Notes under the pieces: model-generated
Seen by the model: the letters and a program-made list of their open reading frames with translations, nothing else
What the model was told of the DNA's origin: nothing
The model's database searches: none
In this document: one piece after another, positions 1 through 64,000 of the stretch
Layout of the letters: every line of letters starts with the position of its first letter
Numbering within the stretch: the stretch's first letter is position 1
Translations under genes and position numbers: made by a program
Assembly (NCBI GenBank): GCA_017499595.2
Contig: CM039008.1
Location: 2,852,001 to 2,916,000, forward strand
Source: Psilocybe cubensis
Lineage: Eukaryota
DNA: 64,000 nucleotides
Reading direction: 5' to 3'

Positions 1-405
1 CCCAAGTCTAGGTCTGATTGTTTTCTCTTTGGTTTGTTGCTCCTGGAGTCTGAGCCTTGTCGTATGTTGACCATTTAACTGTACACGAGAGGACACACGA
101 GCCAATGTTGTCCAATGGTGCACAACCCGACTATTTGAGCAACGCGTGCACCCTGCACGCGGTTCCACCACGGACTCAGTGGTATCGCAGGATTTGGACA
201 GAAGAGGAACTTTGAATCGAATATTATTTCCCGAGAAAAGAAATTGGTTTCCGATAAAAGCATGGTATACATCTTCACGCTACACGGTCCCCTAGACAAA
301 TATGCATATCTCTCAGTTCTGACTTTTTTCAGTGAAACTGCTTTTACGTTAGGAGACCCTCAAAGGTAAGGTAATTCCGTATATTAGGTGGTCTTGAGTG
401 TTGAA

Positions 406-2010
406 TTATCCGAACCGCAATGTGGTGGAATACTGTGTGCTTGAATGGTTCGTTTCTTTTATCGCGGCCAAACGCAAATTCAAAAGAATTCTGTTGCCCA
501 AAATAGACGATATCGCCATCAAAAAGGATGTCGGGGCTTCCAGTATGATCTGTAGAGGGACGCGTCAGTAAATCACCTAGAAGATAAATTTTGTGACTAA
601 CGGGGGCATATAGCCACCACAATATGCAGATAGAATATGCGGCGGCAATACTAGTAGCAAAAAATTAATGTTCGTTGCAAAAAAGTGCTGAATGTGTAAT
701 ACCAGCATGAATAATTAAACGCACCAAATGAAGTACATGACAGAGTCCCGAACCATGATTCTCAACAGAGACTGGCCACGGATGCGCAGGGTCGCCTCGG
801 GCAATGATTCACTCTCCCTGTATGCTTTGTAGACTGCCATTGCGCAGAGCAGGGTTTCGAAGGCTAGTGGAGGGGCCCAGAATCTGGCGAACGTACGGAA
901 CTGTCCTTCCATGGGAACGCAGTATGTGCCGCCTGGGACATTGACGACCTGAACTAAATGTAGTAAAAATTACACAAGCAGTTGGTGAGGAGGGTAATGT
1001 TGATAGGTAAATATGTACCCTTTGGGATTGAAGTCATCAGGAACCAGAGATCGACGGATGAGGTTACTGCGCAGCCAATTGCCATACCGAGGAGAACGAG
1101 TTTACTGGAATTATATAGAGCATATATCCGTATTTGTAGAATAACTTGGATAAACATGTGAACTGGAGATAGAATCCGACCTACGACTTGATGTATAAAG
1201 AAGGACACACCTTGGTTAACTAGCGGGATTAGGAATAACGTAAATGCCTGCCATAGACCGTCTTGATCACCTAGTTCGAATGGGCGAGAATGATTTCTGA
1301 TAACAAATATGCCAGTGAACCCGGACTTACAACTGGAAAGATGTGTTTTCAGCATTTTCAGTTTTCACTTAATCATTAGTTTGGTCTAAATTTACGCACA
1401 ACTGGAAACGACATGTTATTATACTATAAGAGTGCGGGACAAATCGTCAGGAGATGACCCACCTTCTGTGTCACTCGCAAGGATGTGGACTCTATGCATG
1501 TTCAAAGCCCTTGTCAACCACTACATAAGGAAGTTATTACACACCATACATCTCTATCCTGAGATTCCAGTGGTGGTAAGAACAATGAAAATCGGAGAAG
1601 AAGAGGAGCCTACACTGCCGTACCCAGAACGTAATATCGATTCTGAAGATTTTGTTTGTTGACATCCATTGCGTCGCAGAGTAGACAATAGGAGTACTTA
1701 CAAGGAAATATATTGCTTTTACAGCGGACAGTCGGCCAGGCTGGACAGTGCGTTAAGCACAATGAAAACATGAAGACAGTGGCACGATTTTGTGAAGAGT
1801 CTCACCCAGAAGAGTTTTACCTCGCTTCCGAATGTAATTACTATTGTAGAGCAAATATGAGAGGGAGATGAAGATGAACTGAATAAGCTGCGAACCATAA
1901 TCGTAGATGTATAATACTACTGCAGCCACTGTAATAGGGTTGGCAGAGTGTGACCGTCAGTACAGTGAAAGGTATCTGTACCTGCCACGTACGTACCCTT
2001 GATGTATTGG
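406..2010 (-). CDS. DUF6533-type multi-pass membrane protein (multi-exon; 5' end unclear, possibly degraded)
   Basis: Spliced pieces read YIYDY|VITFGSEVKLFW, AIYFL|NRYY, ILQIRIYALYNSSK, PPLAFETLLCAMAVYK..MVRDSVMYF and SILGNRILLNLR, ending at TAA 406-408. These motifs are typical of this agaricomycete family. A possible frameshift lies near 1915-1935 and no clean ATG was found. Confidence 0.7.
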
Positions 2011-3378
2011 TTCTGCTTTATCGTGCAGACGGGCGGGAAACTCTAAAGCGATGGTAAATGGTCTTTGTTATCAAAATATTCAATCTTTACTTAGGGCTTT
2101 ATTCTGGTGTGCTGTCAAGCTTGCATTGATGAGACGTAGAGTTTGATTATTAAAGTGATATATTCATGCTGAGCGCTGAACGTGAACATTCAATTCGTGG
2201 GATTCGAAGTTACTTCAAGTTACTGATGCATCGCACATATAATGGCTCGTATTCAGTCATATTCAGAGCTTCAACATAATATTGGATGGTGCAGCCCTAT
2301 GAAGAAGACAATATGGATATATGTTCTTATATGTGAGTTTTCGAAAGCTAGTGCTAAATTGGCGAAGCTCAGCTGTGGGACATAAATTAGTCATTCTCAA
2401 AATAGGTCCAAACCTCGCATCAGTGAAACCGTTTGACAAGTCAGTCGGCGGCCCCAGCTGCTTTGACAGCTACTGGCGCGACTTGATACCGACAGTCTTA
2501 TTTTGCGACGCCAGCTACTTGTTTCATTCACAGCAGCCAAGCGTGTTAAATGGGAATGTTGTTTCTGTTATTAATAACTTCGTCGCAGAGTAAGGTGTTT
2601 CACATTTCCCAACCAGCCTGATCATCATCTTCTCGTTGAGATCCATACGCTGAGCTATATGGCTCCGCCCACCATCCCCGAATTTGGATTCCCATCTCGA
2701 AGTCATGGTGATGCGCGGCCCCGTCGGCGCGGGTTCAAGTGCGAGTTTTGGTAGTGATGTTGGTCGGTGCATGTTCCCCGAATTGTTTATGGTAAATTTA
2801 CACACATGAGTGGGTCCTTTGTAGTGCTGTGATGTGTGGAACTGTTAGTTAGAACTTGAGGGGGATGGCAGTTGTGGTATGGGTGCTTGCTTACTACTTT
2901 ATCCTCAATGGAAAGTGATTGAGAATGCACTTTTGGGTAGGCTTGATAGTATGTGATGATTACGTGAAGGGAAAAGCATACGTTAAAGCAGGATGGAAAC
3001 CATGACGGGTGCATAGTGGGAAATATAGGGACAATATATATCAGACTTCATCACAGTGTTAAAAGTCAAACTCATTGTTCATTGACCAGTTCCAAATTAA
3101 AAACTTGATAGCATGAGTTAACATAATTATACACGACAGGATAGCAGTGTACACTAGCAAGCAGTTTATAGAAGCCAGTACAAAATGAATTACATACAAA
3201 GCAGCAGCGAAGAAACAAAAAACATTGAACATGAAATGCATGTCAAATGTAGAATTGAATATTATCAAATTGTACATGTACTAATATTACTGAAAACATT
3301 ATGCTGAATAAAAAATACGTTTTTTGGAACCTCTTGCCAGTCTGTGAGCGCCACTATTAACGTGACCGCCTCCAGTCA

Positions 3379-5740
3379 CTAAGATGTTCTTGAATCGGAG
3401 TTGTGGCAACAGACCGTGGTCGATATTGAGATTCCCGGCCCGTGGCCAGGGAGTCTTGGAGTGCTTTGGTCCTCGAGTGGTGGGGGCACCAGGAAATCAG
3501 CGTGGTTAGCCCGCGTGCGACCTATTTTTGCGTGCCACGCATAAATGTCAATCAGTAAATTTGCGTGTCCTTCATATGACTTTGCGTGCAAAATGCTGGA
3601 TGTCGCGTGCGCATGATATGTAAATGCGTGCAGCGTCGTTGAAGTACCGTGCTATTTGCGTGCAACACTTTGTATAAAATTCACATGAAGAGTAGTGTAT
3701 GTTATGCTGTTTTCTGCAAAGAATGTAGTATGTTATGCATCCAGTTGTACTGAATGATTCATTCTCATCCAGATAAAGCTACTTAATTTAGGGTCTAATA
3801 ATGTTTTAGCGAGCCTTGATCCATTGTCTTAGCATAAGGGCTCAGCCTACAAAGCCGAGGCTAGATATTTCTGCCTTTAATTAACAGATCAGCTCAGGTT
3901 CAATCTGAAGCCGTTAGGAAAGGCTCAGCTCAGCATCTATGGATTAGGGGCGACATATGTTATTGGATGAAACTATCAATAGGGATACGGGTTTGGGAGA
4001 ACATTTTGATACTTACATCTATGCAGGAAGCTAGAGGAAATGGGTAGTTGGAATGTTACTTTAATATATCCTGTTTGTGCTTTAAAACACCCATTCCCAT
4101 TACAATGTCTAATGTTCGCCTCTTAGAGGAACAGGATTTTAATCCCTTGTATCCTCCATTATTCACTGTCTCCTTGCATTAGTAACCGACGGGGTTAGCC
4201 ACAACAAACTGGAGCGTAAACTCGGGACCGTCGGGGGGAGCGACACCGTTCGTTGTACAAATCCAGGAGATTCAAACCAACAATTCCTATACAATGACGC
4301 ACTAACACGGTTTTTGTCGTGCTTGAACGACTAAGAGGACCCGGTGCTACGAGTGCTCCGCCGCGCGCACTTTGGTTTGCATTTTGCATAGCTTGGATAC
4401 GGGATCCTTGTCACAGGGGCTTGATTTACTGTCGGATTTGGGGAAAGATTTTATTGTTGTCTTAACAAGCATCCTTCCCAGAGGGTAGGGTATTTGCATG
4501 GCACAATTTGTAATAGCATCTTTGAAACAGTGCCATCTTTAGTTTCACGTTTTAATGTCTTTAAGATCTTTGAAACATATATTTAATTGCGCATCCATAT
4601 ATATTTTACAGAGAATGCTCCAAAACGCATTATCTTGTACTCGCGTGCACGGTAAAATAGCTTGCGGGGCCGTCGCGTGCAGATCACCACTGTCTGCGTG
4701 TCGATTGCACGCATTTAGTTGGGTCGCGTGCCGTCGCGTGCCATCGCGTTTCATCGCGTGTACGTGGGAAAATGGGTTGCGTGCTGCTTGCGTAGCAAAT
4801 GCGTTCAATAGAGTGCACCTAGCGTGCTGTGGTGTCACGCTGGTGGTTGTTCAACAATATAAATGCATGTCAAAAAAGCAAAATTGTCGTTTTTCTTTCA
4901 AGTTGACGAAGTGATCGGATATTACCGATCATAAGCGGCTGCCGTTTGCAGTGCCGATGATCGTTTGCTGCCTCGGAGATTGATGCGAGGCACATGCCGA
5001 GGTTCACAGCATACGAAGCCGTGCCTCGAATTCATTGTATATAGGAATTTTGTAAGAATGATTCTTCGTTGAAGAATCATTCTTACAAAATTATACACAA
5101 AATTCCAATGTATTATAGACAATGTATTATAGACCCGTAAAGGCATTATTTAAATAAAACACAACATCAACCATGCAACCATCTGCATCCTGTTGGCACT
5201 GTTTGATACCCGTGTGATAGCTAGGCATGAACTGGTATAGCACAAGAGGATACTGTCATTGGCACATACCAAATATACATAAATGAGCGCTGACGAGAAC
5301 CATTACATTACAACCTTACGTGTGACACAACTGTGACATTGCGTGCAGAACATAGTTGTTGCGCAAAAATGCGTGTCACGCAGGCACACGCAAAAACGCA
5401 CGCACGCGAGCAGCCACGCTGATTTCTGTATGCCCGAGTGGTGGCGTTTCCGAACCGTGCGAATCTTGCAAGAATGGCCGGCCTCATAGTGCAGTTGTAG
5501 TATGGTGGCCGATTTATGCTCAACCTTCGTCTCTCCAAACGCTTTACTGCGTCCTTGGCCACTGGTTTCCGAGTAGGTGGCAGTGGTTCTGCGACTGGGA
5601 TGTTCTCCGACCTGCGAGTGGGAATGGGATGGCGGACTAATTTTCCCTCAGTTCGCGAGGGTCAGATGTGCGTGGCGGGATTAACGGGTATGTGGAGTGC
5701 CCATCCCATGGTGGTGTGCTGCTCTCTACCTTGACCACTT
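3379..5740 (-). pseudogene. Degenerate zinc-knuckle (gag-like) remnant split by the 3484-5435 element
   Basis: Joining 5436-5740 to 3379-3483 on the minus strand gives frameshifted PYYNC..EAGHSCK followed by PGHGPG, resembling eroded CCHC knuckles. Confidence 0.35.
3484..5435. mobile_element. Non-autonomous TIR DNA transposon, Mutator/MULE-like by its 9-bp TSD
   Basis: Imperfect TIRs: gggcaccaggaaatcagcgtggttagcccgcgtgcg from 3484 versus the reverse complement of the right end, gggcatacagaaatcagcgtggctgctcgcgtgcg. Flanking direct repeat GAGTGGTGG at 3475-3483 and 5436-5444. GCGTG-rich clusters at both ends and at 4640-4840. No transposase ORF. Confidence 0.8.
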
Positions 5741-6255
5741 CGATGATCTCCATTGATCGAATTTCTCTTGTTCCTTTGGTGTATTACTATGTTTCGAAGG
5801 AGTTTATCAAATGAAAATGGTTTTGGACAAGGACGACGCGTTATGTATTGATATGATGTGTGAGAGTATGGAAGATGGGTGGGCTTGGTGACCGACCTGA
5901 TACCAGATTAAAGGAGAGTTTATCAAAAAGATTTAGACTACACCTGGATTACTACGTTGGCCCGTTGGCCAAATGTGTTTCAGTTGTAAGTTTTGCACGC
6001 ATTATTCCCTGTTACCTGCGGCTGGCCCGGGCCAGCGTTAACTTTTTAAGGCAGAAACAGTGCAGCCACTGTGCATTTTGTGACAAATTTCCAATGTGGT
6101 TGTTATTTGCCTGTGCCTTGGTTGGTCTATTACAAGCTATAAAAGGGCGTGCATGGCAGGGATGCTGCTGTATTGGTTCATTTTATATCTTCTTCTAGCG
6201 GTCAATTGCAACAAATTTGAGGCTTTTGCTTTTCATTTCGCATAATAAAATCACA

Positions 6256-7803
6256 ATGGCATCAGTAACTCAATCGTCCCTCATTTTCCGCCTCAACGAA
6301 GACGTTCTCCGATACATATTTTCTCTTAACGCAAACGTTCCGGAATCATACAATACTACTCTCTGGTGGAGAAAGTCAGATGCCCCATTGACGGTTACAC
6401 GTAAATGCTCTCAAGTATGCCGTCAATGGCGTCATTTGATTCTCTCATCTCCCACTCTCTGGGCAGGCTGTTTAGATTTAGAGTTGCTGGAAGGTGGCAC
6501 CAATGAGTGGCGCAATGAGGTCGTCAGAAGAACGGGCAATTGTCTCCTCACTGTTATAGGCCCAATGCCTCCAATCCCAAGACACAACGAGTCCATGCTC
6601 GAATTCCTGGATCTTTTCATGGATACAAACTGGACGCGCATTCGTCGGCTTGTTGTCGACGAATTTTTGTATGATAATTGGGAAGAGCTGCTCAAACGAC
6701 CTGCACCAAATCTGGAACAACTTTGCATTGAGAACGAGGATATTGATAAACTCTTTTACGATATAAATGGCGGTACATTATTTTCTGGCACTTCTCCCAG
6801 GTCCCTTCGCAAGGTTCAAATATGTTTCCGGGTCACAATTGATCCATTTCATCCTTGGTACAGCAACCTCCGTCACTTTGATGATTTTTGCGTCGATAAA
6901 TTTTCTGCTTCACAGCTGCTGCATGCTCTACAGCTGCTAACACATCTTGAAACATTGGAGATTCGGAACAATCTCTCCGATTACCATGTCGACCAATCTT
7001 TAATACCTGTGAACATGCCAAACCTCACATCCCTCATTATTGAATCCAACATTATGACAGTGATTCCATTGTTGAGATACATTGTGACTGGGCCATACCA
7101 TTCCTTTCTTTTTGAGGATTTGGATCGCAATGATCATTTATCTCCAGAGGTTGTGACAAGCTATATGGATATTGGTGGTGCCTTGTCAACATTTCTTCGA
7201 CGACAGTCTTATCAACATCGCACCTTCCCGCACTTCTTCTATGACGAGAAGAGCGATATTGGGCAGTTCTACATAGGTGATGGGTCTGGACTGTTTTACA
7301 TAGACCTGGTGGTCAATGCAATTATTGGGTCCAACGATGGGGACAATTGGCCAGACATCGCTTCCCAGTTCAATGCTGCACTATTATCTGGACTAGCAGG
7401 TTCTGTTTTGGCTACTACAACACTTTCCCTAGAAATGTGTCGACTCCCATCGCATGTTGACTCTATGCTTGCCTTTTTCAAACAATTCAGAAATGTGATC
7501 AATCTGGAAACCGACGCGAAAACCCTCAAAATTATCAGAGAAGCAGAAAAAACTCACCAAGGAGGAGATCTTGGGAGCACAATACTTTTCCCCTCTGTGC
7601 GTCTTGTTAAGCTAAGCTACCAGCCTATTTTCAACGAAATAGAAATAAAAGAACTATTTCTGTTTGTCAAAGCTCGCAAGGACAATGCACTACCCCTAGA
7701 TAAAATTTCCATCTGCTATCCCATTTCAAAGACTATGAAGGAAGATACCTTGTGGAGAGATTTGGCCAGCGAGTATGACATACAAGTGGAATTTAGACCT
7801 TGA
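6256..7803 (+). CDS. Single-exon F-box / LRR(RNI)-like protein, copy A
   Basis: 528-codon ORF, first ATG at 6256. N-terminal LNEDVLRYIF..CSQVCRQWRHLILSSPTLW is F-box-like, followed by APNLEQL / LTHLETLEI / MPNLTSL repeats. TATAAAA at ~6138. Confidence 0.85.
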   Translation: MASVTQSSLIFRLNEDVLRYIFSLNANVPESYNTTLWWRKSDAPLTVTRKCSQVCRQWRHLILSSPTLWAGCLDLELLEGGTNEWRNEVVRRTGNCLLTVIGPMPPIPRHNESMLEFLDLFMDTNWTRIRRLVVDEFLYDNWEELLKRPAPNLEQLCIENEDIDKLFYDINGGTLFSGTSPRSLRKVQICFRVTIDPFHPWYSNLRHFDDFCVDKFSASQLLHALQLLTHLETLEIRNNLSDYHVDQSLIPVNMPNLTSLIIESNIMTVIPLLRYIVTGPYHSFLFEDLDRNDHLSPEVVTSYMDIGGALSTFLRRQSYQHRTFPHFFYDEKSDIGQFYIGDGSGLFYIDLVVNAIIGSNDGDNWPDIASQFNAALLSGLAGSVLATTTLSLEMCRLPSHVDSMLAFFKQFRNVINLETDAKTLKIIREAEKTHQGGDLGSTILFPSVRLVKLSYQPIFNEIEIKELFLFVKARKDNALPLDKISICYPISKTMKEDTLWRDLASEYDIQVEFRP

Positions 7804-9515
7804 GCTATCGAGGAAGACCGCGCAACTTTGATCTTTCTGAACCTGAACAATAATTTGACTATATTAAACTGTTTTAACTGTATATTTCGGATGTTATTAG
7901 ATATATTTAATACCATATGAGCTTTACGCGTTTTTCGAGTCCATTACAATGCTCCCAAATGTGACCAGCGTAGCAAGGCACATCACAGGGTAAGATAACG
8001 ATAAGCGATGGAATCAGAAGTACTGTACAGTCAACCGTAGCCTACTGTTCACACGCCGATCACGTTCGAGATCCAAACCGAAGGAGCCAGGGCTTGCCCA
8101 AGGCACCCCAAGTATTCCGTGTACAACGGTTTACTTGAACTACGCTGTCTAGTATTGATTGATCCTTGGTACCAAAATCCGAAGATAAAGTTTCTCATTC
8201 ACGGCTTCTGCAACTAGAAGCTAAGTTATCTTATCTTTCGTGAAACTACTACTCTCGCCAGTGGCTGCTTAAGCTGTGATTACCCGGCATGATCCGGCAG
8301 TGTTCGATTCCCTCCTCTCCATGTTGCAGCAGTTTTTTCTGTCACTGTTTTTTTGCCTTGCACTCGACCCACGAACATCATCACAAGGAAATTCATTTTT
8401 GAGCGCCTGTAATGAGCACATTTACATCAACACGCATGCTCTCATCCGTCCCCAATGTTGTGACGCTCAGCTCATTTTGGTGTGGCGTTCAGCGTTGAAT
8501 TCTGGGATGCTGGATCTTGTAGAGCAGAAAGTATGTGATGATATCTTCCATCTGTTGTTGTGGCATATAGTGATCGTGCAGACGGTCGCATTGTCTTGAT
8601 TCAGAAGCAGTTGCTGGTCGTTGTAACAGCGTTCACCTGGGAACACGTCCTCGTCAAGCGCATCTATCTGGTGCACTGTTGGGGCCGTACTGGTCTTTCC
8701 TCGGACTTCAAGAAGAATTCAACTGGATATGGAGACACTTCGACTCCAATACTCCCAGTTTTAGACAATTTACTTTAGCAGCAATACTACGCAAACCTCC
8801 AGGCTTCGCTTGCCTAGCGTGGAAATTACCAACGGCTCCGGGAAGCCGATCCGCAGGTTGATCGAAATTAAATCTCCGCTCAAATTTAGAGACCAATCAC
8901 AATGGAAGCACCGATGGTCCGACACCATCAACAATCATTTTTCACTATTTTTGTTATTTTTTGAACGCCCCTTTGACTTGAACAATCACCGATGCTCAAC
9001 GCTCAGCGCTCAAGCTAAAAATTGAAATCCCACATATCTTAAGTCTCTCTTTTAACTCAGACGGTCTCTCTGATCACCAGAAAAGCTTCAAACCTTTGTC
9101 AGATCCATTTAACCCCTGAGGTCTGAGGGACGAGAGTATTGTGCATTCGTCATCGCTGTTCGATGGCTCAGCTCGCATTCCATCGTTATGGTCCTGGATA
9201 AAGTCTTTGTTGTGGAAATATCCGACGCACTGTCAAAAATGCGGGTGCCAGTATGGGGCCATCGTCCTATTTCACCCAAGCAATGGATTGGCAGCCTGCA
9301 TCACATCCAATCTAACCTCTTGCAGGCGTCAGCCGCTCCAAGTCCCGATCCTTCCTTTATTTCTCTTCTGTGAGTGTATATGCTTAATCATATCTATATA
9401 TGAGGTAAAGTAGTTAAATACTGGGTATATATGTGGACCATATGTCTAAATACACCTTTGCTCCAAGTATTGACGCCCTGTAGTTCTACGACCTGAGTGG
9501 ACTTGAGCTTTGAGA

Positions 9516-11134
9516 TTATGTGGTATCCTGACTTTCAGACGTCACCAAGCCCGGAATAGGCACGCGTCCTTCCGAATATTGTGGTGGGATCTCTAACGCC
9601 TCCACTTCCAATTCCGCAATATCTGTATGTACTATTAGTCGTGGCGGGGATTTATATTGTTTGCGTAGATCAGAGTCCTCCGATGTTGCAACCATGGACG
9701 AGTAGCTTCTGAGAGTGCTGTGGCTAGATGTATCGAAGTATAATGTTGGTTCTGAGGCACTTGGAGGATATTGTGTCATTGAGTGATTTCGAGATAACCC
9801 GGAATGGAAAGATTTGTTTTCAACCCTATACTCGAGTATCATTTGCTGCTTTCTAGCATGCGCAGTCGTGCTTTCTACTTCGGACACATGTACGTCGGTG
9901 TATTTAGTAGGGACCATCAAGTAAGAATCCCCTTCTAGGGCTGGAGACCGTGCATGCTCGTATACGGGAGGATCAATTGGTTTCCTTGGTCCCATTTTCA
10001 CTGTTGGCCTTTGATTTCGGCGTCGCCTGATATAGAAAAATGAAAAGGTCAAGACAAGAATGAGAGTTGCCACCACAGCCACAACGCCTGCAACAAGGGG
10101 AGTGTGTGAATTTGATGTGGCACCAGGCGCCCCACTATGCAGAGGGTTTCCCGAAGACGATGCAGTCTCCAAACAGGATTGATCGTCAGAACGTGCAACT
10201 GCATCAACGGGCCCGGTTCCTCCATTCCTACCCTGAGAATCCGTCATGTAGAAAACAATGGATGTGCCCTCGGTGAGATTTACTGGATTCCATGAAAAGG
10301 ACGGCCCCTCGGGGGGATTAAAAATCAATGATGAACCTTGAGGTATAAATCCCTATCCACACGTGAGTCAATGTTGACATAATTCATGGTTTATTATTTT
10401 TACTTACAATTATTGTAACAGGTTGGATCGCGTCGGGATATTGGGTGAAAGGATAAGATCTGGATTCATAAAGAGATAGCATTGGAGACCTTTTAAACTC
10501 TAGAAAACATAATAGTAAAACGCAATTACTGGCACTGTGTCAGTTCCTGGTCTGTAGAGAAAAAGAAATCTGGAACTAATCAATAAAGAGATGATTAGAA
10601 CATTACACACATTATCACATATAAGAACGTACCATGATTGGTTATATCGCATTGTGCACCGCTGATTGATGGACCTACTTCAAGCACAGCAGTAATTCCT
10701 CCGGCAGTAATTCCACTTGCGTCGGATAGAGCAAAAATGACATGTTGATTCTCAGCTAGACGAAGCTGTGTTGTGAATGTCCCAGTATTGTGTGAAAATG
10801 CGGACGAAGGTATCGATATGTTTTGCAACCTTAGCGTTGGCTGTCATTTGTCGGAGAGTTATTTTTGCGATTCACACTCATTTAGAGAAACTATACGCAC
10901 CGGAATCACTAACAAATTGAACGGTGGTTGACCTCCTGCATTGCAGTGGAAAGTGTGCCGTGATATTGTAAGCTTGCAAAGCTCTCAGACGGAATTTTTC
11001 TCACCCGTCCATTGGATCGTTAAATCATCACATTGAGATGGATTGGTATTCGTGAAAGTGAAGGCATTCACAGCGAGTGGGACCAGGATGGTGGTCAGAA
11101 ATACCATGCATTCCCACCTTGCAACCACAAACAT
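9516..11134 (-). CDS. Secreted single-pass membrane protein (signal peptide, Cys-containing ectodomain, TM helix, cytoplasmic tail); multi-exon
   Basis: Signal-like VFLTTILVPLAVNA-FTFT..QCDDLTIQWTG|GQPPF. GT-AG introns. TM segment LVAGVVAVVATLILVLTFSFFYI followed by RRRR. Tail ends HTDI..EIPPQYSE. Confidence 0.8.
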
Positions 11135-14100
11135 TGTTTCTAGCTCGGCTCTTTGGAAATACAAAAGTCTGACTTCAGGTATGTGTCTTAACAAGGAGTC
11201 AGTGAATCTGTTCCAGAGTACTTGTGGAGGAATTCAGGTTAGAAGGTAAAGAGGACAACGAGGTATGAATGTCAGAATCAAAGCTGTTTAAGAGTTGACT
11301 GAAAAATCTGGTCGCCAGGAAAGGCTACTAATTATAGAAAGTGCGTCCGGCGCCGCAATGGTATAGGTTTCTCCAATCTACCGATCGAAGGCTCTGATGT
11401 GACTTATTTCTGGTGCATCTATCTTTGGGCAATTTGGTTCATGGCGCCTAAATTCCTGCAAACCGTCGTGGACGACAGATATCCTGTCTTGTACAATAAT
11501 ATGATTTGGATCTAAACTAAAAAACCATACTCATACCGAAGTCCCATAGGATCCATATAATACACCAGCGCTTTCATAAATCAAAGTATATATATATCAT
11601 CAACAACGTTGTAGGACTTGATCAGCGCCTATGATAGAACATTTCAGTATAGCGTCGTGATGAACAATGGTTGAGACCACTAAAGAGCTTCCACTGTAGC
11701 CTATCCATGTAGGAAGAAAAGGTCCATCCTTTACCATTTTAAATTTTTAAATTTAAATTTTTGTTGTATGGAATAAAATTGTTTGGCCGTTATTGAGTTG
11801 GACATTATAGATAAACGCGAAACCATCAATCAGCGTCGAGCGATGATGATGCAAATTCGGGTTTTCGGGTCACATAAATTTAAACCGCAGAAACTTATAA
11901 GCTGTGCAAAGTAAATTTGGGTTTGGAATATTGACATGGGCAAGTCGGGGGTCCCGTAAGAAAAATAGTTAGGTGTTTAACAACTGCAGTAAAAAACCGG
12001 TGGTCTATATACAATATATAAACATTATTTATCAATTCGCACCGGCTTACCTGCCTGGCTGCCGTATCATCCTTCACCGCCCCCTCCCCTTATACTCAAC
12101 CGACGTCGGGAACATTGTCTGCCCAGTATTTCTGACCCATAAACAGTCAGGTCCCTCAGGAATGCACAGTTGTTTGCCGTGAAGCACGGGAAGCTTGTGT
12201 TATTTTTTCATCAGTGTGAAGTATATACCTGTGTTGACACATAGTGTGCGTCTCTCCTGCTTTTGTTGCTCTCACTTATTCTTTCAGGGCGGTGAATATC
12301 AAAAGACTGCAGGCCAATATGTCATTGTTTTGTAGTGCGTTGTGCTGGAGATTTGAGGCGTGCAGGGTAAACGTGTTGTAAAGCGTTTGTGAGAAGCATG
12401 GTATTGGATGATAGGAGTACGGGTGGCTATTTTGATGGGTAAGCGCACCTGGTTTTGCGCTTATGTCGAAGACGAGGTGAGTTGGATGTATTGCGATACA
12501 TGTGCGAATCACGCCATTTCAGGAGGAGGTCTGGTGTTTTCGGGGACGTGCTTCGAACTCTTTGGTTGTGATATGTATCGTGCGTGTGCTCAGGGTTCGC
12601 CCTAACCTAGTTGCACATTGTCTCCTCGGCATGATATCTATCAATTTGATTGTCAACCAGATCTCAGCAACCAAAAGCCGATCGTTCCTTGTGCAACGTT
12701 TAACTGTCAAGGTTGCTCGTGCATTGCAACCCCAAAACATTTCGGCACTCGAAGAATCATAGTGCACTCTACCGCTCTGCCATCAGACCCTACCATCGGA
12801 CGCAATGGAACTTCACATCGATTCCCTAAAGTATCAACCAACATTCAAGAGGGGCGAGGGGGGTGTACTTCGTCATGGACATGCCATGACCGTCTCCTGG
12901 TCCCAGACACTTCCTTCTCCACAAGATCCAAGAACCCAGAGATCGATGCTACACACTGCATGAAAAGGAGTCAAACATCACGTCTCTCATTCGGGGCGGG
13001 GTGGCGGTGAAGGGCTCGATAATTTACAAAATAACAGAGACAATGATGTGTATAATATTGAACCAGGTCAGAACGGTTAGCATGCAACTTACACAGCATC
13101 AGTCTTGTGTATATTTCAATGGGACAACGGCAAGTTTCTCGCGCGGCACAAGTGAAGCTGAAGCGACAGGGAGAAGAGTGGGGCAAATGAGTGAAAACTC
13201 AATTGCCCGTCGACAGATAAACAAGGCGAGGTTAAAACAAAGGACAGTTCGTGAAAGCGACAAACACATTACGGTTCGCGAGAGGGAGGGAGGACATTCG
13301 CCAGTACTCGACTCATCCCAAATAATAACAAAGGTAAACGCACCTTGTCCATACAAGTATACCACAGGAAACGTCACATTCCAAATAAAATACTCTCACA
13401 TATTGCCTCTTTCAGCAACGAGCACATTTAGACGTGGTTGGGTGGCTAGGGCGCTGTTGGAGGTTCATCTATAAGGATAGTGATGGGAAGCGTGTGCCAG
13501 CGCCAGTTGTAGAAGTGGAGACAATGCTGTAGTGACGCGGAGAGGTTGTCCGGGCCGTGTAAGACACAACATTCAAACCACCTGCACAAATCGCTTGAAC
13601 ATCCCCTAACACACTCCGTAAAATCGAAATCCAACATGTATCCCGGTTCTATTTACTCACCAACACAAGGCCTCTCAAAAATTAGCTTCGGGGTTGCAGC
13701 CAAGCCGTTAATCTGTCACGACTTTGACTTTTAGCAGCCGCGCCTGTACTCAGAATTGCCCATCCACGTCTTCACTGCCAAACATTGCACCATTGGTTGT
13801 TATCCACGTCGTGGCGGCCATCAATAGAAATATAAACCAAGGAAAGGGACGAATGGCGAGGGCATGGCCAGAGAAAAGCATACTAAGGCGCCTGTGTCTA
13901 GCATCTGGAAGATGATAAAAGAACCGCGGGTGAGGAGATCCAATGGGACGCAGTTAGTAAAAGATGTTGGATTTTGCGCTAGCCAGTGCCAGTGAGAGTG
14001 TGAATATAGATAATTCGTGAGAGGCGGCGAAATATGTGTTTCCCTAGTCCTGGTGTTCTTAGGTCAAGTCCATGTCAGAAAAGAGCTGGAAGAACCAAGG

Positions 14101-14324
14101 AAGGATGAAAACGGAGAATCGGACACTGACGGGTCACGCCGGGTCGACGTCACGAGTGTTACGTTACCTAATCCATCACTGACCAACACCCCTATTTCGT
14201 GCGGGTAAGGTAACAGAGGAGGAAATTGACATAGAGTGGTTTCATGCATACGACGGTACAAGGAAATATATTCAATAAATACAGAAAGGCCAAATAAAAG
14301 AGAAATACAAATATTATATGATTG

Positions 14325-14522
14325 TTTCAATAGTAGAATCATTGTCATGAGATTGATGTGAGGTTTGGCATGTTTACAGATATTAAAGATTGGTCGACAT
14401 GGTAATTGGAGAAATCGTTGCATATTTCCAACATTTCAAGGCCAATTAGACGGAGGTTGCTGTACCAAGGATGAAATGGACCAACTGTGAGCCGGAAACA
14501 TATTTGAATCTTGCAAGATAAT
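14325..14522 (-). pseudogene. Internally deleted fragment of the F-box/LRR family (third copy)
   Basis: Reverse complement matches copy A 6808-6873 (gcaagrttcaaatatgtttccgg..tccatttcatccttggtacagcaacctccgtc) and then 6945-7075 (ttaccatgtcgaccaatctttaata..catgccaaacctcacatc), skipping about 70 bp. Confidence 0.8.
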
Positions 14523-17181
14523 TCTCCATTTTTTCGTGGGATGGAATTCTAGCAGTATTTCACTGAGGGTAATGCGAAGCCTAAAATGCGACAATATGAT
14601 TAGTGCCAGCTCCATTGGTTCAAGGAAAGGCAATATCTTACCTTCTTTTGAGGTGGAAAACCCATACTTGTCACCGAGTACCGGTGCACATTTTGAATAT
14701 TTACTCGCATCATTTTACAGCTGCTGTAGGCACACTTGAGTGGGTGTTTGATGCTGCGATGAGTAAGGTGGTTAACTGAGAAGAATTGATAATGTGTAGA
14801 TATGATGGTGCTTGCGTACTGTATTCATCCTATCACACGCTGCGCTGCCATTGTCCATGGAAAGGATCCACAAATATTAACAATTAGTTGAATGGAGATT
14901 TTTGAGAAAACATGGCAACGATACCCATTCTCTGCCATGAATATCTTCGGCAAATATGACCATAGGCTGAGAGATCTAATGCGGCAAACTAGGCAGCTCC
15001 AAATAGAGGGATGTAGCGATAGACAGATAATAGAACAGAATATGAGGTTTCTGCAGGCATATTGTGATAATCTGTTACACAAAGGCGTGATATACGCATC
15101 GCGACAGTAATGGGTCGAGAGGAGGATGCATAATGCACTGCTGCGATCCTTTATCAGCATGGATTTTGATACTCTGACACCTATAAAACCTCCTCATTGT
15201 CTGTATCATATGAAAACCGACGGCTATATCACCCGTGCAGAACCCACTACCGTATAACTTCTTCCTCGGTTACATGACTTATACCGGAGCAGAACCATGT
15301 TCCCAGGAAGCTCTGTCTCACAAAGCAATGACAATAACCAATTCTTCTGCTGAAGAGATACTATTATTACAGGACATAATCATCATTGGAAAGTTAGTCG
15401 TTGGAACAATTCATTTCTAATCGAGCAACGGGTTAATCGTGCAATCAGCTGACAGTCCATTCACAATATCTGAAATCTGATGACAGTCGTAATTCTCCGT
15501 ACATCACACAGAAACTTAACTCCCAACGCTTGAGAATGCGTTTGGTCCAGCTGACACCAGACGAATCGGGTGTTTTCGGCTTGTACGATCCGAATTACAA
15601 TCTCCGTCCGAATTCTACGTCACACTGAACCAACGTCGTGTCCGATTTTGAAGGCCGGTGGGTTCCCTTGACCACACCCCTAACAAAAAACAACAACAAG
15701 ATTTCACTCCACTAATTATGCTCGCATGGGATTTCAGGCCATGAACCCAAGGTTTCAAGTTGTGCTGAACATGTATGGGAATATGGGCACCTTTAGGGGT
15801 TAATCGATGGACGGTAGCCTGTCGTGTGATGTGGGTCTAGTCGAGGTACGTGGAAAAGGTGTTCTTCTCTACACAATTCGATATATCTGTTGATTCCTGC
15901 CATTCTATATCTGGCTGCGTCTTTTTCGTCCTCCTCGGTCGCCCTGCACTGCCTTCCAATACTGAGGCAGCCTGCCCTCGAAACAGTATTACTGGGGCTT
16001 GTATTTGTACCGTTCCCGTCTCAGTCACCATCCTTTTTCACGCCAGCGAATGTTGCTTCTATCAACCAACAACTAACACGCAAAGTGATGCAGGAACAAA
16101 TGCGCGTTTATGCCTCAGGTGTTGTGTATCATTACGGCGACATTTTATGCGCTAACCACCAGTCTCTTCCGCCGTTTACAATGCTATTCCTTGTCTTTTT
16201 GGGCAAGGCTGTTTGGGGCTTTACTGTTAGTCTTACGACGCGATAGTAGTGTGTGGGGTGTGGGTGAGGTGATGGTGATAATAGATGATGTGCACCCAAT
16301 GCACGTTTTCGACACCGCACCGTCTGACTCACCCGGCTGTCCTACCGCTCTTTACTTGCATTTCCACTAAACTGAATCACCACTGCTTCAAGAGGCCTGT
16401 AAATTTTATCTGCTTGTGACGGTGATGGACTCAAATCGTTCAAACGCTCTAACTATGCGTGACACACTTTAGCGCACTTATTTGCCTCCGTACGCATTCA
16501 CTGGTGTGGCGCCTCCGAAATTCTTGATATTTTGTCAGTTTCTGGTATCTGTCTTTCTTCACAATAAAAATGTGTGTGTAATTGTATTTTTCTCAGCGCA
16601 GGTGGACTTCGCCCGTCTCTGCCTTTGCACTCCTGCGCTCTGCCATCTCCCTCTGGCGTTGGGATAGAATCCACCTAATAACGGCTGTGGACGTTAAACA
16701 AACAACTTCTTGGCTAATGGAACCTGGGTCGATCTATGTGAGAATCGAATCCGAGTTTACCAAGTTCGCCTGTTGACTATATCTGCCTTAGTTTGGGTTG
16801 TGAGCGGCTTGTTTTTGGTAACCTTCAGTCTGGTTGTCTCCACTTTAAGGTTGGAATGGCTTGGGCGCTGTACTCTATTCAAGGGTACTATATGATAGGT
16901 CCTCAATTTGTACCGTTCATTGATAGAAATAGTCTTCAATGGAGTGTTATATGTTTCCAAAGGCCGTAAAAGCCATGTATATTGCATGATCTATGATACA
17001 GAGCTCTAAAAAGCAGGGTAGGTGTAGAAGAGATAAATAATGATATGATAGTAATACAATGTACTGATGGATGAACGAAATATGAATGAAGAAAATGAAT
17101 AGTGGTATGTACAGTGGTGGATAGGAAAAGAGAGAATAAAGATTATAATAAAGATATCACACAAATAAGGGACGAAGCTGG

Positions 17182-18558
17182 TCACCAAGACTGAGAATTA
17201 AATCCATCCATCGAACGCAAGAAGGAGGGACCATCCAGCGAACCGAACCCCGCAACGTTTCCGCTAGGTACCAAAGGAAGTTGTATTGAATCAGCCCAAG
17301 ATCCCAAGTACGGCACCTCAGAACACCATCCCTTGTTAAACGGCGACGTCTCCTCCAAAGCGTTGAACATGGATGCAGCTTGAAGATACTCGTCAACAGC
17401 CAGTAATGATGGGTCGATGGAAAGACCCCCATTTGCTGCCGAAGTAAGATCGACGTCCTCGGAGTGTAGAGGTGGGAAGATGAAGGAGTTGAAATCCTGA
17501 TTTGAGGCGGACTGGGCTGGGAATCCGATGGCTTCGTATCCGGGGTGAGTTTGGTAGCTGAACTGGCTGAATGGGGTTGTGTTTGGATACTGAGGTTGTT
17601 TGGAATAGCAAGCCTGGTCTGCAGTAAGCTCGCCCGGGAATGGTTGGTAGATGTAGTGGGTGAATGGGTTCGTGCTTTGATATGGAACTTGCTCTTCGTA
17701 GATGTTATACGGGAGCATAGGCCCGCTCATCTCCTCGTGGCTTGCATAAGGCACGGGGAACATCTCCTGCGCTGGAACATCACTCGCTCTCGCTTTAGAA
17801 GACGACGGAGTGGAAGACGACGGAATGTTGGGGTAGAAGGAGGACGAAGATTTTGGAGAGCCGGCATCGAGGACTGGGAGGGAAGTATGTACGGAGAGGT
17901 CGGTGAGGGTGTCGATAGGCCTGGCGGCCTTCCGTCTCGTCGACCTTCGACGGTACGTGGAGCGTGAGGGACCTGGAGATGTCTCATCGCTCCTAGGTGC
18001 TGGAGCGACCTGGCCAATGGGAATCGTACGTGCGCGCCGCGCGGGCACAAACTCCGGGTGTACACTACGCTTGTGGCGGCTCATCAGCGATGGATCCGCA
18101 GTGGCGAATAGACAGTCGTCGAAAGGACAGAGGTCCTTTTCGTCCGTGCTGTAACGAAGTTGGTGAGAATGAGATGGATTTTGGAATGGGAGAAGATAGC
18201 TTACTGTTGTGATCTGATGTGAACCTTGAGCGCGCAAGCTGAGCGTGTCTCAAAAGTGCATTCTGTGCACTTAAACACCCTTAAACAAAAAAAAAAATAT
18301 AAGCCAAATAAACAAAGAAAAGAGGCAAAAAAACAATTACTTTTCTCCATGGGTCAGCATGTGCCGGTCCATATCAGATTGTCTGCTGAGTACCTTTCCG
18401 CACTTTATGCATGGGTCGCTAAGTCCCGTCTGAAAAAAGACAGACGCAAGAACAATTAGCTCGGTGGATAATATGGAGAAAACACGTGATGATAATACCT
18501 TTGACTTCTTTCCGCCGCGTGTGGCACGTCGCGCAGTTCGACTTCTGGTGGCAGGCAT
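17182..18558 (-). CDS. C2H2 zinc-finger transcription factor, 3 fingers, long S/P/Y/acidic C-terminus (copy A; 4 exons)
   Basis: MPATRSRT.. | CIKCGKVLSRQSDMDRHMLTH | FKCTECTFETRSACALKVHIRSQH | CPFDDCLFATADPSLMSRHKRSVH, separated by GT-AG introns. Confidence 0.88.
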
Positions 18559-18940
18559 GATGCGGTGGTGTTGAATTTAGTAGGGTGATGGGGGAGGGTT
18601 TGGACTGTCCGGGGAGGGATAGGTCGAACGACTTGATCCACGAAGCTTGATAGTAGCTAATTTGCTCTGTAAATGTCCCCCCATCGCGCAGAAACTTATA
18701 CAGAAAAAAAACTAGGTGGATTGGTTTCGCTTAACACCAGCTCAATTACCATAGAAGGACGGGTTGAAGCAGACTTGCCAGGGGAGGAAACAGCGCAGGC
18801 CGTAGACGCCGTACAGAGTAACTAAAAACCATGCCGTCGACCAATCCGCGCTTTGACGGTGTGGTTTTTACTGCGTTTGGAAGGTGATGAGGTGAAGAAC
18901 TGGGAGGTGGGTCATATGCTTCGACGCATGGACGTTTGTG
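18559..18940 (-). promoter_or_regulatory. Upstream region conserved with the paralogous ZF gene (CCAAT and TATA-like elements)
   Basis: Aligns by eye to 32370-32743: ccaatccacctagttttttt..gtataag, gaagcagacytgcc and tttactgcgtttggarggtg blocks. Confidence 0.7.
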
Positions 18941-21031
18941 TGGCGCGGAGGGTTGAGAGGGAGTGGCATGGAGAATTAATGGACTGTTATGGAAGGTGTG
19001 TTTGTTGGATTTTGTTTGGTCTGGTCCTGTTACGATTTCGCATTTAGGCATATTAAAGCGGAGTTTGAAAGGGACATACCACCAAGCGGAGACAAACACC
19101 CCTTTGATAACGCCATCACCCACGCCTTGGAGCTTGGACCATACCACCGACCTACTGACATAACAGTCCTGAAGCTCTAAACGTGCTGCGCCTTCCGACA
19201 AGGCATCGAGCAATCGAGAATAGCGCATCAATGCCGCACAAGGGCACTCGTCCCCCTGCAGATGCACTGCCCGGGCCCAGCAACACCCAGATCAGTGAGT
19301 GAAAGGGACCGGGACGCCAGTCGCTTTCAGCGATGAACGGTATGATCGTGATTGGTTGTGTTGTCGGTGTGGGATTGGGCGATATGCACGGTGTTGGATG
19401 CGGCTTTGGGAATGCTATCCAGGCGTTTGGAAGTGGGTTCTGGGCACGGTGGATGGGCGCGGTACAAACTATCATTCACGGAGGATGAGATCTAGAAGGG
19501 GCGCGTCTGCGCCCTGCTCTGGCTCTGACGAGTCATGAATTGGATCTGACCTCCTATGGTGATTATTGATAGCTGATACAGTACAGTATCTACCATTTGG
19601 TTTATGGGACACGACGCGGCGGTGTGTACGGGTCCTGCGTACCCTTCGCAGCGCATGTGGCTCACGCTTTGGGCTGCATCCTGCCGGTTCTGAACTCCTT
19701 TGGGGTGAATCGAGGATGGAGGCTCTGAGTGTGTATCAATTGTTGTTGCAGAAGGCCGGGACTCTGAGCACGGGTGGCTCGGAGGCGGTGCGATTTGGAG
19801 GGGACGGGGATGAGACATTGAACGCGCGCACGCGTGTGTGTGGGTGTGAGGAATGTAGTGGATGAGCGGTGGTGTGGGTTTTGGTGGGTGTTTGTGGGAT
19901 AGGGGAGAGCACTTGGTGGCTTGTGTGGAGGTCCGCGAGGAGTGAGCTGGGTTTTGAGCGAGTTGGCAGATTGTTGACGAGGAAGAGTGGTCTGTTAAAT
20001 GGGCTCCTTACTTTGGGTGTTGGTGTTGGGATTTGAATGGATACGAACAGGCTGACTGTGTGTGTGTGTGTGTGTGTGTGATGTGAAGGGGTATTTGTTG
20101 TATTCGAAATGTCTTTCTGGAGCGGTATAAGGACGGAGAGAAACAAAGAACAAATGACAAATGACAAAGGAGGACGTGTTTTCGTCTGTGAAATTTTTAT
20201 GACTGGTACGTGTACCGAGCGCGGTAAAGAGTCTTTGTGCGGACGACGTATGTGTCGTTTTGTCCAGGTAGGTAGAACCGAATGAATGAAAATGAACGAT
20301 TTGACGATTTGACGATATGAGGACGCGAAATATGAGATGACAAAAACCTTCTTTGTCATTTTTTTTACTATTTTAGAGTGGGAAGTGGAAATGGCAATTA
20401 GAGGTGGGCGGTTGAAAGGGATAATCTCATCTGAAAGATAAAGGGAAGTGATGAGGGTACCATTGAACGTTTGAATATTGAATGATTGTGCGGATAGCAA
20501 GTGACAAATCCTTATTTCGTTACTTCTCTGGAGTAGCGGCACACATACACGCGTGCTCAGCAAAATACACATGCATGCATGAAGTATGATCCCTCGGTTT
20601 TGGCAACGAGTACAAGCGCAAGATCAACCTACTGCTGCGTCCTCGTCCAACGCCCATGTCATAGCCACGTGGTGCGTGCAGGCTGAACTCACAGGTGCGT
20701 AGGGAGTCAAAGAAGAGAGAAAGAGCTGACATTGTTATTTATTTTTTAAGCAGTGAACAACGATAGCAAGGTTGAAGGAAGAAACTTTGACAATTTAAAG
20801 TGCTGATATGGGAACTACAATGGGTCTTAATGATGCACTATGCCCTATGCACTTCGCGCGGCCAACACTTCAACTTACTTCAGCCTTTACCCATCTTCAA
20901 CAGAGACATGATAATTTAATGAGGCTCACTCACAAGGGTTAATGCTCTGTCAAATAATTTCACCTTGTTGATTGTACCGTTCCACTCAGCCTGGTCGACT
21001 TTGGCGTATTTTGCCCGTCCCAAGGTAATAG

Positions 21032-21485
21032 AGGACCCGGGAAGCTCCCCTAGAGGTCTGTCCGCTTTTTGCGGATTTGAGGGCCAAAATTTGGCCAAAT
21101 CATTGTCCTACTTTTGGCGGATTTGAGGGCATTTTGACCCAAGCATTATCCGCTTTTTGCGGATTTTAGGGCCAATTGGACAAGATTTTTTCAAAAAAAT
21201 TTCCATCACGTCGTCCATGGGAAACCGTGCCCTAAAAGAGCTTTTTTGGGTCCAATTAGGCACCAACAATGGCATTTTGCCAGTAAAACACTTGAAAGCG
21301 TGACTCCGGCATTATCCGAGGCCGCAATCAATTTTCAGGCCCCGCGGGGAGAAAAAATTTCCCAATTAGGAAGGTCTAAATATCATTGTCCGCTTTTGCG
21401 GATTTGAGGCCCAAAAGAATGTGGATTTGAGGGCCAAAATCGGGCAAAAAAGCGGACAGTCCTCTAGGGGAGCTTCCCGGGTCCT
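21032..21485. mobile_element. MITE, 454 bp, ~39-bp TIRs, 8-bp TSD
   Basis: TIR aggacccgggaagctcccctagagg(t/a)ctgtccgcttttt at both ends (1 mismatch). TSD GGTAATAG at 21024-21031 and 21486-21493. About five internal copies of tccgctttt(t)gcggatttgagggc. Confidence 0.92.
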
Positions 21486-24418
21486 GGTAATAGATTTCTG
21501 GTTTAAGCTGTTATTATAATCAAGCACGGAAACAACACCAAATAGCGACTTGCCGCGGGGACATCATAAATCTCCTCTTGCATGATATGAGTGAACACAA
21601 CAGAACCATCGACGAAGAGCGTGATATGGTTCCCAGACTTGATTCAGACCAGCGCGAGGTGGATGTCAGCGTTGGGCCCGAAGGCGTTGATCTGGCTCTC
21701 GACGGACTTTGACGCGTCGTGATGTGCTGACCATGTACGCGAAGTAAAGGCGCATGGTGCTGGGTTCGAGCGCGATGTTGAACAGCGAGGTCGCGACGTC
21801 CGCGCTCTCGATCGTCGGGAACGTGCACCGGCAAATCGGATGTGCTGGCAGCCCGGAGCCGGCCGGAGACGGTGAAGGAGCTGGTGAGGCGGAAGCTTGG
21901 GATTAGGGTGTCGCTGACGAAGCTGACGATTTGTCCGGGTGTTGTGGATCCTCCTCTGATACTAGGCAGGTCATTGGTTAGTAGAACGGTCGTTTTTGGT
22001 GGTTGTGCTGCGTACCCTAGCGACAATTGGGGCGGGAAGGTCCAGATAGGTTCAAAATGTGCGGCGAAGGACACAATTTTGCAGATGAAGACAGCGCAAG
22101 TGCGCAGGAGAAAATGGGTTGAAAATGCGGGTGTTGTTTGGGATGCTGTCTTTCTACCAAATACCCTGTTGAACGGCTTATATATGCTTTTATGTCTGAC
22201 CAGCTGGGACATTGTGTTCATTGGGATTTTAGTATGCAAGGATTTGGTTCCGGCGTTTAGACGCTCTGCAGCTTCGAATTATCCTTGACTCCATATTCCG
22301 GGGCACTTGTGGTTGCATCATGATCATGCTGGTGGTGGTGGTGGTGGTGTAGCAATCGAAAGACTTCTGACAAGTTGGCCACCTAGTGCGTTTGTGAACG
22401 CTCCGGTGGGTAGGTCAGTGGTCGTTTTTGGGTTGTACTAGTATACGTGGATTGGCATCCGGCATGTACAATCCCCGCTCGATCAGAATTGAAGGAGCGG
22501 TTGAGCGGATCATGGAAGCCGGTGATCATGCATGGTCTTACTGTACATGTGGGTTAAAGATCAACTGTCCCTCCCGAATAGAGGTACTAGATTCTCAAGG
22601 TAATGTAATTAAAACCGATTTTACATGCATTGAATGTAAGTTATGAGGATATCGACGATGATAGGGTTGACGAGGCAGATCAGGTCTGAATGAGCTTCGA
22701 TTTGTGGATTTTGTAATTAAGGGTTACACCTGGGGTCTTGGGCACCGCTGAACATAGCTGTGACAGTATAAATTCCATCTGGTCCCCGTATGTTTTTTTT
22801 TTTTTTTTTTTCGCGTCCGTCCCGGCTTACGGGCAATAAGCGCTCGATTGATGTAGCAGTGTGGTTGATGGAAAGAACATTGGATTTGGCATGATGGTTA
22901 TATTATACTATACTATGTTCTACTTCAAGCTTCAATCAAGTCTTGTTATCGTGTAAATGGTCGGCGTGAGCGAGAGCGAGAGCGACGCGTTGTTCACGAA
23001 TTGACAAGGTAGCGTGCCTAGTGAACAAATAATTAAACAGAGGATTCAGAGTGGGAATATACATCATGATATACGGCGCGGAAAGAAATTATGGAGCTGC
23101 GACTCTGAGTGTGACGATGAAATTGAAATTGAAATTTTATGGGTATGCAGAAGAGAGATAGATAGGAAAGCTGTATTGCATATGCGGACTCGGATCCCAA
23201 TGTCAAAAATACGCGATTAGAACTTCAAGTTAGACTGGAGATCTGAGGTGTCTCGTCAACCAACCAACCAACCGTACGATGATCTGCTAGTAGAACTAGA
23301 ACTAGAAGCGAGCGAAAGGCGCGTGTATCCAGTCCGGACTTTGTCAATGGAAGACCCGGAAAGCTGTGCACATGCAATTGCGATTGCAATCACTTGGTAA
23401 TTTGAATCGCACGTCAATTTGAATAGGTAATTGTGGATTTTTTGAGATAGTGAGAAGAAGTTAAAGCGAGGAATGTGTGTTGGTGATCATGAAGAAGTCC
23501 TGGGAGATGAATCAGGATAGAGAAATTGAGATTGAGGTGAGTGTTGGACTGTTAGGTTCTTGAAAATTTAAGCTGTTGCTGTCAAGTTTGAAGGTGGCAA
23601 TGGAAAGGTTTATCGATTATCTTCCGAGTCATCGTCAAATCTGGACTTGGAGTTGGAGTGGTCAGTCAGTGGTCAGTGGTGCGGTGCAGTTGGAATAGTT
23701 ACTGGTACATGCACACGTGTAGCGTGATTTAATTAAACGATGATCGCAGATTGGGGCGTACAATGTGTATTATGTATGCAAGATATTTTGCATTTAGGGT
23801 GAGTTGCTTGAATTGAGTTGAATTGTATTGTAGTGTATTGTTGTGGAGGATGTCGGCTGTCCGAGTCTGTGTATTGGGTGTCGACTCGACTGTGATCATA
23901 CTATTACTAGGTGTAGTTAGCTGTAGACTTGGATTTTCTAGTGTTTTCTACGCCCTTCCTTTCCCTTCCCTTCCCTTCCCTTCCCTCGGCGACGGCGTTG
24001 ACAAACCGCCTTAGTATTACTATTAGTATTAGTAAGATAGAAAGCCGCGTCAGCCTTCATCAAAGAATTACTTGAAGGAACAGAGATAAGATTAGATAAA
24101 TTACTTACACGTGACGTCAGACCCCATCACCCGACACCCGGAGAAGAGAAGGGGGAGGCTTACGCAGTCGTCAGTCCGGGTTGTCTGTTGGCTTACTCTG
24201 CTTTTTTCGATTTCTTTGTTTCTTTGTTTCTTTCTTCTCTGCTTTGAATCGGTCTGGTTTGGTATCTCGTATCATCGATCGTGTTCTCTGCTGTGTTACT
24301 TGGTTGGTAGGCGGATAGACTTCGACACTCGACAGTTGCAATTTAGACGATATCTGACGGAGCGAAGAACGCATACGCACGCACACCACACATACACACG
24401 CACACATCCACATCCAGC

Positions 24419-27400
24419 ATGATCCCAGCATTCGGCGACGAACACAAGCGCAAGATCAACCTGGGCGGAAGCGGCGCGCTCTCCTCCTCAAGCGCGGCGG
24501 ACATCTTCTCGCGGGTGCAGGCTGAGCGGCAGGCGCGGCGGGAGGCGAAGCGGAGGGAGGCGGCGGCTGTGAGGGTTCAGGCTGTTTGGCGGGGGTGGGT
24601 CGGGAGGAGGGAGGTGAGGAGGGGGGTCAGGGCGTGGTTGGTTGCGGAGGGGGAGGGGGATGGGGAGAGTATGGATGTAGATGGAGAGGGGGTTGGGGAG
24701 GGGGAGGGAGATGGGACGAAGAGTGTGTTGAGAGCTTTGAGGGGAGTTGTGATTCTCGGCCGCGACGAAGAGGTGTTGGGTCGATGGTGCGCTGAGACGG
24801 TCCGCCGCGGTGTACAGGCGCTTTGGGCTCCGGCGTTGCAGGCGGATAGCGGAGACGCGCGGAGCTGGATCGTGCTGATCAGACAGCTTGCGGTGCTGCT
24901 CTTGAGAGAGGTCGCGGATTCGCCGCGGTATGTGGTTTTTTTCTTTGTGCGTTGGTGCGTTGGTGTTGATGGTGGTGGTGGTGTAGATCGGATAATGCGC
25001 GGGTGTATCTCCAGGTGCTGAACATGCTGCTTGCGCCGTCTGTTACTCAGACCGACAAGGCGGCGGAGGTGTGTAGAACGCTTACGGGGTATCTCATCGA
25101 CCACGGATTCTATCCGTTCCTCGGGCGCGCAATAGCTAACATTGTAAGTCTGTAATGCGTATTTTTTTTATTTTGTATATTGACTTTGTTGGTAGCCTGT
25201 GTCGGCGAAAAACTCGCCGAGTCTTCCTGCACTTCTTGAGCTCGTGACTATTCCGCTCTCGACTTTCCCCGCTCCCCCATCTACGCAAACGCAACAGAAA
25301 ACTACAACTACGTCATCCACAGCTACATCCGAATCGAGACAATGTGGGGAACAGGAACTGCAACACGCGTACATACTTGCCTCCATCTTCGCTTCCATAC
25401 TCACCATCCCGCTCCTCCCGAACCGGCTCCCGCTTGATTTGCTTGCGCGCTTCGTGCACAGTCTGCCGCTCGCTAGACTCGATGCGCTCGATCCGCTTCT
25501 GGGGGTTGTCCTTGCCCCTTCGCCTTCGCCTTCCCTCTCCTCTTCCCCTCCTCTCTCTCAATCCCAGTCCGCGTCCCGTTCACAGGTAGAGCCCGCTGAG
25601 AGCACGAGCACGGGTATACACCCGATCCGTCCTTTAAGCGTAGAAGCCAAAGTACATCTCGCAGCTACACTCTACACGTTCGTTGCGCCCAACTATAAAG
25701 CGCTCCCGCCGCTTGCGATGAGGACGTATCTTGCGCTCGAGACGGGGTTGTTGGGGGCGTTTCCGGTGGGGTTGGTGTTGAGTGAGGATGGGGGTGGTGG
25801 GGCGGGTGGAGAGGGTGGGAGTGGGGAGGGTAGCAAGGAGAAGGAGACGGAGGTGGGGAAGGAGAAGGGCAAAGCGAGTAAGAGGAGGAAGGTGAAAGGT
25901 GGTAGTGCTGGTGGAGACGGAGACGAACAGCGCAGTCGGAGCGCATCGCGCGATGCTCGCTCTCCCTCTGCCATTCCACAGCCTACGCGCGTAACAGTCG
26001 TATCCTCCTTCACACCCCAACACGAACACGATACTCCTTCACCCTCAACCTCAACCGCACCACCAAAACCGATAATAATAGACACCAAAACATCAAAACG
26101 CCTCCTCAACCTCCGCGCACCTTCACATCTTACGACCTTGCTGGGCGTAACGTATGCGAAACGGGCGCTGTTTGAGGGGGTGGTGGAGTTTTTGTTTGCG
26201 TTGGGGAATGCTTTTGGTGGGGTTGTGTATGGTGGGGGTGGGGGTAAAGATAAAGATGGAGAGAGGGAGAGGGGTGTGGGTGGTGGGACGGGTGTAGGTG
26301 CGGGTGCGGGTGCGGGTGCGGGTGGAGATGTGGAAGAACGTGTCCTCAGCGCTGTCCTAGCAGCTGGAGGAACAGGGGGAGGGGGAGGGGGAGCGGGAGG
26401 GATTGTGAGAGCTCTATACAGGGATTTGGTACGCGGATCTGTGTTGGGGAGGGAGGAAGGCGGGGTTGGTGTTTTGTTGGGTGAGTTTTTTTGGTTTTTT
26501 TGGTTGGGTTTTTTTTTTTTTTTTTTTGGGGGGGGGGGGGGGGAGTTTTTTAGGTGGGATGTTTTTCTGGAGTTTGGGTTTGGGTTTGGGTTTGGGATCT
26601 CTTGGTTGTCTTTTTTTTTCGGTTTTTCGTTTTGCTTTGTTTTTTTTTTTTTTTTTTTTGGAGGGAGTTCTCTGTGTGTTTTTTCTGTGGTTTGTTTGGT
26701 TGGTTGATCCTTCTTTGTTTTTGGTGGGACATTTGAAAGGAGGAGTACGGAATACGAGGAGACGGTTGTGCTATTCTGTGCCTCTGATTCTGATGCGTCT
26801 GCGGTAATGGGCGGTTGAATTGTTAGGGGTGGGTGAAGTGTTAGGGGTGGGTTGGTGTGGTTGGTTGAAGTGGTTGAGGTGGTTGGAGTGGTTGGGATGG
26901 TTGGAGTGGTTGAAGTGGTTGGTTGGAGTGGTTGAGGTGGTTGGTTGGGATGGTTGGTTGAAGTTGTTGGTTGAAGTGGGTGGAGTGGTTGAAGTGATTG
27001 GTCGATGTGGTTAAGATGAAGTGGGTTTAAGTGGTTGGGGTGGTTGGGATCAAGTGTTATGATCGAGCGCGCGAGTGCGACTTTCGAAGTGCGAGGGGCG
27101 TTTTGAAATATGTGCCCTTGGGGCGCCTGTGCGCTTGTGCGGCTTGCCCGCATGTGCACCTGTTGTCCTGTGGTCCTGCGAGAAGTGGGAAGCGTTGTGA
27201 AACCCTCCGTGGAGGTGGAGGTGGAGACAGTATGTTGGAGGTGGGAGGTGGAGGTCGTATTTGCGATGTGCGGTATATTGTTGGTGCACGGTGTTTGACG
27301 TTGGTGCATAGGTGTGTGTGTCGGATGGTGGATGGTGGATGTGAGATGATACACGGTGTTTTTGGTGTTGGGTGTTGGGTCGGTGTTCGTGTTCGTGTTT

Positions 27401-29397
27401 CGTGTTTCGTGTTCGTGGCTATGCTTCGTGGTTGTGCTTCGTGGTTGTGCTTCGTGCGATGTGTTTGGGAGTTTGGGAATTTGGGATTCTCGCGATGTGC
27501 GACGCGCTACTGTGTATAAAGGTGGATGGTACTGGGACTGGAGACTGGAGAATAGAAAGAGGACATGGTATTCGAGGTGGACGTGGACGCGGAACGGAAG
27601 CAAACGCAGATGCAGATGCGGACGTGGACGTGGACGTGCTGGTGCTGGTGCTGAGTATGGAAATTGGATTGGATGAAGTGGTTGGGAGTCGAGTTGGTGT
27701 TTGGGTTCGGGTTGGAGTTGGAGTTGGAGTTGGCTGGTTCTGCGTTCTGCATGATACAATGGGAGGAGTTTGAGGATGGTTTGTCTGGGTTTGTGGGCTT
27801 GTGTGTGCGCTTTTGCTTGTGCTTTTTCTTCCGTGGTCGTGGTCGTGCTCGTCGTCTGGCTGGGGTCTTGTTGGTTGTGGTTGTGGATGATGTGTGCCTG
27901 TGATTGGGGACGGGGATAGGATAGGATAGAATAGGATGGAGTGCGCGGTGGTGGTGCATTCTGTATTTTTTTGATCTTTGCTTTTAATTCGTTTCATTTT
28001 CTTTTGGTTCTCTTTTTTCTCTTTATTTCTCTTTTTTTTGACTTTCTGCTCACATTCCAGTTTGACATTGACATCTTGTCGCTGACTTGATTCTGACATT
28101 CTGAACATCTTACTTGCACCTATTACCCATACAGATCCGAAAAACGCACGCGCGTGGCCACCTCTCCTCTTCCTCGCGGATCTTTATACACAGGCGCTAC
28201 TTACGATGGGCGACGATGAATTTTTCGGGTCCTCCTCCTCCTCATCGTCATCGTCATCATCATCATCCACTTACGGACGCCAATATAGTCAGAGACCCGG
28301 ACATGGATACGGGCCAGGACAAGGATATGGACAAGGATATGGACAAGGACAAGGATATGGACAAGGACAAGGACAGACGCAGCTCGCGCGAAACCCGCTC
28401 ACGCTCGACGAACTTGTGTCGTTTAGCAAGCAGCTGTTGAATATTGCGGTGGTTATGTATTGGCGCGCGGATGATTTTGCGGGGGCTGCGGCTGCTTCTT
28501 CTTCTTCTTCTTCTGCTTCTGGTTCTTCGTCTGCGTCTGGGTCTAGTGGGAGTAGAGGGGGGAGTGGAGGAGGGAGTGGGAATGCGAACGCGTTCGTCTC
28601 GCCGTTCGTGTCTACGTGGTCCTCACCCTCACCATCTCCCTCAAATCCAAATTCCATGCAATCAACACAACCCACACAATCGACGCACCAAATCTCAATC
28701 CCACCACCACCCCCAAGCGGCTGCGCATGCACCTGGACAACGGTCCGCGACAAAGTGACGCGCTGCTTACTCGCGATACACGCGCGCGACTCGAGGAGGC
28801 GGTTCGTGCCTGAGGGGCATTGGCTTGTGCAGGGGATTATGGAGGGCTATGGGAGTGTGGGGGCTTTTGTGGAGGCTGCTGTGTGAGTTTTTTTTTGGTC
28901 CTTTTTTTATTTTAAATATTTTTCTGTTTGGGTGGAGCGGATGGCTGATGTTTTTTTTTTTCTTTTTTGTCTTTGTTTTTGGTAGATTGGAAGAACAGAA
29001 TGTGCTTGATGCAGCGGAGGGATCGGCGGTGTCTTCGTCGCATCCTATGCATCCACATGCACACTCACACACGCGACTCGGTCTCCCATCCTCCTCACGG
29101 TCTCCCTTCCCTTTCACCTCCTCCTTCTCCTCCTCATCCTCCCCATCGTCCTCCGCACTGTCCACGTCGACATCGACATCCCACATGAAACGCCAACAAC
29201 GCCACCTCGCGAACCTCTCCCCGCGTCTGGGTGTGCTGAACAACGTGCCGTTCGCGGTGCCGTTTGAAGTGCGCGTTGCGATTTTTAGGGGGTTTGTGAT
29301 GCATGATGTTGTGAGGAGGCGCGAGGGGGGGAGTGGGGCTGGGTTTGGTGCGCAGCGGTGCGTTCTCTTTCTTTTCTGTTTTTTCTCCTTTCTCTGT

Positions 29398-29430
<33 letters not shown>

Positions 29431-31499
29431 CTTACTTTTTTGTGTTTCCTGTTTTGGGTTTCCCTTTTGTGCCGTTGTTTCTGTTTCTGTGTTTTTTTGA
29501 GGGGCGATGCTGATGCTGATGCTGATGCTGATGATTAATTGGTTCTTGCACAGGTACGGAAATTTTGGATATCAGACGCGACCGCGTGTACAGGTGCGCA
29601 GGGGTATGGTTGCGCAGGATGGGTTTGATAGGCTTGGAGAGGTCGATTTGAAGGCGCCGGTTGAGATTGCGTTTATTGATCAGTTCGGGCAGGAGGAGTA
29701 CGTATTTCTCCTTGCATATTTCTGAGTATTGCGTTCGCTGACATATGGCATTTGACGTCTATTTCTCTTTCCATTTCCATCTGCATCTGCGCTTGCATTT
29801 GCACTTGTATCTATATCTGCATTCTTTGTTTCGATTGTGATTTCGGTTTTCGATTTCGGATTTTTTGGTTTCGGTTTTGGCCTTGGTCTTGGTATCACAG
29901 AGCGGGCATCGATGGTGGAGGCGTGTTCAAAGAGTTTTTCACGTCGTTGTGTCAGGAAGTATTCGATACGGACCGTGGACTGTGGCTTGCGAATAAGAAG
30001 AATGAGCTGTATCCTAATCCGCATGCGTATGCTACTGAACGTGAGTTTTCTTCGTATTCCCGCTTGTCAAAGTTGGGTTTTGTTGATTGTGGCTCATTTG
30101 CCTCTCCCCTTTTTTTTTCTGATTTTTATTTTTATTTTTGGGCGAATTAGCGCACAGTTTGAACTGGTACAGGTTCATTGGCCGGATATTGGGCAAGGCG
30201 ATGTATGAGGGTATATTGGTAGACGTGGCTTTTGCTGGATTTTTCTTGGCCAAGGTGCGTTTTTTTTTTCGAGTTTCAGGTTTCAGGTTGTTGACCTCTC
30301 CCGGCTTACAGTGGTTAGGCAGACAAAGCTTCCTGGATGATCTCGCGTCGCTTGATCCGGAGTTGTATAATGGGCTTATCTTTCTTAAGCATTATACTGG
30401 AGATCCAGAGGAGCTTGCGTTGAATTTTACGGTTGCTATTGATGGTAAGCTTGTATTCTTCTCACTCTCGCTCTCATCGTATATACTCATCCACTTCCCC
30501 TCCGCCTTCTCCGCCCTCACCTCACCTCGCCCTGTAAACTACCCCTATCCCATCCATCACACCACCCCGCCCTCCACTCAGAATTCGGCGTCACGAAATC
30601 GATCGACCTCATCCCGAACGGGAGCAATGTGCCTGTGACGCGCGAGAATAGGCTGTTGTATATCTACCTCGTGTCGCATTTCAGACTGAATAAGCAGATA
30701 AGGCTGCAGAGCGAGGCGTTCTTTGAAGGGTTGATGGAGATTGTTGAGGCGAGGTGGTTGAGGTGCGTTATTTTTTTTTTTTTCTGTGTTGTGTTGTATT
30801 GTAACAGAAGGTCGTTTGCTGAATTTTTTTTTTTTTGTGAATTGTGTGTGTGTGTGTGGGAATGTAGGATGTTTAACCAGCAGGAAGTCCAGATTTTGAT
30901 TGGGGGTGTTAATTCGCCTATTGATCTTGTGGATCTGCGCCGGCACACGAACTATGGTGGGTTATATGACGATGATCATCCGACTATCGTCGCATTTTGG
31001 AATGTGCGTATCATCCACCTTGTATTTCTGGATGATCATGATGGTTTTGGAACTGACTTTGTGGTTTCTTTGCGGGTGTAGGTTGTGAATTCGCTGGATC
31101 AGGAGCAGAGAAGGGCGTTGTTGCGGTTCGTGACAAGTTGTAGTCGGCCGCCGTTGCTGTACGTGTTTTTCTTGCTTTTCAGACTCCGTCGGGCCCTGAC
31201 CGAATCTTTTGTACGTTGTACAGCGGGTTCAAAGAGCTCAATCCAAACTTTTGCATTCGCGACTCGGGATCGGACCAACACCGTCTGCCAACATCAAGTA
31301 CATGTGTGAATTTGCTCAAGGTATGTCTTGTCTCCGCACCACGCCATTCCTGCTTTCAAAATTTAAATTTAAAATGTAAAATGCATGCTGATTGACGCGT
31401 TTGGTTTTTGTTTAGCTCCCGAGGTATGACAGCGAGCGCACGTTGAGGGAGAAATTGCTCCAGGCGATTAATTCGGGTGCTGGATTTGATTTGTCGTGA
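24419..31499 (+). CDS. HUL5: HECT E3 ubiquitin ligase, Hul5/UBE3C family (about 14 exons)
   Basis: N-terminal RKINLGG and IQ-like VRVQAVWRG; LTIPLLPNRLP; LNNVPFAVPFEVRV; GIDGGGVFKEF; FIGRILGKAMYEGILVD; LLRFVTSCSRPPLL; catalytic LPTSSTCVNLLKLP; ends GAGFDLS-TGA. Family assignment is from motifs; orthology not tested. Confidence 0.93.
26481..28134 (+). repeat. About 1.65-kb HECT intron made of G/T-rich simple repeats and homopolymers
   Basis: Donor gtgag at 26481, acceptor catacag at 28134; splicing restores GVLL-DPKNARAWPPLLFLADLY. Contains poly-T, poly-G, (tggttg)n, (gtttcgt)n, (ggacgt)n, (ggagtt)n and (ggata)n tracts. Confidence 0.8.
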
Positions 31500-32743
31500 G
31501 CGTCGCCGAGAGTAATTTGGCGATACAGGTTTTTCTTTCCGTCTTTTCTTGTTTGTTTGGGAGTGGTACATACATGCCCTGCATGATCGTCTTTGGATTA
31601 GGGGATCGGGACGGCAGGGTGAAGTACTCGTGATTGGAGGACGTAATGCAATTAGATGAGGGAGAATCGAGTTGTCGATCACAGTGACCAAGTTTGTAAT
31701 TTTTAGATGGCGTATAATCATACTTTTTTTTTCTTGCATTTTTTGTACTACTTACCTTTGCATTCGTATCGCGGCTGTTTTCTCAGTTGTTGCACTATTA
31801 CTACACATCATGTCCTGTATTGCATCTGGTTACTCGGTGAAAAAGTGGCTGTCGTATATACCATTGCAGCCGCTTTTCACTGGTAAGCGGGGTTTGTATC
31901 AATCGATTCCGATGCTTCACATGAACCAGCCAATCAAATTTCGTCAATGTTATCCGACCAATCACTCAACTCGAAATTTTCTCGATGCTTCTTTGTTTTC
32001 TCTCACATCAACGCCATTGTTCTCCTACTGGCATGCTTTGTTTCACGGGAATTAGCGGTAGACGGTCTCGGGTCCCAACAGCGGGTCTTTTATTGCCTGT
32101 GGTACCTTGCAATTTTCACTCGTCGTTCGTCCAGCTTGAGCCAGAATAAGATAGCCTAATGACGTACGGTAGTGAAAGATTCTGTTGAGAAAGGCGGCAT
32201 GGTAAAGAATTGCAATGGGTAGATTGAAATTTAAATCTACTAGGGACAGACTGCTGTCTCTGGACCAGGTTCGGGGACTCGGTATTCAAAGGCCCAGACA
32301 TCGGACAAATACAGAAAAACAAACGACCTTTGCTCTTCGTCGGATGTGGTCCCTGACCAATCAACCATGTGTCGGTAAAATGAGTCGTCTTCTGATTCTT
32401 CACATTTAGCACCCTCCAAACGCAGTAAATATGTCGGGGGCAATGGGAGGATTGGCCAAGACACAGTTTTTCGATACTCGGTATGGTATATGCGCCTCCT
32501 GATGTTCCCTCGTACGGCAGGTCTGCTTCAAAACAGCCTTCTGGGGTAATATCCATCGGTTTAAGGGAAACCAATCCACCTAGTTTTTTTTTCTGCTTTG
32601 TATAAGCCTCGGAGTGAGATGGGGATGTTTTGCATTATAAGCTTTGCCATCATCGAGCGTCATCGACCAAGTTATTCGACCTCTCCTCCTCCCGAGAAAT
32701 CCAAAACCTTCCATTCTATCCAATCCCTCAACACTATCACAAT

Positions 32744-33511
32744 ATGCCCGCTACCAGAAATACTCGTCGTGCCACTCCGGAAACATCGCGCAATGTCACT
32801 TGGGAAACGTCGAGTTGGGCGATTGAGGACACGGATGAACAGACGCCAAAGGTATCGTACTCACACATTAATTCTTACTTGTTCACTCAACTAACGGCTC
32901 TTGTGTCTTCATTCAGCCAAGACGAAGCGATCCATGTATATATTGCGGGAAAGTATTAAGCAGACAGTCGGATATGAAACGACACATGGCAAGATACGGG
33001 CCAAAGTAAGTCTTTTTTCATTCAATTTTTTCTGAATTTACTTACATTTATTGTTAAAGAAACTTCAAATGCCCTGAATGCCCTTTCGCATCGCACACGT
33101 CGTGCGGGCTAAGGGTCCATTATAGGACGAAGCAGTAAGTTCCCGTCTATTAAATTTTCACTAGCCCTTCTTATTATTTTATGCCACAGTACCGACGAAA
33201 AGGACGATTGTCCTTTCGATGACTGTCCCTACGGCAGTGGCGATCCATCAAGCCTACACCGCCACAAGCGCAGTGCGCACCCAGAATTTGTACCGGCACC
33301 GCGAGCCGCCACAATCCCCATTTCGCAGCCGGATATTGTGCAGCGCGGCAGCACATATCCCCAACATCACCAGTATTCCGTGTTTCGGGCATGGCCACGG
33401 CCATCCGACACTTCATCGACGTCAATAGCCCGTCTCCCTTCGCTTCACGAGCTGGACATATGGATAGCTGCCCAACATGAAAAGGATAGGCGAGCTCGGG
33501 CCAATTGCTAA
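32744..33511 (+). CDS. C2H2 zinc-finger protein, short paralogue (copy B; 4 exons)
   Basis: MPATRNTRRAT.. | CIYCGKVLSRQSDMKRHMARY | FKCPECPFASHTSCGLRVHYRTKH | CPFDDCPYGSGDPSSLHRHKRSAHPEFVPA..RLPSLHEL..TAA. Intron positions match copy A. Confidence 0.82.
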
Positions 33512-34521
33512 CCTTCTTACCTTTTGTCATTATTTTTACTTACATACTGTACTTTTACTATTATCAGATCTCTTAATACAATGACTGTAACTACTTTATC
33601 CAAGCATAAGTTTATTGATCTTGATAGAACAGACACATGAAACATGGAGGTTTTATGACAGTAAGAAGGATAACTTAAAAATTGGTGACTATTCAGGTTA
33701 TTAAAGAAGATACTACATCGTCAAATAAACGTGTAACATGTCATAAATTCGCCTAATTCTCTTTAATAAACATCTATTGAGGACGATTTTACCATGCAGA
33801 TACCATACAAACAAACTGTTCAAATCATTCTCAACAACCAAAGCTAACCATCACCGTGATCGACTTCTCAATTTGCCTGCCATATTTCACCCCGAAAACG
33901 TTTCGGAAATAGAAAAGATATATCTAACGAGAAAACTGTGTCTGCGTCCAATGATTGTGATTAGTCATACGCAGGGATAGTGAAGCGAGCGGGAATGGTG
34001 GACGCTAATACTAGAGACAAGAATGGTATTGAGGGCGACGCATGATCCGAAGGGAGAAGATGCGACGATAGCTTGAACGAAATCATCACTGACTAACCTT
34101 TTTGCCAGCACATTGCACACCGCACGCAATCCGAATGCAGGGTCTAGTCACAGTCAATTCACCCCTCCGTCCTTTCATGTCAATACAAAGCTCGTCAAAA
34201 AATCCACTATTGTAAGCATATACTCCCTCGCACACCTCCGCCTCCACACCGTCAAATATGGTACCATTTGCTGTCTCCCGCGTTGCTACCACCATCGATA
34301 GAAGTCCAAAGTACGAATTTGACATGAAGCAGTTTTATGTGGATGATCATATACAACAGTACGAAACGATTTATTCAAAAAACGCCGGAATTTATCACAA
34401 AGTTACAAATTTCAACAATTGAATCACCTAATTCTAACCAAACTAGTAGTAAAGACAAGAAATGAGTTAAAGTATGTACTATCATAGTCCCCGGAAAGCC
34501 CCCTTAAGGCCTTGTTCGGCC

Positions 34522-36138
34522 TTAAATATCAGAATCAGATATGTTGGCGAGGTCATCATGGATGGCTCCAGACTCAAATTCAACTTCAAAATCAAGCTCA
34601 CTAGCTAATGCTCTCCATGACGCAGCTTCCTCCACTGACATAATGGAAATGTCGCGACTCTCAAAGGAAACTTTCTTGATGGGCATCGCGTGATCCTTCC
34701 GAGACCTAACAAATTGGTATATCTCCTGTGAGTCTAACGGCTCGTAGCGCTGCCAGTCGTGTACGACAATATTGCAAACAGATGGGAAAAGATTCAAACT
34801 ACCAAGATTACCTTCTTGGTGAATTTGTTCCGCTTCTCTGATGATTTGGAGGGTCTTTGCGTCGGTTTCTAGAGTGTTCACGTTCTTGAAGTGATTGAGA
34901 AAGGAGAGCATGGAATCGCTGGGTGATGGTAGCTGATGTACTGCCAAATGAAGTTTTGTAGTCGTCGAAATAGGATCCACTAATCCAGATAATAACGCAG
35001 CATTGACCTGTGCGACAAATCCTGGCCAATTGTTCCCGTTGTTGGACAGAATGGTCTTAATGTCCTCCAAGGTTATGTCTAGGAATTGACGCCCATCATG
35101 TATGTTGAAGTGACCGTGATCACTCATCTCGTAGTAATGAAAGTTAGGGAAGGTACGATGCTGATAGGACTGATGTCGAAGAAACGTGGACAAGGCAGCA
35201 CCAATATCCAGGAAGTTTGTAACAATATCTGAAGATAAATCACGACTTTCATCCCAATCGTTGAAAATCAAGGAACAGTGTGGTCCAGGAACGATGTATT
35301 TCAATAATAGAATTATTGTCATGACGTTGGACTCAGTGATGCTGAGCCGGGAAAGGTTTGGAATTTGGACGGGAATTAAAGATTGGTCGACCTCATAATG
35401 GAAGAATGTATTCGTAATTCCTAATGTTTCGAGATGCGGTAGGAGTTTCAGACCACGTAGAAACTGTGAAGCAGTAAATTTGTCCACGCAAAGATCATGA
35501 AAGTGACGTAGGTTGTTGTACCAAGGATGTGCTGGGTCAACTGTAAGCCGGAAGCGTAGTTGAACCTCACGAAGAGCCCGGGGAGAAGTGCCAGAGAATA
35601 ATATCCCATCATCCATATCTTCAAAGGGTACATCTCCCTGAATACACAGTTGCTCAAGGTTTGGTGCAGGTCTTTGGAGGAGCTCTTCCCAATCAGCTGC
35701 ATCATAGAAGTAGTCATTTATAAGCAGCCGACGAATGCGCGCCCAGTTTTCATCCAGGAAAACTTCCAGGAAATCACGCATACACTCCTTATCTGATACA
35801 ATTCTAGAAATTGTGCCTACCACAGTAAGCAGACAGTTGCCTGTCCTTTTGACAACCTCATTGCGCCAGTTATCATTCCCACCTGCTAGCAATTCTAGAT
35901 CCAGAGAGTTGGCCCAGAGAGTCGGAGATGAGAGAATCAAGCGACGCCATTTATGGCATACTTGAGAACTCTTACGTGTAACAGTCAATGGCGCAGACGC
36001 ACGGTCCAGGCTTGACATACCCAAGCGGGGGCGGCCAGGGATGAATGAATCTGCAGAATTTGCGTTGAGTGAAAAGATGTAGAACAGGATATCTTCGTTG
36101 AGGTGGAGAAAGGGGAGTGATCGAGCTACTGGTGTCAT
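34522..36138 (-). CDS. Single-exon F-box / LRR(RNI)-like protein, copy B
   Basis: 538-aa ORF colinear with copy A (APLTVTRK.SQVC..W..LILSSPTLWA, RPAPNLEQLCI, QSYQHRTFP, LETDAKTL.IIREAE). Confidence 0.85.
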   Translation of the reverse strand: MTPVARSLPFLHLNEDILFYIFSLNANSADSFIPGRPRLGMSSLDRASAPLTVTRKSSQVCHKWRRLILSSPTLWANSLDLELLAGGNDNWRNEVVKRTGNCLLTVVGTISRIVSDKECMRDFLEVFLDENWARIRRLLINDYFYDAADWEELLQRPAPNLEQLCIQGDVPFEDMDDGILFSGTSPRALREVQLRFRLTVDPAHPWYNNLRHFHDLCVDKFTASQFLRGLKLLPHLETLGITNTFFHYEVDQSLIPVQIPNLSRLSITESNVMTIILLLKYIVPGPHCSLIFNDWDESRDLSSDIVTNFLDIGAALSTFLRHQSYQHRTFPNFHYYEMSDHGHFNIHDGRQFLDITLEDIKTILSNNGNNWPGFVAQVNAALLSGLVDPISTTTKLHLAVHQLPSPSDSMLSFLNHFKNVNTLETDAKTLQIIREAEQIHQEGNLGSLNLFPSVCNIVVHDWQRYEPLDSQEIYQFVRSRKDHAMPIKKVSFESRDISIMSVEEAASWRALASELDFEVEFESGAIHDDLANISDSDI

Positions 36139-36849
36139 CGTGATTTGTTACTTTTCACAATCGTGAGTAGGCGCCTAAAGTGTGTTGCTTATTTACCGTT
36201 GGATGGATAGATAAAATGAGTCAATACAGCAGTATCCCTGTCATGAACGGTATTTTATATTCTGGAGTAGGCCAACCAAGGCATTTTCGTATAACGACAT
36301 GTTTGTAAATTCTGGACAAAGCGCGGAGTGGCCATACTGTTTTTGCCATAAGCATAGAAATTAGAGATTGGCTGTTGTTGGCCCAGCCGAAGGTGGCAGC
36401 AAACAAAGCGTGCAAAACTTGAACTGAGAAAGATCAAGTTAACGGCCTAAATTCAACTTCCACACAGGTGGACCGAATGCTACTGTTTGAGTTATCTGGT
36501 CAACGTCCAGTTCCACCCGCAAATTGCGTCATAAACCCGGCGTTGAGCGGAGAAGATTGACATTCAAGCGGACAAGGGGGACTTACAGGTATGAATGATA
36601 ACACTATAGGCAGCAAGTTGTTTGGAGGAAGAATTGAATACTTGAGTGATTAAATGTTTCATCTGCCCTTCCCAGGGTCAATAAAACCAGAGAGAACAAT
36701 CAGACCTCGATGTTATGCCAATAACTCAATTGAGAAGACGCCGTTATGACTATAAAGTACCCATCCCATTGTGCCAGATACAATTGCTTGACAAAGATAT
36801 ATTCACCAGTGGCTTTCCATAAATCAGAGATACTAATGAGCTGTTATAT

Positions 36850-37656
36850 AAAATGTATATTAATTATGGTCTAATGTTGAAATAGGCTGACAAAAGGGAG
36901 TTCAAACCGATCTTTAAAATTATGAAGGACATGTTTCTACCATGATAATACCATTTCCTAACCCCGTTTATAATACTAAACACCACCAATAAACTCAGTC
37001 AGGCATGAAATGTGCACAGACCTTGCCTGGCCCAATAACTAAATACCATAACCTTCTTCAAACATCTTCAGCTTCAGCCAATGCCCTACTTTTATTAAGT
37101 CGATCGATTGACTAGAAAATATGTATTAGTAGTGGGCACTTTCTACAGGTGTAAATACAGACACGCACCCCAGCTTCAGACTGCTCCATCTTCACCTGAA
37201 TTGCTAGTATTGTCGACTGCAGGGTGCTTACTGTCGACTGTAGGGTGCTGACCGTCGACTGCAGGGTGCTGACTGTCGACTGCAGGGTACTGAGAGCGGC
37301 GGTGGTGTCTCTCTTGTATATGTCAAAATTCTGGCTAAAGGCCTGAAACCAGGCTGGCGCTGTTTCTAAAGGGTAATCATTATGGTAACTCGGTTTCGCT
37401 GCAAAGAGGCTTTAATACCTGCACGGCCAGCCTCTTGCGCAGCCTCTGTATACTTTTCAACGGCCAGCAAAGCAGAATCAAATATTCTGCTGGCTGCCAA
37501 TTCGTCTATAGCTGGCACTAAGCATAGTTAAACTTGTGTAAGGGATGTATCATCGTAACGGGTCGCGAGGCACATACTTCGAGCGCTATCAATATAACCG
37601 TCCAAAGAGACCATGGCCTCCCCAAATTGAAACACTTTGCTGGTTGGCTCTGGCAT
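36850..37656 (-). pseudogene. Small multi-exon coiled-coil protein gene with a (STLQSTV)x4 heptad repeat; probably disrupted
   Basis: MPEPTSK.. | MPAIDEL.. | ETAPAWF..STLQSTV repeats (21-bp unit at 37210-37292) | SIDRLNKSRALAEAEDV-TGA. Downstream exons unreadable. The copia is inserted 54 bp upstream of the ATG. Confidence 0.55.
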
Positions 37657-37709
37657 AGACGATGATTTTACCGTTTCTTAGAATATAAAGTGATTTGGTA
37701 ATGGGCGGG

Positions 37710-37967
37710 TGAAGGAAACTGAACACGAAATGAGTCTCAACTCAGCTGAAGGAATCAAAGGCTTATATATTGACCTGAACACGAAATGAGTCTCAACTAT
37801 AAACTAGGTCAGCTACTTTCTACGAGTAACAGAATAAGAATGTACCTCAGCTGAAGGAATCAAAGGCTGAGGTACCGAGGCAGAAAGTAGCGAGTATAAG
37901 TGAAAAATTCGTAGCTGAAGAAGTTGATCATGGTCAAGGGAAGGTGATGCGTTGTACTAAAGTGGAA
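37710..37967 (-). repeat. Copia 3' LTR, distal part
   Basis: Matches 58587-58844 with one difference seen (cacgaaat vs cacaaaat). Confidence 0.95.
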
Positions 37968-38271
37968 CACATAAGACAGTTTATTTATAACGTACATTAC
38001 CTAAGATTTAATAATAAGGATATTACGTGAGACACGGTGGATTTACTCCCGCTACCTAATTAGGAGATTAGCGTGATGTACGTGTGATTTATCCTGGCAA
38101 ATCATAGCGTACATGACGTGCCATTTAGCACTAAATGGAGCCGCCGGGTGGCATGCGGGATCCGCGTGTCGGGCTGCACGGGAAAAACACGGGCCGCAAA
38201 TGAACCGGACGGGTCCATCTACATCCCGTGTATTGCAAGCAGACGGATCCGTTTTGACCCGTGTTGTGCTG
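37968..38271 (+). repeat. KDZ left TIR (304 bp)
   Basis: Reverse complement of 53333-53636; no mismatch seen by eye. Confidence 0.95.
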
Positions 38272-38412
38272 AGACGGGTCCATTCATCCACCCGCTTCTG
38301 TATTCCGACAAATATCCGCCTTGAAGAATCATACATCGGATGACCGTTAATATATGTAATAAGGTGTATAGATTATACTGGCAGCACATTCCTTTCCACA
38401 TACCCTGATAGC

Positions 38413-39692
38413 ATGGATTATGCCTTTGAGCTAACCCAATCCCTCTCAAACTACATGAAGGCACAAATAGCTAGTCGTCTTTGGCATGCAGAACTGCCTA
38501 ATCAAATCCGGGAAAACTTCAGTGCTGAGACCATGTTTGAGTGCAATCTAGCTGTGGAGGTGATTTTGCAGGCATTTGAAAATCAAGGTATGCAATCAAT
38601 AAGCTTTGAAAATTGAGATTAAATAATGTGTGAATGGCAGAATATACGACGTGGGATGCAGAAGAATATTTGACTCATCTCAGTGCACGTTGCACGGGTC
38701 AGAATTTTACCGTTGAGGCTCGCCTGAAAGACAAGTTTTCTCCGGTGCATTCCGCGTTACAGTACCAAACCCTGCCCGGAACTGTGGTCGATAGTGCAGG
38801 CAACATATTGGTGTGGTACCTGCCAGGTATTTTGTCAGAGACAAGGGTGGTGAGTTTTAGAAACAGACCAATTAATTCATATATTATGCTTTCTAAAGAG
38901 TAACAGGAGAGTGTGTGGAATTCATTACGGGATATTGAAACAATGATTCACAAGGCGGTACCTTTGGCCACAAGCTGGAGGGTCAATGACAGTTACTTTC
39001 GACATGAGCCAGGTTGGGTTCAACCTGGAAATATTAACTTCTCCCCGGCATGGTTTCAGCAAGGCCATGAGGTGAGAAACTTGTATGCTAATTATTATAC
39101 TGCCTCATATTTTCCTCAGACGTCCAACCCGCTTGAGGTCTCCTTGGACTTGTGTAATCCAATTGGACAGGAGTTTATACGAGACACGACGACATCTTCG
39201 GCTTTGCTGGGAGCCATCTTGAGCATTATACATCCCGAGCAGTACCGGGCGGGAATGAAATTTCTTCAACGGCTTGCTGCGGAACCGGAGCTTGTCCATA
39301 AGGCTGAAATATTGAAGCAAATTCTCACAATTTGGAGTTCGCCCTTTGGAGTCATGACCGTGATCAGCAACCGAGATACACCATACCATCGGGATAATGG
39401 GTCGTGCTACTCATGGTACGATTTTTTGATGCCGCTTGGGAAGGGTGAACACGGACGGCTTGAGCTTCCGGGCCTTGGACTTCGGTACAAGTATGATCCC
39501 ATGACCCTTGTTGCAATTACCGGCAGGTTGCTTCAACACGGCGCGGTGTGCGATGGAGACAGGGCAGTCATAGTCTATTACATGCGTAGGACTGTATTTG
39601 AAGAGCTGGGAGTCCAAGAGGCGGGATGGTCTACTACGTACGATCTTTTTGCAAATTTACCGGCCACCAACGCTTTTGATTTTGAAATATGA
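38413..39692 (+). CDS. TET: TET/JBP-family 2-oxoglutarate Fe(II) dioxygenase (4 exons, apparently intact)
   Basis: VVDSAGNILVWYLPG; PGNINFSPAWFQQGH; HxD in ISNRDTPYHRD; LELPGLG; distal His and Arg in GRLLQHGA..GDRAVIVYYMR. Location in a KDZ element matches known fungal TET/JBP genes. Confidence 0.9.
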
Positions 39693-39919
39693 TCAGTTTT
39701 TGACTTGGAAGTTGGGTTTGGGGAAGATTTTTTTATATTTCCAAACCAAAACAGTACGAAAGCTACAGCACAACCAGAATTCTCTGTCCCAGGGTGTTTC
39801 CGACGCGTCCGCGCTGAGCTCTTCCAAGGTTACCGGAATCATCGGACTCCGCCGTCGTATTACCGGCGGAAAAGGCATCATCCGCCTCCTCTTCGATGTC
39901 CTGTGCGAGAGGTGGGCAA

Positions 39920-41544
39920 CTAAGATTCCTCATCCCAGGGTGTTTCCGACACGTCCTCGCTAAGCTCTTCTGAGTTACCGGAAGCATCTGACTCCTCCGT
40001 CGTATCACCGGCGGAAGACTCCTCATCCGCCTCCTCTTCAAAGTCCTGTGCGAGATGCTCTAAAAACGTAGCTGGTGTAGAGGATTCAGTGGTATCAGAC
40101 GTACTATCAATATCATCCTCTTCTCCCGGGAAAACAGGTCTTGACCTTGCGTTAAAAAGGAAGGCATTGCTGGTGTGTGCATTTGACGGAGGGCTGACGG
40201 AACCGGGCGTAGGCAGAGTATCTGTTGGGAGATGAATATTTGCAGTGTTGGAGGGTGGCGAATGATACCAGAGTGGATGAAAAGGTAGTTCCTTGACGGC
40301 AATAAAAGAATAAAAAATGTCGTTGATGTAAAATGAAGCGACTTTGAGCTTTGAGACCTCGAAGGACCGGGCTTGAGCCGTTATAGCGCCCCAACTGTCA
40401 GGAGAAGGGTGAACGGGATGCTGAAATTTGTATTTGGCTGAAAGCCCCTTGCCGTTAGAGAACGGGAGCTCCTTAGAGTCAATCCACATCTTCTCCAATA
40501 CAGAATATCTGCCCAAGGCGACCGAAGAAGTAGTCACTGCTTTATGGGCATTCTTCATTTTGTCCGCCACATTCCGGCGCAGGTGAGCCAACTCCCTCAT
40601 TACGCCCGTTAGGATAGGCTGACCGCAGCGGGGACAGTAGGGCGGTCTGTGGTCAGAAATTGCAATTGGGGATGTTTCATCCCGCGTGTTTGCAACACGG
40701 GTCGGCGGATTGGGTTTCCCCGTGGGCGGTGAAAACGCGGAGCCGTGCTTTCCCGTCAACGCGGATCCGTGCTTCCCCGAGGTGGGGACGGATGTCCGTT
40801 CAGCCGCCTTTCCCTTGCCCTTGGGATTGTTTTCTTGATTTCTTGGAGGCCCAGAGGTGGATGAACTTGCGCCCTCCTTAGCTTCTTTCCTCTGATTGTT
40901 TAGCCGGAGTACCTCTTGTTGGTATTCAGGCAGAACCACCTGGTGGGAAGGACGCAAATCAGATATAATCCACAGCAATAAAAAAACATACCTTGTTCCA
41001 AAATTCTCTTGCTTGCGATTCAACGGTAACAAAGGCAACTTGCCACTCATCGCCTTCAGCAAATCCGTCCCTCCACCAATATCCCCAGCTCTTGGTCTGA
41101 TTTAAAATTTCATCATCTTCCCATGCTGACCAGCTTTGATTTAGAGATTCAAATAGAACAGCTCGATGGTGGGGAGTTCGGTTCAAAACGGCATGTACGC
41201 TCTGATTGAGAATTTCTGATATAAAAAATGGAATATCGACTTGGAATCCATTGACATAGCAGTATCCGAGTACTCTCAGCAGTATAGCCTATCGAGCAGT
41301 TCTCAATGCAAGATATAATAGTTCAAAATTACTGTCTTACCACCTCTAGGTCAAGCAAATACATCCATTTTTGGCGACGCACGGAGGAAACAGAGTCTCC
41401 GTTTGCAATGAACAAACGGTATCCGGCACGGATCCGTGCACCACAAATATGGACATGAACTTTGGCCAGAGCACGTCGCTCATCATAGGTAAGGAGATGA
41501 TGTTCGTCCTCGACAGGAGGTTTAAAAAGCCGCGGTAAGTGCAT
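39920..41544 (-). CDS. KDZ cargo protein of unknown function (CxxC motif, acidic C-terminus; multi-exon)
   Basis: MHLPRLFKPP..LLDLE | ..SWSAWEDDEILNQ..EFWNK | VVLPEYQQ..YCPRCGQP..EEEADEESS..WDEES. GT-AG introns. Start codon uncertain. Confidence 0.65.
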
Positions 41545-41588
41545 GAATTCAACAAGATGAGATACAACAAGAATGTTCAAAGAACTGG

Positions 41589-44500
41589 TTAATCTGTAAT
41601 TATAAATCTCCACACGGACGGATACTCCGGGTTAATTTGACGGAAGACCTTATCCGCGGCCCGCCCCAGATCATTCCACATGGCAATCTGCTTTTGAGCA
41701 TTTGCCCTGTGACCAACTAACCTGTCAGGAACAAAATCATGCCGTGCACGCCATGTCTTTGCCATATACACATAAAATCTGACAGTCCATTCCATTTCCT
41801 TTTTTGTCAAGGCCAGCTCCTCTTGCCATCTATTCCTCTGAGCTCGCGCGCGGAGCCAGTTTAGCCTAAAGACTAAGAAGCCCTTGAGAAAAAAATTAGA
41901 AATACAAATAGCAGTACTCACACTCATTAACGTATAATTGATTATCATTGTCCAGGCCCTGACGGGATCTCCAAATCCAACTTAGACGGTCCGAGCTTCC
42001 TCCGCAAATGTTCGGATCCGACACGGCATTACTATGCTTGCAATCATGGACTTGCAGAATGGGATATTGTTTCCGAATATTATCCTCGTCTCGCACGCCA
42101 GCAGATAAATAGATCATCTTCTGACGGTTTGTGTTGTAGAGTCGCCGGTGCAATTTCCAGGAAGCATTCAAAAGCTTGACGCCATCCCAAGCACGAGTCC
42201 CCATATAGACGGAGTCGGCGGTCCGAACCTGATATTTATACTGCCAAGAAAGCTGGATCAAGGCTGACCGGACCGCTTCCAGACAGTCCTCTGCGTGGCC
42301 ATGTCTTATTTGAAGTTCAAGTTTGCGAAGCCCTTTTAAAATGAGGTTTGTTCCCGCGTCAAGGCCGTCAAAGAAATCTTGTTTGACGGCGGAGGGAAAC
42401 GGAAGCGGCTGTCGTTCCGGATCCGCGCGGGTAATGTTGACATTTCCAAGATCAGGATCGTCGTTGTCACTGACTTCATAGTCAAGTATGGGAGCGATGT
42501 CCCCTTGAATATCCTCCAAGACATCTTCGCCCATGAAGGTCATAGCGGATCGACAGAAGGCTTCAACGCGGGTCCGCATGGAGCGACGTTTATTGACCAA
42601 GTCAAGTTTCTGCGCGGTGGAAGGATGCTTTCCGAGCTTTCTGACATGGTCCCTGAGCTCCAATCTAAAAACATGTTAAATTCTGTAGGATGCAATTGAA
42701 ATAATCGTACTGCGCTTGCTCCAGTTTTAAGCCGGATGATATCCATGCTGCCTTTCCAGTAGCACCATTAGATGTAAGTTCCATATTTGAAAGATGCAAT
42801 TCAATTTCTTGGCGTCCAGCAGCCGTTTTCACTTTGCTTGCCATTACCTTGCCAACAGCGTCGGCCACACCTTGTTCTCGGTCCGCTTCTGCTTTTGAAA
42901 TTTCATCTTCCCAAGTGTTGATGAGCCCGGAATCTTGTTGATCCGTGATACCCCTATAAAATCGGTCTGTGATTCCGGACTGTTCCCGTGCCCGTTTGAA
43001 CTTTGCAGCAATTGTTGCAGCCATATTAATGGTCTTCTTCCAGTTGGAATCCCCCATGTGGTCGTCCAAAACCTCTGCTCAATGGGCAGTGGTAGCGGAA
43101 CGTGTACTCCGGGATGTGTCATTTAACACGGACCACAACGGCTCCAGGATTTCTCCGTCAATGATTCCCACACCCGGGACATAGGTGGATGCGTAGTTGT
43201 AAAGACATTCCGTCTTGTGCCCGTGGACGTGAAATAAACCAATTGCAAAAATCATTTTAACAGAAGGTGGCCAATGCATTTTTGTGGACTCTGAGAGACG
43301 CCTTGCCAAGTTAACGCAATATTGACAGTTTATATCGTAGATTTCCAAATGTTTTGTGATTCCCTGTGTGTTGGTAGTTTCCCTGGCCTGAGTCAAAGAC
43401 CAATCCATGTGCATCTGCTTTTCACCTTTGTCAAAATCGACAACGCTGGATGGACAGAAGCATCCGTGCCTAGCGCAAGCGTGTGCCCCAATTCCACGTA
43501 CTCTCTTACCCGGGCTGACTCTGTTTTCAGCTTTCTGGGCGTGGTAGTTATGACATGTTTGTTCCTGATATTTTTTGACACGGAAAGTAAGCATCCGCCG
43601 TAGAAGATTTTGACACGGAGCGTAAGCATCCGCCGTGAAAGATAAATCATGGTAGATAACGCACCCGTTTATAACGTGGAGCAAGAGAAATTGCTTCCTT
43701 AATGTGCTCCTTGTAAGGGCCCGGAGCAGTCATGTATCCTTCTCCAACGCTCAACCAAACATCGTCTCCCTCGTTTTTCTGATTGAGGTGATCTGCTTTG
43801 AAATTACCATCTGCAACATAACTACGTATGTACAGATTGCTACTTGCTGTTAATTGCAGTCACCCTTGAAGAATAACTAAAACTTGCCTATCAGCATCAT
43901 CAATCCAGGTATCAGGTAGGTTTATTCCAGGCTGTGGACAGGCGGGGCAGAATAAGGCCAACTTCCCTCTCCTATCTTCAACTTCGGGATGATCCTCGGT
44001 CCGCGTCATTTGTGGTACAGGCGGACCATCTAATCCGCCGTGTCCCAGAGACGGGTCCGTTGACATTCCGACTTCTTGAGACGGACTATCAGATCCGCCG
44101 TCAATTGGATCAGATACATTAATACCCATCCTCTCTGGTGATGAATCATGGCAATGACGATAGTAAGGGACCACCGCTTCTCTTGTATGCCCTTCTCCGT
44201 ATTGTCGTCTCAGGACAAGGTCCCTGTATTCTCTACTAAGCCTTCTCAATTCACGATAGCGGTTCAGCACCTTTTTTGGAAACGCTGGCGAAGTCAGTCT
44301 TCGCAACTTTTGGTAATACTGATAAGCCGACGTTTTGCACTCGAGGTTGTCCATCCGAAAGTCCTCAAGGACCTCAACTGTGAACACAGTTTGAACGTTT
44401 TCAAAGCTGGCTGCAAATAATCCCATCTCCAGATACTGTAAATCGATAGACGGAAGGCGGACGGACCGGCATGTGCATGTTCGCACGGGCAGATAATGGA

Positions 44501-45472
44501 CTCCGGAGGTGTGCACAATTGCCTTGAAAGGAATTCCATTGTTGTCTGCTGCCTTTGGACGAGGTTGGTCCAGATAGGTTGTATCGACTTCCTCGAATAG
44601 ATCATCGTCTTCATCGTCTCCATCGTCCAGCTCAACCAAATGGGGTACCTCCGGGTCCGCCAGAAGCTGAGCCGTAAAGGATTCTTGGTCATTGCTCGCA
44701 GGAAGCGGATCCAGGTCCAATCCGTGTTCATCTTCAAAGACGGGCGAATTGTTTCCGCCGTGCCCATGACTCCCGGATGAATTGTTTCCGCCGTCCCATC
44801 CTAGGTGGCTCGGATCCGTGGGATAAGGACAACGTTTCCCATTATGACCCAAATACAACTTGACACCCACTTCCCACAGAGCTCCCGGACGGAAATATAG
44901 ACCCGTCCACTTCTCAACGCGGTGGAAAGGTGTAAATTGATGGTTTCTTCGCAGGCATTCAGAACACAAAATTCTAGAGCCAAAGCATTGGCAACATCTC
45001 CACACTCCAGACATTCCTTGACATTGCTGACACTGTCCATTCAGATCCGGATCCGGGGCTTCTCCTCCAATCATTGTTCCAAGATACACCTCTCGTTTCG
45101 GGAGCCATTCCCTCAGGTAATCATTTTGAGACTGGATAGGTAAAGTCATCCTGATCATTCTACTGAAAACATGTTAAAACATACCTTTCCTCCCGTTCTG
45201 TCGTCATCTAGCTGTCTCAGGTTATCAAGTACCTGCTGATCAGTTAGATCTCCCGGATAATGAGGTATTTCTTCTTCCAGAATGTTGTGTTCATGGTTTT
45301 GGAAAGAGTAAGTCGTTGTTTGAGGGAGGTTTGTTGATGATGATTCTGCAGGAAGTTTGTGGATCCTCGGCCGCCCTCTCTTTCGTTTCTTGGCCCCACT
45401 AGACCAGGAGGCCTCCCGAACATTGGGAAACTCCTCATCCGATCCCCTATCAGGTACTTTCTTGAAGCCCAT
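41589..45472 (-). pseudogene. CxC2-KDZ transposase (about 6 exons) with one premature stop at 43079-43081
   Basis: CQQC..CCQC..CSEC..H..PFHRVEKW; VHTSGVH..CTC (CxC2); LFCPACPQPGINLP; DGNFK; CARHGCF..VDFDKGEK; YDINCQY; FHVHGH..C; DGEILEPLWS; H-TGA-AEVLDDHMGDSNWKK; NWLRARAQRNRWQEE. Confidence 0.92.
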
Positions 45473-46351
45473 GGATGTTGGAAACAAAGAGTCTGACAGC
45501 CTGTGAGCGCAGATCTAAATGTAGTATAACATGTTTATTTCTGTAGATAAATTTCCCTCAATTATGCCGTTTTAAAGAGGAGAAAAATAGCTTTCATATG
45601 ACTTATCTTGCAGCATATTTGGATGAGTGAGTGAAATGTTATGAACAAAACTTAATCCAGAGATGCACAAAATGGACGTGATCCCATCATAAATGTACAA
45701 TATGATGCAGAACGACCCTTTCAGAACCACACTTTGGAGTGTTTTTGAAATATCTTTTCACTGGCTGGCCCCTCATTCCTCCGGCGTATATCATATGAAA
45801 GATATTTTTAATAGCTACCGAATGACATTTTTTGTAGAATGTGAATCCTCGTATTTAAGGAGATATTCTCAATATACTAGAAAATGTGTCAAAATGAGCT
45901 CACTGGGATCATTATATTTTTTGAAAAAAATTATGCATTTGAATACCTCTCATGGTCTCTGAGATGACTGCCGTTTTGGGTTTCACAAGTTTTGGGTGAG
46001 AAGACGTGAATTTGCATTTTGTGTTTCTGTATCTTTACAGCCATCTGACAAGAATTTAAAACCTTGTAAAATTATCTTTATATAAAGCGCTAAATGTTTA
46101 CAAAATTCCATGTTTATTGATTGAATGCAGAGGGAACTATTGCAAAATCATGAGGTCAATGTATGTGACAGCGACCAGCATGCTTTGATCATCGTGGCCG
46201 ACGATGAAGCGGGATTACCTGATTGGGAAAAATATGACATCACATCATTTATTTAGTATGATCGGAAGCTTATTTTATCTCCGTATAACGTGAGATTTGA
46301 CCAGATCACACAGATACTCATCGATAAGCTACTTGTTACATCACTGCAATT

Positions 46352-48662
46352 ATGCCCACCAATGCATCCCCCGACGCGGATCCGCTTCCTTCTACCGCAA
46401 ATGCCACAACCCACAACGGACCCAGAAACGGACAGACGGCGGAGGGTGACTTTCCGCCGGAAGAATCAAATATTTGGACAACAAAGGAAATGCGCGTGTT
46501 GAAAAAGCATGTACAGCCCTACAAAGATACATCAAAGTCATCCAAAGCAGACTACATACAGAACACTGTCATACCTGAGCTGCAAGCTACATGGGATCAC
46601 AGATACTCTAGACGTGCTAGGAAGGAAGATAAGCAACTACACAAAGAATGGAAGGTGAAGAAGCATGTGAGCTCGTTGTTTCTTTGAAAATTTTGTTACA
46701 CACATAAACCATCACAATAGCGAATATTTAATTGGTTTAGAAACCATGCGTCAAATCGAATTGGTGTAAAATTGGAAGGATTGAACTCCCGTATAACCTT
46801 TCAGACGGTATTCCGTGAGGAGAAGTCGGCAGAGATTGACTCCGAGGTTGCGCTTCTATCAGGGAATGCTGCTCGTGGAAGTAAAGATTGGATGAAGTTT
46901 TATCAACAAGGACGTAAGCAGGTTGAGGCCAGATTGACTCAGGAGGAGCGGGACAGGTTCATGGAGATCCTCGAGGAATGGAATAAGAAAGGTGTTTCAA
47001 AATCAATGAAGGCAAAGTGAGTCGGTGGAACTTGTTTCCGCCGTCAATCTGACATCTGCAGGACTGCTGCCAGGCAAGGCAGAAAAATACTTCGACAAAT
47101 GGAGAAACTTAAGTGGCAGAGAATGGGTATGAGGTCCATTACCTTTGAGGGGCATTATGATATTGAGGGTAAAATCGAATACTCAATGTAAGTGTTAAAC
47201 ACGGCATGAACAAGTTCCGCCGTGAATGCTTACGGCGGAAACTTTATCCGCCGTAAACACCCTACGGCGGATAAAGTTTCCGCCGTAAGCATTCGCGGCG
47301 GAATAATTTGGCCCGTATTAATGTTGACTGATGGGCATTGAAGGACCCAGACAAGCGATCTAGCACTCGACGATGTCAGAATTCCTTCCTTTGGGCAACT
47401 CTTTCCATCCGAGTTGGCCGCTTTTCGCAGAGCGTTTGTTCAATACCTCGTCCACATTTCAGAAATAGAGAAGGGTGTGGCCAATCCAGCACTGCCAGAT
47501 GCATCGTTTCATGAAAAATCCCTCAAGTTTAGCAGCAATGGATTTCCAATAGTACCTAGTCCTATCTATGGCTCAACTGGGAGAGAAGTCGCTTATGCAC
47601 AAAAGTCAATTATTAGAATTTACATGAACAAGGTTTATGGTGTGTAATTTGTCTATGTCCTCAACAAACTTGCTAACTATGTATACAGCTTTAGCCAAGG
47701 ACAGGCCTGGTTCAAGTGTTCCTTGGGATGCTCTTGAAAGGCGTTCTGCAGAAATGATTGATCCAGAGTATTGGCCAAGTTCAATCCCCGTGACGGATCC
47801 GAGCCGGCTCCGCCTGGAGTCAACCTCTGCAATTCTCAAGCTATGGAGGGACCGTCAAGCCCAAGGAGACATCCCCTTTAAATTTTCAAAGGTTTTTGGA
47901 AATGGCTATGATATTATGGAACCTCTCTATCCGTCCAACTTGTTTGACGGCCTAGAAGCCCACCCGATACCTCCACCTCCTGCAGCAATAACCAAACGTC
48001 GCCTGAGGCAAAAAGCTATACGACTTCAAACCCAATCTTCAAGCGACTCTGAATCATCCAATCTGTCAGAGTTTGATAATGGACGGGGCAGTCCGGCATC
48101 CGCGATGCCACGCACTACTGCCAGATTTGAAGTCACGCCAGAGACGGATGAGACTCCTACCGACGCACCTTCAAGATCTAGCGAGCCACCCTCTCTACCA
48201 AGTAGATCCAGCCCAACAATTGTCAATCCATCATCCAGCCCAACTCCAGAGGTTGAGGAGGCGCCTCCCAAGCCAGCTAGAAAGATTATGCCAAGAAAAA
48301 GAACAAAGCCATATGTCGGAACGGCGGAAATGGACGGACCCGATGAAGAGAGTTCTGTACCCCCCCCAGTTAAGCCAAAACCAACTAGAAGGATTCAACC
48401 TAGGAAAAGAACAAAGCCCTACTCAGATCCACTTGACACAGTGGAAGAAGATGGAGTCCAAACAGGAACAACCCAAGACACGGATAATACACGGGCCGGC
48501 AGGGACGTGACTTGTGATGCCTTTGTGGAGACAGTAACAAGTCCAGATACGGATGAAACACGGGCCCGCAGGAATGTGACTTCGGATGCCTTAGCACTTC
48601 AGGAAGCAAGTCTGCTTGCTGTAGCAGGTAAAAGACAAAGAAAAAAAACTTTGAAAGCCTAG
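46352..48662 (+). CDS. KDZ-associated nuclear protein with helical/HMG-like N-terminal domains and an S/P-rich basic tail (5 exons)
   Basis: WTTKEMRVL..RIFNWFRNH; WMKFYQQGRKQVEARLTQEERDRFMEILEEWNKKG; VPWDAL..IDPEYWP..DPSRL; NLS-like KRQRKK. The HMG label rests on resemblance plus the known TET-transposase-HMG gene linkage. Confidence 0.7.
47215..47303. repeat. Intronic palindrome with 41-bp arms and a 7-nt loop, built from CCGCCGT motifs
   Basis: ttccgccgtgaatgcttacggcggaaactttatccgccgta-aacaccc-tacggcggataaagtttccgccgtaagcattcgcggcggaa (1 mismatch). Confidence 0.93.
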
Positions 48663-48927
48663 CTGTTGAAGTAGATTCATGATACCTATTGAATGTGATG
48701 CTTTTTATTCTTATCTTGATGTTTCTCAAACATGTTTTCACACAAAATCAAAACAGAAAGCGGGTTCATTAAAAATCATCAAGTGCTACTTTTTGGGAGA
48801 GATATAAAACAGATGAGCACATGAGAGTAAAAACTATATACAGTCCAAATATTAAAAATTGTACAATGCAATCTATGAGACAAGGCAAAAAAGGAGACCA
48901 AAAAAAGTTACAAAGATTTGAAATACA

Positions 48928-51505
48928 CTACTTTTTTTGGGCCTTGGGTTTTTTGGGCGAGCACGATGCTTCAGCCAGAGTCGTTTCCGCCTTTCGCTTC
49001 CGTCCAGCCCTTGTCTTTGTGGCTATGTTCGACGCGGGCAGCGTGGACGCCACGATCTCAACATCCTCCTCCACAATTTCAACCTCGTCGCTGTCCGAGG
49101 GATCAGACAACTCCGATGAGTGTCCATTCCCGGATGGCCCAGCCTTGGAGGATGGCTTAGCCTTTGACAATGGCTTAGCCTTTGAGGATGGGCCGGCCTT
49201 TGACGATGACGATGGCGCGGCCTTTGACGATGGTGCACCCTTTGACAACGGTGCGGCCTTTGACGTCGAACTTCGAGGACGTGGAGCTGGGAGAGGGGGT
49301 GGTGGAGACAGGGAAAGGACGGGTGGTACCGGTGGGAGCGAGGGTCGGCCAGCTGGGGGGGGCGAAGGCGCTTCTGGAGTCGAACCGGGCAAGAATAGCT
49401 CTATTGGTGGCGCAGACACGGCAGGGAAGACGGGTGCGGGTGGAGGTGGGGGTGGGGAAGGGAGGACAGGTGCTGGCGGTGGTGGAGGAGGGGAAGGGAG
49501 AATGGGTGCTGCTGGAGGTGGAGGTGGGGAAGGGAGGGGTGCTGGCGGTGGTGGTGGGCTGGGGGATTGTGGCGCAGAGGTGGGTTCACGGGTCCGCGAC
49601 GGACCCGATTCTTGTTCGACCTCCGTCTTGGAGGGTTCTGCTGCCTGTTTGGGGGCGGGATTCCTTTGTTCATCCTGCTCCAGCAAAACCCCGACCACGT
49701 ACTGAACGTCCTGGATCGCCTGCTTGATGTTGTTGAACATCGTGACGGAAAGCGAAGTGTTTCCTGCCACTTGTTCTTTTGCCGTGGTCCACTCGGCCTT
49801 CAGCTCTTGGAAGCTGTCCTCGACGGTCTTCATCCTCTTCTCCACCGCCAAGTTTGTCTCGGCGAACGTTGCAATCCGTGCGTTTATCGCCGTCATGGAC
49901 GCGGAAAGGCCATCCATCCGTTCCATCAGTCGGCCTTGTCGCTCAAACAGCTGCACAAGCAGCTCTCCCACATCCTCGGGGAACGACCCTTCCCCGGCCT
50001 TCCCCTTCGCCGGAACATCCTCTCCCTCCTCCAACTTCAACACCTCCCCGTAACTTCCCAGCGGCGTCGAGAGGTTGAATTGCCCGGCGACAGTGTTGCG
50101 TCCCGGGTAGAAACGTCCCGGGTAGAAACTGCAGTGAATCTTGCGAGACTTGCAAGACTCGCAAGATTGGTGCTTTACGGGGACGAGAGGCTCAGTGCCT
50201 GTCTCTCCCTTGACATGGCACGGCACCTTGAATTTGGTGCATCCCGTGCACCTTTCCACCATATCCACCATCCCCTCCGGCACCTGGCGCGCTTTCTCGG
50301 ATCTCGACCGCGCCTTCCTGATGGGGGGGATATTGTCCTGGTTGGCGTCCTTCTTTGCAGACCGGGTGAGCATCTTCCGGGTGGGGGTGGTAGGCGAGGC
50401 CTCTTGGTCATCGCCTTCGTCGTCCTCGTCGACGTCGGCGTCCGCGTCTTCGTCCGTGTGGCTTCCTATGATTGCTTTGCTCTTGAACTTCCCCTGCTTG
50501 GACTTCGCCAATCTTTCCAGCTTCTCCCTGTACGCTGGGTGACCAGGCATGTTGGAGGCGGTGATGTGGGGAATGATTTCCCCCTTCCTTGTCCGTGGGC
50601 CCCTGTAGTCCGCTGGAGCCAACTGAATGGACTCCACGGGGTCCGCCGCTTTCCGTTTGCCCTTGTCTTTGTGGGCGTCTGTCACGGGTCCGTCTTCCAC
50701 CGGGGGTTCGACTGCCTTGCCCTTGCCCTTCTCGGCCCGTCTCTTCTCCGTCTCCTCCTTGTTCCTCTCCTCGTCTGTCTCCTGCTCCTGCTCCTGCTCC
50801 CTCTTCCTCCTCTCCTCCGCCTTCTGCCTCTCCTGCTCCCTGGTCTTCCTCTCCTGCTCCCTCTTCCTCCTCTCCTCCTTCCTCCTCTCCTCCACCTTCT
50901 GCTTCTCTTCCTCCCTCTTCCTCCTCTCCTCCTCCCTCTGCCTCTCCTCCTCCTCCTCCCTCTGCCTCTCCTCTTCCTCCTCCCTCTTCTTCTTCTCCTC
51001 CCTCTTCCTCCTCACCTCCCTCTTCCTCCTCTCCTCCACCCTCTGCCTCTCCTCCTCCTCTTGCTCCTCCTTCTCCCTCCTCTTCTCTTGCTCTTCCTCC
51101 TCCCTCCTCTTCCTCTGTGCCTCCTGGCCTTGCTGGTATGCCTTGAAATTTGCGACTTGATGATGCAAATTTGCCCAGTCGACCTCGAACCTTGCTACCT
51201 GCTTGCCGTCCTTGCCCTGGCTGGTCTTGTATGAATACACGACAGGGCTTGCGACATAATCCACGAGGCGGAAGTTGGCCGCGTCCCTGACGTGTTCTTG
51301 ACACAGTGGAACCTATTTGGATGAATTTTTTTTGTTCAGTAAGTCTTATGCTCAAGGGATATCGATTACTCACCAAGTCCCTGTAGAGCTGCTCCAACTG
51401 AGCGTTGAACGCGCTTTCGCCATTGCGGTAGCACTCTGTAAAGGTTTTTTCCCAGTCAGCAAGGCGTTGGGCGAAGGTGGCGGTGGTGGAAGATGAAGAG
51501 GCCAT
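48928..51505 (-). CDS. KDZ cargo protein: E/R/K single-alpha-helix/coiled coil, Zn2Cys6-like cluster, coiled coil, polyproline, NLS (2 exons)
   Basis: MASSSSTT..LYRDL | intron ~51313-51373 | long ORF with CTGCTKFKVPC-x16-CESCKSRKIHC, then heptads (LMERMDGLSASMTAINARIATF), PSPPPPP repeats and PKKPKAQKK. Confidence 0.8.
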
Positions 51506-51734
51506 TGGGAAAGCGTTTTTTTTGGGGGGGAAGACGCGTTAATGGGTGAGGCACGGTAGAACGTGGGGTGGTGATCGTGGTTGGAGTTAGTCTAAAAAAA
51601 GTCTAAAAAAAAGCGGTCCCGCAAAACAAAACCATACACAAACATGTACAATCTGAGTCATGTGATTTCTTCACCAGATCCAGTTTGTGCAAAAGTTGCT
51701 AAGTTCGATACACGGGTGAATCTATTTCCGTGTC

Positions 51735-53239
51735 ATGGAGAATCCTAGGATAGTATTGTATTCCGTGAGATATATAAACAAGCCCACCCAGTTGCACTTT
51801 CTGGACTGTATGTCCTCCTACAACTTTATTCCCACCTCTAGCAAAAATTCCCCCATTGACTACACCAGTCTCAACAATCTTACCAGGCTTCTCGAAAAAC
51901 TGAAGGAACCTCCTCCCGTAAAACCTATAAAATGTAAGACTAATTGCATTAATTCAAGTAAATTTAAATTGATTTCTGAGCATCAGCAATGTCTTCAAAT
52001 ATTAGCAACTCTAAGGAAAGCAAACGCACAGCAAGGACGGATGACCTGGCTCCGCCGCCAATGCCAGTCATTCCAGATAACCTGGCTCCACCCCCTATGC
52101 CTGTTATTCCAGCTAACCTGGCTCCTCCCCCTATGCCAGTCATTTCATCTAACCTGGCTCCGCCCCCTATGCCAGTCATCCGGAAAGACCTGGCTCCGCC
52201 GCCAATGCCAGTAATTCCAGCTAACCTGGCTCCACCCCCTATGCCAGTAATTCCAGCTAACCTGGCTCCACCCCCTATGCCTGTTATTCCAGCTAACCTG
52301 GCTCCGCCCCCTATGCCAGTCATCCGGAAAGACCTGGCTCCGCCGCCAATGCCAGTAATTCCAGCTAGCCTGGCTCCGCCCCCTATGCCAGTCATCCGGA
52401 AAGACCTGGCTCCGCCGCCAATGCCAGTAATTCCAGCTAGCCTGGCTCCACCCCCTATGCCAGTCATTCCAGCTAACCTGGCTCCGCCGCCAATGCCAGT
52501 CATCTGGAACGACACGGCTCCGCCGCCAATGCCTGTCATCCGGAACGACTTGGCTCCGCCGCCAATGCCAATCATTCCAAATAACCTAGCTCCTCCCCCT
52601 ATGCCTGTCATTCCACCTACCCTGGATCCTCCCCCTATGCCTGTTATTCCAGATACCCTGGATCCTCCACCTATGCCTGTCATCCGGGATGATGCGGCTC
52701 CGCCGTTGATGGCAGCACATGTTTCATACACGTCTGTCGTCGACAAAATCATTATGGACTCTCGTCCAGCTATTTCCTCTGAGAGGAAGCAAGGTCGCTA
52801 TTCTCCACCCCCTGAAGCATGCCACCTGCTCCTTCAAAACCCTTATTTTCGAACCTACGGCAGGTTTGATCCCATGGGCGGCTACCCCGGTTCGCCTCCC
52901 ACCCAGTCTGACATTGAGTTCGAGAATGTAACAGATCAGACGGCGTATTTTAACCCTCCTTTTCTATATGTATGTACTCAGATATTACCAAGCACTAGAT
53001 ACTGACAACTATTTTAGAATTATACCGAGCAGCAGCTACGGGCAACATACGACCAAATAATTGACAGTTCCGTCGGCGACAGTAGTTATGACGGAAAGGT
53101 TACAACGTTCAAGAACCTCCGGCTGCATCAGCTGCAGTCAGAGATTCTGACTTATAATGCGCTGGAGGAAATTGACGCTGGGCTGGCAGGGATTGAATCG
53201 AGTTTGGAAAAGCATTTGTATACCGGTAGAGATGAATAA
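51735..53239 (+). CDS. KDZ cargo protein with a 12-aa Pro-rich tandem repeat (3 exons)
   Basis: Exon 1 to 51935 splices in frame into ORF 51989. (LAPPPMPVIxxx) repeats. Intron ~52969-53017; last exon ends YTGRDE-TAA. The start could instead be 51810. Confidence 0.75.
52040..52710 (+). repeat. 36-bp coding minisatellite, 18 full units plus 1 partial
   Basis: Consensus unit approximately aacctggctccgccccctatgccagtcattccagct. Confidence 0.95.
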
Positions 53240-53332
53240 ATTATTTTTGGAGCCCTTGTGCTCATTGACTTGCAATACCCCATAAATAACCCTCCCTCTC
53301 TGGGAAGACACGGGTCAAATGGGTCCGTCTGA

Positions 53333-53636
53333 CAGCACAACACGGGTCAAAACGGATCCGTCTGCTTGCAATACACGGGATGTAGATGGACCCGTCCGGT
53401 TCATTTGCGGCCCGTGTTTTTCCCGTGCAGCCCGACACGCGGATCCCGCATGCCACCCGGCGGCTCCATTTAGTGCTAAATGGCACGTCATGTACGCTAT
53501 GATTTGCCAGGATAAATCACACGTACATCACGCTAATCTCCTAATTAGGTAGCGGGAGTAAATCCACCGTGTCTCACGTAATATCCTTATTATTAAATCT
53601 TAGGTAATGTACGTTATAAATAAACTGTCTTATGTG
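53333..53636 (-). repeat. KDZ right TIR (304 bp)
   Basis: Reverse complement of 37968-38271. Confidence 0.95.
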
Positions 53637-53780
53637 AGTGGAAGAAGAGTTTCTCAGTCTGGAAGATGAACAGGGGAAATCGGCTCAACGACCCGATGAC
53701 GAGAAAGGAATCTTTGAGGATAAAACAGAAATAAAGGAGTGAAAAGAATGGAAAGGGATGAAAAAACTTGTATTCCAACA
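53637..53780 (-). repeat. Copia 3' LTR, proximal part
   Basis: Matches 58838-58981 with one difference (aaaaaactt vs aaaagactt). Confidence 0.95.
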
Positions 53781-53790
53781 CACCCCCTCA
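53781..53790 (-). other. Copia polypurine tract
   Basis: TGAGGGGGTG on the minus strand, immediately before the 3' LTR. Confidence 0.85.
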
Positions 53791-56700
53791 ACGCATCGCC
53801 TGCTGAACCTTCTTGGGAGCAACCAGACCCAAGCGAGTAACGCCCTCAAGAAATTTGACGCGCTGAAGTGGTTTGGTGAGAATGTCGGCAGGGTTGTCTT
53901 TACCCGGAATGTGCAGAATGTTGAAGGTCTTGGCCTCAATGTGAGATCGAATGAAATGGTAACGAATGTCTATGTGTTTAGCTTTCGAATGAGAGGAATC
54001 GTTTTCGCACAGAGACTTTGCACCTTCATTATCGGTCGCGACGACGAGAGGATTTGGGCAGGTGATGTGTAAGTATGACAGTGAAGATCCCAGCCATAAA
54101 CCCTCTTGGACGGTACGCGTTAGCGCAATATATTCCGACTCTGTCGAGCTAGTAGATATGCATGTTTGCGTTTTAGAAGACCAGCTCAGAGGGCCCCCAG
54201 CAACCATCCAGACGAAACCTGAAACAGAAGCACGAGACTCCCTATTGCCAGCCCAGTCGGCGTCCAAGTATCCCTGTAGAGTCTGCGAGGAGGCGTCTCC
54301 ACCATAATGTAGGCAATAATCTTTTGTCCCGCTGAGATACCGCAGAACACGTTTAGCAGTAGCAAAGTGACGAGGGGAAGGGTTTGAAGCATGCTGAGAC
54401 AGTAGAAGAACAGCAATTGAGATGTCGGGGCAAGAATGTCTTTGCAAGAAGAGGAGGGATCCTATCAGCCGTTGGAAGGTGGCCTTTAGATCAGGTATAT
54501 CAGGGAAGGTGTCCGTGTCGCGTCCAAAAATGTTGTTGGCGTCAAGTGGGGTAGATACAGGGCTGCATTCTCTGAGACCATATTCATCGAGAATGTTTTT
54601 GATGTACGGCTGTTGATGGATCCATACTTCTTGAGTGCTCAAGTTCCTCTCGTATTGCACTCCCAGGTATGAACGTAAAGGTCCCAGGTCCTTGATACCA
54701 AAACGTTGATTGACTGCCAATTTCGCATGGTCGAGGAACGATTTGGAATTGGATGCCCCAAGTCCGTCGTCTACGTGGATGCACAACCAGCATTGGACGT
54801 CTTCGCCGTTCCAGATTCCCTCGAATATGAAGGTGGCATGGTCCTTTTCTGAGCGTTTAAAACCTATGTCTTGCAGGGTTGAGCGGATTAATATGTACCA
54901 GACGCTGCTTGCCTGTTTTAACCCATAGAGTGATTTTTTCAACCTCCAAACACCCTTTGTAAAAGGCGACGAGTAGCCAGGGGGGCATCTCATGTGAATG
55001 ACCTCTGTCAAGTCGCCCCAGAGGAAGGCTCTCGTGGCGTCAAAGCACTCAATGTGCCAACCTTTCAGGACCGCATGAACAACAATTGCTCGAATGCTGA
55101 CGGATTTGGACACGGGCGCGAAGGTCTCATGATAATCTATGAGGTATTTCTGAGAAAATCCTTGAGCAACTAGCCTGGCCTTGTATACAAGTTGTCCCTG
55201 ATCGTCCATCTTGAACTCAAAGACCCATCGACATCCTATGCAGTGCATGCCATCTTGAAGCTCCTCGTCTGTGTAGACACCCATCGAGTTGAGCATGTGC
55301 AATTCTTTCTTGATGACCTTTCACCACTGATCGGCGTCGGGGTGCAGCATGGCCTCCTGATAGTTGGCAGGTGGTATTTTGAGATCATAGTTGGGAGAGA
55401 GAGGATTCCGTTTGCGATCGCTCCTGACTGAGAGCAGAATGGCCTCGAAAAATGCGTCTTTGTCTCGTGAGAGATAGTCTTCAACGTCGAGCGAAATGAG
55501 AGAGGTGTCGATGACTTGAGAGGGAGAAGGTTCTAACGTTCCAACGGAGCAAAGTGAAATGAATGGGTTTTCAACGTCACCCCCTTGCTCGTTGGAAGGC
55601 TGTATACTCAACAAACGTTCAGCACTCGTTGCCCGTTGCGAAGCAATGATTGATTCACTTTTTGCTTTTTCAGCCTCGCGCAGTTGAGAGTATAGGATAC
55701 CTCTCGAGGATGGATGACGTTCGCAAGAGGATGATCGAGGTGGAGGAAGTACACGTTGAGGAATGGGGGTAGAAGGAGGAGGAAGAGGATTAGATGTTAA
55801 AGGAGTGGAGGGCACAACCTGAATATCTACAGAAGATGAAGAGGAAGAGGAAGAGAGGTTAGAAGAAGTGGAAGGTTTAAGAAGTTGTGGAGAATCTAAA
55901 TCGGAAGGCGAAACTACAAGATTTGGAACAGCTGAAGCGGGGGCAGAAGGAGAAGTGGACGAAGAAGAAAATACATCTGGTTGAAAAGGCAAAGAGGAAT
56001 AGTCTATGGGAGCAGAATTGTAATTACCAGAAACAAGCGAAGGTACATTTTCATCAAACATAGCATTTGAGGAATCAAAAAAGTGTCCGGATTCAAGATG
56101 TCGAAAACGATAGCCTTTCCCACCAGGTGGATATCCCATAAATCTGCATTGTACAGATTTAGCCCCAAGCTTTAGTTGCTACTCCTCTGGAACATGAACA
56201 AATGCTCGACAGCCCCATACGCGAAGATGCAAGAGATTCGGTGGACGATGATACATATTTTCAAAAGGTGTGATGCCATCTTCATCTGTGCTGGTAATGT
56301 TGAGCAAGTAGGATGCCGTAAGTGCCGCCTCGCCCCAGTAAGTCATGGAAAGTTGCACGGTGGTCATCATGGCAAGCATCCTGCCTTGAATTGTTCGCAT
56401 GAAACGTTCGATTTCTCCGTTCATCCAATGTTCACGCGCCGGAGTAACCTCCTGTTCAATTCCAACCTCCAACAGGTAAGCAGAGAAAACCCCCTTCCAC
56501 TCAGGCCCTCCGTCGCAGCGAAATCGTTTGATTTTGAAGCCGGTGCGGGTTTCCCAGCGAGCCTTGACGATCTTGAACGCTTCCAACATAGTCTCAGAGG
56601 TTTTGTCAGCGGTGAGTTGAACGTTGTTGATCTTCATTCCTGAGCATTGAAAGGCTACGAAAAACTCTTTGTGGTGTGGGGTCTGAACTGGGAAAGGTCC

Positions 56701-58452
56701 ACAGGTGTCTGCAACAACGAGTTCTAGAGGTTGATAGGCGCGCTGACCAAGAGAACTTGGCGGATGCGGGGTAGCGGTATGTTTAGCGATTATGCATGCT
56801 TCACATTTGATATTATCGTCTTTTGCTTCCGCTTTCAGGATTCTCTTGACCAGCATCCGTGTCGCCTGCTCACCAGGATGACCCAATCGGAGGTGATATA
56901 GTTGCACCGTCTCAGGGACTTTAACAAACATTACCCGTTCGACGGTGGAAGAGTTGATGCCTGGCACGAAGACGGATTTGTCCATGGCAAATAGGCCGTG
57001 AACTAATGAGGCGGAAGCAAATGGAATACCCTGTTTGGAAAGATGTATTCCTTTTCCAGGGTCGAAATTGCAACCGATGCCTGCAATGAACAGTCGGCTA
57101 ACTGAAAGGAGATTTACAGCGGCAGTTGGGGCATGTAGACAATTGTTAAGTTTGACTCTCAATGTTCTCCCTTGGTAAGTGACATTCATTATGCAAGTGC
57201 CTCCTCCTTGGGTTCTGAGAGTTCCGAGGTTGGCGGTGGTAACATTTCTGGCTTCTCCTTCGGAATATGTGTGGAATGAGGAGCGAGATTTTATGATATG
57301 AGAAGTGGCTCCTGAATCGAGGAGAATCGATGTCGACAGAAAAGATCTCACGTTGATGGATGCTGCAAGCGGCCCGAGCTCTTCGTCTCCAAGTTCCTCA
57401 ATGAGTGCACAAGAAATTTCTCCCGTCTCGAGGGTATTGGAATCGACTGCTAGTGAAGCAGTCTCCGCTGCCTTTTTCGCCGCTACCGCTGCGCGATACG
57501 CAGGGCCCTGACCCTCCATGCCACCTCCTTTCGCCCAACAGTGCTCCTTGTCATGAGACCGATTTTTGCAGTTCGTGCATTGAACTCCATTCGGATTGTT
57601 GACATGTTTCGCGATAGGTCGGTTGTCGTTGGAAAAATTTGAGTATTCCGACCCGGGAGGATTGCGTCGAGAGCCTGCCTCGGCTTCTAAGCGTTGACAT
57701 TCAATTGTCAACCGGGAAGTGATTCGTTCTAGTGCAGTATTCGGCGCTGATGGTGCCCTTCCTTCATCTGTCGCAGCTTTATCCCTATCAAGGGTATCTT
57801 GGTACAGTTGTATCATCAACTGTTTGAAGTTTGGCCATACACCTGATGAAGGCAGGCCTCGAATGATGTGATGAATCACGTCGCCTTCTGGGTAATCTAC
57901 CCCCATATCCTTGAGACGCTCCCTGCCAGTTCGGAATTCACCCAGATACTTCTCAATTTCCGTATAGTCCTTGAGTTTGATCGAGGCCAGTCTTTCCTTG
58001 ATAGCAAATTGCGCGTTTATGTCGACGCGTGCGTACCTGGTCATGAGTTGACTCCAGACCATGCGTGCTGTGATGTCTTCGCCCGCATTGAGATTGGATT
58101 TGACTAGTGCAGACACTTTCCTCGTAATCAGTGTTTTCGCACTGTCGTCGTCGCTCCACCATTTCCGGTAAGCTGCTATGACATTGTCGGACGCGTCTTT
58201 GGCAGGTTCTGCAGGTTTGGCTGATATCGGATATCTTGCAGTTCTACTGGTTGAACCCTCAATGTGTCCATATACACCGCAGTCCTTCAGAATGTTACGC
58301 ATATCGTCTCTCCACACTATGAAGTTTGAAGTCCCTTCAAGATTGACGATGTGATCGACTTTCGCATTTGCAGGTGTGATTTTCGTATTCATCGTGAAAT
58401 TGTTTATGGTGGTATGGGCATTGCTGGGATTTTCCCCTGACGTAGCCGACAT
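53788..58452 (-). pseudogene. Copia gag-pol polyprotein in a single frame with two in-frame stops (56179-56181 and 55321-55323)
   Basis: Zn knuckle CTNC..H..C; protease LDSGATSH; integrase HLRLGH..CEAC, DTCGP, FRCDGG, NGEIER; RT YKARLVAQGF, LYGLKQ, HVDD; RNase H DADWA..TESEY..DNEGA..NPADILTK. The three ORFs share one frame. Confidence 0.95.
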
Positions 58453-58573
58453 CTTGATATGCTATTTGTTGAGAGAAAGATATAGAGAGATGCTGAAGGG
58501 ATTATCGTCCCTTGGAAAATATGTGAGCCTTTAAGCTGAGTTCTTTTCGTCTTCGTCTGATTCAGGCGCTTTC

Positions 58574-58586
58574 GGGGCCCATAACC
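58574..58586 (-). other. Copia primer-binding site
   Basis: GGTTATGGGCCCC directly after the 5' LTR; the initiator tRNA-Met fragment-type PBS known from copia elements. Confidence 0.85.
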
Positions 58587-58981
58587 TGAAGGAAACTGAA
58601 CACAAAATGAGTCTCAACTCAGCTGAAGGAATCAAAGGCTTATATATTGACCTGAACACGAAATGAGTCTCAACTATAAACTAGGTCAGCTACTTTCTAC
58701 GAGTAACAGAATAAGAATGTACCTCAGCTGAAGGAATCAAAGGCTGAGGTACCGAGGCAGAAAGTAGCGAGTATAAGTGAAAAATTCGTAGCTGAAGAAG
58801 TTGATCATGGTCAAGGGAAGGTGATGCGTTGTACTAAAGTGGAAGAAGAGTTTCTCAGTCTGGAAGATGAACAGGGGAAATCGGCTCAACGACCCGATGA
58901 CGAGAAAGGAATCTTTGAGGATAAAACAGAAATAAAGGAGTGAAAAGAATGGAAAGGGATGAAAAGACTTGTATTCCAACA
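58587..58981 (-). repeat. Copia 5' LTR (395 bp, intact)
   Basis: TG..CA ends; two internal direct-repeat pairs (ctgaacacraaatgagtctcaact and ctcagctgaaggaatcaaaggct). Confidence 0.96.
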
Positions 58982-60029
58982 GCGGGGAAGTTTGAATGGA
59001 TAGATGGTGGATGTGAGATAAGAAGAGCCAGGGGACTTGGGTCCCATTTAAAAGTCGTTGCAGACGCGTGACTGTCACATTTGAGGCAATATCAGCAAAA
59101 ATGTAAAATATATGCGCATCGAATGCACGTATATGCGCATTTACTCACAGTTCAAGTCAACAAGAACGTCTGTATGATCTAATTCCGTAGTTGTTAGAAA
59201 GAGACGAGCCAAATAGACGTGATGCTCACGGACCCCATATTATGTGCCATACCCCTTGCTAGCGATAACATACACACGCATTCATCGACGTGAGCGAACG
59301 TAGAGTTTCACGGAAACAAACACTTCAGTGGGGAATGAAGTATACGGAGCAAGTTTAAGACGCCCAAAGACCATCTGGAACGCTCCCATGTACTTGACAA
59401 GGCCACAAACGAACTCCGAGACTTATGGGTCGCCATGCAGCCGTTGCTCTGTTCCCGTACATGGACATCCATGGCGTGGGCGTCGAAGACTGCGTCGTGG
59501 TTCATAGTCATTAGTTCACTAGTTCACAGTTGTCTTAGAAACCTCAGGACGGAGCGACGGGGTATTGGACAGACCTGGTCTGACGCGGACAGAGGCAACT
59601 CAGACAACCACATCGAGTATGATATATTGATTTACCTCAACCACCTTACCCATCCGACATAAGGGTGTACTTCGCCCAGGGGGACAGACTTGTTACTGTG
59701 GTTCAACGGGCGAAGAACACGCCAACCGCCGCCGCGAGATTCCCATTGTCCTCCAAAGCTACATTCGTCCACGGTCTAGTTTACTCGTTGTTTTTGTGGA
59801 TGTTGGAGGCAGTGGTGAGGGGAAGATTGAAAGGGTGATATTCACAATTTTGGGAAGCGCTCAGGAAAGGCTCGGGGTATTCTTCTCCGATACATACTGG
59901 AACTTCGTAATGCAAAGGCGGTCAGAAAGTGATTTCGGATGTGAATTGTGGAAGAGAGACCTACGAAGTGGCATTTGCACCCCGAGGAACGGGTGAAGCC
60001 CATGAACATAAGCACCCGCATGAGCAGTA

Positions 60030-60630
60030 CCCGATGGTACAAGCAGCATTGTTAGGACATGGAGATATACCAGCCTATGGTCCGATCTATCCAAAAAAAA
60101 ATATCAACGAAAGAAAGGTAAATAACAAAAAAAGACACGCACTTCCTGGTGAATCTGAAACGCCTTTCACGAGCGGAACCGCAAGCTGTTGGATAAGAAC
60201 GATGTAACTACATGCGTGTGCGCTATCTGGGTGTACAGTGGGTGCCCAGAGTGCCTGCGCGCCGCGGCCGAGAGTCTCCTTGCTAACAATACCAACTCCC
60301 TTCAACGCTCTCAACACACAAACGGTCCCATTTATCTTTCCACCCCCTGCTTCATCGACACCCATACTCCCCTCACCTATCTCAACCCTCGGCAACAGCA
60401 CCGTCACCCAAAACAAACCACGCTCTAACATCAAGCGTCATCTCCCTGCGCACCACAATCCGTCACAGTGCCAGGATCTTTGAAGACTCTTGTTTTATAA
60501 GTATCTCCTCCAAGAGCACTTGGAATCAGGCTTGCACGCGCGAAAGGATGATAGCGAAGCTTCAGGAAGACGCTGCGCCGCTGAGGCCGAGTTGATCTTG
60601 CGCTCGTGCTCGTTGCCGAATGCCATGATC
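60030..60630 (-). pseudogene. Decayed duplicate of HECT gene exon 1, intron 1 and the start of exon 2
   Basis: AFGNEHERKIN vs AFGDEHKRKIN; QALWAP..IVLIQQLAV..SDSP vs QALWAP..IVLIRQLAV..ADSP; ag|atcggaccata..tatctcca..atgctgcttg vs HECT exon 2. Frameshifted. Confidence 0.85.
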
Positions 60631-61421
60631 TACTGTTTGTGTTAGATTAGTCACTTGTAAGTGTATAATTGTTGTAGTTGACCTAATAAAAAATGATACA
60701 GTGCGCTTTTTGGTCCCTGTGGTTTGTCCGCCGATATACTCCGTTATGGATTGTAGGAGTATCCAGTGTGGACTCTAAAACGAAGTATATTTCCAAAAGA
60801 CGGAGAGAAAGTCAAAGGGAGAAAAGTAATCGATGATATGACATAGCCAGCGACAACGATGAAGAACAAAAACGAAGGGAAGAAGGATGGGAAGGCAAGG
60901 CAAGCGCGCAAAGGTTGGGTTGACTTCGTAAAGCGGGTTTTCCATCACGTGCACAGCTTTATCTAATCTTATCTCTACCCCTAAATCCTACCTTTATTCG
61001 TGGCACTACTGTAGAAGGGCCTACGCCGTCGCCAATGCGCTGATCAAGGAAGGGAGGAGGAGAAGAAGATTCTGTAATTTCTCCGATTACCTATCATATA
61101 CATCGTACTAAAGTGAAACCATTCACAGCTAGGCATGATACCAGGCAGTGCAAAATTGAATGTCCAATCCAGCCGACTATATTATGCAAAACAAAGACCC
61201 CTATGCAGTTCAGTGTAACGCCTGCCATCTACTCAATGAGAATGGAAGTAAAGTTCGGAGCATGCACCCGGTCTTAAGGGTCCATAGATGCGGGCCAGGC
61301 ATTGTCAGCTGGACACAATTGAACCGGTGTGGTTAGACTGACCGGAGGAATTCGACAAATACCACTCAAAACAATTGAATTTCTTCATAAATCTACCAAC
61401 ATCAGCTTCAAATCTGACCCA

Positions 61422-63682
61422 TTACTGTAGTTGACCGCCAAAACCATCTCTGAGTGATTTGTACGATTTTTCAATGATGGATGCTTTCCTTGTGCTGCGT
61501 GGCGTAATTTTGCATTGGAATGGTTTTGCACTCAACGTAATACCCTGTTTATTGTTCACATGAACTAACTCGTGAGCACTTCTTATCAAAGTGGACACTC
61601 ACGTCAACAAATTCATTCTCAATATCCCATTTTGGCGTCGAAGGGGCGGTACTATCAATAGAAGCGAAGTCGAATGCCCAGAGAAGACGCATGACAGCCA
61701 GATTCTAAAGTAAAAAGAGTTTGAAGGTCAAAATAGCAAGTAGTCGAGCGTATGATTTACAATGTTGGTATTAGCAAGGTGCATTCCAGGACATAACCTC
61801 TTGACACAACTTGTTAATATAGAAAACGCTATTGTTATTGCGATTAAACTGACCTTTCCACTTCCGAAGGGCAGTGTTGTACGAGTGTAACCCGTACCAT
61901 CGGGTAGTCCCGACATAGTACCATCTGGCGATAGCAGATACCTCTCAGGCCAGAATGCCTCAGGTCGTTCATAGAGCTCTAAGTCACGATCTCGTCAGTA
62001 CAAACTGAAAGGCATAACAAGAAGGTTAAAGTGTACTTGGATCCCGACATATCCCAACTGGATGACAGTTACATTAAGTTAACATTGGCGATATAACTCA
62101 GTACCAAGCACTATGACTCACAGACATTGATGAGAATGGGTGTTTTTCTGGGGATGATATATCCTCGATACTATTCAGATGATTGTGAGCACGATGTGTC
62201 GTGGTAATAGAGAAAAGGGTCAGGATATCACCTCCGAGTCATCAACAGAAGCGTGCGGGATGGAAGTCGGCGCAGTGGGCAGGAAGCGATGAGTCTGATA
62301 GTGACAAAGGTGAATTCAACGGAGTTCAGATACATTCCAAGTAAGTAACGCACCTCTTTGATGATGGCTTGAACATAGGGCATGGATTTTATATCGTTGG
62401 AATCTGGAAGTCTGTCTCCAACGGCATTATCCACCTCAGCTTGGGCTTTCTTTAATACCGCTGGGTATTTTACCAGACATAGAATGAGATTCTGCAAAAA
62501 TGAGGCAGTAGTCTCTGCCCCTCCATCTAAAAGGACCCCGCAGATGTACCTGTGCACAATGAAATGAAACAAAGTTGGGCACAGACAAATGATTGAACTT
62601 GTTCGGACATACACAATGGTATCACGTTCCAGTGCTAGATCTTCTTGCTGTTCCAACATCTTCGCAGCGAAGCACTCGTCGATCATTCCCGCTCTCTTCC
62701 GCCTCTCAACCTCGCGAAATAGTTTGAAATAAAGAGAACACTGCATAGCTTGTATCTTCTTCCACATTTTCTTCCAGGGAGCCCATCGTTCCGGTACGTA
62801 CATGAGAGCAGGAATAAAATTGACCGGCACTGATTCGGGAGAGAATACTCTGAAAATTTGCTCGATATACTCCCTAAAGGCAATCACAATAGGGGAGTCG
62901 TGTTCTGAGGTGCGCTGCCCAAAGACAATGGTCGTAATAAACGAGAGCATTGAGCGAGTGATATGGTTGTAGAGGGCCTAGTAACTTGGTTAAGAAAGTA
63001 TAGAAATAGATATCATTATTCATGCGTACCTCGGGTTCATGCAAGATGTCGTACAACAACTGTGTTGTTTCCATGTCTGCAAGAGGACAATACTTCTGCA
63101 CGGCTTGAGGGGATACCAGAGGTTGAATAACCTTTCGGGTTATCTTCCAGAAGTGGCTCTCTATTTTATTTACAGTATTCAAGATGAATGCGGCCGGAAT
63201 CCGGAAAGAAACTCACCAGCAGGGGATGCTACAATGTAACGACCACCTGTTACTGCATCCATACCCAGAAATACAGGGCGGGAGGCAAACTCGGCGCTGC
63301 GGTCATCCAAGAGCTCCTTGACTGTCTTCATATCGGAAACTACAACGATTGCTCCATTCAGGACTTTGAGCTTTGAACAGTAGATATGATTAATATCCCG
63401 TAGAGGTCATTCAACACGAACCGACGTACTGAGAAGATGCCGTCATAGTGTGTACCCCACTCTGCCAATCTGAGTGCGCATCAGAACAACTCCAGACAGA
63501 GGTCAAGAAACCTATACATGCTTGATATAGGGAAACTTTGTGGGAAGCAGGTGGGCGTTTCCCAGGATCGGAACTGTTGGTGGACCAGGAGGGAGTGTAT
63601 CCTCTCGACGACCGAAGCGTAGGACTTTGAAGAACAGCCAAGAAACTCCACAAAATACAGCAATAGTGACAATATCTGACAT
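61422..63682 (-). CDS. Cytochrome P450 monooxygenase (multi-exon)
   Basis: N-terminal anchor, [13 protein letters not shown]-helix DGGAETT, QAIIKE..R, FWPERYL, heme motif [16 protein letters not shown]; ends GGQLQ-TAA. The first intron needs a GC donor. Confidence 0.93.
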
Positions 63683-64000
63683 CTGGAAATTAGAATGAAT
63701 GTTGTCCCCAATTGCGCTGCCTATTACTGAGACGAATGCCTGAACGCAGGGGAATTCCAATGAGTGCCAGTCGTTCGCCTCCGACTACTTATAATTACGC
63801 CACAAACGACTTTACTCACGGTTCAACGGATTCCGCTAACGTTGGCACGAAACAGTTGCATTTCGAAGGACATTAGGGGAAAATACTGTATGTAATTTTA
63901 TACATTTGAATAAATTGGCTGATGGCGGCGCCTTCCGCGTCATTCCCAATGTCAGTACTGCTAGAGATCTTTATTATTTCTAATGATGTTATGCAACAAT

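Follow-up and report, generated by a model that had tools for sequence, protein, structure and literature searches.

The locus, its ends and its copies

The window, the whole 64,000-nucleotide stretch of the Psilocybe cubensis genome that was analysed, holds a six-gene element of 15,669 bp (37968-53636) inside one long terminal repeat (LTR) of a Copia retrotransposon. Read evidence is drawn from a raw whole-genome sequencing run of a related strain (X14) and from contigs of runs X1 and X5. The features are as follows, with TIR for terminal inverted repeat and TSD for target site duplication.

37710..37960, minus strand: interrupted 395-bp Copia LTR, first part; remainder at 53644-53780
37961..37967: left TSD copy AGTGGAA, 7 bp, present as a single copy in the sister LTR
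37968..38271, plus strand: left TIR, 304 bp, starting CACATAAGACAGT; X14 read loose ends exactly at 37968
38413..39692, plus strand: gene 1, TET/JBP dioxygenase, predicted 389 aa, 3 exons (Pfam Tet_JBP, CcTet alignment)
39920..41544, minus strand: gene 2, unknown protein, 492 aa, acidic C-terminus (match to P0004)
41589..45472, minus strand: gene 3, KDZ transposase with N-terminal CxC2 cysteine cluster (Pfam KDZ, CxC2)
43573..43643: 35-bp unit in two tandem copies, with TCCGCCGT, probably inside a transposase intron
46352..48662, plus strand: gene 4, accessory protein, 668 aa (match to P0005)
47215..47303: palindrome with 41-nt arms, 7-nt spacer and five TCCGCCGT/ACGGCGGA sites, in a gene 4 intron
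48928..51505, minus strand: gene 5, 838-aa protein (match to P0001), convergent with gene 4
51989..53239, plus strand: gene 6, predicted protein, 400 aa, Pro-repeat (predicted ORF model)
53333..53636, minus strand: right TIR, 304 bp, terminating in CTTATGTG; X14 loose ends at 53636/53637
53637..53643: right TSD copy AGTGGAA, 7 bp
58838..58844: empty target site, single AGTGGAA, in the host Copia's intact sister LTR (58587-58981)

The ends of the element are defined to the base. The TIR arms are 100% complementary over 304 nt, with a mismatch first appearing at position 305, and the terminal 25-mer has two matches, both at the element ends (0.00 expected by chance). The termini, CACATAAG...CTTATGTG, fit the form 5'-CA..TG-3'. 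Each half of the interrupted LTR (37710-37967; 53637-53780) matches the sister LTR, and on it the halves overlap by exactly 7 bp (...CTAA-AGTGGAA-GAAGAG); with one TSD copy removed, both LTRs are 395 bp long and differ by 2 mismatches. The host retrotransposon spans 37710-58981 with a 5-bp TSD, GCGGG, and its own empty site is present in one contig of run X16. In X14, 43 reads join 37960 directly to 53637, passing over 15,676 bp; 7 letters at this joint could belong to either side. The preliminary description had proposed a complete TET-carrying KDZ element with exact termini, 304-bp TIRs, a 7-bp TSD with its empty site in the sister LTR, and the gene order TET(+), unknown(-), transposase(-), 'HMG-like'(+), Zn-cluster(-), Pro-repeat(+). 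Apart from the labels 'HMG-like' and 'Zn-cluster', treated below, all of this stands: the read loose ends fall at the same bases as the termini, AGTGGAA flanks both ends and occurs once in the sister LTR, and Pfam finds Tet_JBP, KDZ and CxC2 among the six genes.

Gene 1, modelled with exons 38413-38587, 38641-38849 and 38907-39689 and two predicted GT-AG introns (53 nt and 57 nt), matches Pfam Tet_JBP (PF12851) at 9.5e-19 (67.7 bits, cut-off 34.9). Its best solved relative is CcTet (7vpn; E 1.5e-27, residues 200-419), and in that alignment it has HRD (HxD), Ser at +5 (the Gly331 position), Asp at +11 (the Asp337 position) and the distal His, so that the 2-His-1-carboxylate triad aligns. These are the marks of an AG-type TET (HxD, Gly or Ser at CcTet position 331, Asp at 337), and gene 1, whose Fe(II)-binding residues (HxD, distal His) align in this way, belongs to the TET/JBP dioxygenases. 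The transposase, gene 3, is predicted to be multi-exon (intron 1 at 45184-45132, later introns approximate) and matches KDZ PF18758 at 4.8e-33 (115.1 bits, cut-off 26.6) and CxC2 PF18803 at 1.5e-21 (77 bits, cut-off 27); CxC2 lies upstream of KDZ, both on the minus strand, as is the architecture of the KDZ superfamily. Among the 27 ORFs scanned with Pfam, there was no match at E<=0.01 to other CxC types or SWIM.

The element is present in many copies in the related strain. Its depth in X14 is ~18x that of the flank: depth bins are 24-38 in the flank, 454-637 over 38320-48943, 230-415 over 48944-51599 and 474-570 over 51600-53591. Loose read ends number 209 at 37968 and 187/222 at 53636/53637, with consensus agreement of 0.39 and 0.38/0.40, respectively. 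Since these ends are exact at the termini and agreement in the flanks is low, there are many other copies with differing flanks. At least 99% similarity is seen in 28,358 of 56,519 aligned reads, and the family looks young and recently active. Gene 5 and the spacer between genes 5 and 6 reach only 0.4-0.75 of the transposase depth; some copies may lack this region or diverge there, or the drop may reflect G+C bias.

The accessory genes

Four further open genes are carried by most copies. The possibility that the three genes beyond TET, transposase and 'HMG-like' were a one-off capture is not borne out: all six gene regions are multi-copy in X14, the three extra regions at ~7-18x flank depth compared with ~15-20x for TET and transposase. 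For genes 2, 4 and 5 there are annotated counterparts among P. cubensis proteins, with 96-100% identity in each aligned segment, and the ORFs read contain no stop codon.

Gene 4 is divergent from the transposase, with an 880-bp spacer, and is 99% identical to P. cubensis P0005. It has an N-terminal helical region, an HMG-box-like region (~128-196), a GTF2I-like region (~296-428) and a disordered basic/Pro-rich tail, and in the AF2 model pLDDT is above 90 for most of residues 40-440. Relatives are numerous (280 representatives at E<=1e-3). In VIA comparisons, residues 296-428 give GTF2I domains as the top two matches (Z 7.2, rmsd 3.8, 89/90 residues; second Z 6.6), and eight HMG-box entries align at Z 4.5-5.4 over residues 122-212 of the model (two of the alignments reach as far as ~646), these Z values falling within the tool's range common for helical domains. 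The window protein itself has no Pfam match, with nothing at the curated threshold for HMG box or GTF2I. Among 37 relatives, five have weak HMG_box or HMG_box_2 matches, the best, 2e-4, lying exactly at the cut-off, and four have sub-threshold matches to GTF2I (PF02946; 0.013-0.046), as does the homologue in L001, a member of a distant metagenomic lineage (0.0028). The gene 4 family profile finds GTF2I-repeat chains as four of its seven PDB matches (ranks 1, 2, 4 and 5, E 0.012-0.44), and GTF2I accounts for nine of the 19 best Foldseek matches listed (to rank 20), none of the matches having E<=0.001. The 'HMG-like' label has its basis in the weak matches in relatives and in the fold comparison. 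Gene 4 is part of a wide family with putative HMG-like and GTF2I-like domains, a finding that is new here.

Gene 5 has two exons (51505-51371 and 51312-48931) separated by one intron, and matches P. cubensis P0001 at 99% (BLASTP; 98.7-100% per tblastn segment). An E/R/K-rich stretch precedes a cluster of six Cys (CX2CX6CX18CX2CX6C), after which come a long helix and a Pro-rich/basic tail. Fungal Zn(2)-Cys(6) proteins have the spacing CX2CX6CX5-12CX2CX6-8C, with a dimerising coiled coil after it. The earlier label 'Zn-cluster' did not pass Pfam: the match to PF00172 (E 0.28, 11.8 bits) is below the gathering score of 21 and covers profile positions 1-14 alone. The third-to-fourth Cys spacing is X18 here and X14 in the L001 homologue; in the model, the helix after the cluster has pLDDT 79-91 and the cluster itself is below 50. 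A distant homologue of gene 5 lies convergent with a gene 4 homologue in L001-L003. The convergent pairing of genes 4 and 5 recurs in the distant metagenomic lineage, which is also new here, and the pair predates the Psilocybe element family.

Gene 2 begins 45 bp past the transposase stop codon, has exons at about 41544-41380, 41288-40983 and 40945-39923, and is tandemly duplicated at its 3' end (145-bp period, 39787-40055). It is 99% identical to the UniRef protein P0004 of P. cubensis (BLASTP; 96-99% per tblastn segment), with no Pfam match and no lead in the Atlas. Gene 6, with a single predicted intron of 48 nt (52970-53017), repeats a 12-aa unit, LAPPPMPVIPxN, ~18 times over 52040-52683 (36-bp period) ahead of a C-terminus free of repeats.

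Genes 2, 5 and 6, or some of them, could be passengers or spurious ORFs: captured or low-complexity sequence that plays no part in the life cycle and is carried along since the family is young. Word-based searches matched gene 2 and gene 5 to P. cubensis proteins only (1 and 3 clusters, respectively), the extra genes belong to no Pfam family, genes 5 and 6 are mostly low-complexity repeats, the gene 6 repeat is likewise open on the opposite strand, and conservation among near-identical copies tells little. However, every ORF is intact with canonical introns, and the repeat-number variants of gene 6 seen in reads (288, 144 and 72 bp) are multiples of 36 bp that keep the frame. The distant gene 5 homologue has all six Cys aligned, a like overall design and a place convergent beside the gene 4 homologue; identity of gene 4 in that lineage is down to 26-38%. 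We regard the passenger explanation as doubtful, though with an appreciable chance of being right for at least part of this set.

Classification and possible mode of action

Positions 37968-53636 are best read as a Kyakuja-type KDZ DNA transposon, here in an intact and autonomous copy, from a young family at ~18x flank depth, with a probability of roughly 0.88. The Kyakuja placement is based on the TSD, the termini, the TET type and CxC2. Kyakuja was delimited in December 2025 by Kojima (PMC12730594) as a branch of KDZ with a 7-bp TSD (section 3.2.1), 5'-CA..TG-3' termini and an AG-type TET, and Table S1 gives consensus lengths of 9-31 kb. The 7-bp TSD, seen here at one insertion (this copy), had been set against the 8 bp of Zisupton; 8 bp does belong to Zisupton, but 7 bp is the published Kyakuja value (PMC12730594), in keeping with earlier work.

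Membership of another KDZ branch (Zisupton, Dileera or an unnamed one), with the 7-bp TSD a family-specific quirk, is very unlikely. Long TIRs are indeed known in the Dileera-clade KDZ1 (236 bp; PMC11588098) and in Zisupton, and there are none in the Laccaria Kyakuja families, but KDZ1 and Zisupton have 8-bp TSDs and CxC1 or CxC4 plus SWIM, as against 7 bp, CxC2 and no SWIM here, and the element's TET domain and terminal CACATAnnnCAGT are similar, by eye, to the printed Kyakuja consensi, Kyakuja-1_LB above all. An assembly artefact or composite (a repeat collapsed in assembly, or two elements joined head to head) is hardly credible: perfect 304-bp repeats at ~18x depth are conditions where assemblers err, and no single X1 or X5 contig covers the whole stretch, but both LTR halves and the TSD agree with the sister LTR to the base, the eight X1 contigs listed, out of 155, follow one another in order along 38755-52076, each with 0-5 differences and with holes between them (largest hole 49688-51565), and read loose ends are limited to the two termini and known indel variants.

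For a Kyakuja-type element, the RNase-H-fold KDZ transposase would bind the TIRs, excise the element and reinsert it at a 7-bp staggered cut, whilst TET would oxidise 5-methylcytosine on the element and so counter methylation silencing, as has been proposed for Kyakuja (PMC12730594). Gene 4 may be a DNA-binding accessory factor and gene 5 its conserved partner. Either of the two, or the CxC2 module, may recognise the CGG-based motifs described below. To genes 2 and 6 no role can be assigned.

How TET is directed is not described in the sections of PMC12730594 covered here. Two CGG-based motifs, one ACGGATCCGT-like and the other the dyad CGGCGGA-N7-9-TCCGCCG, are enriched in the element, which is new here: of the copies in the window, the element holds 17 of 18 for one motif and 18 of 19 for the other, where about 1 would be expected. 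The ~35 sites are in coding and non-coding sequence, with almost none elsewhere in the window, and either motif contains two CpGs. CGGRYCC-type motifs lie in the inner part of the left TIR (38158, 38210, 38244 and 38275). The joint at 43584 adds a further 39 bp, also carrying the motif, in a minority of copies (143 X14 reads; X1 and X5 contigs), and a 63-bp arm of the gene 4 palindrome is missing in about half of reads (joints 47214->47278 and 47232->47296, with 138 and 125 X14 reads). It is conceivable, but rather improbable, that the element has its own addressing system, in which an element-encoded protein binds these candidate sites and recruits TET in cis. The binder might be gene 4's HMG/GTF2I-like product, gene 5's six-Cys product or the transposase through its CxC2 module. 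The element would in this way direct demethylation to its own copies, with motif binding sensing their methylation state; genes 4 and 5, the conserved pair, would act as reader and TET as eraser. With two short motifs and three candidate modules, there is a handle on self-targeting by a TET-carrying transposon. Should self-targeting fail, the element would be one more new family to enter in a repeat library. It also offers a reference insertion, its six genes intact, its ends exact and its empty site present within the window, and a source family in a cultivated, genetically tractable mushroom, with non-transposase, non-TET genes travelling with most copies.

Comparison with known systems

The closest known systems are the TET-carrying Kyakuja elements of Agaricomycetes, such as Kyakuja-1_LB of Laccaria bicolor, with which the Psilocybe element has in common the 7-bp TSD, CA..TG termini, KDZ and an AG-type TET. 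At 15.7 kb it falls within the Kyakuja range of 9-31 kb (PMC12730594). Like the Psilocybe element, eight printed Kyakuja consensi start with CACAT, and the element's first 13 bases fit their CACATAnnnCAGT start (both by eye; PMC12730594). The subterminal motif is, by eye, of GGGCC type in Kyakuja (PMC12730594) and CGGRYCCG/ACGGCGGA here, where it also occurs throughout the element body. Kyakuja-1_LB and Kyakuja-2_LB are described without TIRs, which is not definitional (PMC12730594), whereas the Psilocybe element has perfect 304-bp TIRs; long perfect TIRs would thus occur within Kyakuja. The sections of PMC12730594 covered here contain nothing on accessory genes of Kyakuja, compared with four in the Psilocybe element, and Psilocybe has 0 occurrences among the species of its Table S1.

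KDZ1 of Cryptococcus neoformans, of the Dileera clade, has been observed transposing (PMC11588098). At 10.9 kb it too is a giant among KDZ elements, its TIRs are long (236 bp) and it carries extra ORFs in which no domain is known, but it differs in its 8-bp TSD, its CxC1 cluster and its lack of TET (PMC11588098). Zisupton shares the KDZ superfamily and TIRs, and differs in its 8-bp TSD (PMC12730594) and in having CxC4 plus SWIM, neither of which is found at E<=0.01 in the element's transposase ORFs.

At the level of single proteins, gene 1 aligns at the metal-binding residues with CcTet of Coprinopsis cinerea (PDB 7vpn), with Ser in place of Gly331. The gene 4 regions superpose, in the predicted model, on the GTF2I-like repeat (PF02946; TFII-I/GTF2IRD1) and the HMG box, with sequence matches that are recurrent and sub-threshold. 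The element adds a Psilocybe example to the already known TET-carrying kind of Kyakuja.

Ends, target site and nesting of the transposon

The KDZ/Kyakuja-type element at 37968-53636 is 15,669 bp long, has a G+C content of 48.7% and is nested in one LTR of a Copia-type retrotransposon. The features that fix its position are as follows.

37710-58981, minus strand: Copia-type retrotransposon with LTRs of 395 bp (TG..CA) and a 5-bp duplication, GCGGG
37968-38271: left TIR, 304 nt, pairing 100% with 53333-53636
53333-53636: right TIR, 304 nt, pairing 100% with 37968-38271

The TIRs are the single long inverted repeat pair in the window, and their first mismatch falls at position 305. The outer ends read CACATAAG...CTTATGTG, and the terminal 25-mer occurs in the window at these two ends only (0.00 expected); a metagenome scan with the terminal 34-mer gave no matches. 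The intact LTR at 58587-58981 is matched by the left flank (37710-37967) together with the right flank (53637-53780), and the two matches overlap on it by exactly seven bases (58838-58844), so that AGTGGAA is a 7-bp TSD and the intact LTR preserves the empty site, ...CTAA-AGTGGAA-GAAGAG. All the coordinates given for the element in a preliminary description were correct, and the 304-bp TIRs, the 7-bp TSD and the empty site that it had proposed for this insertion stand with them.

The two Copia LTRs differ at two positions over 395 bp, and the abutting stop-to-stop ORFs of the retrotransposon suggest that its gag, pre-integrase and RVT_2 reading frames appear to be split by two in-frame stops. 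A contig from another strain (X16, presumed to be an RNA run) is a spliced transcript, to judge by three short GT-AG joints in minus-strand orientation, and passes from 37709 directly into the sequence of window 58987-59016 (30/30 bases), which means that the Copia element is absent in that strain. Since this spliced contig spans the empty site, the Copia target lies in exonic sequence, the gene being expressed in the other strain. The nesting order is therefore host gene, then Copia, then KDZ element.

Contigs from two further runs, X1 and X5, also lack the Copia insertion at this locus, and differ from the flank at 35000-37709 by 84 substitutions and five gaps over 2.7 kb. About half of the raw reads of a related strain (X14) carry the alternative bases in the same flank, so that two haplotypes or alleles are present. 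Two long ORFs, at 6199-7803 (plus strand, 534 aa) and 34522-36147 (minus strand, 541 aa), are related and inverted, their arms being 77% complementary and 29 kb apart; Pfam assigned no family to either, and the second may be part of the gene interrupted by Copia. The two strands differ markedly in composition at 25000-28000 (GC skew about 0.5, AT skew about -0.38), and each carries long ORFs that overlap and have no Pfam family; this stretch looks like low-complexity sequence. Ordinary host genes flank the repeat-rich region as a whole.

30449-31081, plus strand: HECT ubiquitin-ligase exon (5.1e-25)
62228-62977, minus strand: cytochrome P450 exon (3e-22)

Other copies in sequencing reads

A 10-kb query stretch was present in 13 runs from five studies. 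No RNA run was listed among those carrying the element, and nothing from X16 matched it; neither result bears on whether the element is expressed. In X14, for which depth was summed over raw WGS reads at least 90% alike, the element stands at roughly 18 times the depth of its flanks.

Read depth in X14 across the locus
Four flank bins: 24-38
Copia interior: 29
38320-48943 (TET, gene 2, transposase, gene 4): 454-637
48944-51599 (gene 5 and spacer): 230-415
51600-53591 (gene 6 and right TIR): 474-570

Half of the 56,519 placed reads (28,358) were at least 99% alike and a further 21,151 were 95-99% alike. Read ends departing from the reference cluster exactly at the termini, with 209 at 37968 and 187 and 222 at 53636/53637, and the low agreement of the flank consensus there (0.38-0.40) is the pattern expected from many insertions at different sites. 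In 43 reads, 37960 is joined to 53637, and seven letters at the junction are ambiguous; such reads may stem from the sister LTR or another LTR copy and are thus no proof of polymorphism at the locus. The three genes beyond TET, transposase and the HMG-like gene might have been one-off captures, as the preliminary description allowed, but their regions too are multi-copy by depth.

The copies vary in several ways: 27 reads lack 997 bp of the TET gene; 143 reads, and also the X1 and X5 contigs, carry 39 additional bp at 43584; one 63-bp arm of the palindrome at 47215-47303 is lost in 138 and 125 reads; and the 36-bp repeat of gene 6 differs in length by 72, 144 or 288 bp, which in each case preserves the frame.

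Genes and dispersed motifs

Six genes are carried in the order TET (plus), gene 2 (minus), transposase (minus), gene 4 (plus), gene 5 (minus) and gene 6 (plus). The count of six made in the preliminary description holds, and gene 4 is one gene, not two. Pfam families were recognized as follows.

38904-39689, plus strand: Tet_JBP in gene 1 (9.5e-19)
43082-43729, minus strand: KDZ in gene 3, the transposase (4.8e-33)
43863-45173, minus strand: CxC2 in gene 3 (1.5e-21)

The gene-1 ORF, predicted as three exons encoding 389 aa, aligns to the solved CcTet structure 7vpn (E 1.5e-27). The alignment includes an HRD and the distal His, and has Ser where CcTet has Gly331 and Asp where it has Asp337, residues named by Kojima for the AG-type, Kyakuja-borne TETs (PMC12730594). 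Gene 3 spans from an ATG at 45472 to a stop at 41589 on the minus strand, with several introns, and the predicted gene 6 encodes 400 aa, with one 48-nt intron and about 18 units of LAPPPMPVIPxN. Word-based protein searches with genes 2, 4 and 5 found annotated P. cubensis proteins at 99% identity, so the source of the window is P. cubensis itself or a very near relative. Gene 5 (838 aa) matched three clusters, all from P. cubensis, gene 2 (492 aa) matched one, and gene 4 (668 aa) matched two, one of them with 22 members. With tblastn, the P. cubensis proteins defined the exons of genes 2 and 5 as well as the extent of gene 4, and none of the ORFs read contained a stop codon.

Gene 2 has no family and no Atlas lead, and one search gave no relatives outside P. 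cubensis. Its annotated start lies only 45 bp past the transposase stop on the same strand (41544-41591), and it may share a transcript with the transposase or arise by alternative splicing. The acidic 3' end of gene 2 is duplicated in tandem, with a 145-bp unit (39787-40055; 1.8 copies, 87% matches), in the interval that separates this gene from the convergent TET gene.

Gene 4 belongs to a wider family: of 1.84 billion representatives, HMMER scored 280 proteins at E<=1e-3, 46 of which reach E<=1e-10. Conservation in the family spans residues from about 35 to 470. An AF2 model that drew on 38 relatives has high confidence, its block means exceeding 90 for most of residues 40-440 and dipping to 70-90 elsewhere in that range. 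Pfam found no family in the window's protein; weak matches to HMG_box_2 were seen in five of 37 relatives (the best, 2e-4, at the cut-off) and to GTF2I in four of 37 (0.013-0.046). When the family profile was compared with PDB sequences, GTF2I repeat domains took ranks 1, 2, 4 and 5 of seven matches (E 0.012-0.44). Foldseek with the model gave nothing at E<=0.001, and GTF2I domains made up nine of the first 19 entries listed (to rank 20). In an independent search of 48,161 chains (VIA), two GTF2I domains came top, with Z 7.2 (89/90 residues, model 296-428) and Z 6.6, followed by eight HMG-box entries with Z 4.5-5.4 on model residues 122-212, two of whose alignments stray to about 646; Z values of this size are common for helical domains. 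This convergent, sub-threshold evidence suggests that gene 4 may encode two domains, the first HMG-like and the second GTF2I-like. The literature searched, which did not include Iyer 2014, a paper that may describe the gene-4 protein, contained no paper linking GTF2I to KDZ.

In gene 5 a cluster of six cysteines, CX2CX6CX18CX2CX6C, precedes a long helix; the protein falls below the Pfam threshold for Zn_clus (E 0.28). Its AF2 model is poor (mean pLDDT 51) and unreliable in the six-Cys cluster (below 50), a homodimer prediction with Zn gave no verdict (scores of 0.11 and 0.10, where the mark is 0.32), and the Atlas provided leads only (0.85, 0.83 and 0.82), the third being an automatic 'Zn(2)-C6' cluster. 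A six-sequence alignment retrieved three short metagenome contigs of 3.2-6.0 kb (L001-L003). Each carries a gene-4 homologue (26-38% identity) and then a convergent ORF whose alignment with gene 5 (pairwise E 2e-4) keeps all six cysteines in register. This ORF and gene 5 also have in common a coiled-coil-like stretch, a Pro-rich region and a basic tail, together with the motifs LxTPLG and VGELLV. With 94-97% protein identity to one another, the contigs belong to a single family and are one independent lineage, not three. This lineage shows that the gene 4/gene 5 pair predates the Psilocybe family. No significant match to the transposase, TET exon 3 or gene 2 was found on these 3.2-6.0 kb contigs. 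At L001 1-420, upstream of the gene-4 homologue, a unit of roughly 137 bp is repeated about three times in tandem, which may be an element end.

The element is also marked by two CGG-based motifs, ACGGATCCGT and the dyad CGGCGGA-N7-9-TCCGCCG, first noticed via the palindrome at 47215-47303. The motif TCCGCCGT or its complement ACGGCGGA, often part of the dyad, occurs 18 times in the window, 17 of them inside the element (1.0 expected; shuffle maximum 6). An unbiased 8-mer count with tandem repeats masked placed the TCCGCCGT motif first and a second motif, CGGATCCG, ACGGATCC and CGGACCCG, next. CGGRYCCG is found 19 times in the window, where about one is expected; 18 of these sites are inside the element, among them one in each TIR. 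Against the observed 17 and 18, Markov simulations of the element gave means of 0.37 and 0.70 at order 1, and of 1.68 and 1.17 at order 3 (maximum 5 in 200 simulations).

Both strands carry the sites, which fall in several reading frames and in exons, probable introns and the non-coding TIRs, and motif-bearing units are gained or lost among the copy variants seen in reads. Six sites encode x-D-P, one of them in the conserved (T/R)DPSR of gene 4, as a by-product of a repeated peptide would, but the remaining sites use different frames or belong to the non-coding TIRs, so that on our reading such a peptide does not account for the motifs. An effect of CpG content is rejected, as CpG observed/expected is 0.80 in the element and 0.87-0.92 outside, and the order-3 means are far below the counts. 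Both motifs are absent from the distant L001-L003 family (contigs of 3.2-6.0 kb). We infer that the CGG motifs are putative binding sites for an element-encoded protein.

Relation to known KDZ elements

Complete TET-carrying Kyakuja families have been reconstructed in five orders of Agaricomycotina (Kojima, Biology 2025; PMC12730594), with 7-bp TSDs, CA..TG termini and, in Table S1 of that paper, consensus lengths of 9-31 kb. Psilocybe is not among the species of that table, and accessory genes of Kyakuja are not discussed in sections 3.2, 3.4 and the first part of 4. The interpretation in the preliminary description was right overall, except that it took as unusual a 7-bp TSD that is already the published rule for the Kyakuja branch. 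The accessory-gene results and the dispersed motifs are of modest novelty and provide testable leads.

The element shares all the Kyakuja features compared, apart from the descriptive 'no TIRs', and is assigned by these features rather than by transposase clade. By eye, eight Kyakuja consensi start with CACAT, as it does. Two Laccaria families lack TIRs (PMC12730594), in contrast to the 304-bp TIRs found here. In Pleurotus, CxC2 precedes intact KDZ transposases (PMC7641404). Zisupton and the Dileera-clade KDZ1 of Cryptococcus have 8-bp TSDs and other cysteine clusters (PMC11588098), whereas this element has a 7-bp TSD and CxC2; KDZ1 resembles it in having long TIRs, of 236 bp, and extra ORFs of unknown function. 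The element represents a new, apparently recently active Kyakuja family of P. cubensis, set apart from its Laccaria relatives by its long TIRs.

Follow-up and report, generated by a model that had tools for sequence, protein, structure and literature searches.

The Kyakuja element and its genes

The window analysed here, a 64-kb stretch of Psilocybe cubensis DNA, contains a 15,669-bp Kyakuja transposon of the KDZ superfamily (positions 37968-53636). Its ends read CACATA...TATGTG and are flanked by 7-bp target-site duplications (AGTGGAA at 37961-37967 and a matching copy at 53637-53643), in line with the 5'-CA..TG-3' termini and duplication length given for Kyakuja by Kojima 2025, and its transposase gives Pfam matches to both KDZ (4.8e-33) and CxC2 (1.5e-21), as expected for a Kyakuja/KDZ element. 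The left terminal inverted repeat (TIR; 304 nt, 37968-38271, plus strand) starts with CA, and the right TIR (53333-53636, minus strand) is 100% complementary to it. A contig carrying the empty site links position 37960 to 53637 with 7 shared letters, so that the insertion is polymorphic. Since the TIRs are identical and the empty site is still found, the element is very young, and it is mobile. It shares the KDZ transposase, the AG-type TET, the 7-bp duplication and the 5'-CA..TG-3' termini with the TET-positive Kyakuja elements of PMC12730594; Kyakuja-1/2_LB, in contrast, were described there without TIRs, an absence that is probably a trait of these two families and not a defining feature of Kyakuja.

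The multi-exon transposase gene (39923-45514, minus strand), delimited with Pfam and homologues, encodes the CxC2 and KDZ domains and a long C-terminal extension, and its full model (P0004) matches KDZ at 7.9e-41. On its TIR-proximal side lies a TET/JBP dioxygenase gene (38634-39692, plus strand, about 333 aa; Pfam Tet_JBP 9.5e-19, above the cutoff), in which a 57-nt intron (38850-38906) covers an in-frame stop, the frame being intact once it is removed. Its translation contains HRD and a downstream His, forming the HxD...H pattern. CcTET is known to oxidise 5mC (PMC12730594, section 4.2), and by its sequence the P. cubensis TET is a candidate 5mC oxidase and a likely effector of the system proposed below. 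The PLUS gene (46352-48659, plus strand, about 668 aa) encodes a conserved protein, as judged from comparison of homologues, whose atlas matches are all unnamed Basidiomycota clusters. It had been put forward as an HMG-like protein, which Pfam, atlas and PDB sequence searches did not support: neither its ORFs nor the full model matched an HMG-box or any other Pfam family at E<=0.01, and the best PDB profile match had E=0.16. The remaining cargo includes an ORF of 36-bp tandem repeats (51980-53002), found in the repeat and ORF listing, in which both strands are open.

The fourth gene, which we call ZNC (48931-51510, minus strand; model P0001, 838 aa), encodes a Zn-cluster-like protein made up of a charged repeat region, a Cys cluster, a probable coiled coil and a tail rich in Pro and Lys. 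The cluster (50131-50250, minus strand), recognised by pattern and profiles, reads C-x2-C-x6-C-x18-C-x2-C-x6-C and resembles a permuted Zn2Cys6 domain. A domain profile built from 12 families matched LEU3 best among PDB entries (E=1.9e-5), the matches at E<0.6 comprising LEU3 (twice), LAC9, AlcR, RSC3 (twice), GAL4 (twice) and PPR1, with PUT3 and HAP1 also among the matches. In the alignment to LEU3 the two Cys triads have changed places, and the loop between them has 18 residues here and 7-18 across families, whereas canonical Zn2Cys6 domains (C-x2-C-x6-C-x5-12-C-x2-C-x6-8-C) have triad A before triad B. The Pfam Zn_clus gathering score was missed (19.4 against a cutoff of 21), as it was in all 10 other families (best 19.1); a distant homologue, P0127, scored 21.7, but its match covers profile positions 1-15 only. 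The Zn-cluster-like protein of the first-pass annotation is thus upheld in that its six-Cys domain matches solved Zn2Cys6 structures, and has to be amended in that it stays below the Pfam threshold with its triads exchanged. The six Cys are invariant in families whose domains are only 14-25% identical to that of the window, and the +4 residue of triad 2 is always basic (Lys in 10 of 12 families, Arg in 2), at what we take to be the position of the CGG-contacting Lys of Zn2Cys6. The profiles show that the ZNC Cys domain is related to the Gal4-type Zn2Cys6 DNA-binding domains. For the coiled coil, Pfam gave only weak matches to coiled-coil families (fragment residues 117-181, E 0.05-0.18); a GELLV helix is conserved in ZNC, and the fungal-specific transcription factor middle homology domain was not found in the protein.

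Paired CGG triplets along the element

The palindrome CGGATCCG had been reported ten times in the element and nowhere else in the window, and we find it at exactly those ten positions, with no copy in the rest of the 64 kb. Shuffles of the window contained 0.75 copies on average (largest 4; 0 of 100 reached 10), and the earlier expectation of about 0.24 copies agrees with Markov models of orders 1, 2 and 3, which give 0.23, 0.48 and 0.54 per element; orders 4-5 swallow the signal, having been trained on sequence that contains it. Under a codon-aware null the 8 coding copies compare with a mean of 0.45-0.80, and none of 1000 shuffles reached 8, while ACGGCGGA occurs 10 times against about 0.5 expected (0/1000). 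Surviving both kinds of null and confined to the element, the signal lies at the DNA level, as had been supposed.

Two copies occupy the same position in the two TIRs (38244-38251, followed by CCG at N12, and 53353-53360), and apart from this pair the flanking sequences of the copies are unrelated. The eight internal copies are exonic and fall in two genes, not in three as first thought, since the transposase gene continues through 39923-41101 in the full model P0004, as it does in P0008, its homologue from Flammula. Six lie in the transposase gene: at 40762-40769 (C-terminal low-complexity region, Gly-Ser register), 41429-41436 (Arg-Ile-Arg in the annotated model), 42013-42020 (Ser-Asp-Pro), 42418-42425 (Ala-Asp-Pro, the Asp-Pro being kept in homologues), 44811-44818 (hypervariable linker, Thr-Asp-Pro) and 45048-45055 (N-terminal variable region, Pro-Asp-Pro). 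The other two are in PLUS, at 46377-46384 (N-terminus, Ala-Asp-Pro) and 47794-47801 (Thr-Asp-Pro, kept in the paralogue P0129). All three reading frames are used, as previously described, but unevenly, with six of the eight copies in the NCG-GAT-CCG register (x-Asp-Pro); the Asp-Pro dipeptide is no more frequent than composition predicts (20 against about 20.6). The reported variants also exist, two of them one base away from the position first given: CGGGTCCG/CGGACCCG occur 7 times inside the element and never outside, and a hand count from the site lists gives 18 CGG-RY-CCG sites within the element and 1 outside. In a minor contig of other copies of the element, a G>A change at 38251 abolishes one TIR copy of the motif.

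CGGATCCG is the most visible part of a wider paired-CGG code. With tandem arrays masked, inverted CGG pairs are in excess at spacings N2 (23 against 2.4 expected) and N12 (29 against 2.4), and direct pairs at N8 (29 against 4.9) and N0 (25 against 4.4). In the 9,402 coding nt, the codon-aware null leaves N2 at 20 against 2.6, N12 at 14 against 3.0 and N8 at 21 against 4.8 (each 0/500), with no enrichment at control spacings, and the total of CGG and CCG triplets is only 331 against 303. The number of triplets is barely raised while the chosen spacings are, and it is therefore the arrangement of CGG that is unusual, not its quantity. The central dinucleotide of the paired sites is sharply non-random (AT in 10 of 25). 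The inverted N2 and N12 spacings are one helical turn apart.

The half-sites are most frequent in the TIRs (23 per kb, counted as ACGGR and concentrated in the inner half, the outermost ~60 bp containing no CGG), followed by the KDZ (8.4), ZNC (7.8) and PLUS (6.5) genes, as compared with 2.6 outside the element. TET exons are at background density, and the AT-rich promoters and intergenic regions are the poorest, at 0-1.2 per kb (1.2 in the divergent promoter). A repeat search also located two 35-bp intronic repeats (43573-43642), both of which contain TCCGCCGT and a CGG-N11-CCG pair, and an array (47216-47303), likewise intronic, in which six ACGGCGGA/TCCGCCGT units alternate in orientation, with inverted repeat arms of 41 nt.

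Related Kyakuja families

Searching with the transposase yielded 80 loci, and 20 related Kyakuja families were recovered from metagenome contigs. The expectation that each family would have its own motif received a positive answer at the DNA level, 12 of the 20 families having a CGG-pair geometry with z of at least 6, a value reached by none of four control pieces (maximum z 3.9). The geometry differs between families: in L013, CGGCGCCG occurs 29 times against 0.30 expected, with CG as the central dinucleotide in 29 of 32 sites, and families L015, L031 and L058 have an excess of CCGCGG, a word of the Pdr3 type. Arrays lie near contig or element ends in L002 (2244-3041) and L061 (16258-17041).

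The six-Cys pattern was found by regular expression in 14 of the 80 loci, with none in reversed loci or in five shuffles, and a ZNC HMM detected 13 of the 80 loci and the window, with none in the reversed control. The gene order ZNC-PLUS-KDZ-TET is conserved in these loci, ZNC being part of a conserved Kyakuja module of four genes. Only 9 of the 20 long families yielded a Zn-cluster gene; in most of the rest, less than 5.5 kb was captured upstream of KDZ, but of the 11 loci that extend 6.5 kb or more upstream, four (L033, L056, L060 and L061) lack the gene too. CGG-pair enrichment is no commoner in loci with a detected Zn-cluster gene (6/10) than in those without (7/13). The link of the motifs to TET is weak, because the TET exons are at background density and enrichment was seen in 9 of the 15 loci that have TET and in 4 of the 8 in which none was detectable.

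A candidate self-recognition system

The first-pass annotation had proposed that a protein of the element marks its own DNA through these motifs and directs TET to it. The DNA-level motif, the Zn2Cys6 relative encoded within the element, the family-specific words and the recurrent module support part of this proposal, while the HMG-like protein among the suggested readers found no support in the Pfam, atlas and PDB sequence searches. We infer that a dimeric DNA-binding protein of the element's own binds at the paired CGG triplets, the most likely reader being the candidate ZNC product, with its permuted Zn2Cys6-like domain followed by a probable coiled coil. In the bodies of the transposase, PLUS and ZNC genes the pairs are accommodated through codon choice. 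Their high density would mark the DNA of the element as "self", and binding would help to assemble a transposition complex, to relieve silencing by CpG methylation, or both, with the TET as likely effector. A TnpA/VANC-like self-recognition system is the best reading of our analysis. To the pairing itself, ZNC protein with CGG-pair sites, we give slightly less than an even chance; the sub-threshold, permuted domain, the loci without the gene, the enrichment that does not follow it and the TIR copy lost at 38251 count against it. That the reader goes on to recruit TET to the element is rather doubtful, and the density peak in the TIRs is explained at least as well by a TnpA-like end factor as by a pure TET guide. 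The most specific version, in which the element writes a family-specific CGG code into its TIRs and, by way of codon choice, into its exons, and a fast-evolving permuted Zn2Cys6-type reader brings TET, and perhaps the transposase, only to that DNA, so that each family would demethylate itself while competitors and host stay repressed, seems to us unlikely.

The transposase could instead read the sites as subterminal repeats through its Cys-rich N-terminal or CxC2 region, the internal copies reflecting an intrinsic activity of the transposase in activating transcription or coating DNA, and ZNC doing something else. The TIRs hold the highest site density, arrays lie near the ends of several loci (L002, L061) and enrichment also appears in loci that yielded no Zn-cluster gene (L043, L060/61, L035), all of which would suit such a reader; the transposase is also the sole protein present in all 80 loci, because these were found with it. 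The outermost ~60 bp of the TIR, the expected binding place of a catalytic transposase, are precisely where CGG is lacking, and the Cys/His positions of the Kyakuja transposase, invariant across families, offer no obvious source of family specificity. A preprint (10.64898/2026.08.24.746577) reports that the AtMu1 transposase is enough by itself to activate cognate copies in a sequence-specific manner, but CGG pairs that are palindromic or of fixed spacing are the signature of Zn2Cys6 dimers in the relevant passages of PMC10954478, and the module itself codes for a relative of this domain. On balance we consider a transposase reader rather unlikely.

The other explanations dispense with a reader encoded by the element. 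Zn-cluster factors are abundant in fungi, and the element might have gathered sites for a host Zn2Cys6 factor, e.g. a Sef1-like one, to exploit host regulation. According to an excerpt of PMC12501418, citing Chen 2011, the C. albicans Sef1 site TTCGGATCCGAAATCCG contains CGGATCCG. Yet the sites are in exons and TIRs, promoters and intergenic regions being the poorest, the geometries differ in related families of other hosts, and the element itself encodes a candidate reader, leaving a host factor quite improbable. No reader at all would be needed if the pattern were a side effect of methylation, decay or repair of CpGs that depend on context and spare some CGG settings, or of another mutational bias; the CpGs of the element are indeed biased towards the CGG context (1.40 against 0.81-0.90 in the flanks), which is the top CpG context in 14 of 23 long loci. 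So young an element has had little time for decay, however, and such a bias accounts poorly for specific spacings raised 5-8 fold over a nearly constant CGG total, for central dinucleotides as non-random as those here and in L013, and for geometries that change from family to family; we regard it as improbable. Lastly, the copies of a palindromic 8-mer within a single RNA are all complementary to each other, and the palindromes might act through long-range pairing between transcript copies. But 8 bp make a weak duplex, copies occur in genes of both strands and in TIRs, and direct CGG repeats and N12 pairs have no RNA-pairing logic, so that a role in RNA is very improbable indeed.

The proposed ZNC reader has counterparts in known systems. 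Gal4-type factors (LEU3, GAL4, PDR3, HAP1, Sef1) have six Cys with a coiled coil after the cluster, and parts of PMC10954478 describe how Zn-cluster proteins bind, as coiled-coil dimers, to CGG pairs in inverted, direct or everted arrangement whose spacing is particular to each factor; ZNC likewise has six Cys and a probable coiled coil after the cluster, but it is transposon-encoded, and its proposed targets are the body of the transposon and not host promoters. The preprint cited above reports, in the passages concerned, that Spm TnpA binds clustered family-specific CpG motifs, leading to hypomethylation via host glycosylases. The candidate ZNC would share with TnpA of Spm/CACTA the character of an accessory, non-catalytic DNA-binding protein, family-specific CpG motifs clustered at the termini, the co-diversification of motif and lineage and, as proposed here, a link to active DNA demethylation. 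TnpA, in contrast, is transposase-derived, depends on host glycosylases and has its effect at the termini only, whereas the Kyakuja candidate is Zn2Cys6-like, would draw on a TET supplied by the element and has proposed sites through gene bodies.

The latest survey (PMC12730594) considers the function of fungal TET-transposons unvalidated and speculates on target-unspecific action, Kojima 2025 attributing the oxi-mC data to TET that acts without a specific target (section 4.2), a view that counts against TET recruitment; its main text makes no mention of zinc, HMG, subterminal or binding site, and describes no dispersed internal motif. In part of PMC8889193, the 5hmC/5fC-marked genes of Laccaria are mostly transposases and 2OGFeDO genes. 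As an alternative to unspecific action, our analysis offers a concrete candidate reader, defined DNA words and a pattern across 20 families. We found no earlier description, in a limited literature search, of a conserved four-gene Kyakuja module with a permuted Zn2Cys6-like protein, and the element illustrates that a DNA-level code can overlay protein-coding sequence over a whole 15-kb element. If the reader-site pairing is true, these proteins would be natural, compact and programmable binders of CGG geometries coupled to a 5mC oxidase, and the anti-silencing of plant VANC and TnpA would have its counterpart in fungi.

As set out in sections of PMC5735166, VANC of the Arabidopsis VANDAL elements (Mutator-like) is an element-encoded reader of a short motif that is particular to its family and reaches its high density in the element only, a combination also seen here for the motif and likewise proposed for its reader, and VANDAL motifs differ among related families, as those of Kyakuja do. 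VANC motifs (YAGTATTAY) form same-orientation arrays in non-coding sequence and introns, whereas the Kyakuja sites are mostly in exons and TIRs, contain CpG and are often palindromic; unlike VANC, the Kyakuja candidate reader, identified by homology and synteny, is Zn-cluster-like and accompanied by the element's own 5mC oxidase gene. VANDAL arrays change by tandem duplication, and a parallel is provided by the 35-bp intronic repeat, present as two units in the window and with a third unit in other copies of the element (X9-X12).

A young Kyakuja element and its palindrome

The Kyakuja (KDZ) transposon at 37968-53636 measures 15,669 bp, with terminal inverted repeats (TIRs) of 304 nt each that are 100% complementary, CA...TG ends, and the 7-bp duplication AGTGGAA on both sides. 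The 7-bp target-site duplication and the CA..TG termini liken it to Kyakuja as treated in PMC12730594, whereas two Laccaria Kyakuja families described there lack TIRs, in contrast to the long and perfect ones of the P. cubensis element. Pfam places a Tet_JBP domain at 38904-39689 on the + strand, in a TET reading frame that is intact after removal of a 57-nt intron, and KDZ and CxC2 domains in the element transposase on the - strand. The element is young and mobile. An empty site is present in run X9, where a contig joins 37960 to 53637 with 7 letters shared, the right end occurs with at least six different flanks within the same run, and the element is present, whole or in part, in sequencing runs with six coded organism labels.

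The palindrome CGGATCCG is found at the ten positions named in the first-pass annotation (38244, 40762, 41429, 42013, 42418, 44811, 45048, 46377, 47794 and 53353) and at no other place in the 64-kb window. When the window was shuffled with its dinucleotides preserved, the mean was 0.75 copies and the maximum 4, none of 100 shuffles reaching 10, and the numbers expected in the element are 0.23, 0.48 and 0.54 under Markov models of orders 1, 2 and 3. At orders 4-5 the 8-mer is no longer flagged, since these models have learned from the same 10 copies, and this loss of signal is no refutation. The signal also persists under a codon-aware null, named beforehand as a possible refuting test: with synonymous codons shuffled, pooled or per segment, the mean was 0.45-0.80 against eight coding copies, and none of 1000 shuffles reached 8. 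The surroundings of the copies are unrelated, except for the first and the last, which occupy the same TIR position. Among the 40 of 586 variants listed for other element copies, at least one hits the motif.

The eight internal copies had been assigned to three genes and to all three reading frames. The annotated protein model P0004 and a Flammula homologue extend the transposase through 39923-41101, a frame that is its C-terminal part, so the copies lie in two genes. Other registers do occur (one Gly-Ser and one Arg-Ile-Arg), but usage is uneven, as six of the eight share NCG-GAT-CCG (x-Asp-Pro). The Asp-Pro dipeptide is not over-represented (20 seen, ~20.6 expected), and among the 12 Ser/Thr/Pro/Ala-Asp-Pro tripeptides six are encoded by the exact CGGATCCG and two by a GAC variant. 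The palindrome of L013, a metagenome locus with a related transposase, has the same register preference (four of six copies inside transposase HSPs), which suggests that the shared register reflects which register the proteins tolerate. When homologues were compared by eye for seven internal copies (all but 41429), those at 42418, 42013 and 47794 lay on conserved Asp-Pro positions, and those at 45048, 44811, 40762 and 46377 in hypervariable or low-complexity stretches.

A wider code of paired CGG triplets

The palindrome belongs to a more extensive code in the element. A second dispersed word, ACGGCGGA/TCCGCCGT, has 17 copies in the element and one outside; eight of the 17 are intronic, in tandem or inverted arrays (43573-43642, and six units at 47216-47303). 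In other copies, from runs X9-X12, an extra 25 letters at 43571-43584 make a third 35-bp intronic unit with TCCGCCGT, so that the motif arrays differ in copy number between element copies. The variant words reported in the first-pass annotation were also recovered, the transition variant CGGGTCCG/CGGACCCG having seven copies inside the element and none outside. The recurring unit is a half-site, e.g. caCGGg or gaCGGa, and ACGGR reaches 7.08 per kb inside the element against 2.63 outside, with equal densities in its coding (6.99) and non-coding (7.39) parts.

With the three tandem coding arrays masked and 200 dinucleotide shuffles as reference, inverted CGG pairs were observed 23 times at spacing N2 (2.4 expected) and 29 times at N12 (2.4 expected), and direct pairs 29 times at N8 (4.9 expected) and 25 times at N0 (4.4 expected). 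The N2 and N12 spacings are one helical turn apart. Measured from CpG to CpG, inverted pairs have their peaks at distances of 6 and 15-19 and direct pairs theirs at 3 and 10-11, and the peaks at 11 and 16 are not multiples of three. Under the codon-aware null, over 9,402 coding nt, N2 (20 against 2.6), N12 (14 against 3.0) and N8 (21 against 4.8) were each matched in none of 500 shuffles and N0 (12 against 4.8) in two of 500; N11 pairs were not significant in the same coding sequence (36/500), and two control spacings showed no enrichment under this null. Since the total of CGG and CCG is close to normal under the same null (331 against 303), what is unusual is how the triplets are arranged, and not how many there are. 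CGG is also the favoured base context after CpG, at 1.40 in the element against 0.81-0.90 in the flanks, and likewise in 14 of 23 related loci.

Half-sites are densest in the TIRs (23 ACGGR half-sites and 59 CGG/CCG per kb), followed by the gene bodies of KDZ (8.4 half-sites per kb), ZNC (7.8) and PLUS (6.5). The TET exons (gene 38634-39692) are at background, with 2.8 per kb, and the AT-rich divergent promoter between KDZ and PLUS and the 3' spacer between PLUS and ZNC have 1.2 and 0, respectively. This distribution indicates that the CGG sites are not promoter elements; to judge from their placement, they look like subterminal binding sites continued through most of the element body. The background density of the TET exons would be consistent with TET having been captured after the element was 'coded', which agrees with the evidence of Kojima (PMC12730594) for movement of TET genes between transposon families.

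Related Kyakuja families and the candidate reader

Scanning metagenome contigs with a transposase alignment gave 80 loci, of which 23 are at least 8 kb long and collapse to 20 families, on partial contigs. Motifs particular to a family, put forward as a check in the first-pass annotation, are found in many of them, where the long loci have their own dispersed, CpG-containing, over-represented word along the contig. These are CGGCGCCG in L013 (29 copies, 0.30 expected, P=5e-41, with seven copies at 5391-8849, the span of the transposase match), AGTCGGG in L002 (29 copies), ACTCCGA in L007 (21), TCGGCGGA in L043 (10), CGGCGTTG in L046 (10) and GCGGCGGT-type words in L060/61. In four equal-sized non-element pieces of the window the best words had P values of just 2e-6 to 2e-4, none of them containing a CpG. 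A CGG-pair geometry with z of at least 6 is present in the element and in 13 of the 23 loci (12 of 20 families, each with its own), with controls at z of 3.9 or less and the other 8 families below 6. The geometry is inverted N2 in the window element, L013 and L035, direct N1 in L002, direct N4 or everted N1 in L010, direct and inverted N0 in L043, direct N9 in L046, and direct N15-16 in L061. CCGCGG is counted 22-30 times in L058, L031 and L015 against 1.6-2.7 expected (both strands counted, i.e. 11-15 sites), and half-site words such as GACGGG are common to these three. Regular 117-bp units, each with AGTCGG-N5-CCGACT, occupy L002:2160-3051, and units of ~80-110 bp, each with CGGATCCGG, occupy L061:16258-17041; both have the appearance of subterminal repeat arrays. 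Inverted arms of 79 nt are present in L002 as well, at 326-404 and 16736-16814.

The candidate reader gene, ZNC (48931-51510; P0001, 838 aa), encodes, in this order, an N-terminal region, a charged repeat region, a cluster of six Cys (C-x2-C-x6-C-x18-C-x2-C-x6-C), a conserved GELLV... helix that weakly matches coiled-coil families, and a Pro/Lys-rich tail. It has few close relatives: three proteins, all from P. cubensis, in a word-index search, and five representatives among 1.84 billion. When 35 loci of at least 5 kb were searched by tblastn with the Psilocybe protein, no homologue was detected. This blank, as evidence against a ZNC reader, was overturned by matches of the domain itself, by Cys-pattern regex and HMM, in 13-14 loci. 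The regex matched an open frame in 14 of the 80 loci and in none of the reversed loci or five triplet shuffles, and the ZNC gene is its sole match in the whole window; an HMM from 12 families matched 13 loci and the window, with none in the reversed control, leaving the regex match in L078 without HMM confirmation. Among families with only 14-25% identity to the window's domain, nothing but the six Cys is invariant. Searched against all PDB sequences, the family profile retrieved LEU3 (E=1.9e-5), LAC9, AlcR, RSC3, GAL4, PPR1, PUT3, HAP1, Pho7 and Cep3, and unrelated Cys-rich proteins only from E ~0.9 upward. The description 'Zn-cluster-like' is thus upheld as a profile relationship to solved Zn2Cys6 domains, but not as a standard family member, since the protein scores 19.4 against Pfam Zn_clus (cutoff 21) and its triads are swapped, the second aligning to the first of LEU3 and the first to the second, which accounts for the sub-threshold scores. 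The predicted domain is non-canonical. At the +4 position of the second triad, which we take to be that of the CGG-contacting Lys18 of Gal4, 10 of 12 families have Lys and two have Arg.

The gene order of the window, written from ZNC as ZNC(+), PLUS(-), KDZ(+), TET(-), recurs in L007 and L052, and in part in L002, L010, L015, L017, L004, L013 and L046, whose transposases are 31-45% identical to the window's in the best segment. This conservation across diverged transposases indicates that ZNC is an old Kyakuja component, and not a Psilocybe-specific cargo. In L021, L022 and L023 the order is KDZ, TET, Zn-cluster gene on one strand, the last being downstream of TET; the two triads are separated by a nearly canonical loop of 7 residues, and CGGCGCCG arrays lie downstream of the genes. 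Only 9 of 20 families yielded the Zn-cluster gene, and most of the remaining families have less than 5.5 kb upstream of the transposase; where at least 6.5 kb is available, 4 of 11 loci are without it (L033, L056, L060 and L061).

Possible readers, precedents and genomic setting

According to PMC10954478, zinc-cluster proteins recognise CGG triplets arranged as inverted, direct or everted repeats, with the linker and the coiled-coil dimerisation element setting the site spacing (Gal4 N11 inverted, Hap1 N6 direct, Leu3 N4 everted, Pdr3 CCGCGG), and the C. albicans Sef1 site described in PMC12501418 contains CGGATCCG. In Kyakuja, an element-encoded Zn-cluster relative would act as the putative reader paired with family-specific CGG-pair sites. 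Because a family-specific CGG geometry and a fast-evolving Zn2Cys6 relative belong to the same module, a candidate reader-site pair of ZNC and CGG pairs is the most economical reading. That the Kyakuja transposase itself reads the CGG sites is a serious alternative. CGG-pair enrichment is no commoner in loci with a detected Zn-cluster gene (6 of 10) than in those without one (7 of 13), on partial contigs. The transposase N-terminus contains KKRKRGRPRIHK (P0004 residues ~28-40, window ~45400-45440, - strand), a putative AT-hook or nuclear localisation signal. For the + strand gene PLUS, the former label 'HMG-like' finds no support, as the 668-aa model has no Pfam family and no PDB relative, and neither Pfam, the atlas nor the PDB profile assigns the protein to a family; its atlas matches are unnamed Basidiomycota clusters only (best 0.94, 264 members).

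The nearest working precedents for a reader of this kind, ZNC or otherwise, are the plant systems VANC and TnpA. According to PMC5735166, the short motif bound by VANC reaches its density in no family but its own VANDAL family, and VANC causes methylation to be lost. A preprint (10.64898/2026.08.24.746577) describes Arabidopsis TnpA binding to clustered CCVTCGCAAA motifs at Spm termini, a TnpA-caused CG hypomethylation that requires the host ROS1/DML glycosylases, and Spm motifs that are family-specific across 12 families. Given a reader of this type together with the TET it carries, a Kyakuja element would be self-sufficient. In Laccaria, the 5hmC/5fC-marked genes are mostly transposases and 2OGFeDO genes (PMC8889193), so such elements are indeed oxidised. 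The TET exons of the present element are uncoated by half-sites, which counts against the TET step, and CGG-pair enrichment is found in 9 of 15 loci with TET against 4 of 8 in which none is detectable. From these two observations the CGG code seems to belong to Kyakuja elements in general, and TET may be an addition to it.

Plants already offer the concept of a sequence-specific regulator that a transposon encodes and whose motifs co-evolve with it; Kyakuja would, if the reading is true, be a fungal version that differs in its reader fold, in having sites over coding sequence and in carrying a 5mC oxidase of its own. In the main texts searched, neither dispersed internal motifs nor a Zn-cluster-like accessory protein was described for KDZ elements; an earlier description is possible, and Iyer 2014 may already treat accessory proteins of this superfamily. 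The main text of PMC12730594 has 0 mentions each of zinc, HMG, subterminal and binding site, and searches on KDZ transposons with Zn2Cys6, and on P. cubensis transposable elements and methylation, returned nothing relevant, that on CGGATCCG and zinc clusters returning only the Sef1 paper.

The rest of the 64-kb window has no sequence related to the element by blastn and tblastx. On the right flank, at 53791-56178 on the - strand, lies a Ty1/copia-type retrotransposon (Pfam RVT_2, 3.3e-50, and a retroviral polymerase SH3-like domain), so this Kyakuja copy sits in or beside another transposon. Within the element, a tandem array of ~25 head-to-tail 36-bp units (51899-52810) is open on both strands, with NLAPPPMPVIPA repeats in the + strand frame and GIGGGARLAGIT repeats in the - strand frame, neither of which matches a Pfam family. 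A GTCGACTGCAGGGTGCTGAC-like tandem repeat of 21 bp is present in four to five copies at 37191-37293, ~700 bp left of the insertion site. Unrelated to the element, the region 24000-31000 has an extreme strand asymmetry: GC skew rises to 0.52 and AT skew falls to -0.38 at 26-28 kb, and GC content reaches 0.57.
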